Program-made: the position numbers and the translations under genes | Shown here: piece by piece, positions 1-61,340 of the stretch | How the letters are laid out: each line of letters opens with the position of its first letter | Position numbering within the stretch: the stretch's first letter is position 1 | Source: Aplysia californica | Lineage: Eukaryota | Assembly (NCBI RefSeq): GCF_000002075.1 | Contig: NW_004797358.1 | Coordinates: 1,495,825-1,557,164 of the forward strand | Direction: 5' to 3' | DNA: 61,340 nt | Notes under the pieces: generated by a model | The model's input: the letters and a program-made list of their open reading frames with translations, nothing else | The model's database searches: none | Told to the model about the DNA's origin: nothing

Positions 1-229
1 TTCAAAGCAGGATATCCTAGTAGATATCTGTAATCTGTTTTCTCTCCCCCTTTTCCCACTCTCCTGCAAAGCAATGTTATGTGGAGGCATTCTTTCAAAT
101 GTTTGTTTGCCTGAAATGTTTTGAAATAGGGTTCACGGTTGGCATGTGTCAATTTGCTGTTTTAAAAAATTATTATTTTTACATATATAGGTTCTTTTAT
201 GCCCCCTATTGTCACAATTTATATCAAAT

Positions 230-386
230 AGAGAGGCTGGCTTCTCACCCTGTCTGTCAGGGCCATCTCGGGCTAATAGGATCAACACCCCCGCGGAAAG
301 ACCATGATAATTTCTCCGCACTCGTGAATTGAACTTGGGTATCCTGTGTACGACAGTAAAGTGCCTAACCACTACGCTATAGATGC
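230..386 (-). mobile_element. old tRNA-derived SINE, third family
   Basis: Minus-strand head TAGCGTAGTGGTTAGG...GTTCAATTC; related copies at about 16530-16688, 17185-17350, 44000-44140. Confidence 0.6.
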
Positions 387-1093
387 TGGTATTTTGTTGT
401 TCAAAGAGGGACATCCCATAGCACATGGATAAAAAAAAGACCTTCAGCTGTCTTGAAGGCTGTTCTTTGTTTGACAGCTTGTATTCTGCTTCTTACAAGA
501 CGGGGGGGTGGGGGGATAAGAGAAAGGGCAGTGTGAAACTAATGGAATATTGTGTTGATGGATTTCAAGGCTGATTCAGTCTTTTTATATATATATATAT
601 TGCATATCATTCTTATGTATATATGTGCCCATGAGCACATTAGTTAGGTCTCTTCCATCAAAAGAAGTTATGAACCCGATCTGAAAAAATAAGACGTCTG
701 CATTAATTTTTTTTTCCCACACTGCAACTTTAGTCATTGAATGTCTTACTTTTCTAAAAACAAATTAATTTGCAGTCAGTAATAAACTAGAGTCAACAAA
801 TTATTGTTCTTTTTATATATAGTATAATGGATCATGGTGCACTTTTGCACTAATTGAGTTAAAATGGTACCGGTAAGTCAGTCTACCGAGCAGAAGCTCT
901 TGAAAAACACTTTTCAAAATACACATTGATGGCAGATGCGGAGTTGTTGAAGCTGAATAGAGAATACTTTAAAAAAAATTTCATGAACATAAGATGGTGC
1001 AAAATCCTTACCATACTTATTTTTCTTCTTTTCGTTCTTTGCCTCTTTGATATTCAAAATAAAACTTACATCTCTCATGATTTTTATTTTCAG

Positions 1094-1215
1094 AGGGGGA
1101 CACATTGGAAGTTGACGAATCTTTGTTTGAAAACATGGGTGATCTTGATTTGGATGATGATTTTGATGATGATGACGATGATGATCCAGACTATACACCA
1201 GGGGATGATGATTGA
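1094..1215 (+). CDS. RWDD1: RWD domain-containing protein 1 (DFRP2/Gir2), final coding exon; upstream exons lie outside the window
   Basis: Polypyrimidine tract + CAG acceptor (1091-1093); phase-1 exon reads GDTLEVDESLFENMGDLDLDDDFDDDDDDDPDYTPGDDD* (TGA 1213-1215), matching the recalled RWDD1 C-terminus VEVDESLF-EMDDLEL...DDPDY-P. Not in the ORF track. Confidence 0.85.
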
Positions 1216-1902
1216 TGTACCTTCTGACGAATATGGAGGCAGTGAATGGTGGTGACAGGATAATGTGAATGTGTGAAATGTAAAGACATTGTTTGAGAGT
1301 TGTAATGACTGCACATAAATGGAAAATATTTGAGACAGTCTTTTTTTGTGCGAATGTTGATTGAGCATTTATTTTGAATGCAGCATTTGTGCCTTGTGAT
1401 GAGAAATGTAAACTGTTTATTTGATGTAGGCCTATGTATGGATGCTATTGAGTGAGAAATTGTCTTAAACAAAGAAATGTTACTTGTGGCAGGTATTGGG
1501 CATAAACTTGACGTGTCAGAGAAACATGTTTTTGTTGCCATTGCATTTGGCTTTGCCACTTGTGTTGACACATGGTAACTGCTGAGGAGCGTGAGAAATG
1601 TGCTAACAGAGCTTTTATCGGTGAATAAGTACCCAGACTAGATCTAGCTGGTTTTGCACTCAACACCTTTGTTGTGTTGAAGAATCTTTAAAAAAACTTT
1701 TGTTTTTTTAAAACATATTTTTTTAAAATAGAAGAAAGATTGCAGAAACCTTAAAGAACATTTGTATTTGAAAAAGGTTCTCATCCCTAAATGCTGAATT
1801 CAGTGATCCTGGCTTCTTTTTTTCCTTCTTTAATTACTTCTTTAATTACTTTTGAAGTATGAACCCTATACCACTGATGTGTGCGCTTCCCTGTCTGTTG
1901 TC

Positions 1903-1908
1903 AATAAA
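1903..1908 (+). promoter_or_regulatory. candidate polyadenylation signal of RWDD1
   Basis: AATAAA about 690 nt after the stop, followed by U/GU-rich sequence (1940-1980). Confidence 0.45.
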
Positions 1909-2146
1909 AGTCATAGTTTTGCTCGTACAAATGGCATAGTTTATTAATTTTTATTGTTTTGTTCTTTTACTTGTATTTTCCCCGACACGGGCACATCCTC
2001 AGTTTAGATCAGTTTAGTGTCGGGGCTGCTTCCATACTCCTTGTCAAGTTTGGGATTCACTCGGGCTGAGTGTGATCCCAACTGAAAGACATATATTTAA
2101 TTGAATATCTTCCCCGTGTTGGAATCAATACTCACATCATCTGAGT

Positions 2147-2307
2147 GGATGGTTGGCGGGTGCTCTGGTGTGGTTTACTTCTTCTTTCCTATCAAACATC
2201 TATCGCTTTATCTCCCTTCCTTGTTTTTTGTGTTTGTTACTCTTTTGTAACACCTCTAATCTTCGGCACTTATATGACCTTATTGTGTTGCAAGTGTCGT
2301 AAAACAT
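2147..2307 (+). repeat. dispersed SINE-like 3' repeat sharing the GACCTTAT..TTGC..GTAAAAC tail
   Basis: Further copies at about 7190-7360 (-), 21315-21445 (-), 49238-49410 (+), 53797-53970 (+); these produce the recurrent spurious GWxVLWCGLLLLSYQTS ORFs. Confidence 0.7.
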
Positions 2308-5300
2308 CTGCATTCAAGGGGAAGAGCCTTACCACTTAACCACACTGCTACAAAGTTTTTCTTACAGAAAGCAATCATTTGGGTTCCAAAGAAGACCAGA
2401 ACAGTCAAATTGAATGATAAGGTCAATTACTGGGAAGGCCCTTATGGTTCACACAAACTTTATTTTAAACTATTTCAGTCCTTTTTAGAAAAATAGGCTA
2501 CAGGTCTTCTAGCCTACTGTTAGGCCCAAACGTCTGTCATTGCTATGTGTTAATTAATTCATTAATATGTTTTTTATTTATTGTTTCAATCATCTATAAG
2601 AGGATGCACCGACCATTTTTACAAATTTGGTGGAATAGTTAAGATTTTTATTCAGTTTTACAAAAATATGATTGTAATACCCCTGATTCTGATTTTTAAA
2701 AATTTCGTCTACCCTAACCAATTGCTAACCTTCCCGGTGAATAAAGGGAGAACAGCTACCTGACCCGGATAGTCTATGTCACTACGTCATGTGCAGTTAA
2801 CTTTTACTCCCTCTTTGCATTGGGCACTTGTGGTAGCTCAGTGCCACATTGCCCTTAAAAAAGCCCATTAGACTTTAGAAGTGCCAAAGCCAGGAGTAAG
2901 GCAAACATTAGGTTGACATGGCGATAGAAAATTCTTGGCCTTTTGTGTTGTGGGCGACAGCCTAGGCCAATCAGGGAATACTTTTTAAAATGGATCATTG
3001 TTTGAAAATTGAAACATTTGTGATTTAGCTGTTCTGAACTGAATGAGAGCCCGGCGAGACCTCTTCTTTTGTTCATCATGTCTCTGTTTATGTTACATTT
3101 ACACTCGACTACAACCCCTGTTCTTGACACCCCATGGAAAAGGACAAAAACCATGGCCATATAATGAATTTTTAAAGCCAGATTACTAATTTTCTATTTG
3201 CTGATTACTAAAACATATGCTGGTGAGAGGGCAGCGCTGAGAGAGTCACAACAGCAAATCACTCTCCAGGTGCAGTTTGGCACAGGGCAATAAAAGTTAG
3301 AAGCCTCTCAGGATATTGTATTTCATCTAGTAGTAATGGCAGAATCATTTCCCTTGACAATGGGCAGTATGTGCTCAAGGACCTCATTACACAGCCTACT
3401 TCCTGATCATCCCATGATAGGTGGTGTTACGAGGTATGACTGAGATGCCACCCTCACTTCAAGTACAAGATTTTTATATAGGTACAGGTCCCAGCTTGCA
3501 CATTGCAGTAGATGACTGGATGAGAGTAAAGTGTAAATCATGATAATAATAAGTTTATGAGGTTAGAAAAAGCAATAAAACACTGGCATATATATTATAA
3601 GATAATCCTATGTTTATTCAATGTTTTACTATCACAACATAGGTATAATATGTAGGTAACAAGCGGATCAACAAAAAAGTAGGAATTTCCATCCCCTCTA
3701 ATTCTCTAGAATGATTAGGTCCATAAACAAATTGATTTTTTATATTTCACAAAAAAACAACTATTTTACTTATCTAAAAAAGACTGTTTAAAGGGTGCCG
3801 AAGCTCACTATTTCAATATGAGCATGACCAAATATTTTCTTGGCTTTTGACTTCCTTACTAGATTTTAGTTTCCACCCTAAGTGGACCCAGTGCTGTGCT
3901 TGCAAATATTATCTCAGGAGTAAAACTTAAATGAAACAAAAAAAACCAAAGGGTCTGTGCAAATAACTTGAACACCAAATGCAAAGCTTCAACCCTGGCA
4001 GTAGATTACAACTTTTGAGTTTATGAAAAACTCACAGGACACCTCAATGGTAAATATTTTATGCTCCCATCAACACAATTTAGATCATTTATTAGGTAGG
4101 CTGCTTCGACCTGGCTGCCCAGGACTAACATCACTGAGTGGGATACAGTAAGAGAGAAACCTGATAAAACAAACTTCTTTCGATGGGAATCGAAATCACC
4201 TCTTCTGCATGCAACAGCAAACAAAAAGCTACAGATTCATGACATCTTAAGATTACAAGGCATTATACATCTTCCAAAAAGTTTATGAAGTCTTTAACAA
4301 TTTTCAAAAAAGACTTCAAGATCAAAACACTTCATGAACCAAAAACCAGTTTGACTGGCACACCAGACAAAGGATCTACACAAGTTTGTACATTCCTAAT
4401 GACCAAATTTATAAAAATCAGATTAGATCTGAGCAGCAAGCTGCATCAGCAGGGCCAACCCAGTTTGCATGGCATATAAAATTCCTCCTAAACGGTAAAC
4501 CAGGAATTAAACTCATGCCCTCTGCAAGTGCAAGCCAGGTTAAGAGCCTCACCACTGTAGAGTTCTTTATGAGCCAAAAACTTCAACTGACATTTCCAAT
4601 AGCACCAAGCCATAAAATAAAAACATACAAAATGCAGAGATTCAACCAGAGGTAACTCACATACCGCAGCCAAGTATGGTACGCTCAAAGCTGGCTTGTT
4701 ATAGAAAATATGTATGTTTAGACTAGAAAATCTGTTTGAGCAGGGACACAAAACGTACACCTATTTAATTACATTCACGTCACACTCCCAGAGAGATTCA
4801 TTGGTAGTAATATAGACAGAAATCAATCACACGTTAAGTTACCAAACACTGTTAATCAATTTCATCAACAAATTAAATTATTCAATATGTAAAATCAATA
4901 TTATGCATATAAACTAATTAACAAGAATATGAAGAGCACCCTGTCAGGAGGTGGACTATACTAATAATAAAATCTAGAACCTTTATGTCAAAGACACAGG
5001 TAGTACCCTACATGCTCTAGCTCTACGTGTCTATTTATAGGTACCAGAAACTAAATTTTCAAACTAGCTGTATGCCAAATTTATCTGTTCCATTTGAAAG
5101 GCCTATATCCACTGAGCTTGGTACCATTCTTTAACCTCTCCGTCAATTTTTAAGAAAATTGTAGTTGTTTAAAATTTGATCAAATTTGTTGAAGTCAGTC
5201 ACAGGCTGCAACCCCATGTTTGACAGACAATAAAAGAGTACCAAGTGCACTAAACATCTCCACATTAACAGAGTACAATCACTATAACAAATATATGGAG

Positions 5301-6860
5301 CCTAATTTTTTTAAAGACTGTGAGATCTTTACAAATCAGTATTTTATCGCCTCAAACACGATGATCTGTCGTTATTTCGACAAAAACACCGAGCGTTGAC
5401 CCCGCCGGCGCCGCACCGGCCCCCGCGGCGAGAGAGTCGGCTCTACACTGTAGTGTACCCCACGTGCGGGGTCACATGCTTTCCGAGTCTCGCGGAAGGA
5501 TTGATGAAAAATAATTCCAAGTTAATAACTTTATTCTAATAGAAAATGAACTGATCTTTTAATTGATACCTGTTATAAGTCGGTATTATACATATTTTGT
5601 GTAAAAAGGGATCTTTAAACATTTTGACGGTATTTTTAAAAGCTTTCTATAAAGACGCCAAAGGCTAAACTTATATCACGGGAAAGCCCATTTAAAGCTC
5701 TACAGTTCTCCGCCAATGAAAAGACGGTATTTAATCATTCCTCGTTCCGCGAAGCATTTGAATGCACGCGTGTTAATTTTTCAACCGGCCGACCTCGCAT
5801 TCCGACCGCGAGGGGCTTCGCTTTCGTCGGCGATTCTCCAGCTCCTAAAATCGGACATATAGACAACTTACACCATTGTAACAAGGAAAAGCTGAACCTT
5901 TACAAGGTGTACGGCATTTGGTGTTTTATAGCGAAAGAGCAAAGAAACAGCAATCGGAATTACCCCAATTTTACCGATACCACGCGGTCGGAAGGCCGCG
6001 AGTGCCCGCGAGGCCGTGTTTACGCTACCTACTATTTAGGCCTCAAACTCATAGTCATAGGAACCATATATTAAAAGGAATGGATATTAATACAGCAGGA
6101 AACATAACCGAAAAAAAAAAGTTTGCTTTAAAGTATAAATTGACATTTTTTAAAAATCAGCCTAAAAACACTTTTGTTCAACCTTGAACTGAACATAGAG
6201 TGAAACTTAAGAAAAAGGCGATAGGCAAGAAAGGTCACAGCAAAAATAATACAAAACAAAGACAAGTTGACAGATGTTGACAATGTATTTTTTTAAACCC
6301 ACATAATACATGCGCATCTTGTAACAAAAACAAAAGTAACTGAGAAAAATTAAAGCTGATAAACAAAGTACAAGAAAGTAGATATAAACCACAAAAAAAC
6401 CCCAAATACACTAAAAGGAAAAGATTAATTAACTGTTATTTTTGTAAATCTCAGAGGTTTATAATATAAGAATAAAGTAATAAAGCTAATCTCAAGCATC
6501 TTCCAACAAAAATCTGGAGATTTCTTCCGACACAACACCACGATATTCTATCAGCAAGCCTATTTTTGTCAGTCGCTTTTTGTCACACTTAAAACAGTGG
6601 TCTTCTGCTAATAATAGCACCCCGGTTAAAATTATGATCTGCCTTAAACATCTTGGCAGTCCAGAACATCTAATTAATAGCATGATTGTTCCTGTGCTAG
6701 CTAGTGCTAGTGTCCGAAACAGAGCGTCTATAAAAGTAAAAAGATTAATTTTGCTTCCTGTTGAGCAGGGAATTTGCGCTATACAAGTGCTGTTTATTAT
6801 CATTATTATTAAACTCAAGAGCTGGAACTTTACTAGGGAACTAGTACACAGAATAAAGGT

Positions 6861-7039
6861 CTGTCCCCATGGGTTTATGCACCCCGCATAATTTAACAAA
6901 ATTTGATCATTTTTTGCATAATTTCTGATTATTTTCCTTTATCATTCTTTGTTAAAATTAACAGAATCGCATAATATCACATTTTTGGGCTCAGTTTGCG
7001 TAATTTCAGAATTTTTCTAGCATAAAATGACGGGGACAG
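6861..7039. mobile_element. short MITE, family B copy 1
   Basis: CTGTCCCC.TGG.TTTATGC ... GCATAAAA...CGGGGACAG ends; near-identical to 56181-56359. Confidence 0.7.
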
Positions 7040-8275
7040 AAAGGTATTATTTCCCTCACAGAGCTAAGAAAAAGCTTGTCAGGACTTATCTGTCTCAGAC
7101 ATTGATAGAGCTTAAAAAAAGGAACTAATGATAGTTTGAACCGACAGATATGAGATAGTTCACAAAAGTCAATGTCAAGGGTTATTGTTTTAGTATAAGT
7201 AGAGGTTTTACAGCGTTCGCAACTGCATAAGGTCATAAGAGCACCAGAAGATTAGAGGTGTTACAAGAGAGTAACAACATAAAAAAAAAGAAGGGGAGAT
7301 AAGAGCGATACATGTATGATAGGAAAGAAGAAGCAAACCACACCACACCACCCACTGTCAAGGGTTAAAAAGACAAGTTCATAGCCAAGCAAATAGATGA
7401 CACAATACTACGTGGGTGGGGAGGGGGGGGGGGGGAATAGGTGAGATGCAGGATAAAAGGAGAACAATACCTTTGTTACTCCTCAAAGGTTGTATTTCTG
7501 AGCAACATCTGTTTGGTCCTTATAAGTGACACAGCCATATCTGTATACACAGCCTGACATAACAGCAGTTGAAAAAATTCTCCCTTCACCTTTCCAAACA
7601 CACAATGAACTCCAAAATGGAAGCTCGGAATAAAACAAAACAGATCATTCTAAATTGTGTAACAATGTACAAAAAAGATTTTTACTTTCTTCACACTCAC
7701 AAAAGGCTATTATAAAGAACTTAGCAAACATTAAATCTTCCTCTTCTACACAAGTACAAAACACGAAGAAACTGAAATGACTAGTCACTTAAGTGGATCT
7801 CTAGAAATCCTGGGAATTCTTTTCACCAGTAGGCTATAACCTTCTGAAACTATGACAGTTTGTATAAAAGAATTTAAACAGTGAGAAGACAATTCAGAGT
7901 ACTCTGATGGGTAGGAGCTCAACAAAAGTGACCAAGAAAAGGTGTTAAAGAAAAGTACTGAAATATGTGTTTCTCCATTATCTGCAGTTGAAAACTCACG
8001 GTATAATAAGCAAATGAAATATGATAAAGGAGTTTCAAATTGCATTAAGTAGATTAAAACAAATAATAAGACAAAATAATGTTTCTCTGTGTATAGAATA
8101 GACTTTCCAGCACGGGGTAACTTTTCCCATTCAGGAATGTAAGAATTAAAAACACCTGGTTTTGCTTTTACCAGATTCCCAAAAAAATTCCATCGGTGAG
8201 AGGGTTAAAAAAATAACTGTTTCCCTTACCGAAAAATTATATTGTTATCCATCCCAGAAAAAGGAAACCATTTCA

Positions 8276-8451
8276 TTAATTCGCAAATATTGTGCCCATA
8301 GGGAGCCAGATACATTTACTAGCAGTAGCCTGGTACAGAAACTCTGGTCCCTGGCCTTGTTCGGGTGAGGAAAAGTCCCTTGACACGCCATAGTTCACCC
8401 AGGTGCGCTTGAAATTACCAGCAGAGGCAAACTCCATGTAGCGTGAGCCAG
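8276..8451 (-). CDS. ALDH16A1: ALDH16A1 exon 15 (last coding exon)
   Basis: [21 protein letters not shown]...[26 protein letters not shown]; TAA 8278-8276. Confidence 0.93.
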
Positions 8452-11400
8452 CTGGGGGTGAAAAGAAAATGATTAGTGCTTGCAAAAGTTTTGACTACAA
8501 TGATTGTAACTTTTTTCATCTCATCAATATAATCTAGATCATATCTTTCCAGAAAGTTGAGAATGTTTCTGAGCATTCTAGGATCAGCTGGGATAATAAT
8601 ATAGATTGTCAAGTGAATAGAGGGTGCTGCCGAGTGGGAATATGCTCCATAAAAATTGCTATTTATTATCATTTATTTTTTAAAGCGAGGGAGCGAGTTC
8701 AAATAAAAGGTCCAGAAAGCAGGTTGGCAGTCTAGTGAATCATTCTCCGACCCTGTCATAGCAGCCCCCATGTGATCAAAAGTGGTTTGTACAAACTGAC
8801 TGGGACTGGAGCATTAAACGCACAGCCCGCAGTACATTTTCTCACCTTCTGAACCAAAGTACCACACAGCACTAATGTCATGGTGTTCAGCCAGGGCCCG
8901 GGCTAGAACATCGCTGTCACCAGTCAGGATATTCACCACTCCAGCCGGGACATCAGAGGTCTCAAGGATCTAATACATGAGGCAATAATAACGATACTGA
9001 TAAGAAGAAGAATGAGAAAAAAAAAAAAAAAAAAAAAAAAAAATAAATAACATTTATTTAATAACTAGCTGGGCCCCCTTTCGATGAAAGAATGATCGGT
9101 GCATTAACATCAACTGAAAGTCATTGGCCTACTATATTTACTCTACTGGAATGGAGTAATATATCTTGAGAGATGCAAAAAATTAGAAGGTCCAGATCTA
9201 TACTGTCAAAACAAAATGCGCCTTGTAAAATATCACTTCCGGCACTTTCACTGGAGGACAGCTACACAGATTTGTTTCGTTTCTCAGTGGAATAATCACA
9301 AAGGCCAAAGAAGGACGAGAACTTTTTGTCAAATATATTTCTCTAAACTCAGAAAATGAATAAATAAAAAATCGGGCTCCGTCTTGAGGACCTATCTATA
9401 TTTTTGCAGGTACTAGCCAACTTTCAACTCTGTAGCTGTCGCATTTTTATGGGAAAAGTGACACATATTTCCAAGTTGCCAAATATATATAATTGATAAC
9501 AACAACAATAATATTAATAGTAATAATAAGAATATCAAACAGTATGCATACTGTGAACCTTGCATACAACATCAGATTCAACGAAATCTCGAAACGACAG
9601 AAAAAAAGAAGAAGAAACTCTTCTTTTTAAAAATTCATATAAGTCAAGCAACACACCTTACTTTGAATTCCCTTTAACTCACCCAGCCCTAACGCCGATA
9701 TTATCGGTATGGAAAATTTCGCTCTCGTGACCGAAAACACTACTTTTGTGTGAGGCAGACTATAGCCTGATTAGAAGAGTAACCATTTTTCATTTGAAAC
9801 AGACTATGACAAGAAGTGCAAGCCCGAATTTAGAATATAGACCTTTTCCACAGAGTATTGCATACAAATTTTCAATACACACAAATAAAGGTTTAAATAA
9901 AATCAATTTTGGGTTGGATATATTATGTTAAAATTACAATTAAATTTATTTTTTTCAAAAAGTAGTAAAAATCACAAGGGAGAGCTGACAACCCTGAAGT
10001 GTAGGCCTAGGGTTGAGTGAGATAATGAGTGGCTTTGGACACAATGAAGTAGTTTGCACAATAAATTTATGGGTTCAAGACTCCTCTCAACTAAGAAAGT
10101 TATTTACAAGACTTGATCAAATTCCACATCCACCCCCAATACGACTGAGCCAAGAGCATGTAGAGACTAGCAAATTCCCCAAACAACCAAAGTTCAAGAA
10201 GGCTCCATTGTCATTGAGAACTTAGCAGAATTACTCATAATAGGGTAAAGGTAAACAATCAAAATCAAAATGAAAATAAGAACATAATAACCACCTGCTG
10301 AAAACCTAGAGCCGCCATCGGGTATTTTCCACTTGGGACTGCAATCACAGGGTTACCTCTGGAAATGGCAGGAGCCATCAGAGAAATAAAACTGAGGAGA
10401 GGGGCTTCATCAGGGCACACAATCCCAATCGTTCCGACTGACTCATGGCGTTTCACAGTGAATCCGCTGAAAGGGGTTTCCTACAGGGAAAAAAGGAGGG
10501 TCCAGTAAGAAATAGAAAAGTGTTTGTATTTTGTGAATGCACAGTAAAGAACTTTAAAAAAATAATTCAAATGAAATAGTTAAAACAAGAATTACTCTAT
10601 TGATCCTTCACTGGAAGAAATTAAAAAAGTACTGTCATCAGCTTCTGTAACAAAAACTATAAATACACAATATCATATCAACACATCTCTCTTTGTCTCT
10701 GTCTTTATCTTACACTCTCCCCCATTCATTCATTTCCTCTCTCATTACTAACACATAACGTGGTAACTGTATGGAGGAAGGACAAGTAGGCCTATTATAT
10801 AGAATACTGAAGTGATGATGTATTCATAAGACAAAATTTTAATGTTATAATTTAAACGGAGAGTAGGTCTATCTGATTTTGAAGATTTCATACAATTGTG
10901 AAGCCCATCTTAGCAAAAATTTTCTAAATTGTTGCTAGATCTAGTTCTGATTTGCTGAATTTGATCTGCTAAAGCACAGGAGTTCATTTCTCCTATAAAA
11001 TTGCATTCGATTTGCCATCTTGAAGGTTTATCCTTCTTTTTCATTTTTCTCTCATGTTCATAATGCGATGTGCATATGTTCAGCAATTGTGCTGTGATAG
11101 TTTGAATTTCTGCTCATGTCTTTGCATTATCTTCAGAGAGTAAGTATACAAGTTCTTGCACATGTATTTCGTGTTAAGATAAAGGTATTGTAAAGCGCCT
11201 AGACCTGAATTATACAGAAATGAACCCTATAAAAGTTATCAGCATTATTACTATTATTATTATAAATATTATTATCATAATAAATTTACAGTTCCAACTA
11301 GATGACAAGACAACTGCTGCTCACAGAAAGTATCTCTGAATAACTAGACGGTATGATCTGGGTTTATAACAATAATTACAACAGTTCGTCCATCACAAAA

Positions 11401-14400
11401 CTGATGTTGACCTCTAACATCCAAGAGGAGGTCAAGCTACAGTACGTAGCTAGCATGGTAAGGAGAGAAAAGTAAAGGAATTAAAAGCGAGCAACTTGTA
11501 ATCTAAAGTCAGAGTGAAATTTTAATGAGGTAAACATTAAATCAGTGGAGACAGAATATCAGAATTATGATAAACATTAAATCAGTGGAGACAGAATATC
11601 AGAATTATGATATAATGATAGCCCTAATCCCATAGCACTAAACTGATAAAATGGAAATGAGCTGGCCAGCTATAAGGAGTTAATGTGAAGCTTTCCACCA
11701 GAGGGCACACATGACTGAAAAAAAGTAACAAAACTTGTAGCATCTCTTAGAGCCATATACAGTCGAACCTGCCTTAACGGAAACCTGTGTAAAACGGAAA
11801 CCTGTCTTAACAGAATCTCCCCGCTCCCCCCTTGATATATTCCTCTTTAATTACCTGTATAAAACGGAAACCTGTCCAACGCGGAAACGGAAAGAAAAAT
11901 CCGCTCCCTTCCGAGGGTTTCACCTGTCTAAGACGGAAAATGCTTTGCCCGCTCAGCCCTGATTTGAAACAAAACTCAGAAGTTTGATTCCGCCGGCTCT
12001 AAACTTAAGGCCATGGCCATGCCGCAGGGAGAGGAAGGGGAGTAGGGGTGCAATGGGGGTAGAGTAGAAGTTACCCTATGTTACCCCATCATGTGAGCAC
12101 TGCAGATGGTCAGTGTAGTGTGGGTGTGATATCTCACGACTGCCTGTGAGAGTGCTCGAGTAGCCAGCCACTACGGGAACTTTCCTGGGTAGCCAGAAGC
12201 CAGAGGTGTGAAATTAGATTGACCAATGCCTGCTGCCCTGATCGTATGGTCAGCTGAGAAAAGAGTTCCTTGAATCGCTGTTACAATGATGGCAGTGAGG
12301 GGTGGCATTGGTGGGTGGGACCACAGAAGACCAATACTATTGGTGTTCTGTGGGTGGGACTAAGGGGGTAAGCAAAGGAGATGTTCAAAAGTTTCTGTAT
12401 TTAACAGGTCAAACAGTGGTCCCATGAAAGGCAAGCATTGGTGGTAATTGGGTAAGTAAGACTGACGCATGTCACTATCAGACAGGATAGCAGCTGAGAG
12501 GTGTGAAGTTTTGACCACTGCTTGTCGATCAGACAAGCGATCCTAGATCCCACCAGCTGGGCCTTTGTTGAACCCTCCACCCCCACACCCCCCTAAATTC
12601 CCCTGTCTAAGACGGAAAATGTCTATGACGGAATTTTTTCCCCGCTCCCTTTCGATTCCGTCTTACACAGGTTCGACTGTATTAGGATCAGTGCTAAAAA
12701 AATTTTAAAATTCAAAATGGCTATCAGTATGATTATTATTGTTATCAAATCAACATGATCCTACTTGAAGGTCTCCACCATATTTGTCACAATAGGCAGC
12801 CCAGTAGAAGAGGCGCTGGACTGCTTGCTGCACTTCCTGAGCGCTTGAGGACAGCTCTTGTCCTGTCATGGTGGAGAGAAGAGCAGCGTACTCCTCTTTG
12901 TGGGACTCCAGATTCTCGGCCAGGTAGTACATGATTTGGGCCCGTCCATGACCCTCTTTCTTTGACCAACTGAGAGAAAAAAAATGAGATTGGACGTTAA
13001 CACTTTTTCAGCAGATAAAAAAGTGAAGAAGACATCCCCCCCCCCCCCCCCCACCCCCCCATCTGGTTACCCAGCCAGGAGAGGGACAGCAACGGACTTC
13101 TCGGGCTTGGTGCAGAACTGCGCCAAGAGACCAGAACGAATAATTTTCACAGTCGTATTATTGCGACGAGTTACTGCAAAGTGTTAAAGAAAAGAAAAGA
13201 AAAAAGTGAAAGTTAGGGTTCAAACCACTTTTCATTGGTAGAATATAATACCTTTTCACCTTTTGATATATTTTTCAGAAAACTTTCATGAAACTTCATA
13301 TCAGAACGCATACTTTTCATCAGAAAAAAAAAAAGACTTGAATTCCCCATAATTTTCATGCAAAAAGTCACCATCATTTGCTAAGAAAAATAAGGTACCA
13401 AATGATGCATTTTCAAGAATCCCATTTTTTTGCATTTTCATGTACACAGATCATTTCTGAATAATAAGCATTTTGAATTTTTAAGATATCTTCAGTACTT
13501 TTTGAAATGCGAGTGATTTTGTAAGGCAGGGTACGGAAACAAAGTTTTGAGAAAAACGGCTTTAAAGTTTCCGTTTGTTTTTGCTTAAAATAGATAGATC
13601 TACGCTTCGAGACGACCTGACAACACATTTGCTACACACAAACCAACTCTAAAAAGCATCTGAGACAAAATAACAGCTTCAAAGCGTTTATATTACATCT
13701 TCAAAACAAATTCACCACAACCTTGAACAAGAATTTTCAAGAAATAGATCTAGTGTAGATTTTCGCAGTGCAGAAAAGAGCGATACATGTACAAGTTTGC
13801 TCTCCAAAAAAGCGAAAGGGTGGGGATGCAGAAAGCTTCGCTTTGTTTACATGTTCTAGATATTCATGTGCACTATCTGCGACTAGAGAGAGGAGAGAAT
13901 GACGTAAATTTTGGTATGCAATGTGATTGGGTTGACTTTACGAATGGACAAGAGAAACCATGGATCCACAATGTTTACTCGGAAAACCAATTTTCTTACG
14001 CATTTTTGGAATTATGCAATATGCCTCGTGTTAAGAAACATCTTTAAAAATGTATTTTACAGTAAAAGAAACCCAAGCCTTGTAAATATCGATACATGAA
14101 TGGCTAAAGAATCCATTTTTAAGGGAACTTAGTTTTTGTCAAAAATTCTATTTTTGACCTTTGAAGCCTGATATCTCGGTTCGAGTAAATGCATCTTTTG
14201 GTACCTTTCACCAGGCATGCTCACAAATGTTTCGAAATTAACAAGACAAAACTTCTCTTTACATTTGTCTTCACCTTTCAGTACTTTCTCCCTACCTTCC
14301 TACAGCTTTGACAGCAGCTTCCACAGCATTGCGGATATCCTTCCGCCCTCCGTCGGGGACATAACCTACCACTGTTCCACCGCGGTTCAGAACTGGCCGG

Positions 14401-17400
14401 CTCGCTCCAGAATCTGGTCTTTTCTGGCCTCCACCATAGAAGAGCTTGTAAGTTTTATCCACCCTGTGGATGAGATGTTCAGTGCTTTACTTGGCTAAAT
14501 ATTGGTTGCTTATCGGGACACAGTGTGGAGAGGGAAAAATAGAATATACAATAAAAAATAAATATAAACTTTAAATGCCAAACAAGTCAGACCTTGAAGT
14601 TGGCACACCGGCCAAAAGCATAACCAGTTGCAACCACAAGTCACCTATCACCTGTCGTATGGTTGTGTTCACCCTTGGGTGCCCCACTTTTAGTCACAAC
14701 AGGCCTCCATCTTCCCCAGCCTTTGCTTTGATGTATTATTTCATGAAATTGTAGACCACTGTTAGATTTCACATTTTAAATGTGTGATGTAGGAGGTCTT
14801 CCCTCATTTTCTTTGCCTCTGTTCTGCCCTACAGCACAGTTGCTATTGGGTCTATTTTAATGCTTCTATTTGCGTGACCATGTTACTTGAGTCTTCTTTA
14901 GCTGATCTCAAAAAGCATTCTGCTCTGTGTATCAAGTTCTTTCAGGATACTTTCATTCGTTCTTTTATCTGTCCATTTGACCCAAAGCAGTCTAAGTCTT
15001 CGAAAAAACCACGTTTCTGCAGCTTGTACTCTGTCTTTGTCTTCCTAAGCCGCACTCCGATACAAAACTACAGGCCAAATCAGACTTTTCAAGTCATGCC
15101 TATTCTGCATTTGACATCCTTAATACACGTTCCATCCTCTGTATTTGCAGAACCTAAATATTTAAAGTTTGTTACATTTTCCATTTTTAACTCATCACAA
15201 TGAAAACTCAAAAGGACATATTCCACGATAACACATGGATTTGTATAACAGCGATTTCTACAAACAAAAGACACAAGAGGCAAATTATATGAGGCTGCCT
15301 ATAGGGCTAGGGACACAACACTCTGGAACAAAAAAGGCCTTGTCTGTAAAACCAGATTAGCTGTGAGTTCAAGAACTTAAATGGTAACCCATGAGCTCTT
15401 AGAAGTGTTGAGGAAGGGGTAGGGAGTGGGGTACACACACGCACCAATGGCAAGTTCTATCTCTGTGCTATCCCTCTACTATTTAAAAAAACCTCTCTTT
15501 CATTACTAATCACTATTTGACCCTAAGAAAGCCGATGTACCTATTTTATTTTAAACTCAAACTATGAGCCCCAGTGTGAAAGAGCAGAAAGAGAACAAAA
15601 AAAAGGTGACTCTCACCATCCCTTTCCTTTCCAAACTGCAAAAGCCAATACGTCTACTACTGCAAGCACTTACCCTGGTCCGTCACCACTGGAGCCACCA
15701 CTGGCCACCTGAGCTCCAGGCAACAAGTTGGGACTAGAGGCAGAGCCAAATTTCTTGTCCACTTCACCATCAAAGATCAGTCGATTTTGCCAGGATGGCT
15801 TCACATACTCGTACAAACCCTAGACGGAGGGAGGAAAAAGAAAAGAGGAGACAGCTCATATAAAAACATAACCCAGTAATGTTTGAAAATGCAAATGTAA
15901 TGAAAGTCAGGGTAAGAGGTAGAGGGTACAGCAGGTATTTCCTCCTTCTATACTATCTCTTGGGTGAATCTGCTACTTTCCTTTTTGGAGGCCCACACGG
16001 TCATCAGTGCACTAACAGGCGTCTTGTAAAACGTCGACTATGACAACATACTTTTTACAAAGAGGAACTTACAATAGTTCAACAAATAACAATAAAAATG
16101 GAAATTTATTGGAACCAAACCAGTTAAAAGACATGACCATGTATATAAAGAAAAAAAAAGGGACAAATGGGAGCCCTATTCGCTCTCAGTTGGACTCACA
16201 ATACATAAGTAGTAAGTTTGAATCCGAGATTAGTCAGATAGGACTTTGTACAGTAAAAGTTACAGTACCCATTTTTCTATCAGTTCAGTCAGCAGCAAAC
16301 TTGTAGGTAGCAATTGGAAAAGACATAATATGTAAGCAATAAGAGGAAACATCAAATAGGCAACAATGTTTATGTTATCCTGGGGACAAAAATAGTAAAT
16401 TGGAATGGCCAGGACAACCAGAGAATTATTATGGAGTAATGGAGTATACTGTGAGCTTTCTCTGGGACAAATGACTTTAAAAAAATAAGTAAGTGTTTTT
16501 ACACCCTAACAACATAATTTAGATAATTTAGGAGGCGGGCATCAACTCTGTCTATCACGGTCGACCCTGGGTGAGACACCTCAGCATAATGACCCAGATA
16601 CTCGGTAAAAATTCAACCCACTCAGGAACGTAACTAAGGTCTCCTGCATGTGACAGTAAAGCACCTAACCACTACACCACAGGTGCCAGGACAAACGACT
16701 TAACAAAAGGAAATTTTACACTTTTAACTCGAGCCAACCACACTCACCTCTTTCCCACCAGTTCTTCCGAAGCCGCTTGCCTTAGAGGCACCTGTGCCAG
16801 AGGCCGCATCATACATGTGGTGTCCGTTGACCCACACTGTGGACACCTGGAGCAGGGCAGCCACCTCAAGGGCAACAGTCAAGTCCTCTGTCCACACACT
16901 GGCTGCCAAGCCAAAAGGAGTGTGGTTGGCAATTGTGACACTTTCCTTGACCGTCCGGAAGGGAACTGCCACAACAATGGGACCAAGAACCTACATTTGA
17001 TTTCAGAAAAGAGAAATTAAGAAAAAGAAATATACCACATTCGATCCTCAATATGGGGAAATTTGAGTTAAAATAGTAAGTACATGGCATGCATAAAAAA
17101 GGGCTGAGGTTACATCATCATGTTAAAAATAAGGTTATTGTAGATAATTTATATGTTATCTTTGACACAATTTACATCATTTATGAGACAGGCTGACTTC
17201 TCCCTGCCTGTCAGGGCCAACCTGGGCTGAGATGGACATGACGTCCCAGCAGAAAGATGGAGATACCTGAGAAAAATTCTCCCCATACAGGAATCCAACT
17301 CATATCTTATGTGCAGTGCCGAAGTGCCAATCTGCTACACTACAGATGCTTGTCATCATAAAAATATTAACTCTCGAACTCACAACCACACGATAAAAAG

Positions 17401-20400
17401 TCACGATTACAATTCTGCTAGCCTAACCACTAAGTCACCAACGTGCCATACCATGTCACATATTATAACATAGTTGCAAACATTACCACACTGCATGCCC
17501 TTGCTGGTCATCAACAGATCAGCGCTCTGTACCCATTTGCAGCTGGGTTAACTGAAGCAAATCGAGTAAACTGCCTTTTTTAGGGATATAACACTCTGTT
17601 TGACTGAATTGGGAATCAATTTCAGCACTATTTTGTTGAAAGTCCAATGTCATGACCAGCTTTTGTTTCTTGAAAGATTTAACATTCGTTATCCTTTTTG
17701 TCTCCTTGAAAACCAAATTATACTCTCAAATATTCCTGAAATATAGATGCTGAGAAAGTCGATTATTGGACATTTTCAATCCAAATTTATGACTAGATAT
17801 ATTTTTTCTAAATAAAAATATTACCCTTAAATCTAAGAACAGTTTATGGGAATGAAACCTATTGTGAAATATATATTACTCACTTCTTTCAAATAAATTT
17901 CTGATGAAGTTTGTACATTTGTAATGAGTGTCGGAGGGAATGAATTCTGCCTTACAGTTGAAAGGTCACAAGCCTGAACCACCTGAAGAGGAGACAGTAA
18001 AAACCTTTAATTAAAACAGGAAGTAAATAAATAGAGGATGTTGAATCTCAACAGCATGAATAATGTACGTGTACACAGTTCCATTATAATTCAGAAAAAA
18101 GAAAGTTAACCATTGTATCTTCATTCTGATCTTTACTTTCAACTATTACAAGATTTGTTCTCAAACAACAGAATAAATCTGACAGGAGAGGGCGGCAATC
18201 TCAAAAATGCAATACTTGCAAGTCACCAAAGTAAACAATGAAAACATTACCCAAAAAATCAATACACAAATGAGAGATAGCTGAACACCATAAAATTATC
18301 TAAAACCACATTTAGAGAAAAAATTCGCACCTCGAGGAATTCTCAAGTTTATACTAGAAAGAGCAACTGAGGGCAACAAATAAAGCCATGAGAAGGTTAA
18401 CCTGACTTACCATATTCTGTTTAAGCGGATAAGCGTACCACTTTAGGAAAGGGAAAACCGCTGTTTTGGCGAGTTGTGGCGTTTGTGATCATTGCAATTG
18501 CCTCCTAATATTTCCTTTACTTTTCTCTCTTTACCATGTTAGCTACCTGTAACAGCTGGCAAGGTCTATAACTTTTCTTCCTCAAACAAACTAATTTTAT
18601 AATTATCTCTGTCTTTACCTCTGCCCCCTCAGCCTTTGCTCGTTCAACCAAGCTGGCAACACAGGAAAAGGTTTGATCGTCCAGTAATGGTCCCTGGTCA
18701 ACATTCTTGTCCAGGTTGTCTCCAACCGTCAACTTGTATATCCGTGCCTTCAATTTCTGTACAAAAGCCTTGTAAACAGTCTCTTGGATCAGGAGTCTTG
18801 AGCCAGTGTAAAAGGTCTGAGTAGATAGATTAAGACATTTCATGAGAACAGATGACAAAAGGTAGAAAAATTGAATCACAGGCTGTTCACGGCTCCCGCT
18901 TCATATGTATCATAACACAATGAAATCAGGCACTATTCAGTTTTGGGGCATACACAGTTACGATTAAAGGAGGTGGGGGTCACCTGGTGTCAGAGGTAAT
19001 AATATTAGCGAGAAAATGGTTTCCAAAGAGTGGTGACTTCTAAAATGTAAGCATTTTTAGAAACTGCTAGTTGACCTTTTTCATGCCTTTGATCAATATT
19101 TTGCAGCAAAATCCACACAGAACTGTTTTTTTTAAATGAACACACAAAAAAGGTGTTGAAAACCCCCCCCCAACCAATTGATAAAATTTGTCCAATGAAC
19201 AAATTTTGTATTTAGAATAGATTGAATTTGACATTTGATTCATACACGTATATAATCACCAAAACACAAATTATATGAAAATTCCTTCATTTCTTGGCAT
19301 TTTGGTGCATGATACACTTATTCTGTGACATATTTGGTCTAAATATGCTGTTGTTGTGTATCACCTTGATCAGAATTTAGTCAAGGGAAGAAACTCTGAT
19401 AAATCAATTCTGATCTAAATTCTAAACACTTCAATAGTTGATGGTGTGAAAGACTAGCTATTCCATAGCTTTTTTAAACATAGGTAGGCTAATACTAACC
19501 TATAAACAACACAGATGTAAAAATCAATACTTCTATAGAAAAATGCTTTTCACTTTTTGAAATCGGTTCATAAATAAAAAAGTGATAGCTGTGTACATGT
19601 CGGAAATTGTGGGTCTTTTGGAGAAAATTCCTAGAGGAATTGTGGCGTCAGTGGCCTAGTGGCTAGGCTCTCGGACCCGCAACTGTAAGGTCGAGGGTTC
19701 GAATCCCGTCAGGGGCCCGATGTTGTGTCCTTGGGAAAGGCACTTTGCATAAATTTTCCTCACTTCACCCAAGTGGAAAAGGGTACCTGGCTATAGACAG
19801 TGAACGATCTTGTCAGTTTGATAGTGTTTGAGCGCGTGAAATCCGCAGCTTGCACTGTATGCTTCCGCGGAAGCCGAGAATGTTTCTGAGTGTTCTCAGA
19901 GGGTCTGCTGGGGTAATAATAGTCGTAAAGAGCATAGAGCATGCTCTTGAGCACGGATATGCGCAATATAAATGCAATTATTATTATTATTAATAAAGAA
20001 GGGGAAAAGGTACCGAAATAATTACACAGGTTTCAGATTTGCTACCAACCAATCCTCTTTCTTCAATAAAAATTTGACTGTTACTGAAGATTATATCAGA
20101 AATTTTTTTTTCTGCAGTGAATGCCTCGATTTCTCCAGCATTTATTGATGTATGATACATGGGGCGACGCAAAAAAACCAGTGCTATGAACCAGCATGTT
20201 CCAGGGTTACCCTGGTGGGGCAAGTCTAAACCGTTTTCCCACTGCATGTGGTATAGCTTTAACGTCCAACAGCTATTCATTCTTAGTATACAGAAGGCTA
20301 CTCTACTTGTATGCAGTCATTTTTTCATCCTACTTCAGTGGCGTCGGTAGTTAGTAGTGAGGCTACCTGACTCGTAACCGTTAGGTTGCGGGTTCAGGGG

Positions 20401-23400
20401 CTCGACCCTCAGCTCCGTCCGACGTTGTGTCTTTGGTAAAGACACATTACATGAAATTTCAATTTGGCTTGTTCCTTTCTGAGACTGATGTTAAACTCAG
20501 AGGTCCCGCCACTTTAAAAATCTATTAGTGTCGATAGAGGCATTAAACCCATGCCATTTCATCCTATTTCAGCAGATCTACGAGTCACATTATAACAGCT
20601 GAGCCACGCTGTGCACCAAGCAAGAAAAATGTATTTCTGTTGCACTCAGTACGTTGAAACATTTTTCTTTAAAAATAGTCAATTTTTAAACTAAGGCAAG
20701 AATCATATATTACCTACTTTCAAGAATGACTCAATACATATGAATTCTGAGAGTTGGGCATGAAAAAAAAATTATGACACGTAGGGGTCAACATTTCACC
20801 AACTGTTCACCACATGACAATTGGTCGCTTTTAAACACAAGGGGGCTATCCCGAAAAATGCTGTTTTGAGAAAATCGAAGGTAAAGTTTTTGCCGCTTGT
20901 TCAGTTTCTTTAAAAGACAAAGAGAGTTTTCTCTATAACCAAACAAATATCCACACCAATGAAACCAAATTTCTCCTATAGGTAGGGCAATGTCTACTTT
21001 TGGTGCAGGTCAAGATTTCTGGAAACCCCCAAAATCTGGGTTAGCCCTCTTGTCCTTAAAAGCGACCAATTGAAAAGCATATCCAATGTAAAGTCACCTG
21101 TCCGGAGTTGAAAAAAGCAGCCTCAACAATGCCTTCTACCGCACTATCCAGATCGGCCCCTTCAAAAACCAAGACGCTTGATCGTCCAAACATTTCTAAG
21201 GACAGATCCTTGCCACTGCCAGCGGTCATCTGCCTCAGAGCCTTGCCTTCCTGGAGTGTAAACAGAGAAATGTTTAGTAAGAGTTTTACTTCACCTGGAA
21301 CACAATTAGGTTATATATAAGTGCAGAAGATTAGAGGTGTTAAAAGAGAGTAGCAAGCACAAAAAAAAGAAGGAGAGATAATGGTGATAGATGTTTGAAA
21401 GGAAAGCAGGAGCAAACTACACCACAGCACCCTCCAACCACTTATGGACAGAGAAAATTTCCATAAAAGACCTAGTTCTGCTGAAAAACACATTTGTTTT
21501 ACTGAAAAAACAAAACCTATGGCATCAGCAGCACTAGGAGTGAGCAGGCAAATGTTTACGGCATAAAGATTACTGATACTGTTAATAATAAAATCATTTT
21601 TGAAACATTCAAAAGTGTAAAAATTTCCGTGTCCTCATAGTCCCAGACAAAATGCAACAAGCCTGCCAGAACAGCTGGAGTAAAGACTAATAAAAGAGGG
21701 GTAACAGTTAATGAAATCCTAGGAGACGGGAGGCAACACCATCAGAAATCAGTGCCAGTAAAATGATAGGTGTATAAAACAACCCGTTCCTAAACAAAAA
21801 ATTAACATACCAACAAGCAGGCAGGTAAGAATAACTTATGCAACCATCTTAAATTGGTGTACAAAAAAGAAAAGAGACAGACAGAGATAGAGGGGCTTTA
21901 AAGAGAGACAGGCAAACAAATAGAGAGATAATGTGAGTAAAATTAACAAAGTTCATGTACAAAAACACACACAAACACACCTAAATATTAAATGCAGACA
22001 AATAAATCCCCAAAACGCCAAAACACTCACAGAAGCTGAGCCTGCAAATACAATCTTGTCCAGGCCATCTTTCGCAGCCACTCTCATGACATCAGCGCCA
22101 GTGACCACATTGAGCACGCCTGCAGGGAGGCCAGCCTGAGAGCAGATGTCAGCCAGGAGGAGACAGCTCAGAGGGTCAGATGCAGGTGGGATCACAAGCA
22201 CGGTGTTTCCCATGGCAAGGGCAGAGGCTACTTTCCCTGCCATCTGGACCAAAGGCAGCCATGCAGGCACAACAATGGCTATCACTCCTACGAGAGAAGA
22301 AAAAAAAATTGCTTGACAAAAAAGACTGTGAATGACAATGTATTATTACACTTCATCCCTCAACAACATAGGCACAGTTCAGATCATTCATGAGATAGTA
22401 GGCTCCCCTCCTGAAAACTTCCCCAACAAACTTCAAACTACTATTTCAGTTGCTTCGGAACAGACCAGCATTCCAGCCTTTTAGGGTTAGATGGTTATAA
22501 TTTAAAAGTCTTTACTGGAAAAACCCCCACCATCTCCTAAATGATGAATGAGAAGAACCAATAAGCGTAAAGTTATAATTTACTAGTGAAAAGAAAACCT
22601 TTGTACAACATCCAGAACTTATCTTAAGGAGTCAAATGATATTTGCCGTATGCATTCAACCCAAGACATTTTCCCTTCCACTTCTCGCAAGTTCTCATAA
22701 GTGTTATTTCAGTAGACAGTATAAATTTTTTGCAACTTCCAACTAGCAAAGCAAAAGTGAAATAGGCAAACAGGACCTCTTGGGATTTTTTCTCGTATCT
22801 AATATATTACAAGCTCGACACACCTAATCTAGAAAAGGGAATCCATGGACAACCATAAATAAACAAAAAACTTTTTAAAAAGTACCATAGCACAAGAAGC
22901 AAGCATTTTACTTCTGGACAACTGCACCCCTGAAGACAGAAAAAAAATCCAGTTCAGAGAATAAAATGTACCATAAGGTTTCCAGCCCCTCATCTGTTCC
23001 TCCATGAGGCCTGCCCAACCAGCATTGTGGTAGAAATAGCGGATGGCTGCTGGAGCCGACAGGCCCCTTGTCTCACGAGTGGGTTGGCCAGACGACACAG
23101 CTTCCACAACAGCTAACAAAGACTGATGTTTCTGAAGGTTGCGTGCAATACTGGGGTAGATTAGAAAATCAGACAAGGAGAATGAAAGTGAAAATTCTAA
23201 ATCTTCTCTGTACAGAATTATAATACAGACAGGATTATTACGAGAAGCTTTGTCATTTTTAGAAATTGAAGATAATAAGTTATTGGACTTTGGCAGCAAA
23301 CACATTAAGAGCACCAAATATTTTAGTCTCAAGAACCTTGGCTACATAGGCATATCACGTTGTCATAGGAAAGTTTTAAACCACAATTATGAAAAAAATA

Positions 23401-26400
23401 CAGATTTATTGTCTTTCAGAAGAAGCATTTCATTAATTTGAAGCCAAACATGAAAAATATCAGCAAAAGTTGTCTTTACCCCTTCTCTGCCCTACAAATA
23501 TTTAACCCTATCCGTACGTAGTGTTTTACTATCGTATCCATATGACGTGGGGAACTCTGCCAACACTTTCCAAATAGGAAATTTACTCGTTAATCCGACC
23601 CGTAAACTGTGCATGGCAGTCGGTCAAAAGGATTTTTTGAGAAATACTGAAAATTTCAAAGAGATCTTCGTACTAGAAGTTTTCTAAAATGTTAAGAATA
23701 CAACCCCGGGGGTACAAAATAATCCCCGGGCGTACAGATAGGGTTAATGTCATCACTAAACCATAACAAAGAGGTAACCTGTAAAGATGCTGAGCTCGAG
23801 CATGTCCTGATAATTCAGACCAAGACTTGAATGCTTGTTTTGAATTGTCAGCAGCAAATGCAATATCCTCGTCATTAGCCTTCAGAACTGTTGCCAATTT
23901 TTCACCTAAATTTTGAGAAGAAATTAACAATTAACATAGAAGCTGACTGAAAGATCAAGGCATATTTTTCATCTTTCATCCATGGCAAATACTGACCTAT
24001 ATATAGAAAGAATAATTTGAATTTGCGTTGTGTGTAGTTGGTACCTCTGGCAGCCAGTTTGCTGGTGGTATTGTGAAGAAAATTTGCATAGTTTAGTAAG
24101 GACTGTACAACTCATACAGTTGAAGGATGGCAGTTTAAAGGGGTAAATAGTATGTTTGTTTGTTTGTTTGTTTAGTATAGGGTTTTACGGCGCTCGCAAC
24201 TGCATAAGGTCATATGAGCGCGCAGAACACACCTAATACTTTTTCGTTGGTAGGAAATTTTGAATTTTGCCCGGGTGGCGGCCGAAGCCTACTCTTATCG
24301 ATTTTAGACCACCAAGGGATCTATAACGTGCGCAACTTGCACACGGGCCCTCCGAGATTTTTCGCCCTTGTCCGAGAAGGCTAGGTGTAGATCTTTCCTA
24401 CCAGAAGATCAGGGGTGTGGTAGAAAGACAGCTGTAAGAAGGAGTCAAGGAGTAACAGTAGAAAGGCTGCAGAAAGAGTCAGGAGCCCAGAGGAGGGGCA
24501 AGGGAGGTGAGAGGGTGGGGGCAGAAAGAGGAGACGAAAGCAGACGACAGAATATTGCTAGAGAGCAGGAAAGGAGGTGAAAGGAGACAATTTTAGAGAA
24601 GAAAATTTTTCAGTCGCTACCCAACACCTTAACCTCTAGGCCACGAGAGCCCTCAAATAGTATGTTTATATCTATTGGCTTTGCTTTTTGTGCATTGGCA
24701 AACCCTAGCAAAAAGCAGGGCTGGTGGCATAATGGGGGCTAATGGCTAGGGTAATGAGGTTTGACTGTAGGGCCCATTAGTTTATAACTTTCCTTCAGGC
24801 AAGTAGAAAACACCATTCAAAGCACTGAGCAGAGAGCCACAGAACACTGAGATTCCAAATGCACGATATACTTAGTGTCTTAGCAAAACAGTCAATACTG
24901 AGGTAGTTGTACACAATAAAGTAGCTTCATAGCGAAGGCTTCATGTCATTTAGAAAGAAAGTTCACATTTTGTCAATCATAAAGCATGGAAGATACTTTC
25001 GTCTCATCCTCAACTTAGATCATCCATATCTCCCATCCACCTCGGTGTCCTCATGAAAAAGTTTTATTTCTTATTGATGAAGAATGACATCTTCATTTTT
25101 CATTATCACAAGTGAAACAATGGAATCTACAAACTGACCATGCAGACGTCATCCATGAGGTGAACTGACTCTGGTTGGAGAGACTGTCATATATTGTGGT
25201 TCATTCTCATTTCATATGGCAAATCACAACTGGTTCAAATTATGAGGCAATTAGAGCAAGGTAAGAAAGGACAATACAGTGTTTCGATAGTTTCAAATGT
25301 TTGTTTTTTTCTTTTTAAAATTTTACATAAAATGAGATTTGATGTCTAGAGCCAAGTTCCAAAGGAGAGTATACAGAAATCAGCAAGTGAAAAGTATTCG
25401 GAAACATCCCCATGTGACATATTTGACAAAAGTTTCTTGTATACCAAAAACTCTTCTCACCCTGCAGGAAAAATTAAAATAGTAAAGCAAACCCTCCAAC
25501 AGTGGGTAAAGAAAACGTTTTTTTTTACAAGGAACATATTCTATCTTGCATTAAGAAAAAAATATGTGTATCACCTTTAAAAAAGTGATAAAATCAATTA
25601 TTAGTTATGCATGTTTATAAAACTAAAAGGTCAAGATACAAGTGAAAGAACTTTCAAACAAAAAGAAAGGAAAAAATAAGCATAATTGTTTCAATAGGAA
25701 TCCATGGTTCCAATTTTAAGATGCGGCTATATCAAATTTAGAATGCTAGACAGTATTGTAAGTCAATTCAAAAATGATTTTCCTAAGACGAAACCAAAAA
25801 AGTATAGTTTCTCATTGTCTCAGCATCTCTACCTGTAGTTGGTTTTTTCACATCAACAGTAGCTCTTCCCTCGGTTTTGTTCCATGTGCCATTGACGAAC
25901 TGTCCAAAACACTTGTTGTGTTTGTCAAGCCAAAGCTGTGAAAGGATATCATGATTTAAATGTCACAGGTTGAGAACATACCAGGATCTATTTTATTTAA
26001 GTTTTAAAAAAACAACAACAAATCTCTGCCCAGGCCTAACACTTATTATACACAAACATCAGTGCAATTGCTTCAGAGACTACAACACATAAATAGAATC
26101 AAGTCCTCCTGTACCCACCAACCTAGAAAATTGACTGCACATGTAATGCTCATCATGTTCTACATGAAAGTCACCTGAAATAAAGTGACAGGAAGGCTTG
26201 GTCTCAGTTAAATTAGACAATGCTTATAATAAAAGAGAGATCTTAGCCAATTATTCTTTGGGGGTAAAACCTAGATCTTTAGCATTGGGGAGATTTTTTT
26301 TACAATATTTTGCGGTGCTGGTTTAGTTGAAGGTCTACTGTGCTACGGTCATCTACATAAGTCCCACCCCATTGACCACGGTCAATTAACTCAATTGCAA

Positions 26401-29400
26401 TCTAGCACAAGTCCCTCCTGATTGGTAATGACAGTGCGGGGGCCAATAAAACCAAAAGTAGTGGCATTACACAATAAATTGTAATGTGTGGCTGGGAGGA
26501 TTGCCCCTGATTCCCCTTCCCCCACAACCTCCTCTTCCTCCTTCTCTAGTCTTGTTCCCCCCCCCCCCCCCCCCCACACACACACACAAATCGATCACAA
26601 CCACAGGAACATTATAAATATCGGCAATGACAGACGTAAGTCTGAATAAACCAGAGACATTGCAGTAGACCTTCAACTAAATAAGTTGTCAGACAAGTCT
26701 TGCAGTAGTCTGTCATCTAAACCAGAAACATAGTAGTAAACCTTTAACTGACCCAGCATCCGTTCTTTTTAGAACTGGGAGGGGCAAACTATGACCTGTG
26801 CCTGTGGTTCAAGTACAACCATCCTCAGGTAGTGTGTGGCCTACAGAAACATTTGGCGAATTTAATCTTTAACTTTAACAAAATCTTTTTATGAAGTGAC
26901 AACATTTAACATTTAAATATAAATTTATACTCGAGCAGACACTAGCTTTGGTAGTGTTGAATATTACAATGAACCACTTTATAGTTAGAGTAGACCCATT
27001 TCGCATTTTCCCAATACAGTGGAACTCGGATTCAATGAAAGGAGATGGATTCCCCAGTTTTTTTCCACTTTAAAATCAATAAAAATAACCCAGATTCAAC
27101 AAACACTTAATTCAGCAAGCTCGGATTCAACGAAGTCGTTTCCAGGGTGAACAGCGACCGCAGACATTAGAGGAATATCATTCAGTAGCTACAAGACTAC
27201 ATGTATGTGCCATCATTCGTATCTGTTTCTTGTGTCCATTATTATTATTTCCCTTATTTGTCAATCATATTCATCTGCTTTATTTCTGTTCCGTTTCTGT
27301 CCCAGTCATGCATCGTCTGACGTATGTCTTCATTGTGCTTGATTAGCAAAGTCCTCGTCAAGTCACAAAGAGTGTTGACATTTATTTATGAAGACATAAG
27401 AGATACATCATGACCACCATCCCTTGCCCTGCCCCGAGCTGCGACGTGGAGTGGCCTGCATCTACGCCGACTGAGGTGTTGACACGCCTCATTGACATCC
27501 ACGCCACCACAGCCCATGCAGCACGAGCGAATGCACCGACTGCGGCAGCCAAGGCTGAGAAAGTGCGATGCCCTGTTGTGTCTGGATCCGGAACGAGCGA
27601 GGCGTGGTCATACTTCACCCAACGGTGGGCCGACTACAAACAAGCGACTCGCCTCACTGGTGCAGACATCGTCTTCCAGCTTCTCGAGTGCTGCGATGAG
27701 TCGCTACGAAAAGATCTCACAAGGACATTCGGCGCCCTAGCCTCCAGCGAAGAGGACACTGTCCTAAAGAACATCAAGAGCCTGGCGGTGTGCCAGGAAA
27801 ACATCATGGTAGCACGGGTACAGCTACATCAAATGAAGCAAGACCGGGACGAGCCTGTCAGAGCCTTCGTCGCCCGCCTCAGGGGCCAGGCTGGGGTTTG
27901 CAACTTCAAGATAAAATGCCCTAGGTGCTCTCCAGATGTCCACGAATCCAGCGTGGACTATAGCGATGTGATGATTCGTGACGTCCTCATCCGAGGTCTA
28001 ATTGATGAGGAGATCCGACTCGACATCTTAGGTGAGTCAAAGCAGGACATGTCCCTTGAGGATGTACTCTGCTACGTGGAGGGGAAGGAGAGTGGCAAGA
28101 GGTCAGCCAGTCGCCTCGTTGAAATCTGCTCCTACACCACGGCAGCGGCCACAAGCTCCTACAAGCGCAGTGAGAAACTCGGCATACAGGGCAACTTGTT
28201 CCACAGTAAGGGCCAAGTGTTCCTCTGCAATTACTGTGGCAAACTGGACCATGGGAATGGTAGACAGGAATGTATGAAGAAGTGTCCGGCATTTGGTAAA
28301 AGATGCACCAGGTGTGGCCTATCCAATCATTTCACCAACCTCTGCCGACAGTCGTCACGGAACAGCAACCCCACCAATGCCCTGGATGACTCTGCTGCCG
28401 CCTTTGACAGTCTATGCGGTGCAGATTCCGCCACACCGGTGTCTAATGCGCACTCTGTATCCCTAGACCATCATGTATGCGAGTTTTGCAGGGCATGGGA
28501 GAAGCGAGCATCCGACCCTCAGCCTTTTGTGAACGTCACCATCCAGGCAGTGTCTTCAGACGCCCAATCTCTCGGTTTCCCGCCACCTCTGAGAGGCAGC
28601 ACCTCTCCCGTCAAGTACCAAGCTATGGCAGACACTGGGTGCCAGTCGTGCCTGGCGGGCGTAGCACTCTTGACTAGGATGAGCCTCACTCGCCGTCATC
28701 TCCTCCCTGTCAACATGAAGATGACAGCTGCGAATCGTGGGGCCATTGACATCATCGGAGCCCTTCCCCTTCGTATTTCTGGAACGTCTCCGTCCAACAC
28801 CTGGCTGGTGACCCACCAGATGGTGTACTTCACCACATCCACTGGTCGGGTGTTCCTAAGCAAGCAAACCTCTGTGGCTTTGGGAATAATTCCTCCTAGC
28901 TTTCCGACCATTGGTGCCACCAGTGCAGCCATCAATTCGAAGGACAAGCCGGCTTGCGGGTGCTCACACCGCCAACCACCTCCGCCACCACCAACCTCCC
29001 TCCCNNNNNNNNNNNNNNNNNNNNNNNNNNNNNNNNNNNNNNNNNNNNNNNNNNNNNNNNNNNNNNNNNNNNNNNNNNNNNNNNNNNNNNNNNNNNNNNN
29101 NNNNNNNNNNNNNNNNNNNNNNNNNNNNNNNNNNNNNNNNNNNNNNNNNNNNNNNNNNNNNNNNNNNNNNNNNNNNNNNNNNNNNNNNNNNNNNNNNNNN
29201 NNNNNNNNNNNNNNNNNNNNNNNNNNNNNNNNNNNNNNNNNNNNNNNNNNNNNNNNNNNNNNNNNNNNNNNNNNNNNNNNNNNNNNNNNNNNNNNNNNNN
29301 NNNNNNNNNNNNNNNNNNNNNNNNNNNNNNNNNNNNNNNNNNNNNNNNNNNNNNNNNNNNNNNNNNNNNNNNNNNNNNNNNNNNNNNNNNNNNNNNNNNN

Positions 29401-32400
29401 NNNNNTCCAACCGCTTAACCGACATGCAGCGCGGGAGACTCACCACACTCAGTCTCCCTTCCACCAGGCCCGCAAAGTGCCACCCCACACAAGGAAATCG
29501 GAATTTGACGCGTGGAATGGCTACCATAGCATCGCTCTTGCTGAAGAGGATAGACATTTGACGACGTTTATCACCCCATGGGGTCGTTATCACTATCTCG
29601 TGGCCCCTCAAGGCTACATATCATCCGGGGATGGATACAGCCGACGCTTTGATGAGATCGTTGCTGACTTCCCCCACAAAACCAAATGCAATGACGACAC
29701 CCTTATGTGGTCAAACTCTATTGAGGAAGCCTTTTTCCAGGCCGTCAAGTCGTTTGACCTATGTGGCACCAATGGCATCATACTCAACCCATCCAAGTTC
29801 CAATTCACCAAAACTAGGGTTGAGTTTGCAGGTTTCGAAATAACTCCCTCCACCGTGCGCCCATGTGCCCACTACCTGGAGGCCATTCGACATTTCCCCA
29901 CACCTCGGAACATCACTGACGTCAGGAGCTGGTTCGGTCTCATCAATCAGGTATCCTACTATGCCTTCGCTTCCGCTGAATGAATGCTCCCATTCTGGAA
30001 AGCCCTGAAGCCGGGAAAACGCCTCGAATGGACAGAGGAGCTCGACCGTCTGTTTGAATGGTCAAAGGAGGCCATCATCAATGAAATCCACCAAGGGGTT
30101 GAAATATTTGACAAGAAGAAACCAACTTGCCTAGCCACCGACTGGAGCAAGGATGGCATAGGCTTCTGGCTCTTCCAGAAACATTGTACATGNNNNNNNN
30201 NNNNNNNNNNNNNNNNNNNNNNNNNNNNNNNNNNNNNNNNNNNNNNNNNNNNNNNNNNNNNNNNNNNNNNNNNNNNNNNNNNNNNNNNNNNNNNNNNNNN
30301 NNNNNNNNNNNNNNNNNNNNNNNNNNNNNNNNNNNNNNNNNNNNNNNNNNNNNNNNNNNNNNNNNNNNNNNNNNNNNNNNNNNNNNNNNNNNNNNNNNNN
30401 NNNNNNNNNNNNNNNNNNNNNNNNNNNNNNNNNNNNNNNNNNNNNNNNNNNNNNNNNNNNNNNNNNNNNNNNNNNNNNNNNNNNNNNNNNNNNNNNNNNN
30501 NNNNNNNNNNNNNNNNNNNNNNNNNNNNNNNNNNNNNNNNNNNNNNNNNNNNNNNNNNNNNNNNNNNNNNNNNNNNNNNNNNNNNNNNNNNNNNNNNNNN
30601 NNNNNNNNNNNNNNNNNNNNNNNNNNNNNNNNNNNNNNNNNNNNNNNNNNNNNNNNNNNNNNNNNNNNNNNNNNNNNNNNNNNNNNNNNNNNNNNNNNNN
30701 NNNNNNNNNNNNNNNNNNNNNNNNNNNNNNNNNNNNNNNNNNNNNNNNNNNNNNNNNNNNNNNNNNNNNNNNNNNNNNNNNNNNNNNNNNNNNNNNNNNN
30801 NNNNNNNNNNNNNNNNNNNNNNNNNNNNNNNNNNNNNNNNNNNNNNNNNNNNNNNNNNNNNNNNNNNNNNNNNNNNNNNNNNNNNNNNNNNNNNNNNNNN
30901 NNNNNNNNNNNNNNNNNNNNCGCCCATACCATCAATTCCGGGAGTTCCTCACGACATTTGATGGTGTCATCCTGTACCACGACTGGGTAGTTATACCCCC
31001 GCCGCTCCGTGAGCGAGTCCTCCAGTCCTTACACTCTGCTCACCAGGGTGTGTCCCAAATGTGCTCTCGAGCTGAGGCCTCGTTTTTCTGGCCCGGCATA
31101 ACCCCGGCCATCACTGAAGTGCGGGCCCACTGTCAGTCATGCAACCGCATGGCACCTTTCCAGCCGAGTGCACCTCCCATCTCTCCAATAGCACCGGCAT
31201 ACCCATTCCAATGTATTGTGGCAGATTATTTTCATCATCGAGGCCACAGCTACCTAGTTGCAGTCGACAGGTACAGTAACTGGCCTATCGTTGAAAAAGC
31301 CTCCCATGGATCCGCCGGCCTCGTTGCCGCGTTGCGTCGCATCTTTGTCACGTATGGCATCAGTGATGAACTGACATCGGACGGAGGCCCGGAGTTCACG
31401 TCCCTGGCAACCTCCACCTTCCTTCGCAACTGGGGTGTCCACCACAGGATCTCTTCAGTCGCCTTTCCTCACTCTAATTGTCGCGCTGAAGTTGGAGTAA
31501 AGACAGTGAAACGGTTGATCACTGACAACACGGGTGCACAAGGATCTTTAAACACTGATAAGTTCCAGCGCGCAATGCTGCAATACAGGAACACTCCTGA
31601 CCGTGACACCCACCTATCCCCAGCGATGAGTATGTTTGGACGTCCAATACGGGACTTCATCCCCATCCACCCAAGGAAGTATCAGCCTCACAGTACCTGG
31701 CATGAAACCCTTCTGTCGCGAGAGGAGGCACTGAGGAACCAGCACATGCGCACCGCTGAGCGCCTCTCTGAGCACACTCGCATCTTACCTCCACTCGTCG
31801 TCGGTGACTGTGTGCGCATACAGAACCAAACGGGAACCCACCCGACCAAATGGGACAAGACGGGCATTGTAGTGGAAGTACATCAATTTGACTAGTACGT
31901 CGTTTGAGAGGATGGCTCTGGCCGCGTCACCCTTCGCAACAGAAAGTTCCTCCGCAACTACATGCCTGTGGTCCCGTGCTCACCACTGACGATGATCCCG
32001 GGTGGCACCTCACCACCACAGCCAGCGCCTCAGAATATTCACCCCCCCCGAGCATACCAAGTCCAGCGTGACCTCGTCGCCCTCTCCTTGCCCGGATCTA
32101 CCACAACCAGCTGGCATTCAGGACCCCCAAGCACACGATCCACCGATGCCTACTGTCCCCGAATCCGGGCAAGAATTAGCGCCTGATCCACGCCCTGCTG
32201 TCGAGACGGTGGTTCTACAACCTCAGGCTCAAGCCCCCCCGCGTGCTCTACATGTGCTCCAGCAGCACAACGCCCCTGGCATACAAGAGCAAGATGTTCC
32301 CATAAGCGTGAGCACGCCTCCAGGCGGCCCTCGGCGATCAGCAAGACTATTGGCCAGACAGAGCCCCAAGCCAATTGACTCTAAATCCAAATCTGATTCT

Positions 32401-34435
32401 GACACTCATTGATCTATCATTTGCTCTCTTAGTTTCTTTTCATAGGTCCAAGCAGACATTACCATTGTTCCTATCTCTCGTTATGATGTTCCTTGTTATA
32501 TCACCAGTATTTCTTGACATAATTACATCAGTCTTTTCTGTTCCACTCCAAAGACTTGGAGGGGGGGGCGTAGAGGAATTCATTCAGTAGCTACAAGACT
32601 ATATGTATGTGCCATCATTCGTATCTGTTCCTTGTGTCCATTATTATTATTTCCCTTATTTGTCAATCATATTCATCTGCTTTATTTCTGTTCCGTTTCT
32701 GTCCCAGTCATGCATCGTCTGACGTATGTCTTCATTGTGCTTGATTATTAAAGTCCTCGTCAAGTCACAAAGGGTGTTGACATTTATTTAGACATGGCTT
32801 CACTAATTTTTCTCCCACAACAAACTTTATCTAGATTTTATTCCCACAAACCATCCATTGTACCTGCCATCGTGAACCATTATTCACTAATCCGATAGCA
32901 TGCGACCAATCAACGGCCATCTTTCATACCAACACAAGCGTAGTTCGCATGCACATGTGTCTACTCTGGTGAGTGTCAGGATGGTGACTGTGTGTGTGTG
33001 TGTGAGTGTCCGGGAGCCATCGGTCCAGGATGGAACGTCGAAGACAAAAAGCATCACAGCCCCCTCCCCTTCCCCCCCAAGCAACAGATCAAATCATGAT
33101 TACAATGATAAGCTAGTCTTGACGTAGATCTACGTAATGAATTGTGCGCTGGTTTATGGAATCAAAAGTTACACAGCAACACAACTTTTTGGCAAACAAC
33201 AGAGATGACACAGGCGTGCCTTAGAACGTAATATAATGTCTTTTTTTAAAAACAGCTCATAATATAAGCAGGCATTCCAGGCATTACTTGTTACTTCTCT
33301 TTATTACTTGCCCAGGGCCTGTAATTATTTAGGTCTACACAAAACCTCATGTTTGCTATATATATACAATGAACACTTGGATTCAACGAGATTTTAGGTC
33401 AGGCCCGGCGACCTCGTTGAATTCGAGTTCAACTGTACAGTCCCAGCCACTATAAAAGAAAAGTAAAGTCACCTTGGGCCTAGGTCATTATGTCCATTTT
33501 TTAAAAGAGAGCAGCCCATGCCAACCATTAATGATCATAGCCCAGCAGTCGAAATGGACCCCAATTCAACTATGTTGACATTGTCCAGTTTTAACTCATT
33601 CGCTACGCCGAGCCGTGGGGGGCTGCGCGGCTAAAGTGCCGTCAGTACGCTAAGCCGCCCCCGGCGGCTCGAGAACCGACGTTCAACTTTAGCTTGGTTT
33701 CTATTCCAATCCACATATCCATGTTAAAATAAAGGTCATAATATAAAGTTGACTTCCGGGTCAAGCGTTTCCACCGAAAATCGGAAGTTTTGATTCAGTT
33801 TTGAAACACGATTTCGAAGTTTATGCGACATTGTTTAATCGCGAAGCCCAAATTATAGCCCAGACACCAGTCTTAGTACTTTTACACAACAAAATGTATC
33901 ATTATTTTGCTCATTAAAGAAATGTAGGACTCTTCTTTATAATATTGATACTACTGGACCAAATTGCCAAGGCACTGTAATTGAGAAATCAGTATTTTTG
34001 AGTGCTAGATCTAAGCCTAGATCTAAACAGTCAAAATATTTTTTTTCTCCCCAAAATCACTACTTTTTGGTGAATTTTCTCCAAAAGTACCACCCAAAAC
34101 ATGTAATGGTTTATTCCAAATGCAATTCTGAATAATTCCATATAAAATACGAGTGTTTTTTGTTTGTTTGGGATCCTTTTTTCAAAATTATTTTAAAAAA
34201 TTATTTTTTTCAATATCGGAGGTTATGATCCAAATGTACAAATATTATAGAATGAATGTAAATAACTGCTCATTTTTCAATATTTTCCTGTTCTAGATCT
34301 AGATCTATATACAGTTATTATCAGTTATGGTTATTTATAATTTATACATACCCGTGCTACACTTTCGCTTTCCGCAGCCGAACCGTAACATAATTCATCG
34401 GAAGCTAGTATGCCAACGCCAGCTGAACCTGCCAT
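8276..34435 (-). CDS. ALDH16A1: Aldehyde dehydrogenase family 16 member A1, 15 coding exons, 815 aa, predicted non-catalytic
   Basis: Exons (minus): 34435-34352, 25935-25833, 23905-23779, 23150-22972, 22287-22031, 21250-21098, 18816-18619, 17982-17884, 16990-16748, 15819-15674, 14463-14296, 12969-12765, 10480-10295, 8969-8846, 8451-8276. All introns GT-AG, phases consistent, total 2448 nt. Full ALDH fold, then a linker and a second Rossmann-type domain ([17 protein letters not shown]...[12 protein letters not shown]...[13 protein letters not shown]...NFKRTWVN...IWLPMG), the ALDH16-specific architecture. Confidence 0.95.
8846..8969 (-). CDS. ALDH16A1: ALDH16A1 exon 14
   Basis: [41 protein letters not shown]. 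Confidence 0.93.
9678..10021. mobile_element. TTAA-targeted MITE (piggyBac-like)
   Basis: TTAA|CTCACCCAGCCCTA ... TAGGGTTGAGTGAG|ATAA imperfect TIRs. Confidence 0.5.
10295..10480 (-). CDS. ALDH16A1: ALDH16A1 exon 13
   Basis: [54 protein letters not shown]...FQQ. Confidence 0.92.
11531..11610. repeat. perfect 40-bp tandem duplication
   Basis: TAAACATTAAATCAGTGGAGACAGAATATCAGAATTATGA x2. Confidence 0.9.
11760..12679. mobile_element. Tc1/mariner-type MITE, family A copy 1
   Basis: TA|CAGTCGAACCTG ... CAGGTTCGACTG|TA; subterminal ACGGAAACCTGT repeats; homologous to 42919-43805. Confidence 0.85.
12765..12969 (-). CDS. ALDH16A1: ALDH16A1 exon 12
   Basis: [21 protein letters not shown]...[17 protein letters not shown]. 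Confidence 0.93.
14296..14463 (-). CDS. ALDH16A1: ALDH16A1 exon 11
   Basis: [24 protein letters not shown]...[16 protein letters not shown]. Confidence 0.92.
14640..15200 (-). mobile_element. RTE-clade LINE 3' fragment (degenerate RT C-terminus)
   Basis: [11 protein letters not shown]...[11 protein letters not shown]...[15 protein letters not shown]. Confidence 0.75.
15674..15819 (-). CDS. ALDH16A1: ALDH16A1 exon 10 (inter-domain linker)
   Basis: [48 protein letters not shown]; GTAAGT donor. Confidence 0.88.
16748..16990 (-). CDS. ALDH16A1: ALDH16A1 exon 9
   Basis: [36 protein letters not shown]...VWVNGH...[13 protein letters not shown]. Confidence 0.93.
17884..17982 (-). CDS. ALDH16A1: ALDH16A1 exon 8
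   Basis: [33 protein letters not shown]; GTGAGT donor. Confidence 0.88.
18619..18816 (-). CDS. ALDH16A1: ALDH16A1 exon 7 (contains the degenerate catalytic-Cys position)
   Basis: [44 protein letters not shown]...AKAEGAE. Confidence 0.92.
19642..19993 (+). mobile_element. tRNA-derived CORE-like SINE with L2-like tail
   Basis: A box TGGCCTAGTGG, B box GGTTCGAATCC, core GTTGTGTCCTTGGGAAAGGCACTT...GGGTACC, (TTA)n tail. Confidence 0.85.
20339..20460 (+). mobile_element. 5' fragment of the same SINE family
   Basis: GTGGCGTCGGTAG...GTTGTGTCTTTGGTAAAGACAC. Confidence 0.6.
20819..21071. mobile_element. MITE with 16-bp perfect inverted ends (Kolobok-like)
   Basis: AATTGGTCGCTTTTAA (20819-20834) / TTAAAAGCGACCAATT (21056-21071). 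Confidence 0.6.
21098..21250 (-). CDS. ALDH16A1: ALDH16A1 exon 6
   Basis: [51 protein letters not shown]. Confidence 0.92.
22031..22287 (-). CDS. ALDH16A1: ALDH16A1 exon 5
   Basis: [12 protein letters not shown]...ALAMGNTV...[13 protein letters not shown]...KIVFAGSAS; GTGAGT donor. Confidence 0.92.
22972..23150 (-). CDS. ALDH16A1: ALDH16A1 exon 4
   Basis: [17 protein letters not shown]...[10 protein letters not shown]...GWKPY. Confidence 0.9.
23506..23743. mobile_element. piggyBac-like MITE
   Basis: TTAA|CCCTATCCGTACG ... CGTACAGATAGGG|TTAA. Confidence 0.8.
23779..23905 (-). CDS. ALDH16A1: ALDH16A1 exon 3
   Basis: [41 protein letters not shown]; TAG/GT boundaries. Confidence 0.9.
24152..24652 (-). 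mobile_element. tRNA-derived SINE, second family, (AAAC)n tail
   Basis: Minus-strand head GGGCTCTCGTGGCCTAGAGGTTAAGG, central GCACGTTATAGATCCC motif, tail GACCTTATGCAGTTGCGAGCGCCGTAAAACC + (AAAC)n; a + strand copy lies at about 41510-41742. Confidence 0.7.
25833..25935 (-). CDS. ALDH16A1: ALDH16A1 exon 2
   Basis: [35 protein letters not shown]; CAG acceptor, GTAGAG donor. Confidence 0.9.
27168..27388 (+). repeat. 5' LTR (221 bp)
   Basis: Matches 32571-32790 except about 5 substitutions and 1 indel; starts TAGAGG, ends TTTATTTA. Confidence 0.93.
27410..32412 (+). pseudogene. gag-pol polyprotein of the Gypsy element (zinc knuckles, aspartic protease, RT, RNase H, integrase), disrupted
   Basis: CNYCGKLDH...[14 protein letters not shown] knuckles; ADTG protease; [28 protein letters not shown]; RNase [11 protein letters not shown]; integrase HSAHQG..C..C, ADYF, SDGGPEF, RAEVGVK. 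In-frame stops at 29981-29983, 31893-31895, 31905-31907; C-terminal PRRSAR tail is in another frame; two N gaps. Confidence 0.9.
29005..29404. other. assembly gap (others at 30193-30920, 50829-50960, 57490-57890)
   Basis: Runs of N. Confidence 0.99.
32571..32790 (+). repeat. 3' LTR (220 bp)
   Basis: Direct repeat of the 5' LTR, preceded by [14 protein letters not shown] (32558-32568) and CG. Confidence 0.93.
34352..34435 (-). CDS. ALDH16A1: ALDH16A1 coding exon 1
   Basis: [28 protein letters not shown] then GTATGT donor; resembles the ALDH16 N-terminal YGPAPES motif and joins in frame to LWLDKH. Confidence 0.85.
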
Positions 34436-35027
34436 TTGTTTGAGCTTTCAAAACTGTTTGCTCATCACCAACAATACAAAAACAAGTGGAAGAGCTTCAG
34501 GCACCCTTGGAAGCAGCAAGAAGCCAAGCAGCAGCCTTTGAAAAGGTCAAAGTTTGTAAGGTCATACAACTTGACAATACTTGACATGGGTCAAATAATA
34601 CGCTTGATCTCCCCTGGCAAAGAACCCTTCCTCATTTTGATATTGCCAGAGAAGCTTTATCACAAGTTTAAATAGAAAACAATTTTTTAAAAGCAGTTAT
34701 TTAGACTCAGTTCAATGATTTTATACAATAAGGTATTAAAATATATACTTAATTTTTTTTCAACACAACACAAACAATTGGTATAACATTTATTACCCCC
34801 CTATCCCCACTGAGGTGGGGAACTTGTCTTTTATTATTTAGCCTACGGCGGACACAAAAACTGGCTGAGACGTTTCTATGAGGGGAGCTAATGAGCGTCA
34901 CCGGAAGTAGTATGGACGATGGTGTCTCACGACATGATTCCTTCATGAAACAGAGATAGTCGACGTCTGACTTACTTTATTCTTCGCATTTTTATACTAT
35001 ATATCTAGATCTACTGCTTATTTGGAA
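34436..35027. promoter_or_regulatory. bidirectional promoter / 5'UTR region shared by ALDH16A1 and PIH1D1
   Basis: 592 bp between divergent ATGs; ETS/GABP-type CCGGAAGT at 34901-34908; local CpG enrichment 34840-34990; no clear TATA box. Confidence 0.75.
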
Positions 35028-35102
35028 ATGGAAAGCATAGGCGATCCTAGCTCAGATAACTCCCTATCTGATGCATTCATCAAGAACCTCTTGCTGAACT
35101 CT
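35028..35102 (+). CDS. PIH1D1: PIH1D1 coding exon 1
   Basis: MESIGDPSSDNSLSDAFIKNLLLNS; GAAATGG Kozak-like context; GTGAGT donor. Confidence 0.78.
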
Positions 35103-37117
35103 GTGAGTGGGAAGCCGTTCATTCATCATGCTACGCTGCTCAACTGACTACGTCTACCTTTACTTTCACTTTCACCGGCTAATCGACTTTCCGGCAATTG
35201 TTTACTTTCTCGCGTTTAATGGCCGCGCCTAAATCTAGGTCTAGACGATACTGTATGCACCCCTGACTGGATATTCAAGCCTGGAGTTAAGAATACGTAA
35301 ACCACGGCAATTTCATCATTTGTAGGTATTAACACTGCCTTCCTTACTGAACTTACTGATTTTGTTTGTGGCTATTGACAATTGAGTGTAAATAGGGGGC
35401 CTATTCATTGAGTTCAGAGTGGTCACTCGTTACGGAAGTCCTCCCCCAGAATTAAACGCGAGAAAGTAAACAATTACCGACTTCCCTACTACTTAGGTCT
35501 AGTTAATTTTTTAAGCTTGATGAATGGAAGAATATGCCAGTCCTGTCTACACCGCCATCAGCTTTTGGACTTTTATAACTTTTGTCTTTTTCTCCTCTTC
35601 TTCCCCCCCCTTGCTCCTCCTGTTTCTACTGACACCTGACACTATTGTAGCCATTGCTTTGCAAGAAGGTGCATTTTTGCTACGCTGTGACTATGTTCAC
35701 TGTGCCGGCCGTGAATGTAGTTTGCAGGCTGCGTTCAAGGCTCCCTGAATGTAGGTTGGGTAATATTAAAGATTTTCTTGAGGGCTGCACTGCAGTCAAT
35801 TTACTATAAATTGTTATTTTACCTTTTCACAGCTAACAGTATCATCCGTTTCATTTATCGAAATGCATATATATATGTGTACGGCTCCTGTATGCATAGC
35901 CCTGTGGCTATGCGTAGGGCCTTCCTGTGCGCATAGCATCGAGGCTATGTGTACGGCCCTCCACTTCACATTATATGCTAGGCTTTGTAGGCGGCACATA
36001 AACTATCGAACCAGACACTACAAGTGGATAAACTTAACCCTGGAAGTACTCAGACCCTGTATAAAGGGTGTGAGCCGGGCTACCCGGGAAGCGTGCAGGC
36101 CCTATATATATAGGGCTGACCTACTTCGACAACGAAGCACACAGGCCTTAAAAGTATTTCTCATATGGAAAATGAGGTGTAAGGTCAAAGTTATAAATAG
36201 TGACCAATGACTTTGCAAGTTATGTTGACCTTGTAGAGTTTCTCTTGGCCAAGATATCGATCGATAAAGTGACGTGGTCCAGCTGAGCGATTATTAAGGC
36301 TGTGAGCATATTTATACTTAGAGGGCCGTGCCGTACGTAGGGAGGGCCGCACGTGTCACCCTGAGACTGTGCATACGAGAGGGCCGTACACATTGCCACA
36401 GGCTTCTTTTATTTTCATTGTAATCACCCCACTTTGCCACTTGTCCGATGGCGAAAAGACGAAAATCTAGATCTGTATCTAGGACTCGTAGACTGACTTT
36501 GTGATGGGGTCACAATGTGCGAAGTCTGGAATCTCAACAACTGCGATTGAGAATACAAGCCGAACGAGCTGTTCTCCGTCAGCGTCAGTATCAGTTTGTT
36601 CAATTCGATCGTCAGTTTTCATGCCGGGTTTTATTTCTTTTGTTTGACAACGGTTGCCTGACATCAAAAATTTTGTTTAGCGTGAACGGAGTTATTGTGT
36701 TTTTGCTAACAATGAACAAATATGTTTCTATTTTAGACATTGCAATTTTCAGACCATAAATTGGATGGCATTGAAATTGAAGAGTAGATAGGCAAAAAAA
36801 AAAAGGAAGAAAAGATGGGATAAATTACAACAATTACCCTGGCAGAACTGACAACCAGGGTTGGTGATTTTTTATTTTTTTTTCAAAAAAATCAAAAAAA
36901 TCGATTTTTAAAATTTAAATCATGATTTTTAAAATTTAAATCAGATTTTTTTGATTTTTTTGATTTTTTTAAAAATGTCGACACAGTTTGGGATTTTTGG
37001 TTGCTAAAAGTATGTTCTTTTAGTGCAAAATGCATTGTCTTAATTTAACTAATGATTAAATTAAGCAACCTCAAAAGAAAGCCTTAATCTGCTATATAAT
37101 AGTATATATATATATAT

Positions 37118-37151
<34 letters not shown>

Positions 37152-39366
37152 AGTGAATTATGGCTACAGACAAAAAATGAAGAAAATGTCAGTCTAAAAG
37201 GAAGGGGTGGGGGGGGGGGGGGTAATTATGCATAGATAAACTTGCATTTTATTACAGTGTGTGTGTGTGTGCACGCGCTTGTGTTTGTCTAAAAAGAAAA
37301 AGAAAATGTTAATTTCAATAATGAAAAAAAAGTAAATTGAATGCTGTATTATTTTACAGTGACAGGGGGAAAGCAGACTTTTAAGCATGATTTTATTAGT
37401 CTACTAAACCTTATATACTGTTTTATAAAACCAAGGAAAGGAATTCTGAATATTTAAAGATGTAAAAACAGAATACATTTTTAAAAAATGATTTAAATCA
37501 CCGAGTTTTATTTTTTTAATCAAGTTGATTAAAAAAATTTTTTAATCGACCTGGTTTAAATCAACCCAACCCTGATTTCAATTATTAAAAAAAAGTCAAT
37601 TGAATACACTGTATTATTTTACAGTGACAGGGGGAAAGCAGACTTTTAAGCATGATTATATTAGTCTACTAAACCTTATATGTTTAATAAAACCAAGGAA
37701 AGGAATTCTGAATGTTCAAATATGTAAAAACTGAATACATTTGTTAAAAGGTGATTTAAATCACTGATTTTTATTTTAAAAATCAAGTTGATTGAAATAT
37801 ATAAAAAATCAACTGATTAAAATCAACCCAGCTCTGATTTCAATTATGGAAAAAAAAGTAAATTGAATACTGTATTATTTTACAGTGAAAGGTGGGAAAG
37901 CAGACTTTTAAACATGAATTATATTAGTCTACTTAACCTTATATCTGTTTTATGAAACCAAGGAAGGGAATTCTGAATGTTGAAATATGTAAAAACTGAA
38001 TAAAAATAAATTTTTAAAAAAGTGATTTAAATCACTGATTTTTATCAAAAAAATCAAGTTGATTTAAATCAAAAAAATCAACTGATTTAAATCAACCTGA
38101 TTTAAATCAACCCAACCCTGCTGACAACATGGATTGTATCATTTTTTACCAAAGGCAAAAACGTATTCCATACTTTTTTATTCTATGACAGAATAATCAG
38201 AATGATGGACTGGATAACCAAATGAAGCAGACAAAGACTTCAGATGGAGTGCCATTTATTGCCATCACTCCTGTTCCAGGTAATGAAGTGTGATTTTATT
38301 TTTATTGCTGTTGTTCATACTCTGGTCTCAATATTTTAAAATGTTGTTCACAATCTCGTCATACGTGAGGCATTATTGTGAAATCAGGCGCCCGTCAAAA
38401 CAATGAAATTGAAAAAATTGACATTTTGCGGCCAGTTTGGTTATTTTTATCGAATTTAGGTTTCTTGGCTCACCACCTTTTATGTAGCAATGCCCACCGA
38501 GCGCGTTTTGTTCTGCCGGTGTTTCGTGGGACGCACTAACGCAAAGGTTGTTGTCTTCAACTTGCTCTCACGCCGCTTCTCGTGAATGGATATGAATGAA
38601 ACTTGGCAGCCAATCAGAAAAGAGGTCAATCTCGTAGTACACAGTTTGACAACATTGTACCCATCCTAGAAGCAGTCGAAAACGTTTGCGAAAGTGGTTG
38701 ATGTGGCGCGCTTTGAAGATTTTTCAGAGCTATGATTTGTCAAACTGACTGATACGTTGTACACCATTTTTCTTTATTAAATTCCCTTAAAATTTCAAGC
38801 TTCTGTGTTTAGCGGTTTTCGCGTAATCTTTAAAAATGTGGGAGTAACTAAGGGAAAAAGTGACATTGCCATTTGCGCGTGCTGGGTGAATGACCTGCGG
38901 CTGGGAAATTTCCACTGAGTGACGTCATCAGCCATCGGTGGCCTCGGGCGCTACAAACGAGGCCCCGCTTATGTGAACCGGAAAGGGGGGGAAGGATACT
39001 TGAAAACTAAACGGGGGCCTTGATAACTTGCGTTTTTGTTGCATTTTAGTCACAATACAATAGATGTAGTCATTTTTATTTGCTTGATTGCACGACAGAA
39101 GAATAGAAACAGAAAAGCAAACATCTTGAGAAGTGGTATGGCATTGTGTTTGTGTTATGAAAGCCTATTCCCCCCTCTTGGGAAAGCACACACTTGGACT
39201 CGTCCTGTGTGCTCTGTTTGGAAAAGTGAGGCATTAAGATTGTTATTAAAGAGTATGGTACTTATTTAGTCCAGTCTGGGAAGATAGTCCCGTTTATACA
39301 TTGTTATCGTTCACGCGTGCGTGCGTGAGTGCGCGCGCGTGCATGTGTGTGTGTGTGTGTGTGCGC

Positions 39367-39401
<35 letters not shown>

Positions 39402-42400
39402 GGGGGGGGGGGTGTAAATATGTTACATTTATTGTATGAGTTGTAGCCTACACATGCGATATATTCCCATGACTTGTAAAGTATATTATCTGAACGCATC
39501 TTAATCTACCACACAATAGGACACTGTCCAACAATGGATATACCCAGAGACGATCTTATTTTCTATAACAAAGTATGCATGCTTTTACTAGTACAGAACT
39601 GGATTTTTTAGTAGCTCTCTACTTATATTTTTGTGACAAATTGATCCAGAGCATTGCTTGGCAAGGAGGAACCTTTTATGTTGCCTAGTTTCATTCAAAT
39701 ATCATGACTTTGGGAGAACATATGACTGATAATCTTTGTAAATCTGTAAAGAACGCCACTTTTTTACCTGTTAATGTCTTTACAACTCAAAAAGTATGAC
39801 AGATATTAAAAATCTGACAGCATGACTAGATTCTGCATTAAAAAATGTACTAGACTGTCAAGTTTCATTTACATATTCCAAGAAATAGGCGAGGTATGAC
39901 AAATATTGTCTCAAAACGCACCGAAAACCGCCACATTTTTACCTATAAACGTCTTCATAACTCAAAAAAATAGGATAGCTATGAAAAATCTGAAAGCAGG
40001 ACTAGATTCTGCACTAGAAAATGTACTGGGTTGCCAAGTTTCTTTTAAATACACCAAGAAATGAGCGAGTTATGACGAATATTGTCTCAAAACTCACCAA
40101 AGAACGTCCCATATTTTGGGGTTTTTCATTATATAAAAGTGTACCAGAAATTAATTGATTAAAAAATCCGTAACTTTTTTGTTTATTGATGGATTTCAAA
40201 AATTCAAAAAGTTCCATGCTCTGTGAAGATAAAGCTACAAAATGCACCTATTTGCAAACACTTTCTGGCAAAAAAAGGATTTTCGTGGTCATTGCTATTT
40301 TATGTCCATTTAAAAACACATTTCTTTGGTGATTTTACTGAAATATCCTTTAAAAGCACAGAAAATTGACATTTTCAGTTTCAAAGGACTCTCAGGCTAT
40401 GGAAAATACCAAACTTTGACGGCCATTATTCTCTTGCTGATTTTTCCTCTGAAACCAGGCGACCTCCACCTCCTTCAATCGCAAAAATATATCTCAACTT
40501 CTATTCAAGATAGATGGGCTTTTTTTCCCCATCAAAAGCAAGGCAAATGAACAAGCTCTAAGATGATATATCAAATAACTTCACACATGCCCAAAAGTTG
40601 AAGAGCACCTGATTCCTCCGCGTTGTTACACTTTATATGTAATTCTTGCTACCCTGTTTTGTTTTTAAACTTTTGGTAACAGCACTTCAAGTTACTACAT
40701 TTCTTATCTTTTCATGCTCTGTCAGTTCTTGGATCTGAACAAGTCACACTGGAAAATGGAACCTCTCTTCCTATCGCTACCCACCCATTCTGAGTGATTC
40801 ATCTGAAGACAAAATGTGTACCCCAAACCTTGAGCTCACTTTCCTCGCTTTAGTTCTTTTAAAAGAAACAGAGAAGATCTCTATTGGTAGTAATTTGGCA
40901 GTTCCTCTGTTCTTGTGATATATCCCAGTTTTTTTCTACATAGTATACCTTTAGGTTTTTAAAAATGATTCTCAGTTTTGCCTTGTCCCAGCACTTATAG
41001 TGGCTGTTGTTGATATAATAATATGCTTTCAATTAACTCACAAGAATATTATCTTTTGGTCATGGTTTTTTCCTGCCAGGTATGTGTTTGAAAACAAGGA
41101 CTGTTGCGGGAGAGAAAGTGTTCATTAATGTTTGCCACTCGGAAAACGTAAGTTGAGTCAAATGTTTTTAATTTTGTCCAGATATTTAAAAACAAACAAT
41201 GAATTTTGCTAGCTGGTGATCAAGAAAAAATTTATAACGCTATTTTAAAAAAGCAAGCTGTTAAGCATCTGGTTTTTAAAAGACATTTTTTTGACAATGG
41301 CCACTGCATTATATTTGATATTATTTGTTTTGTTTTCTCCACATTTTTTAAAACCTATTTTTCCTACTCTCTTACCACGTTCTGTCATCTGTTTTTGTCT
41401 CCATTTTCTGCCTCCAGCCCCCTTCCCTTTTCACAGCCTTTCTACTGCTATTCCTTTGGTCCTTCTTACTGCTGTTTTTCTGCCTCATCTTAGCGTAGGT
41501 AAGATTTAACATCTAGCCTTCTCGGATAAGGGCGAAAAATCTCAGAGGTCCCTTGTGCGAGTTGCGCACATTAAAGATTCCTTGATGGTCCAAAATCGAT
41601 AAGAGTAGGCTTCAGCCACCACCTAGGCAAAATTCAAACTTAATTCCTACCAAACTAAAAATGTTTAATGTGTTGCGCACGCTCATAAGACCTTATGCAG
41701 TTGTGAGCACTGTAAAACACTTACAAAACAAAACGAACAAACCTCTATTTCAGTATCTTGGTATCTGCTTTGCTCTTGGATTTGTCAAAATTTAATCTAG
41801 AACATGAAAACATAACTGTAGAAAGTGGTCAAGACTTTACTTCTCTTGCGACTCTTGAGTGATGTTTTTGTTCTTTATTATATTGCTTTAAAATATGAAT
41901 TTTTATCTTTTAAATTTAGGTACCGGAACCCAAAGATCTAACAGACGATGAACTTCTGCAAGTTCTTGACTCTGAAGATCCTACACAGTTTAGGATTCCA
42001 ATGAGCATTGGCGAGCCTCATGCTGAGATTGATAAAAGTAATGTCTCTTATTCTTCTTCAACCGTTCTTTTTAGACATTGAAACTGTGGACATTTTCTAC
42101 ACGCAGAGATTGGTAAAAGTCTCTGACTTTTCTGGTAAAACTATTATTATTTATTTAAAATGTTTTTGAGAACTTTCTCCAAAGGGAATCATGTTGCTGG
42201 ACTCTTCAGTACAAGATTTAAGAAATGTATTATGTATTACTTGTATGATATGTTTTGGAATTGCTCAAGAGAGGATGAATCAGTATCTCGGATGGTGTCA
42301 TGCTAGACAACGATGTGGATGACTCTGGTTCGACCCCCAAATAGAACTAGAACAGATCGTTTTTATAGATTTGACTTGGTCCTGTTGGAGATAGACTGAC

Positions 42401-45400
42401 TTAATTTGGAGGTACTTAAAGAACCTTATGAGGGTGTTAGATCCTTGCCATAATAAACAGATATGCCCTTTCACTAATCTAATAAATGACATTTACATAG
42501 AGCTGAACCCCGATTAAAGTACACAGGCTCTGCGAGAGCTATCTCCTTCTAAAGGACTTTATACAACTCAGAAATGTCTACGAATGGAGGGACTTTGAAG
42601 GTATACACCTACGCAAATTATGCTTAAAAAATTCACACAGAGGGATTCAAAACAAATGTTAGTGGTCCATGGTTTGTGTTTGTCATGTTTATCAATGCTA
42701 TGTTGGACAAATTATTTAGTAAAAACACTGTTTTTACAGGTGGTGGTGGGTGCACAGCATATGATGTGATTGTGCATCCTAAATTCATGAAGAAGATTGA
42801 GAAAAGTGAACTTTTTAAAACCTTCTTCCTGACCATTATGTGTGAGGGAATTGAGGGAAAGTATGATATTCAACTGAAACGAGGTAAGAATCCCTGCATC
42901 TTGTTTTCATTAAATGTTCAGTCAAACGTGCCTTAACGGAAACCTTTGTAAAACGGAAACCTGTCTTAACGGTTTCTCCCTGCTCCCCCCTTGATATATT
43001 TCTCTGTAATAACCTGTATAAAACAGAAACCTGTCCAACGCGGAAACGGAAAGGTAAATCCGCTTCCTTCCGAGGGTTTTACCCGTCTAAGCTACTTACT
43101 AAAACGGAAAATGCTTTTCCCACTCAGCCCTGATTTGAAACAAAACTCGCAAGTTTGGTTCCACAGGGTCTATCTTACGCCATGCCGCCGGGCGAGGAAA
43201 GGGTGCAGGGTGCAATTTTAGGATAGATGTTACCCCATCTATGTGAGCCCTGAGTGATGCAGATGGTCAGGGTAATGTGGGTGTGAAATCTCACGAGTGT
43301 CACACTGTCAGTGAAAGTGTTCGAGTAGCTAGCCACCGCAGAAACTTTCCTGGGTAACCAGAAGCCAGGGGTATGAAATTAGTTTGACCAATGCCTCCCA
43401 CCCTGATCGTACGGCCAGCGGAGAAAAGAGTTCCTCGAATCGTGTGTTACATGGCAGTGAGGGGTGGCATTGGTTGACTGTGCTTGTTACACCGATGGAT
43501 GGGGCTAAGGATGAAAGCAAAGGAGATGTTCAAATGTTTCTATTTTTTAATAGGTCAAACAGTGATCCTGTGAAATGCAAGTGCTGGTGGTAATTAGATA
43601 AGTAAGACTGACGCATGTCATTATCAGAGAGGATAACAGTTGAAAGGTGTGAAGTTTGGACTACTGCTTGCCGACGGGAAAAGCGACCCTTGATCCCATC
43701 CGCAGGCCCTTTGAAACCCCCTCCACCCCACCCCCCCTAAATCCCCTGTCTAAGACGAAATTTTTTCTGGCTCCCTTGTGATTCCGTCTTACACAGGTTT
43801 GACTGTAATTTTGTAATGTAGAAGCACTTTGATTTAACTTGTACATGTACATTGATGATGCTATGCTCTAACCATGTGACTGGTTTCTTGAACATTTTTC
43901 AACACACAAGAAAAAAAAGGCTGAAAATTTTATATATTTTTTTGTTAATGTTGGTGCTTTTGCACCCCATCGAAACAATTTGAATCATTTAGGAGTTGTA
44001 CTTACGGGTTAGCCTGGGTTTAGAAGGATACAACATCTCAGCAGAAAGACCAAGATACTTGAAAAAATTTCTCTCCACTTAGGAATTGAACTGGGGTATT
44101 CTGCGTGTATTCTAGCATCTAACTGCTACACCACAGAATCCGTAAAAAAAAAAAAAAGCCTTCACACTGATTTTGGAATGAAAAGAAGTTGAATCACTTC
44201 TTCCAGTTACATTCTTAGTGCATACATAACACCTCTGATATCCTTTTCATTGGCATCTGGAAAAGACATGAGTTTTATTCTGGGACGGGGAAGATAGTTC
44301 AACCTTTTGATCATGAAAGAAGCAATGTCTCTTGCATGGCTTCGGTAGTGTAGTGGTTAAGCTAATGGACTCGTAATCATGAGGTTGTGGGTTTGAACCA
44401 GCTTCAGGCCCGACCTTGTGTCTTTGGGAAAGGCACTTAACACAAATTTTTCTCACTTCACTCAGGTGGGAATGGGTACCCAGCCATAGACAGCCAAAGA
44501 TCTTGCCTGTATGTTAGTGTTTTAGCGCACTATATGCTTTGCAGGAAGTTGATATTGTTTCAGAATGCTATCAGGTCTGCTGGGGTAATAATATTTGTAA
44601 AGCGCATAGAGCTTGCTGTTGAACAGGAACTTGTGCTATACAAATGCTGACTACAGTGGAGTCCACTTATAATGAGTCCTGAAATAACGAGAAGTCTGTT
44701 ATAAAGACACTATTCTAAAACCCCCTTTTTTTTTCTCTTCTTTACCTTTGTAAATAAAATACTGCTATAGCGCAATCAGACAAACATGCACGTCGGTTAT
44801 AACGGAATATTGCTGCTGCTGTGCACAGTGCATAGGCCAATTATACATAATGTAAAACCTCGCCAGTTGAGAAACTTGTTGGTGATCTAGTGAAACAAAG
44901 AATGGGAGAGCCCATGTGTGTCAACAATGAAGGCCAGAGCGACTGAGTAGGGAGGGTGTGGCATGCGCAGACGAGCAGAACGCATCGCGTGATACTGATG
45001 ATACGCCAGCCTGGGCCTGGTCTAGATTATCTGGGCCTACCATGCCTCTCACTTCTCCGATGCGGGGATGGAGAGGTCACAGCAATGTGATGGATGGAGC
45101 GAATGTGTGCCGTGCACAAGCAGACGGAATGCACCACATGGTGTGGTGGGGTGAGGGACAACACAGCGGACGAGTGAGCCTAAAGCCCCTTCTTTCTGAT
45201 CACCAACGCCGAGCAGTCAACATAGCTAGCGCTAGAGGAAGAAACCTGAATTGATTTTTCATCAAGTAAGACTTAGAGGTCATTCTGAAACAAAATCATC
45301 GTCAGGGCAGATAACAAAAAGAGAAAGAGAAAAAAACAGAATACCAAACTCATAGATTAGGACTACTTTATTATTTCCCTTGAATTTATTACTGGATCCC

Positions 45401-48400
45401 TTATAGCGAGAATCCTGCTACAACGGACATTTTGCACCTGTCCCCTCCCTCTCGTTATAACAGGATTCCACTGTATTATTATTATTATTATTATTTGTTT
45501 TATTTTGTTTTGTGCCAAAGTTCTTGGAAGTTTTTTGAATGAGTAATATTTCAAAATGTTCCATTTGTGAAAGTTCAGATTATCATTAAAGGTCTCTTGC
45601 ATAAGCATTGTTTCTTTTAGTTAAAAAGGGATATAATGGCTCAGGGTCTGTTAATGAGATCAAAGAATTTGTTTTGGAATAACAATTGTAGCTTATGGTA
45701 CACTGATCAGTTGTGTATCATTCACATTGTATAACATGTTTGCTTTGTTTAGATTTAATCTGAATTTGCCACAACGGATGTTTTTATGTCTTTGTACAGA
45801 CTGGGTATTCTTAAAAAATCGCAGAAGTGTTGGAACACTGTTGGAGCAGCATATAAGAACTAAGTCAAAGCCGGTGATAATGGAAATGTCTGGGTAAGTT
45901 TTTTTTTCTTTTCTTTGTTTGGTTTTGTTGCAGTGGGCATGGCTCTCCACGGGGGGAGCAGTTAAAAGGAAAATTGATAGAGGTTGACTTCAGAGATTTA
46001 TGCATCATTATCTCTATATTATATAAAAGATTGTTCCTACACTTATCTATTCTTCTCGCATGGAAGTAGGTGTCTCTGTATCTGTATTAAAACTAAACAG
46101 AGAGGTGTATGTTGCAGATCTACAGTTTGTAGGTTTATAATAAGTAGGCCTATAATGCGAGTATTCTGCGGAACATTGTACCATAGTGTTGTCATACTAT
46201 TCGTTGAGCTTAATTTTGTTCTTGGCGCCACCTTCTCCGGAAGTGACGGCAGGCCCCTGTTTTGTTGTATCGTTAGGGTGAGTCTAGTATAGTAGAATTG
46301 AGCAATTTTTGCAAATCTTGGTCAACTGAGCTGCTGGGTAGAGGCCCCCCAAAAAACTACAAAAGGATCCACTTAAATATGACTTCTGGAAAAATGAGAA
46401 CTGAGGAATAATGATACTGTTCTTTATTGCCTTTTTAGAAAGTTCACTTCTTTTAACAGCATACTAGAATCTATGGTCTCTACCTAAGAACACAGTGATT
46501 AAGAGCCAGATTTTACAATGTTTACATTTTTCCTTTTTAATTTGCTTGCCTGAGAAGCCATTTAAAGATAGAATAGAATACAATGTGAATGGAGAGAGAT
46601 CTCGTTTTCTTTATTATTTCCTGAAATAATATGCATTCTTCTGTGCCGCCACCCCCCAACTGGATTCTGGCTGTAGCAAGATGCAGCTATAACTATAACA
46701 AGATATAAAGTTTTGTCTGCTAACTTTCATTATCACAAAGGTTGACTGTATTTACTTTATGGTTAAAGTTGAAGTAGAAGTGATTGGAGTGTTTTCATAG
46801 TCTTTCTGACTCAGTAAACAGCTTATCCATGAACCAAAATAATTTAATATTTGCATCATGAAGTATAAGTAGATGTCTCATCTGTTTTATTTTGCAAATG
46901 ATTGATTTAATAACAATGTTGTTATGTCTAAGACATCTAATAGATTACGATACAGTTCATTGTTAGTTATCTTTTGACTGGTGTGAGGCATATACTTTTT
47001 ATTCTGCAGTGATCTGTTGAACAATATACGAATGGAGCGAGACTTATATTCTTAAAAAAACAAGTTTTATTTTGTTGTAAAAATAGGTGTAATGGTCTTC
47101 ATACAAAGCTAAAAGCTGTGAAGAATTCAAGATATTGTCTCAGATTTCTTGTTTTGAAAAAAGTGTGTTCCTATTCGAGTACTTCCATCTTTCTGCTGTA
47201 GTGTATCCTACACGACCCTGGTTGGCCCGGCAGGCGAGGTTGAAGCAGTGTGCCATTAAATGGTCCAAATTGTGTCGATAATAGTTTGTCATAAAGTTGT
47301 TCATTAGAAAAAGGCTACTCGTAAGATGAGACGTAGGAATATACAAGAGAGATGAGATATTTTTAGTTCACTGACAGCGTTGTTTTTATGGAATTACTTT
47401 TATGGGTATTGTGATAGAAATAAATTGTCCCTGAAATCGTCCTATTTCACATTTCATTACTCATTATTTTGTATGATTTTTTTCAGAGAGGAAGGGGATC
47501 AGCTGCCTGAGATCCAGCCAGAAAAGAGAAATTTAGTCGAGGAATTGCATCATCATGAGGAGACGCTGATGAAAACGTAATGCATAGTAGGCTATAGGCA
47601 GAATTTAACACCTGTTTATCAGCAAGTATTATGTTCACAGATTTAATGTTTCTGGTGCATTTGTTTCCGTTTATTGCCATTTTGCATCTCATAGCTGTGC
47701 CACAGAATGTCTAGTCACAAGTGTCAACCTCCTCTGGCGCTGAAATCAGTCGTTAAGCACTTTCGCAATGTAGTTGTCATAGAAATGTGGCTTCTAATGG
47801 CACTTTTTATGCAACAATAAAAGATATAGACTCCTAGCCAGGGACAAGTGCTTACTAGTAAGATATGAGATTGACTCCCGTTTTGAATGCTAAAGACTAC
47901 ATCATTGTTTAAGATGCTGGATTGCTGAATTTATCATCTATCTCTAAAATAATTTTTTTGCATAGTAGAGCTGAACTAGATTTCCTCTGAATTCTGAACA
48001 TCTAAATTATGAGTTGAAAAGCTCATGCTTGTGAAACAGAGACGTGCAGCTTCCTGTTCTTTGAGAAGATATAAAATGCCATCCATATTCATAGGCTTTA
48101 CACTGTGTAATATATGTATGAAAATGACTGAACCAGATAGACCGAAGTGAACACCAGAACGGGACTAAACTTGTGTGGGGGGGGGGGGGGGGGGGGGGGG
48201 GAACCAGGCTTAGAGAGTTAAATTTATTTCATGGCTATTATCTACCTTATTATCCTGGGCTATGGGTTCCACAGGGTACTGGCTTGGCTTGTATAAACTG
48301 GACTTGAGTACTGTAGTAAAGTCACCGGACTAGAAAGAATTGTTGGAGTGATACAGGTCTTTTCAATTTTGTATGATGATTTAAGAAGTGGGACCTCCAA

Positions 48401-51061
48401 TTTTCCAATTTTCCGTTCATCTTTGCTGGAGATAGGATAGGGCCGAACAGTAGGAAAGCAATGAAAACCCCCAAAATTGCCCAAGTTGAAGATATCTCTG
48501 TTAGGGGTTCAAAACGTGGTCGTCCTTTTCGTAGTTCAACCTGACATCAACTGGTGGAATGGTGCCTCCCCCCCCCCCCCAAAAAAAAGGGGAAAAAAAG
48601 AATCTGCTCTACTCACTACGTCTGTTATATCACAGGGCTCCAGAACCCAAGTTTACTATCCTTCAGGAGCCTGCAGAGGGTCATCCTGAGTTTCTTGTGG
48701 CCGAAATTCACCTGCCCAATATTGTAAGTAGGCCTACTGTATTTAGATATGGTACGCTTTATAAATGAGAGCAAACTGCTGTCTGTTGTTTTATATTAAT
48801 AGTGAGGCCATGTGCCTTGCATAATTGACATGTGAATTCAACTCTCATGAGAAAATATATACATATATTTTATTGAGTTTTGTCAATCCTGTCCATAACA
48901 GTCACTCAAGGTCACAGAGAAAAGTGACAGGTATAGACAGGTGGCTGCTGTAAACAGGGTCTGAGTTATGGTCACTTATTACCGGTATTAAGATAAATTC
49001 TCTCTTGTGGTACATGTAAACACCAACAACAACACTTAGGATAAATAAAAACGTTCTCTTCTGAGTTAATGATGAGAGCGTTTAAAGAAATGCTGCCAAC
49101 AGACTCAATCCCCCTTTTCCAAAAAGACATTTATTGTGTTGATGTATTTATCTTTACTGAAACAAAGCTAACAAACTTCTAGAGAATGCTGCAGTTAGCT
49201 TAAGTTTAAGATCTCCCTATGCCCTTCTGGTTTCATGGATGGTTGGCAGGTGCTCTGGTGTGGTTTGCTCCTTCGTTCCTATCAAACATCTATTGTCCTT
49301 ATCTCTCCTTGTTTTCATTATATGTTACTGTATGCCTCTAATCTTCTGCACTTATATGGTTTATGTTGCAAGTGCTGTAGAACTCTTACAAAAACTGAAA
49401 CTAAACAGACCTCCGGAGGGGGATGCAATAACGATCTCCCTGTGCCTTTCTGGCTTCTGAACCTAATTCTGTCATGATTCAGTTGGCTCATGTCCCATCG
49501 TGAAACTTTGGGATTAGTGTTACATGAAATCAGATGTAGACTCCAGAGGAAAAACCACTTAACAAAATGGAGAGAACAGAAATTTGAAATTTGAAAGTCT
49601 GTATCTGATAGTATAGCTTTTTTAAAACTTTATGTAGCGCAAGAAATAGCTTGATTATCTGTTGGATCATTTGTGGAGAAAAAAAGTTTGATTTTTAAAG
49701 AATGCAGCAACTCATTAAAAAGAACTGCAACGTATCTGGTTTTTTTTTTTACTGGAGTCTTTAAACAATTGTGTGGATGTTCTCCTCAGAAAACTGCCCA
49801 GTCGCTCACACTAGACATTGGTGAGGACCATTTGGTTTTGACCACCAGGTCTCATGTCTACCATCTAGACATCTTTCTACCCTTCGATCTGCTAAACGAA
49901 GAGAGTGGAGCTCAGTTCGATAAAAACTCAAAGGTGAAACTTTTTTGTGTGGAATTATTGTTCCTATTTATTGTTTGAGTAATGACTGCTGTACCTATTA
50001 ATGTGACAAAAAATGAACTTGTACATTGGACATTTTGGACATAACTACCTTTTTCAACACATGCACCCGCCTATCGACTTTTGCGCAGGATATTACAATA
50101 AGTAATAACTCATTGTCGCAACAACAAACTAAGATCTGTTATATACATGCGTGTATGTGATACATACATATATAAGTTGAAATTAACTGTCTAAGTTGGG
50201 TAGACTTCTTACACAGTGTCATTATAATGTCAAAAAACTGCTCTTGATTTTTTTTCAATACTTACCTGCCAAGCTTCCTGATTTTATCGAAAAATTCCGA
50301 GTCAGACTGCATTTGCTGAGGTCCTGATAAGGACGTCTTTTTCCCAATCAATTCAACAACAGAGGAAGAGTTATTTTCTTTCTTGAATGTGTGAAGTCTG
50401 ATGTGATTCTGTTGGTGTGGAGTCTGCTCCTTTTTCTTTCTTGTTTCTATATATTTATTGTGCTGTTGAACAATTGTCTTTTTGGCTTTAATGAAGCTAA
50501 GTGATACTCATAGCTTTTACATCTTCAAGTGTTTGGCAGGATTTTGCAACATCAATTTTTGGAACTGAGGTAAAGCTGAAGAATGGTTGACTTGCAAACA
50601 TGATCTCTGCTCACATTTTTCCCTATTTCTGTCTTTGGAAAGTGATAATTTCCCTGATTTCAGCCAATGAAAAGTTGGCCGGTCTGTCAATGTCTAGTTT
50701 TAATTTTTGTTTTATCGGTTTACCCGAATTATGGATGTGTCTAGCACATTCTTCTATCCCAGACATTTTAGTTATCTGTACTCGGCTGTGTATAAATTAT
50801 AAAGTCTATGTGTCTCATGTGAGACTGANNNNNNNNNNNNNNNNNNNNNNNNNNNNNNNNNNNNNNNNNNNNNNNNNNNNNNNNNNNNNNNNNNNNNNNN
50901 NNNNNNNNNNNNNNNNNNNNNNNNNNNNNNNNNNNNNNNNNNNNNNNNNNNNNNNNNNNNTTTAGTTTGAGTGTCGTAAAACAAGTATTATAACTTTATT
51001 GTACTATTTTTTTTTCTTTCAGGTACTTACAGTCACTATGCCAGTGAAGCCTATATCATGA
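35028..51061 (+). CDS. PIH1D1: PIH1 domain-containing protein 1 (R2TP co-chaperone subunit), 10 coding exons, 315 aa
   Basis: Exons: 35028-35102, 38192-38279, 41080-41147, 41920-42037, 42740-42883, 45800-45893, 47487-47576, 48636-48723, 49790-49933, 51023-51061. All GT-AG, phases consistent, 948 nt. Motifs PGMCLKT, KVFINVCHS, FRIPMSIGEPHAEIDK, CTAYDV, EGIEGKY, W..LKNR, and CS domain (LVAEIHLP, LDIGEDHL, YHLDIFLP, AQFDK, LTVTMPV). Confidence 0.93.
35193..35478. mobile_element. Merlin-like MITE in PIH1D1 intron 1
   Basis: 28-bp TIR GGCAATTGTTTACTTTCTCGCGTTTAAT / ATTAAACGCGAGAAAGTAAACAATTACC (1 mismatch); 8-bp near-TSD GACTTTCC / GACTTCCC; GG..CC ends. Confidence 0.65.
35899..36405. mobile_element. 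unclassified MITE with imperfect TIRs and internal TGTACGGCCCTC repeats
   Basis: GCCCTGTGGCTATGCGTAGGGCC vs GGGCCGTACACATTGCCACAGGC. Confidence 0.45.
36856..38120. mobile_element. hAT-type non-autonomous element with tandemly triplicated right end
   Basis: CAGGGTTGG...CCAACCCTG TIRs; perfect 8-bp TSD CTGACAAC (36848-36855, 38121-38128); GATTTAAATC subterminal palindromes. Confidence 0.85.
38192..38279 (+). CDS. PIH1D1: PIH1D1 exon 2
   Basis: NNQNDGLDNQMKQTKTSDGVPFIAITPVP; joins to GMCLKT. A second in-frame AG lies at 38199-38200. Confidence 0.82.
38378..40619. mobile_element. putative non-autonomous DNA transposon (Sola-like?) with internal ~180-bp tandem repeat and microsatellites
   Basis: GAAATCAGGCGCCC vs GAGCACCTGATTCC imperfect ends; duplicated unit at about 39745-39925 and 39925-40105. 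Confidence 0.35.
39344..39412. repeat. compound (TG)n(GA)n(G)n microsatellite
   Basis: Visible directly. Confidence 0.9.
41080..41147 (+). CDS. PIH1D1: PIH1D1 exon 3
   Basis: GMCLKTRTVAGEKVFINVCHSEN; GTAAGT donor. Confidence 0.92.
41920..42037 (+). CDS. PIH1D1: PIH1D1 exon 4
   Basis: VPEPKDLTDDELLQVLDSEDPTQFRIPMSIGEPHAEIDK. Confidence 0.93.
42740..42883 (+). CDS. PIH1D1: PIH1D1 exon 5
   Basis: GGGCTAYDVIVHPKFMKKIEKSELFKTFFLTIMCEGIEGKYDIQLKR. Confidence 0.93.
42919..43805. mobile_element. Tc1/mariner-type MITE, family A copy 2
   Basis: CAGTCAAACGTG ... CAGGTTTGACTG|TA; colinear with 11760-12679. Confidence 0.85.
44336..44650 (+). mobile_element. tRNA-derived CORE-like SINE (diverged)
   Basis: Same family; its tail is interrupted by the MITE at 44654. 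Confidence 0.8.
44654..45473. mobile_element. Tc1/mariner-type MITE
   Basis: TA|CAGTGGAGTCCACTTATAATGAG ... CTCGTTATAACAGGATTCCACTG|TA. Confidence 0.75.
45800..45893 (+). CDS. PIH1D1: PIH1D1 exon 6
   Basis: WVFLKNRRSVGTLLEQHIRTKSKPVIMEMS; GTAAGT donor. Confidence 0.92.
47487..47576 (+). CDS. PIH1D1: PIH1D1 exon 7 (acidic linker, symmetric phase 2-2)
   Basis: EEGDQLPEIQPEKRNLVEELHHHEETLMK; strong T-tract + CAG acceptor, GTAATG donor. Confidence 0.75.
48636..48723 (+). CDS. PIH1D1: PIH1D1 exon 8
   Basis: APEPKFTILQEPAEGHPEFLVAEIHLPNI; GTAAGT donor. Confidence 0.92.
49790..49933 (+). CDS. PIH1D1: PIH1D1 exon 9
   Basis: KTAQSLTLDIGEDHLVLTTRSHVYHLDIFLPFDLLNEESGAQFDKNSK. Confidence 0.93.
51023..51061 (+). 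CDS. PIH1D1: PIH1D1 exon 10 (last coding exon)
   Basis: VLTVTMPVKPIS* (TGA TGA); AATAAA at 51242-51247. Confidence 0.9.
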   Translation, partial: VLTVTMPVKPIS

Positions 51062-51738
51062 TGAAAAAATTTTTGCTTTGCTCAATGTGATTCAGTTGTA
51101 GTGTTATGTATACCTAGATTCTCAAAGTGAAAGAAAAAAGGTTTTATCCTAATGTAGACTTTTGACCTAAAAAGAGCATGAGAGTGCTCCTGTCTACTTT
51201 ATGGATAGATCTATACTTTTTATATTGTTTATTCATTTATCAATAAAATAATAATTTTTTTAGGCTCGGGTGCAACTCTATTTAACTTTTATTATCGGAA
51301 TTTAGACTACTGGAACTCTTTAATATTTTTGTTCCCACTCGAAACAACGGAAATGGCCACAGGAATTTATTGGTAACGGGTAAAGGGCATGTTAAATTTT
51401 GACTGTGACTATTGTTATAACTTCTTTTCTCTTATGTTTTATTGATTAGGTCCCCCCCCCCCCCCCAACAAATATTGAAGTACAATACTCCTTGTAAACA
51501 TATAAACTTAAAAAATAAATTGTTTACTTTTGTTAGATATTGAGATTAACCTTCCCTTTAAACCGACTGAGGTTTTTTCAGAGAAGAAACTGGAACCTGT
51601 ATCAGATTTATTGTTTGTTATCAGTGAAAGTAATTCAATTTTAATTCTTGCAGTTTGTAATTTTTGTGTTGGAGACAAATATTCTGTTTCTTATACACAA
51701 CATCATTGTGGGGGGGGGGGGGGGGGTTGCAGGTAATT

Positions 51739-52092
51739 GTGGCGTAGGTGGCCTAGTGGTTAGGCTCTCGGACTCGCAACCGTAAGGTCGTGGGTTCGAA
51801 TCCCGTCAAGGGCCCGACGTTGTGTCCTTGGGAAAGGCACTTTACACGAATTTTTCTCACTTCACCCAGGTGGGAATGGGTACCCGGCTATAGACAGCGA
51901 ACGATCTTGTCAGTTTGTTAGTGTTTGAGCGCTTAAATCGGCTGCTCGCACTGTATGCTTCCCGGGAAGCTGAGAATGTTTCGGAGTGTTCTATGGTCTG
52001 CTGGGGTAATAATATAGTGTAAAGCGCATAGAGCCTGCTGCTGAGCGGGGATGTGCGCTATACAAATGCTATCTATTATTATTATTATTATT
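51739..52092 (+). mobile_element. tRNA-derived CORE-like SINE (best-preserved copy)
   Basis: Same family as 19642-19993; intact A/B boxes, (ATT)n tail, TAATT at both flanks. Confidence 0.88.
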
Positions 52093-54487
52093 AATTGAAT
52101 GGTTTTCTCAGGTTTGCTGAACTGTCTCAGCTGGATCTACTGTTGCTGAAGCCTAGTGCCTTTATTCTTGAGGGTTGCTAGGAAAGATTTAGACAATGCA
52201 ACCTTCGAAATTCTTTTCGGTTTAAAAGTAAAGTGGGAGCATTTTGGCTAATCAATAGTTTTGTTACAAAGAAGAAATATATCAGGGATTTTCTTTTCTT
52301 TTGGTTTGCTGCTGTTTTTAGATTAACCATGTTCTGTGTAAATAGACTTCACTGTAGCAGGTCAAGATGTGGAACATATTATGGTAATTCTACGACTTTT
52401 CAGTAGAACATCAAAAAGGTTTTAAGGGGTAAATTAATAGCCCACTTTCAAATGTTGTCATTTTTGTCCATCAGATTTTTCAAAAACACAAAATGTGATT
52501 GAATTTTTTGGTGGACAGCATCAGGGAAAAATATTTAACTCTAAGGAAGCATTTTCAAGTCACTGGTTCGAGCTAAAGATTCAATCAAATTTTCTAATTT
52601 GGCCTCAAATTCATAAAAAGAATCTGCAACGTATTAGACATCATATATATATATATATATATATAAGTACAGTCAAGCACAGATTACTCAGACATGTCTT
52701 GTGACTTGACAAATGCATTGGGTACACCCATAAGTAGGGGTATGGCAAATTGTATGAGCGATTTGTAATTTAAAGTTTTCCATGTTGTGTGTTGTCTGTG
52801 CCCGAATGTATGACAGTTTGCAGTGAATATTTTCTGTTAGCTGTGTGATTGTTTGGTCAAAATCAAAGACTGCTAATTGGATGTAACTGTTCTTTTGGGG
52901 GTTGTTCAAGTTTGTAATGGTCGGTAGAGTGAGTGGATGCAATTACGTTACGTGTGAGTATGTGTTTGAGTGTGTGCATCGATCGGTGTTGGTAAATTTT
53001 GTGGTGGTATGTATGTGTTCTCTTATAACATCTGTATGTTCTGATGATTGTACTTTTAATGTACTGAATAAGTCGCGACCCCAGTGCTGTCTTGTCGTAT
53101 CTCCTTTTTTGATAGCAGTAAAAACAGTTCATAACAAAGAGTAATGCCATATTTTCACTGTATAAAAATATGGAGATACAACAAGAAAGCACGGAGGTCG
53201 CGAGGTGCTTGCACTTATTCTTATCATCATTCTCCTTGCCAGCTGATCATGTCTGCTTAGAATTATGCATTTGAGGAAATAAAGTTTATTTTATTTTATA
53301 GGGTGTGTTTTTCCAGTTTCACTTTATATATATTGCCTAAAGCTTTGTTGTTGTCCTTTAAATTAAACTGTCTCTTAGCCGCTGTGGAACAATTGATTAA
53401 CATCTATTATTTACACACATATCAAAATCTGTGGCTCGAACCTTTGTGGGATTCAATTTGTCTTGCCGTTTCTTCAATTAATATGTTGTAAATCTTGGGC
53501 GAGTATCTTTTTTTCAGGATCAAATGTTCCATTTTTGTTGACAGAACGAATTCAGTATTTAGCATGGAAGTACAACGAAAGAAAGTTTCTTGTAGTATTT
53601 ATGTAGGCCTACCTGTCTTCAACCACTTATTATAGATGTTATTCCACATCAGTCTTTGGTCAAGATTGTCCCAACTGTGTATAAAGATGACCAGGACACT
53701 AGTAAGATCAGTTTGTGTGTTGCATTATTTTCCGTGGGAGTCTATAATTTCCATGATATGCTGAGTAAATCCAGTTCGTTTCACATTAGGAGCGTGGGTG
53801 GTTGGTGGGTGCTGTGGTGTGGTTTGCTCCTTCTTTCCTATCAAACATCTGTCCTTATCTCTCCTCCTCCTTTTTTGTGTATGTTACTTTCTTGTAACAC
53901 ATAATCTATCCTTCGGCACTTACATGACTTTATTGTGTTGTAAGTGCCGTAAAACTCTGATAAAACTAAACATAAGAAGCTCTTGTATGACAGAAACAAT
54001 TGACCTCATTCAAAATCAAAGCGTTTGATCCTGCACCAACATGATGTTTGTCCTTTGCAGGGAAAGATGACCTTGACTTCACATCACTGGGGGGTGAGAT
54101 GCGTGGGGGAGATGGCTGATCAGGGCCATCTTTGCCCGGAAATGTCTACTGTGGTGAGGGTATGGGGTGTGCGGGGCTAAACTAGGCTGGGAGGTGAGGT
54201 TCTCTCAGTCTTTTCTCAGCTAACATTTCTCTTCTTTATCTCTGATGTGTCTTTCTTCAAAGTTACCGACTCCAGATCTTATAATTAAGATCTGCCAATA
54301 TAATAATGCTGAGCTGTGAACCGCTATGAAGGAGTTTTCAAGTATGACAATGACAATTAATAGTCTTCCAAACCCTGGGCATCAATGAAGAAAACTACTT
54401 CAATTCAATTACCTGGGCAAGGAGGTAGGGGCACTGCATTGACTGGTCTGACAATAATGTTAAATAGCTATATAACATATAATTATA

Positions 54488-54798
54488 CAGTATAACACGG
54501 ATAAGTCAAACACAGAAGAATCGGAATTACGTATCCGTCGAACTGTGCCTGCGGTCCAGTTTTTTCCCCTTCTTTATCTTCGTAAGAAAATTATGCGATA
54601 CTCGAACACAAACACGGGATAGTCGAATTAATTACGTCGCCGTAGAGGTCTCAAGTCAACATCCTTTAGGGTGCACTTGAGACAAAAGAATAACACATGT
54701 ATTTTTTTTTTAACGGAAAAAGACATACCATCTTCCCCCTCCACAGAAGTAGCTAGCTGTGATATTTTTTAGCGCGCTGCTTGATATGCGCGTGCGCG

Positions 54799-54866
<68 letters not shown>

Positions 54867-55221
54867 ATGGAGCACTCCATTTTTTCATCTCACCATGGCT
54901 TTAACTTCAACTAGAAATAAAGCATAACAAAGGCAAACACTTCCAGTCCACTTCTCTACTGTTCCCCATCACTATCACGCTCATCGCTGGCCCCGGTAGA
55001 GGAAGGGAAATGGACGGATACTACCCGTACCAACTACATAGGTACTCATTTCGAGTCGACCGCAATTTCATAAAAGGATCCTAAAGTGACAATCTTTGTT
55101 GCTTCCCTTGATTCTCTGACCCAACCGATGCCACTAACATTGTTCACGTATCCCTCGAACTATGGATCCCTTAAACTACCGAGGCCGGTCCCGACGAATT
55201 CGAGCTATCCGTGTTGTACTG
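54488..55221. mobile_element. Tc1/mariner-type MITE containing a (CA)n microsatellite
   Basis: TA|CAGTATAACACGGATAAGTCAAA ... TTCGAGCTATCCGTGTTGTACTG|TA. Confidence 0.75.
54801..54865. repeat. (CA)n microsatellite
   Basis: About 32 CA units. Confidence 0.95.
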
Positions 55222-56180
55222 TATTATATAGCGTATATATTGGCCTAATATAATAATGTATCTCCTCCGTCCTTCCCAAATCTATACTCGTATAGTGAGA
55301 GTGCCTTTTAAAACGGTTATAGTGACTCAACACTCTTTCATTGCTCAGGTGAATTGAGAGAAAGAAAGAAGGAAATAGAGAAAGAAAGAAACAAACAAAG
55401 AAAGAAAAGAAAAGTAAAGTAAAAAGGAAAGAAAGAAAAAAAAAGAAGAAAGAAACTGAACATGTACGAAACATCACAAATTGCAATGTTGTTTGAGGAA
55501 TACACAGTTTGAAATATCATGTCAAGGGATGCATACGAAGAGCACACGAAAAGAAAGAACCAGCCATAGTATGGACGGATACTACCCGTACCAACTACAT
55601 AGGTACTCATTTCGAGTCGACCGCAATTTCATCAAAGGATCCTAAAGTGACAATCTTTATCTCTAGGTGTCCAAAAAAAAAGACTGGGGGGTAAGAAGGA
55701 AAATAATTTACAGGAACCAACAGAAAAAAGGGGAAGAGGGGTTAGATAAAGATGAGATGAAAAAAACCGGGGATTGGGGGGGGGGGGGGGGGGGGGGTGC
55801 AAGAAAGAAGTCAGATATAAGCCTACCTCGCGGGGTGGTGCTGCTGACTGAAGTGCCTTTAAGCCATTCCCAAAGGGGGGACATTAACCAAGTTCTTATG
55901 CACAGTAGAATTGTATTTGTAAATTAGCTGATTCATCAATGTCATGCTCACAACTGTGCCTGAACTGCAACAGGGACCTGCTGCTTTTTCTTTCCTAGTC
56001 CTTACTATCGTAATTTTCCCTCTACTTTTGTGTATATTTGTCACACTCTTGTGACACGCTATTTCTGGGGAGCCTTGATAGTCGAAGCAGATTCTGTGCT
56101 GTTGATGCTAGAGAGGTGAGTAGAGTAAGCTGACTTCCTGTAAGGACTTCTCAGTTGACATCCACTCATATGACCTTATC

Positions 56181-56359
56181 TATCCCCGTGGTTTTATGCA
56201 CCCCACATAACTGAGCTAAATTTGATCATTTTTGGCATTATTTCTGATTATTTTCCTTCACCATTCTTTGTTAAAATTAACAGAATCGCATAATTTCACA
56301 TTTTTGGGCTCAATTTGCATAATTTCATATTTTTTTGCCACATAAAACCACGGGGACAG
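56181..56359. mobile_element. short MITE, family B copy 2
   Basis: Homologous to 6861-7039. Confidence 0.7.
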
Positions 56360-58509
56360 CCTTATGCAGTTGTGAGCGCCGTAAAACCTCAACTAAAACA
56401 AACAAGAGATAAGCTTACTCATCAGGTGGCAGGTGCATCCTAGTGTAGGAGTCTTGCGTTGCAGCACTTCACGTTGGCGTGCATGCAATAATGTAACTGA
56501 TTTGATCATTACCGTAGGCTAGTCCTGAACGTTGCTCTTTTTGGACACGTGAACACACATGTGCATTCATGCGATCTGAATTTGAAGTAGATCCAACTGG
56601 TTTCTCTTGACCAAGATGATGCTTTATCGCCGCCTTGTAGCATCATCATTGATCACATCGATCCTCACAAAACGGCTGATTTAATTTTGAGCCAGACTAA
56701 GACAATTATAATAATAATAGTCAAATTATAGTGCAACTTTATTGCAAGGAGACGGTCCGACAACACACTGTGAATCAAAATCTGTTGCTTTTTTTTATAG
56801 GGCCGAGGATGGGGTATTTATTTTGGTAGATCGAGTTAAGAAGCAATTCGATACAATACCGACCATTTAGTGCTTTGGAAAAAGGTAAGACAGATAGACA
56901 CTAAACTTAGCAAGAGGGAAACGAAGGATAAATAACACCTTATAGCTCCGTACATTGGAACCCTCTAACCACCCAACGGGATGGGATGTAGAGTATCATT
57001 ATAATGCAATCATGTGCTACCTTGAGACAATGCTTTTACTTTTGGCCTAAACAAAAATGACGAGGAAAAGGAGAGTGAATATCAATGGGCTTGAGTCTAT
57101 CAGGGCTCCATTGCACGGTAGGTACTCTAGTTTCTTATTCCTTCCTCCCCTTGTCTCTCTAGCCTTCAATAATGCGAATGGCTCGCGAGCATAGATTTAT
57201 GCCATAGTGCGGTCAAAAATAATAATAATAAAACCATTAAACTGCACATTTTCATTTTCTTAAAAAAATGCTCAATGCGCATTACATTGAAAAAGACATC
57301 ACATCTTACAAATTAATCGACATGCGTGTACGTAAAACAAAGTACTATGCATATAATATCTATAATATGTAAAAATTTCTGAGAGAAAAACAGTCTCGCA
57401 GTTAGGTTGGAAATGCCCGCACTAAAAATACACAATGCAATAAAAATTCACGAACGGTCACAATAGGATTGAAACGTGAGTAACTAGAANNNNNNNNNNN
57501 NNNNNNNNNNNNNNNNNNNNNNNNNNNNNNNNNNNNNNNNNNNNNNNNNNNNNNNNNNNNNNNNNNNNNNNNNNNNNNNNNNNNNNNNNNNNNNNNNNNN
57601 NNNNNNNNNNNNNNNNNNNNNNNNNNNNNNNNNNNNNNNNNNNNNNNNNNNNNNNNNNNNNNNNNNNNNNNNNNNNNNNNNNNNNNNNNNNNNNNNNNNN
57701 NNNNNNNNNNNNNNNNNNNNNNNNNNNNNNNNNNNNNNNNNNNNNNNNNNNNNNNNNNNNNNNNNNNNNNNNNNNNNNNNNNNNNNNNNNNNNNNNNNNN
57801 NNNNNNNNNNNNNNNNNNNNNNNNNNNNNNNNNNNNNNNNNNNNNNNNNNNNNNNNNNNNNNNNNNNNNNNNNNNNNNNNNNNNNNNNNNCGGTCAATAT
57901 CACCAATATCAGTCATAAGAAGGACATTAAAAAAAAAACAAAAAAAACAAAACAACTATCACCTTTCCCTTACAATTTAAAACAAGAATGAAGTAAATTA
58001 ACCATATTTGACCAAAATACAGAACTTTTAATAGTGCGAGGTGAGGAAACACGAAAAGGAAAAAATGGCCTCCGAAGTTGAACAATGTGTTTCCATAGCA
58101 ACAGGAGTCTTAGAAATGAGATAACGACTTGGAATTTAGAATTTTCTGACCATTCATGCTCGAAAAGGGGTCAAAATCTAAAAATAGAAGCGAATGAAGA
58201 ACTTTGAAGGAAGGATTCTCCACTGTACACGATCTTTGGTTAAAGCAATAATGTGGCCATGAGGTAATGGTTCTAAAAATAATCTCACACCTACACACTA
58301 GCAAGGTCTAAATTCCTTTTATTTCGTCACCCAAGCTCACAACACACCACACACACCTCCAAAATAAATAAAAAGTAAAATATGTATAGTCGATTAGTAG
58401 TTTATTTTTATCTTAAATAAAGCAGAAGACATCAAACTTTCAATAGATCCAAGAAACAAAAATTTCGTGGAAAGTCACTTTTTTTTGTCTTTCGAGGCTC
58501 GTTGCTCAT

Positions 58510-60075
58510 AATAGCACAGTGCGTCTTACGACTGACATTGAGCGGGGCAGACAGAATATATATATATATAACAGTATTAACAGTACATCATTATGACAGG
58601 TATGCATTTGTGAATAAAAATGCTTCAGCTGATATTTGAAAATGTAAATTGTTGGGGCAGATCTCATTTTATATGGGAGTTCGTTCCATACCTGGGGACC
58701 AAAGAACAAAAAGGAACGCTCGCCGTATGTTTTGTAATTTTGTTTTGGAGTTTTAAAAATTAGATTATCAGAGGCTGCTCTAAATTAAGGGCTCTAGGTG
58801 GATGATATAATTCCTGGAATGTTTTAAGATAAAAGGTGCAGTATCATTTATACATTGAAAACAGAGAGTGGCAGTTTTGTATTTGATCCTTTCTTATATT
58901 TGCAGTCAGCGTAGTTCTTTCAGAATTGGTGTTACATGTGCTGATTTCTTTTGTTTCATTATCAATTTTGCTGCTTGATTTTGGAGTACATGTACTAGTA
59001 ACTTTGATAGTTCTTCGGTCGTCAAAGCGGCCAAAATATCATTATAGTTACAGTAGTCTAACTTTGATAAAATCAGTTTTGGTACACGTGTCTTGGCTGC
59101 TGTTTTAGTTAAATAATTTCTTACACTGCCAATTTTCTTAAGCTGAAAGTAAATACTTTTGCTGAGCTGGCTAATTTGGGAGGACATCATCCAGTGACAT
59201 CTGCGACAGATATCGGCGATCATGGTTCTCCATTCATTCCTTTGATTGGATGCTCTAAAAAAAGCTACGTAATACGTGTCCCTGATCTTTCCCTGTTACC
59301 CATTTGTTTAGGTTCCCTAAGTATGTTGTTCTGGGTCTTCCCCTGCCTCGCTTGCACTCAATTTTGCCAGTGAGAGCTAGATGTTCAAGACCCTTATGTC
59401 TATTTATGTGTACCAAAAACTGCATTTGTCGTTTCCTGATTGTTTTTAACATTGAGCGTCCCACGTGGACTTCATCAAGCACTACCTCATTTGATTTCCT
59501 TTTCTTCCACTATACAGGCCTACTCTTAGCAGTTTCCTAAGAAACCACATTTCTGTAGCTTCTAATCTATTTTATTTTCACTGTCTTTAGTGACTGTCCA
59601 GCATTCACAGCCATATAGAAGGGTTGACCAAACATAGCATTTCAGAACTTTCATTTTGGTGTTCATTAAGATGTTTCTATTTTTCAGGATTGGGCTCACT
59701 TTATTGAAACTAGCCTTAGCCATCGTAATTCTCCGTCTTATTTCTGTGGAACATTTGGCGTCAGATGTTATCATATATCCAACTGAACTCCTATATTTCT
59801 ATATTTTTAATACTTCTTTTTGAACGAATGGTATAGGCTACATATCAGTTTGTAGTTCTGGGAGATTTCTAGTGTCTTTTGTATTTCCACTCAACATTAT
59901 TTCCGTCTTGTCATCATTTAGTTTCAATTTATTGTTGATCATCCATATTTTAAATTGTTGAATACATTTCATTGTTCAGTAGAGTCGACTAAAGGTGGTA
60001 TTTGATCAAAATCAATAGACCTATAAATCTGAGTGTCATCGGCATAAATAGATGGTAATTCATACCATGTGGTCT
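58510..60075 (-). mobile_element. L2/CR1-clade LINE 3' fragment, split by the RTE insertion
   Basis: YADDTQIY-like motif (about 60025-60050); LILSKLDYCN, LQNQAAKLI, HVTPILKEL, GERSF..FGPQVWNELP. Confidence 0.8.
59177..59782 (-). mobile_element. RTE-clade LINE 3' fragment
   Basis: ITSDAKCSTEIRRRITMAKASF...CYVWSTLLYGCECWT and RKRQMQFL.HINRH.GLEHL.LTGKIE.KRGRGRPR. Confidence 0.85.
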
Positions 60076-61340
60076 TAAACTACCCGCAAAAGGTTGTGTA
60101 TATATAATAACAGACGAAGAACAAAAATGCGTTGCGTAACTTTATTGTTAAATATCTCCAGAACTATCGAACATAGATTCTCCAACTTTTGCACTATGAC
60201 TTATATCAATTTGTCTTCACAGGTGAATATAAAAAACACACCTGCTCACTGTATTCTAGAAAATTCCTCAATAAATACTAATTTAAAGATTTTAAAAAGT
60301 TTACAGCATGGGAAATATCATTTTTAAAAGCAAGTCTGTCTTTTTAAAATATTTTTTTAACTAATAGTAACGTTATGCTTATATTAAACGTATGTTTAGG
60401 GAACCTGCCTTTAGTGCCAAAAATGTGTTCACTATGAAATTAATTTCTTGTAAGAAGTTTTGCCACTAAAAAGTGTCATTGACGAGCTGTGACGTAGATA
60501 GATTCTAAGCCATATATATATATATATGCGTATGCAAAATGTGTGCGAGAAATGGGAAGTGCTATGAACTATGAACAATCATATTTTCCGGGGGCATGAT
60601 GGAGATTTATAGTAGGCCCTACATGTATTTAATATACATTTATGTAGAAAAGTTTCTAAATTGAGCCTCAGTTGTTGTGGAAAAATGTGATTAAGTTAAG
60701 ACAAATTGAAACAAACTGATGTGCAAAGCATGGGTGACATTGATTCTCCCGTTAAAGATATATTTGAGGATCAGTTGGGCCATGAATTTTTGACCGCACT
60801 GTAGTAGACTCTGTGCTCGCGAGACACTTTGGCAAAGGCTGTGCTAGCAGCTTGAAGTCGGAACAGGTCCGGTGGTGCAGAGTTGGTCAAAGCAGGTCAA
60901 AGTTTACATTGCTTGGTCTCTGGTACTGGTCTCTGGTTAAAGCAGAGAGTTTAGAGAGACGGCACTTCGCCCGGTTGCGCGTATCTGGGTCACCAGCTGA
61001 TCGTGGAGAAACGCGCGGTAAACAAAACAAACTGCGTCCATTGTTCTCAAGTTCAAGGCATTTACGTTGATCGCTGACAAGCACGGCCCCGGTTAGCACG
61101 AAGTGTCAATGGTGTTCTACTATAAACTGCACCTATTAAAATAAAAATCTGAGTTTCTTTCGATTTCCAAAGGATGACGAATATTGTTGTTTTGATGAAT
61201 AGAAAAATATGGATCAAAATAATGACAATATGAAATGATTGTGGTCCTACCAGACTGACACTCCAAGCACAAACTCAACACACTTCAACTTTTGAGCCTG
61301 CATTCTACTAGTGAAAGATATGTCTAAAAGTTTTCTAAAT

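What the first reader, a model, noticed from the sequence alone, without database searches (positions are those of the whole stretch)
18808..21112. Invertebrate ALDH16A1 lacks the catalytic cysteine: probable independent pseudoenzyme
Seen: the exon 6/7 junction reads [18 protein letters not shown], which aligns without gaps to the active-ALDH motif FNxGQ-VCCA-GSRLLVQE; the nucleophile position is Phe303 (codon 18813-18811) and the next residue is Tyr. The 815-aa frame and all 14 introns are intact, so this is not a pseudogene. Known: ALDH16 from bacteria, frog and several invertebrates is reported to keep the Cys, while mammalian and fish ALDH16A1 lack it and are considered non-catalytic scaffolds. 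Inference: convergent loss of catalysis in a further animal lineage, suggesting the non-enzymatic role is ancient.
Basis: partly seen in the sequence, partly recalled or inferred. Interest (0 to 1): 0.75.

Follow-up and report, generated by a model that had tools for sequence, protein, structure and literature searches.

The report
Snail ALDH16 lost catalysis, like ours
This sea-hare gene encodes an intact aldehyde-dehydrogenase-16 protein that has lost its catalytic cysteine, as in all ten higher snails and slugs sampled and most likely separately from the same loss in mammals, so it is likely a non-catalytic protein, probably kept as a partner of the DNA-sugar-splitting enzyme DERA.

Summary
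Observation confirmed. The 15 exons (all introns GT-AG) give the 815-aa protein filed as Aplysia californica ALDH16A1. Phe303 (codon 18813-18811) aligns without gaps to catalytic Cys295 of Loktanella ALDH16. The oxyanion Asn (Trp174) and NAD-binding Lys (Ile197) are also lost; the fold is predicted intact. The loss is not Aplysia-specific: 10 of 10 named heterobranch and caenogastropod snails lack the Cys, while limpets, abalone, bivalves and cephalopods keep it. A shared origin with the vertebrate losses is rejected (AU p=0.0004), and a PIH1D1 neighbour marks the same locus as in vertebrates. Amniotes, neopterygian fishes, insects, chelicerates and some bacteria also lost the site. Whether snail and arthropod losses are separate is not settled by the gene tree. 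Likely retained job: partner of deoxyribose-phosphate aldolase (DERA). deoC lies upstream in 77 of 80 bacterial loci, also beside crippled copies; a fusion exists; human ALDH16A1 co-precipitated DERA (one peptide). The scan had noted the bacterial deoC-ALDH16 pairing before, on other DNA. No read-level junction check, activity assay or complex model was obtained.

The parts
8276..34435 (-). ALDH16 gene, 15 coding exons: 34435-34352, 25935-25833, 23905-23779, 23150-22972, 22287-22031, 21250-21098, 18816-18619, 17982-17884, 16990-16748, 15819-15674, 14463-14296, 12969-12765, 10480-10295, 8969-8846, 8451-8276
   Evidence: the exons translate to P0001 (815 aa) plus stop; all introns GT-AG
18811..18813 (-). 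Codon 303, TTT (Phe), at the catalytic-Cys position
18817..21097 (-). Intron 6 (phase 0) between Gln301 and Thr302; no alternative Cys-restoring exon found
22031..22287 (-). Exon 5: oxyanion-hole Asn replaced by Trp174, NAD-binding Lys by Ile197, Thr of the FTGS loop by Ala246
21098..21250 (-). Exon 6: general-base Glu269 kept, the loop after it altered (Phe271, Arg273, Ser275)
16748..16990 (-). Exon 9: NAD-ribose loop Phe replaced by Leu402; substrate-channel neck Phe replaced by Thr466
   Evidence: neck residue named in PMC12041015
8276..14463 (-). Exons 11-15: extra C-terminal Rossmann-like domain that defines ALDH16; the best conserved part in this protein
35028..49933 (+). PIH1D1-like gene, divergent from ALDH16; matched exons 41920-42039, 42745-42885, 49715-49933; first exon 35028-35102 inferred, its ATG 593 nt from the ALDH16 ATG
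27178..32790 (+). LTR retrotransposon inside intron 1 (LTRs 27178-27388 and 32580-32790, 98% identical; RT and integrase domains; assembly gaps); not part of the coding frame

Best explanation
This is the positional orthologue of ALDH16A1, an intact gene whose catalytic Cys, oxyanion Asn and NAD-binding Lys are replaced, so the protein is predicted to be catalytically dead; the loss likely happened once in the ancestor of heterobranch and caenogastropod snails, separately from the vertebrate losses, and the protein is probably kept as a binding partner of deoxyribose-phosphate aldolase (DERA). Shown: sequence changes, intact frame, distribution of the loss, rejection of a common origin with vertebrates, PIH1D1 neighbourhood, the deoC-ALDH16 gene pairing in bacteria. 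Inferred: no activity; one apogastropod event without a surviving active copy; the ancestral enzyme oxidised the acetaldehyde that DERA releases from deoxyribose 5-phosphate while bound to DERA; the chemistry became dispensable where other ALDHs clear acetaldehyde, while the structural or binding role stayed under selection. Odds by step: dead enzyme 0.93; independent of vertebrates 0.9; separate from arthropods 0.75; DERA binding is the retained job 0.5.
For: Residues: Cys295->Phe303, Asn165->Trp174, Lys->Ile197, Phe453->Thr466; Glu269 kept; no Cys between residues 214 and 352. Fold: model pLDDT 89, pTM 0.88, Z 54, rmsd 1.4 A over 733 residues to 6MVS. Distribution: 10 of 10 named apogastropods lack the Cys; 4 of 4 other gastropods, 6 of 6 bivalves and 3 of 3 cephalopods shown keep the whole motif; 133 of 162 ranked hits keep the Cys. 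No Cys-keeping hit from a named apogastropod among the best 120 of two searches. Apogastropod rows form a clade, 98*, and share the same new residue at 13 of 20 jointly changed columns; other pairs 8-39%, one 6 of 10. Clade with vertebrate Cys-less rows rejected, p=0.0004. PIH1D1 next door, as in frog, coelacanth and human regions (PMC3530029, PMC4015844, passages). Selection: 100 of 114 invariant C-domain columns kept against 153 of 209 in the ALDH unit, p=0.003. DERA link: deoC upstream in 77 of 80 loci, 73 within 400 nt, and 30 of 30 further loci; DeoC-ALDH16 fusion P0128; Cys-less copies L095-L097 and Asn/Lys/Glu-less copies L105-L107 stay behind a deoC that keeps its lysine motifs, one match per genome; human ALDH16A1 co-IP list has DERA as one of 2 non-ribosomal preys of 8 (PMC12405490 Supplementary Data 7, read whole); both proteins appear among 19 impurities of an AAV gradient prep (PMC4554548 Table 1, passages).
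Against: No activity assay and no read-level junction check. Gene trees never recover Gastropoda: held together it is not rejected in two sets (p=0.071; 0.058) but narrowly rejected on variable columns (p=0.038); the full tree joins all protostome Cys-less rows at 99* (91; 72). The C-terminal-only tree does not join heterobranchs with caenogastropods. Absence of an active paralogue rests on ranked hit lists, not on whole genomes. The DERA evidence is indirect: one peptide in the human co-IP; nothing for snail DERA, whose presence in this genome I could not check. The stronger C-domain constraint is not general (turtle+mammals 0.63 against 0.68-0.71; insects 0.52 against 0.56-0.61). Cys-less bacterial copies show relaxed selection (dN/dS 0.37-0.46 against 0.13-0.18), which slow decay would also give. 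Other partners are reported for the human protein (thioredoxin, maspardin, HPRT1).
Confidence: 0.6

Rival explanations
1. Ancient protostome duplicate: one inactive ALDH16 paralogue arose once early in protostomes and survives in apogastropods, insects, chelicerates and tardigrades, while bivalves, limpets, cephalopods, annelids and crustaceans kept only the active paralogue. The loss would still be independent of vertebrates but would be older and shared with arthropods.
For: All 21 protostome Cys-less rows form one branch, 99*, 91 in a smaller set. Gastropod monophyly is narrowly rejected on variable columns, p=0.038. Apogastropods share only 10-15% of the states diagnostic for active gastropods.
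Against: These are the longest branches. The group dissolves in the C-terminal-domain tree, where insects join a turtle, and has support 72 on variable columns, where active crustaceans and cephalopods also join the fast rows. Arthropod monophyly is not rejected, p=0.30. Snails and insects share new residues at 37-39% of jointly changed columns, as do snails and amniotes, 29-37%. No named protostome shows both types. Loss in place, with a single match per genome, is seen twice in bacteria.
Confidence: 0.2
2. Dead enzyme kept for another partner or ligand (thioredoxin, maspardin, HPRT1, or aldehyde/lipid binding), with the DERA link lost or irrelevant in animals.
For: Human ALDH16A1 binds thioredoxin and targets it to lysosomes (PMC12405490, passages); maspardin binding and a proposed HPRT1 interaction are reviewed in PMC10650815 (passages). 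Different Cys-less lineages conserve different regions.
Against: These partners are shown only in mammals. The link conserved from bacteria onward is deoC, and DERA is in the same human co-IP list.
Confidence: 0.25
3. The protein is still an enzyme with altered chemistry (a Ser/Thr nucleophile or esterase), using the kept Glu269.
For: Glu269 is kept in 9 of 10 named apogastropods; Thr302, Thr305 and Ser299 lie in the loop.
Against: The nucleophile position varies freely across snails (Phe, Asn, Arg, Thr), the oxyanion Asn and NAD-binding Lys are lost in all of them, and reviews state that every active ALDH has the Cys (PMC8160307, passages).
Confidence: 0.05
4. Artefact or decaying gene: a wrong splice model, an assembly error, or a pseudogene in the making.
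For: The junction was not confirmed in RNA reads; the protein record is a predicted model (XP_005094794.1).
Against: Gapless alignment across the junction, canonical splice sites, no alternative exon; changes in four separate exons; full-length open frames with the same dead site in 9 other named snails; Aplysia-Physella identity 71% in the C-domain.
Confidence: 0.03

Closest known systems
Mammalian ALDH16A1 pseudoenzyme
   Same: Two-module ALDH16 architecture, about 800 aa, catalytic Cys and Asn absent, PIH1D1 in the same region.
   Different: Separate origin (AU p=0.0004). The mammalian loop is shortened and Glu is lost; the snail loop keeps its length and Glu269. The snail protein is closer to active frog ALDH16 (49-60% by region) than to the primate row.
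Loktanella ALDH16 (PDB 6MVR/6MVS/6MVU), active on hexanal
   Same: Same fold over 733 residues, rmsd 1.4 A, 44% identity; best PDB match by sequence, E 4e-184.
   Different: Keeps Asn165, Glu261, Cys295 and Phe453 (PMC12041015); three of these four are replaced in the snail protein.
Xenopus ALDH16B1 and Cys-keeping animal ALDH16 (limpets, abalone, bivalves, cephalopods, crustaceans, echinoderms, sharks, lamprey)
   Same: 50-54% identical, full length; most likely the same orthogroup despite the A1/B1 names.
   Different: All keep the full catalytic and NAD-binding motifs. The Xenopus paper (Pantouris 2019) was seen only as a reference line.
Cys-less ALDH16 of insects, chelicerates, squamates, turtles and neopterygian fishes
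   Same: Full-length proteins with a dead active site.
   Different: Different replacement residues in each group; more diverged in arthropods. I found no paper describing these invertebrate cases in the ten searches listed.

Membership tests
ALDH16 family (cd07111) | Classical ALDH unit followed by an extra C-terminal Rossmann-like domain, 750-830 aa | tested here: met
   two Aldedh stretches; full-length match to 6MVR/6MVS
ALDH16 family (cd07111) | Groups with ALDH16 orthologues rather than other ALDH families | tested here: met
   6MVR 617 bits against 250 for the next family; nested among animal ALDH16
ALDH16 family (cd07111) | ALDH16-type homodimer through the C-terminal domain | not testable with these tools
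   two copies exceed the size limit of the complex tool
Active NAD-dependent ALDH | Catalytic Cys (Cys302 equivalent) | tested here: not met
   Phe303
Active NAD-dependent ALDH | Oxyanion-hole Asn (Asn169 equivalent) | tested here: not met
   Trp174
Active NAD-dependent ALDH | General-base Glu (Glu268 equivalent) | tested here: met
   Glu269
Active NAD-dependent ALDH | NAD-binding Lys192 and Glu399/Phe401 equivalents | tested here: not met
   Ile197; Glu400 kept, Phe replaced by Leu402
ALDH16A1-type pseudoenzyme | Intact, conserved gene lacking the nucleophile | tested here: met
ALDH16A1-type pseudoenzyme | Expressed with this splice form | tested here: inconclusive
   predicted RefSeq model only; no reads laid
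ALDH16A1-type pseudoenzyme | No dehydrogenase or esterase activity | not testable with these tools
   needs recombinant protein
Vertebrate Cys-less ALDH16A1 lineage (common descent of the loss) | Forms one clade with amniote and neopterygian Cys-less proteins | tested here: not met
   AU p=0.0004
DERA-partner ALDH16 | Physical binding to long-type DERA | not tested
   no model obtained; only gene context, a fusion and a one-peptide human co-IP

The most novel reading that the evidence does not exclude
ALDH16 is a structural subunit of a DERA complex conserved from bacteria to humans. Its catalytic site was discarded at least five times in animals (apogastropods, insects, chelicerates, neopterygian fishes, amniotes) and repeatedly in bacteria, because binding, stabilising or positioning DERA is the selected job. 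The function of human ALDH16A1, including its gout link, would then run through deoxynucleoside breakdown.
Probability: 0.35. Interest if true: 0.78.

Novelty: new member of a known kind. Interest (0 to 1): 0.55.

Why it matters
Human ALDH16A1 is a gout-associated dead enzyme of unknown function, and a recent review (PMC12041015) treats inactivity as a vertebrate trait. The data here show that amphibians, sharks, lamprey and bichir keep the site and that snails, insects and chelicerates lost it too. Repeated loss of chemistry with the protein kept points to an older non-catalytic role. It also gives natural active/dead pairs (abalone and sea hare; frog and lizard; two bacterial genera) for testing that role, with DERA as a concrete first candidate.

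Tried and rejected
No whole genome is held for this window, so copy number and DERA presence in this species were not checked. Run search listed no holder on record as RNA (no evidence either way); no reads were laid, so the junction is unconfirmed at read level. A single-sequence fold was useless (pLDDT 38); the alignment-based fold was used. The complex prediction for a bacterial ALDH16-DeoC pair returned no model (no verdict). Inter-protein covariation on 86 paired loci gave nothing above shuffled pairings (top Z 5.5 against 6.0-6.8). No solved structure covers the N-terminal extension of long-type DERA. A metagenome scan for Cys-less loci gave 6 loci, one an ALDH16, Cys-keeping. The 30 loci fetched of 36 matches in 401 alphaproteobacterial genomes were all Cys-keeping. 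L079 read as Cys-less but the alignment there looks broken, so it is not counted as a loss. A-to-I editing was considered: it could turn Tyr304 into Cys but not Phe303 (TTT), so it cannot restore the nucleophile. The tardigrade row has a degenerate site but its Cys column differs between two alignments, so it is not counted. Primary papers (Vasiliou 2013, Liu and Tanner 2019) are not held; their species lists and supplements may already include a snail or arthropod, and this bears on novelty. Literature searches: (listings only unless cited as read); none named Aplysia or gastropods as a term. One genome flagged unpublished (G035, L119) was left out of all analyses.
Full report
Observation. 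The finding's coordinates are right. Exon 6 ends at 21098 and exon 7 starts at 18816. [quoted passage not shown] It maps to 15 minus-strand exons from 34435 to 8276, 815 of 815 residues, with 14 GT-AG introns. Codon 303 is TTT and codon 304 TAC. Intron 6 has 3 AG sites followed by x-Cys; all run into stops within 20 codons. The junction was not checked in reads.

The active site. Against the solved, active Loktanella ALDH16 (6MVR, E 4e-184) the region is gapless. With the residue names given in PMC12041015 (passages): Cys295 pairs with Phe303, Asn165 with Trp174, the neck Phe453 with Thr466, and Glu261 with Glu269 (kept). The NAD-binding Lys (Lys192 in human numbering, PMC8160307, passages) pairs with Ile197. 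There is no Cys between residues 214 and 352. The changes lie in four exons, so no single splice or base error explains them. The fold is predicted whole: pLDDT 89, pTM 0.88 from a 69-row alignment, Z 54 and rmsd 1.4 A over 733 residues to 6MVS. By established ALDH chemistry this protein cannot form the thioacyl intermediate; inactivity is inferred, not assayed.

Who shares the loss. Of 162 ranked homologues from two searches, 133 keep the Cys and 29 do not: 17 squamate rows, 1 turtle, and 11 snail or snail-like rows. With Aplysia, 10 of 10 named heterobranchs and caenogastropods lack it (Aplysia, Physella, Lymnaea, Biomphalaria, Elysia, Plakobranchus, Babylonia, Nucella, Littorina, Batillaria). 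Patella, Lottia, Haliotis and Gigantopelta, 6 of 6 bivalves and 3 of 3 cephalopods shown keep the whole motif. The clade names are from my own knowledge. A scan of 50%-identity representatives, named through (30 proteins looked up, most of the rest left unnamed), adds dead sites in horseshoe crab, ticks, spider, scorpion, four insect groups, bowfin, cichlids, platypus and a primate. Crustaceans, sharks, lamprey, bichir and amphibians keep the site. Elephant shark keeps the Cys but has lost Asn, Lys and Glu.

Independence. In a 74-row tree (18 of 92 aligned rows left out as unnamed or redundant) vertebrate Cys-less rows nest among Cys-keeping vertebrates, bowfin and cichlid beside bichir at 99*. 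Forcing snails together with vertebrate Cys-less rows is rejected, p=0.0004 (35 rows). Heterobranchs and caenogastropods join at 98* and share the same new residue at 13 of 20 jointly changed invariant columns, which favours one event, although the C-terminal-only tree does not join them. The window also holds a PIH1D1-like gene on the other strand, 593 nt ATG to inferred ATG. PIH1D1 and ALDH16A1 share a region in frog, coelacanth and human (PMC3530029, PMC4015844, passages; the head-to-head layout in human is recalled). So the snail gene is at the ancestral locus.

What is not settled. The full tree joins all 21 protostome Cys-less rows at 99*. This looks like long-branch attraction: the group breaks up in the C-terminal tree, where insects join a turtle; it has support 72 when conserved columns are dropped; and arthropod monophyly is not rejected (p=0.30). 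But gastropod monophyly is never recovered, with p=0.071, 0.058 and 0.038 in three tests. An old protostome duplicate with reciprocal losses stays possible, about 0.2. No active apogastropod paralogue turned up in the ranked lists, but no snail genome could be searched whole.

What it likely does. One representative, P0128, is a DeoC-ALDH16 fusion with four members. In bacteria deoC lies upstream on the same strand in 77 of 80 ALDH16 loci, 73 within 400 nt, and in 30 of 30 further loci. DERA splits deoxyribose 5-phosphate into glyceraldehyde 3-phosphate and acetaldehyde (established knowledge), so the ancestral enzyme likely cleared that acetaldehyde. The scan had already noted this pairing in at least 8 other genomes; I met it independently. 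New here is the behaviour of dead copies. Three genomes carry a Cys-less ALDH16 (L095-L097) and three carry one without Asn, Lys and Glu (L105-L107); each is the only match in its genome and still sits directly behind a deoC that keeps its lysine motifs. The Cys-less trio has dN/dS 0.37-0.46 against 0.13-0.18 for active relatives: constrained, but relaxed enough that slow decay is not excluded. For the human pseudoenzyme, the co-IP table of PMC12405490 (Supplementary Data 7, read whole) lists 8 preys: 6 ribosomal proteins, thioredoxin and DERA (one peptide). Both proteins also appear among impurities of AAV gradient preparations (PMC4554548, passages). In Aplysia the C-terminal domain keeps 100 of 114 invariant columns against 153 of 209 in the ALDH unit (p=0.003), which fits a kept dimer or partner surface, though mammals and insects do not show this asymmetry. 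I commit to DERA partner as the most likely retained job, at about even odds; binding of the snail protein was not tested.

Known and new. ALDH16 pseudoenzymes are known in mammals (PMC10650815, PMC8160307, PMC12041015, passages). I saw no paper on a mollusc or arthropod case, or on an ALDH16-DERA complex, in the searches. The primary ALDH16 papers were not available, so prior mention cannot be excluded. Verdict: a real, clade-wide, independently arisen member of a known kind of pseudoenzyme. Its value lies in the repeated losses and in a testable lead on the open question of what ALDH16A1 does. Interest 0.55.

Noticed in passing
window 27178-32790: LTR retrotransposon in intron 1 of ALDH16, opposite strand, 211-nt LTRs 98% identical (recent insertion), RT and integrase domains, two assembly gaps.
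   Followed up: partly
window 34435-35028: ALDH16 and a PIH1D1-like gene lie head to head, about 0.6 kb apart, probably on a shared promoter; the pair also shares a region in vertebrates, so the linkage may date to early bilaterians.
   Followed up: partly
P0128 (59-312 DeoC, 351-1136 ALDH16): Natural DeoC-ALDH16 fusion with an intact catalytic site, four unnamed members.
   Followed up: partly
L095-L097 and L105-L107: Two separate bacterial lineages with crippled ALDH16 still behind deoC; in L095 the conserved N-terminal extension of DeoC also departs from the consensus.
   Followed up: partly
P0068: Elephant shark ALDH16 keeps the Cys but has lost the Asn, Lys and Glu equivalents: a further, partial degeneration.
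   Followed up: no
P0043, P0045, P0046, P0061, P0066, P0124 and other squamate rows: Many lizard and snake ALDH16A1 models carry an N-terminal Myb/SANT-like domain (about 1200 aa); real fusion or gene-model merge not checked.
   Followed up: no
representatives: 62 of 72 full-architecture 50%-cluster representatives lack Cys at the nucleophile column; biased, because active proteins collapse into few clusters, but it shows how often ALDH16 degenerates, including many unnamed bacterial-looking rows.
   Followed up: partly
A3 alignment, columns 1-50: Long-type DERA has a highly conserved N-terminal extension that no solved DERA structure covers; a candidate ALDH16-binding part.
   Followed up: no

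What the first reader, a model, noticed from the sequence alone, without database searches (positions are those of the whole stretch)
27323..27398. Gypsy element has no tRNA PBS and instead shows a Tf1-style self-priming duplex
Seen: the 5' LTR ends at 27388 and gag ATG is at 27410, a leader of only 21 nt that does not begin with TGG (the complement of tRNA CCA). ATGAAGACATA (27388-27398) is the exact 11-nt reverse complement of TATGTCTTCAT inside the LTR (27323-27333); 10 of those 11 nt lie immediately outside the LTR, at the PBS position. The 54-nt loop between them can fold small hairpins (TGCT-TGATT-AGCA; GTCAA..CAC-AAAGA-GTG-TTGAC). A chance 11-mer match at this fixed site within a 221-bp LTR is roughly 1e-4. 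Known: S. pombe Tf1 and the Tf1/Sushi chromovirus group prime reverse transcription with the first ~11 nt of their own mRNA, released by RNase H. Inference: this element has Mag-like gag knuckles and no visible chromodomain, so it may be a separate origin or an unrecognised extension of tRNA-independent self-priming in an invertebrate Gypsy lineage. It predicts a transcription start at or near 27323.
Basis: partly seen in the sequence, partly recalled or inferred. Interest (0 to 1): 0.85.

Follow-up and report, generated by a model that had tools for sequence, protein, structure and literature searches.

The report
Self-primed Gypsy retrotransposon clade in invertebrates
This sea-hare Gypsy-type retrotransposon, like some 40 related lineages in molluscs, a sea urchin and a sea anemone, has no tRNA primer site; the site is instead an exact complement of a stretch of its own LTR, so it almost certainly starts reverse transcription with a piece of its own RNA, as yeast Tf1 does.

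Summary
LTR 27323-27333 is the perfect reverse complement of 27388-27398, which starts on the last LTR base (LTR 27168-27388, 5-bp target duplications, no TGG). It is not chance. Anchored shuffles give p about 0.002 for this copy, and about 15 Aplysia copies keep it. The decisive evidence is comparative. Relatives from Elysia, Plakobranchus, Mytilus, Lytechinus, Actinostola and 46 of 57 metagenome contigs carry a perfect 9-19 nt duplex at the same place, in 39-40 different sequences. Positions 1-11 are Watson-Crick in 38-39 of 39 lineages, with 3-4 pair types per position and no G-U in positions 1-10. Shifted registers give about 25% pairing. A host tRNA cannot explain primer sites that differ between lineages and each match their own LTR. 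In several lineages the LTR arm starts exactly on the A of a TCAGT initiator, and a poly(A) hexamer sits inside the loop, as Tf1-type self-priming predicts. No chromodomain is found in the clade or its nearest neighbours, and its LTRs end TA...TA. Not shown: the transcription start (27323, or the initiator-like CCAGT at 27304), the RNase H cut, and a phylogeny against Tf1/Sushi and Mag references. Verdict: real and functional; a known mechanism in an apparently undescribed metazoan clade.

The parts
27163..27167 (+). 5' target-site duplication GACAT
   Evidence: Matches 32791-32795. Four of five Aplysia LTR pairs have 5-bp duplications.
27168..27388 (+). 5' LTR, 221 bp, with termini TA...TA (TAGAGG...ATTTA)
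   Evidence: Direct repeat with 32571-32790. The boundaries are fixed by the target-site duplications.
27302..27306 (+). Initiator-like CCAGT (A at 27304), an alternative transcription start
   Evidence: Motif only. In relatives a TCAGT or YCAG motif lies at or within a few nt of the arm start; here it lies 19 nt upstream.
27323..27333 (+). 5' arm, the proposed self-primer (3' end ...CAU, followed by U)
   Evidence: Exact complement of 27388-27398. It is kept in Aplysia copies and covaries in 39-40 lineages.
27334..27387 (+). 54-nt loop, covering the rest of R plus U5. The poly(A) hexamer position 27345-27350 reads AGCAAA in this LTR and ATTAAA in the 3' LTR and in most other copies.
   Evidence: A[AT]TAAA is present in the loop of 20 of 39 lineages against 3.8 expected.
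27388..27398 (+). 3' arm, the primer binding site. It starts on the last LTR base and is followed by a 11-nt spacer before gag.
   Evidence: In 39 lineages the inner boundary is invariant: A-T at positions 1-2, preceded by T.
27410..32412 (+). gag-PR-RT-RH-IN coding region, defective in this copy. There is an in-frame TGA at 29981-29983. N runs at 29005-29405 and 30193-30920 hide parts of RT and RH/IN, so frames beyond them cannot be judged.
   Evidence: ORFs and Pfam hits RVT_1, RT_RNaseH_2, Integrase_H2C2 and rve. The best solved relative is Ty3 Gag-Pol.
32550..32570 (+). Polypurine tract (AAAGACTTGG + G-rich run), abutting the 3' LTR
   Evidence: The same motif is conserved in relatives.
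32571..32790 (+). 3' LTR, carrying its own copy of the 5' arm at 32725-32735 and ATTAAA at 32747-32752
32791..32795 (+). 3' target-site duplication GACAT

Best explanation
The element is a defective copy of a Ty3/Gypsy-type LTR retrotransposon whose clade primes minus-strand DNA synthesis with its own RNA. Transcription starts in the 5' LTR at or shortly before the 5' arm. The arm lies in R and so is present at both ends of the RNA. The 5' arm folds back over a 32-77 nt loop and pairs with the 11-19 nt that begin at the last LTR base. The element's RNase H cuts after the arm's conserved ...CAU, and that 3'-OH is extended through U5/R to give strong-stop DNA. The strong-stop DNA transfers to the 3' R. 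Plus-strand synthesis later copies the attached primer and so rewrites the primer site. This rewriting keeps the two arms perfectly Watson-Crick while their sequence drifts. Shown here: the anatomy, its conservation, the covariation, the lack of a tRNA-type site, and the positions of initiator and poly(A) motifs. Inferred by analogy with Tf1 and retroviruses: the fold-back in vivo, the cut, the extension and the rewriting.
For: The duplex is exact and lies at the primer-site position. It is kept in about 15 Aplysia copies, with only single-copy decay. All seven assembly lineages tested by shuffling (Aplysia, Elysia, Plakobranchus, Mytilus, Lytechinus, Actinostola, L063) and two further assembly contigs read by eye (L067, L068) carry a perfect 11-17 nt duplex, each with a different sequence; anchored shuffles reached the observed length in 0-32 of 20000 trials. 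In the metagenome contigs, 46 of 57 have a perfect duplex of 9 nt or more, 5 more have 1-2 mismatches, an indel or 10 nt, 4 are truncated and 2 are unresolved. The screen found 39 distinct arm sequences. Positions 1-11 are Watson-Crick in 38-39 of 39 lineages, positions 3-11 show 3-4 pair types each, there is no G-U in positions 1-10, and shifted registers give about 25% pairing. Very close relatives differ by single compensated pairs (L075, L076, L129). The inner boundary always falls on the LTR's last A. TCAGT is concentrated at the arm start: 10 of 14 occurrences have their A at -1 to +2, against 1.2 expected for a -6 to +2 window, and 7 fall exactly on the first arm base. A poly(A) hexamer lies in the loop in 20 of 39 lineages against 3.8 expected, which places the arm in R. 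All lineages with DNA in hand form one RT-RH group (30 rows, which also holds two representatives with no DNA; support 81/95), inside a clade separated from the next clade at 100/100. Tf1 precedent: the first 11 nt of the RNA pair with the primer site and RNase H cuts between nt 11 and 12 (PMC7175516).
Against: There is no RNA evidence. The only runs available were contigs that look like DNA, so neither the transcription start nor any primer-linked cDNA was seen. In the Aplysia subclade the arm does not start at an initiator motif; CCAGT lies 19 nt upstream, and the base at 27323 is a T preceded by G, which is atypical for a Pol II start. The lineages were picked by a screen for perfect inverted repeats, so positions 1-9 are Watson-Crick by construction. 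The hit rate of 46 of 57 and the fixed position are the unbiased part of the evidence. A U5-IR-like hairpin, which Tf1 needs, is not statistically supported. This copy is itself defective.
Confidence: 0.85

Rival explanations
1. The duplex is a structural RNA element, a 5' panhandle used for packaging, dimerisation or translational control of the nearby gag start. Reverse transcription would then be primed by something else.
For: The duplex lies 11 nt before the gag ATG in this copy. Minimum-free-energy folds always form it. No direct priming evidence exists.
Against: In relatives the duplex lies 5-255 nt from the ATG, so it is tied to the LTR end and not to gag. No alternative primer site exists in the 21-nt leader. 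Selection for structure alone tolerates G-U pairs and mismatches, yet none occur in positions 1-10 of 39 lineages. The inner boundary coincides exactly with the LTR end, where minus-strand DNA must start.
Confidence: 0.08
2. The primer site pairs with a host tRNA, a tRNA half or a tRNA fragment, and the match to the LTR is incidental.
For: Half-tRNA primers are known for some Copia lineages (PMC6317226). Host tRNAs could not be collected: none lie in the window or in 60 Aplysia loci.
Against: No TGG follows the LTR. Primer-site sequences differ in nearly every lineage, including close relatives in one sample, and each matches its own LTR. Conserved tRNAs cannot track that.
Confidence: 0.02
3. 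Chance inverted repeat.
For: The single-copy p is only about 1.6e-3, and the LTR is T-rich.
Against: The repeat recurs at the same anchored position in 39-40 lineages with different sequences.
Confidence: 0.005
4. The mechanism is as described, but the clade is a chromodomain-less offshoot inside the Tf1/Sushi chromovirus group. It would then be known biology with a wider host range, not a separate lineage.
For: The priming anatomy is the same and the element has a single gag-pol frame like Tf1. No phylogeny against references could be run.
Against: No Chromo or SH3_Tf2-1 Pfam hit appears in four full-length members at E<=1. None of 26 full-length proteins from the nearest neighbouring clade has Chromo at E<=0.01. 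The LTR termini are TA...TA. The nearest named Atlas clusters are 'K02A2.6-like', 'Ty3-I' and 'GIN1', and none is Tf2 (a lead only).
Confidence: 0.1

Closest known systems
Tf1/Tf2 of Schizosaccharomyces pombe and the Tf1/Sushi group (Tj1, Maggy, Skippy, Cft-1, Boty, vertebrate sushi; plant and fungal Tcn1)
   Same: No tRNA primer site. A stretch of 11 nt or more at the 5' end of R complements the site just after the 5' LTR (PMC7175516, PMC4600332, PMC6934838, PMC6317226). The element has a single gag-pol frame and belongs to the Ty3/Gypsy superfamily.
   Different: No chromodomain. LTR termini are TA...TA, not TG...CA. The duplex is 11-19 nt and includes the LTR's last base. Hosts are marine invertebrates. 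Gag has two Cys/His knuckles and a conserved N-terminal Cys/His motif. Cleavage and priming have not been shown experimentally.
Steamer and Steamer-like elements (Mag lineage C-clade) of bivalves
   Same: Similar size (about 5 kb), short LTRs (150-220 bp), a single gag-pol frame, two nucleocapsid knuckles, and marine invertebrate hosts spanning several phyla (PMC8905726, PMC11046912).
   Different: Steamer LTRs begin TGTAACA and end ...AACA, and are followed by a 12-nt tRNA-Leu site TGGTGTCAGAAG (PMC8905726). MchSLE1 has a tRNA-type site (PMC11046912). The present clade has neither feature.
Plant Ty1/copia TAR lineage (Houba, Osr-1), predicted self-primers
   Same: Self-priming is predicted from sequence alone, outside the Tf1/Sushi group (PMC6317226).
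   Different: A different superfamily (Copia domain order), plant hosts, and no relation to this clade.

Membership tests
Ty3/Gypsy (Metaviridae) LTR retrotransposons | LTRs, target-site duplication, polypurine tract, and domain order PR-RT-RNaseH-IN | tested here: met
   The best solved homologue is Ty3 Gag-Pol, E=1e-40. The protease DTG motif is present.
Self-priming LTR retrotransposons (functional class defined by Tf1) | No tRNA-type site, and the site after the 5' LTR is complementary to a segment of the element's own LTR | tested here: met
Self-priming LTR retrotransposons (functional class defined by Tf1) | The complementary segment is the very 5' end of the mRNA | tested here: inconclusive
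   The A of TCAGT coincides with the first arm base in 7 lineages and lies within -1 to +2 in 10. In the window copy the only initiator-like motif is 19 nt upstream. No RNA data were available.
Self-priming LTR retrotransposons (functional class defined by Tf1) | RNase H cuts the RNA duplex to release the primer, and the primer is found on strong-stop DNA | not testable with these tools
   This needs biochemistry or cDNA end mapping.
Tf1/Sushi group (chromoviruses) | Chromodomain at the integrase C-terminus | tested here: not met
   No PF00385 at E<=1 in P0003, P0057, P0022 or P0020. The aligned C-terminus is SH3-like plus a proline-rich tail. None of 26 neighbouring-clade proteins has it at E<=0.01.
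Tf1/Sushi group (chromoviruses) | RT/IN phylogenetic grouping with Tf1, Tf2 and sushi-ichi | not tested
   No reference sequences could be obtained through the tools. Representative hits carried no names.
Steamer-like elements / Mag C-clade | LTR TGTAACA...AACA followed by the tRNA-Leu site TGGTGTCAGAAG | tested here: not met
   The LTR is TAGAGG...ATTTA and is followed by TGAAGACATA. The Steamer features are taken from PMC8905726.
Mag lineage in the broad sense | RT phylogenetic grouping with Mag, SURL, Jule and CFG1 | not tested
   Only weak leads: 'K02A2.6-like' Atlas neighbours, a single frame, short LTRs and two knuckles.

The most novel reading that the evidence does not exclude
Self-priming arose independently of Tf1/Sushi in a chromodomain-less, Mag-like metazoan Gypsy clade with TA...TA LTR ends, and that clade has spread among molluscs, echinoderms and cnidarians. 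Because plus-strand synthesis rewrites the primer site from the primer, the outer edge of the complementarity marks the RNA 5' end. The transcription start of each family could then be read from DNA alone; for this family that gives 27323, not the upstream CCAGT.
Probability: 0.45. Interest if true: 0.65.

Novelty: new member of a known kind. Interest (0 to 1): 0.55.

Why it matters
Self-primed reverse transcription has been shown experimentally only for Tf1. It has been inferred for its chromovirus relatives in fungi, vertebrates and lower plants, and for one plant Copia lineage. A large invertebrate clade with the same anatomy and no chromodomain would show that escape from tRNA priming recurs or is far more widespread. 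Escape from tRNA priming also means escape from tRNA-fragment-based silencing. The roughly 40 natural compensatory variants form a ready-made mutational series for the duplex. The finding also explains why tRNA-based annotation pipelines report 'no PBS' for these elements in mollusc, echinoderm and cnidarian genomes. Finally, it gives a simple sequence rule for finding them: the LTR ends ...TTA, followed by TG, followed by the complement of an LTR segment ending CAT.

Tried and rejected
1. Fetching the 5' ends of more distant Aplysia families (41-65% RT identity) failed.
2. RNA evidence was not obtained. The one run search listed no run on record as RNA, and the four runs laid were contigs with repeat-like depth, that is, DNA. 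They give no starts or ends. Circularly permuted 5-kb contigs are k-mer assembly artefacts and do not mark a transcription start.
3. A U5-IR-like hairpin next to the primer site was tested. RNAalifold found none on the MAFFT alignment. Per-lineage folds are only slightly better than shuffles (mean -3.1 against -2.4 kcal/mol). It is not claimed.
4. A second helix between the CCAGT-to-arm stretch and the leader in the Aplysia subclade was tested. MFE folds draw it, but duplex energies are not better than shuffles (p 0.04-0.38). Rejected.
5. Host tRNA comparison could not be done. ARAGORN found no tRNA in the window or in 60 loci.
6. Classification by names failed. Representative neighbours carry no names and Atlas names are leads only. 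The viral-contig scan was blank.
7. Three contig look-ups gave no DNA because the sample files were too large, and one protein was not on record.
8. Levin's primary Tf1 papers and the Esnault and Levin review are not held. Tf1 facts are cited from PMC7175516 and PMC4600332.
9. The search of earlier findings returned nothing.
Full report
**Anatomy.** The window holds one 5.6-kb LTR element.
- The LTRs are 27168-27388 and 32571-32790. They differ by 5 mismatches and 1 gap.
- A polypurine tract (32550-32570) abuts the 3' LTR, and GACAT flanks both ends.
- Five Aplysia LTR pairs were compared. Four have clean 5-bp duplications, which fixes the LTR as TAGAGG...ATTTA and its last base as A27388. The termini are therefore TA...TA, not the usual TG...CA.
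- The coding region gives RVT_1, RT_RNaseH_2, Integrase_H2C2 and rve. Its closest solved relative is Ty3 Gag-Pol (E=1e-40).
- This copy is defective. It has an in-frame TGA at 29981-29983. Two N runs (29005-29405 and 30193-30920) hide parts of RT and RH/IN, so frames beyond them cannot be judged. I left the N runs untouched.
- The genome has 927 Mb in 4332 contigs, and the closest named protein (93% identical) is from Aplysia californica. The host is very probably that species; this is an inference.

**The observation.** TATGTCTTCAT (27323-27333) is the exact reverse complement of ATGAAGACATA (27388-27398).
- The loop is 54 nt and the leader to the gag ATG (27410) is 21 nt. The leader starts TGA, not TGG.
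- I anchored the test at the last LTR base and shuffled the LTR with dinucleotides preserved. An anchored match of 11 nt or more arose 32 times in 20000.
- About 15 further copies in the genome keep both arms. Only isolated single-copy substitutions occur, and none is compensated at this shallow depth.

**Relatives.** The Gag-PR part finds hundreds of proteins from marine invertebrates. I fetched DNA for several of them and asked one question of each: does the sequence starting at the last LTR base have a complement inside the LTR? Every one did, and each with a different sequence.

| Source | Duplex length |
|---|---|
| Elysia chlorotica | 12 nt |
| Plakobranchus ocellatus | 14 nt |
| Mytilus edulis | 11 nt |
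| Lytechinus pictus | 12 nt |
| Actinostola sp. | 17 nt |
| Three unnamed assemblies (L063, L067, L068) | 15, 14 and 13 nt |

- Shuffles of the six relatives tested reached the observed length 0-5 times in 20000.
- Where both LTRs are present (Elysia, Actinostola, Lytechinus), 5-bp duplications again place the first base of the duplex on the last LTR base.

**Metagenome screen.** One metagenome scan added 79 loci. Of these, 57 had a Gag N-terminus with at least 130 nt upstream.

| Result | Loci |
|---|---|
| Perfect inverted repeat of 9-19 nt with the typical geometry | 46 |
| Same repeat with 1-2 mismatches, one indel, or 10 nt | 5 |
| Truncated | 4 |
| Unresolved (L072, L086) | 2 |

- The shared geometry is a 3' arm starting AT, preceded by ...TTATYT, a 5' arm ending CAT followed by T, and a loop of 32-77 nt.
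- The screen gave 39 distinct arm sequences, plus the Mytilus one.

**Covariation.** I counted pairs from the inner end of the duplex.
- Positions 1-11 are Watson-Crick in 38-39 of 39 lineages.
- Positions 1-2 are invariant (U-A, A-U). Positions 3-11 each show three or four different pair types.
- There is no G-U among the 390 pairs of positions 1-10.
- Sliding the register by 1-3 nt drops pairing to about a quarter.
- Positions 1-9 are paired by construction, because the screen required a perfect repeat. The unbiased evidence is the hit rate and the fixed location.
- Near-identical elements differ by single compensated pairs: L075 against L076, and L129.
- In an RT-RH tree, all lineages with DNA in hand fall in one group of 30 rows (support 81/95). 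That group also holds two representatives for which no DNA was obtained. It lies inside a clade split from the next clade at 100/100. RT-RH identity to the Elysia element is 60-79% for the relatives compared.

**What this excludes.**
- A tRNA, tRNA half or tRNA fragment cannot be the primer. The primer-site sequence differs between lineages and always follows its own LTR.
- Chance is excluded.
- A purely structural helix is unlikely for three reasons. Selection for pairing tolerates G-U. The helix is tied to the LTR end and not to gag: its distance to the ATG varies from 5 to 255 nt. No other primer site exists.
- Strict Watson-Crick pairing is what a copy mechanism gives. In retroviruses plus-strand strong-stop DNA copies the primer and rewrites the primer site. 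With a self-primer, that would keep the two arms identical in complement. This step is inference from the retroviral model.

**Position in the transcript.** Two sequence features fit the Tf1 scheme.
- A canonical TCAGT initiator is concentrated at the arm start. Of 14 occurrences within -60 to +40 nt, 10 have their A at -1 to +2, and 7 fall exactly on the first arm base; 1.2 were expected for a -6 to +2 window. Most of these lineages form one subclade, with two others elsewhere in the tree. Many further lineages have YCAG or TTAG 1-6 nt before the arm.
- A[AT]TAAA lies inside the loop in 20 of 39 lineages against 3.8 expected, typically about 30 nt before the LTR end. So the arm lies in R and U5 is short.
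- In the window copy's 5' LTR this hexamer reads AGCAAA. Its 3' LTR and most other copies read ATTAAA.
- For the Aplysia subclade the initiator-like motif (CCAGT, A at 27304) lies 15-26 nt before the arm. The start may therefore be 27304 or 27323. If the primer site is rewritten from the whole primer, the 11-nt limit of complementarity favours about 27323. This is an argument, not a measurement.

**RNA evidence.** None was obtainable.

**Loop structure.**
- All 39 lineages form the arm duplex in the minimum-free-energy fold.
The second is kept within the Aplysia family.
- A small hairpin just before the LTR end recurs, but it is not better than shuffles.
- A putative second helix in the Aplysia subclade is not significant either.

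**Comparison with known systems.**
- Self-priming was demonstrated for Tf1: the first 11 nt pair with the primer site, and RNase H cuts between nt 11 and 12 (PMC7175516).
- It is inferred for Tj1, Maggy, Skippy, Cft-1, Boty, Tcn1 and vertebrate sushi (PMC4600332, PMC6934838, PMC6317226), and predicted for the plant Copia TAR lineage (PMC6317226).
- The present clade works like these but fails the one defining Tf1/Sushi feature that I could test. No chromodomain is found in four full-length members at E<=1 or in 26 proteins of the nearest neighbouring clade at E<=0.01. The integrase tail is SH3-like plus proline-rich.
- It is not Steamer, which has TG...CA-type LTRs and a tRNA-Leu site (PMC8905726).
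- A phylogeny against Tf1/Sushi and Mag references could not be run, because no reference sequence could be obtained. Names were absent for the neighbours.
- Searches of the held literature found no report of self-priming in mollusc, echinoderm or cnidarian Gypsy elements. The library lacks most subscription journals and Repbase Reports, so prior description cannot be excluded.

**Verdict.** It is a known mechanism in an apparently undescribed, widespread metazoan clade. Three things remain open: the exact transcription start, the cleavage, and whether the origin is independent of Tf1/Sushi.

Noticed in passing
window 27013-27155: A very high-copy short repeat lies immediately upstream of the element. 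Contig depth reaches about 1e5 in three runs, many variant joints occur, and a GAGCTCGGATTCAAC-like unit recurs. It looks like a SINE or satellite into or beside which the element inserted.
   Followed up: no
window 27168-27169 and 27387-27388; L061, L065, L066: The LTR termini are TA...TA instead of the canonical TG...CA. This holds wherever boundaries could be fixed by target-site duplications. In relatives the LTR starts TAGAG or TATAT.
   Followed up: partly
L061, L065, L066, L062 and the tree: RT-RH identity is 71-74% between elements of a gastropod, a sea anemone and a sea urchin, with Gag-PR at 45-50%. The host phyla are intermingled in the tree. This pattern suggests horizontal transfer among marine animals, as reported for Steamer-like elements. 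It was not tested.
   Followed up: no
Gag N-terminus, window 27410-27520; alignment A2: An invariant Cys/His pattern sits at the very N-terminus of Gag across 16 relatives (C6, P7, C11, H31, H36 in P0003 numbering). It is a possible zinc-binding module, additional to the two nucleocapsid knuckles, and has no Pfam match.
   Followed up: no
P0014, P0016, P0020 C-termini (alignment A4): A conserved short motif (PRALRAL.P.N.PGL) is embedded in the otherwise disordered proline-rich tail after the integrase SH3-like domain. It occupies the place where chromoviruses carry a chromodomain and may be a targeting peptide.
   Followed up: no
window 27318-27324 (TGACGTA): A CRE-like half-site abuts the 5' arm and is kept in nearly all Aplysia copies. 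Its function is unknown.
   Followed up: no
L012 and L016 (Aplysia copies): L012 carries a tandem duplication of GAAGACATA at the primer site. L016 has an insertion of about 85 nt directly after the primer site.
   Followed up: no
P0075, P0087: Proteins of this eukaryotic retroelement are deposited under bacterial names ('MAG: Deltaproteobacteria bacterium', 'bacterium endosymbiont of Escarpia laminata'). This is probably host DNA binned into bacterial assemblies.
   Followed up: no
L085:470-485: An extra copy of the primer-site-type sequence (ATGACCACGGTCAC) lies inside U3, upstream of the normal 5' arm. It may be a footprint of aberrant priming or recombination.
   Followed up: no
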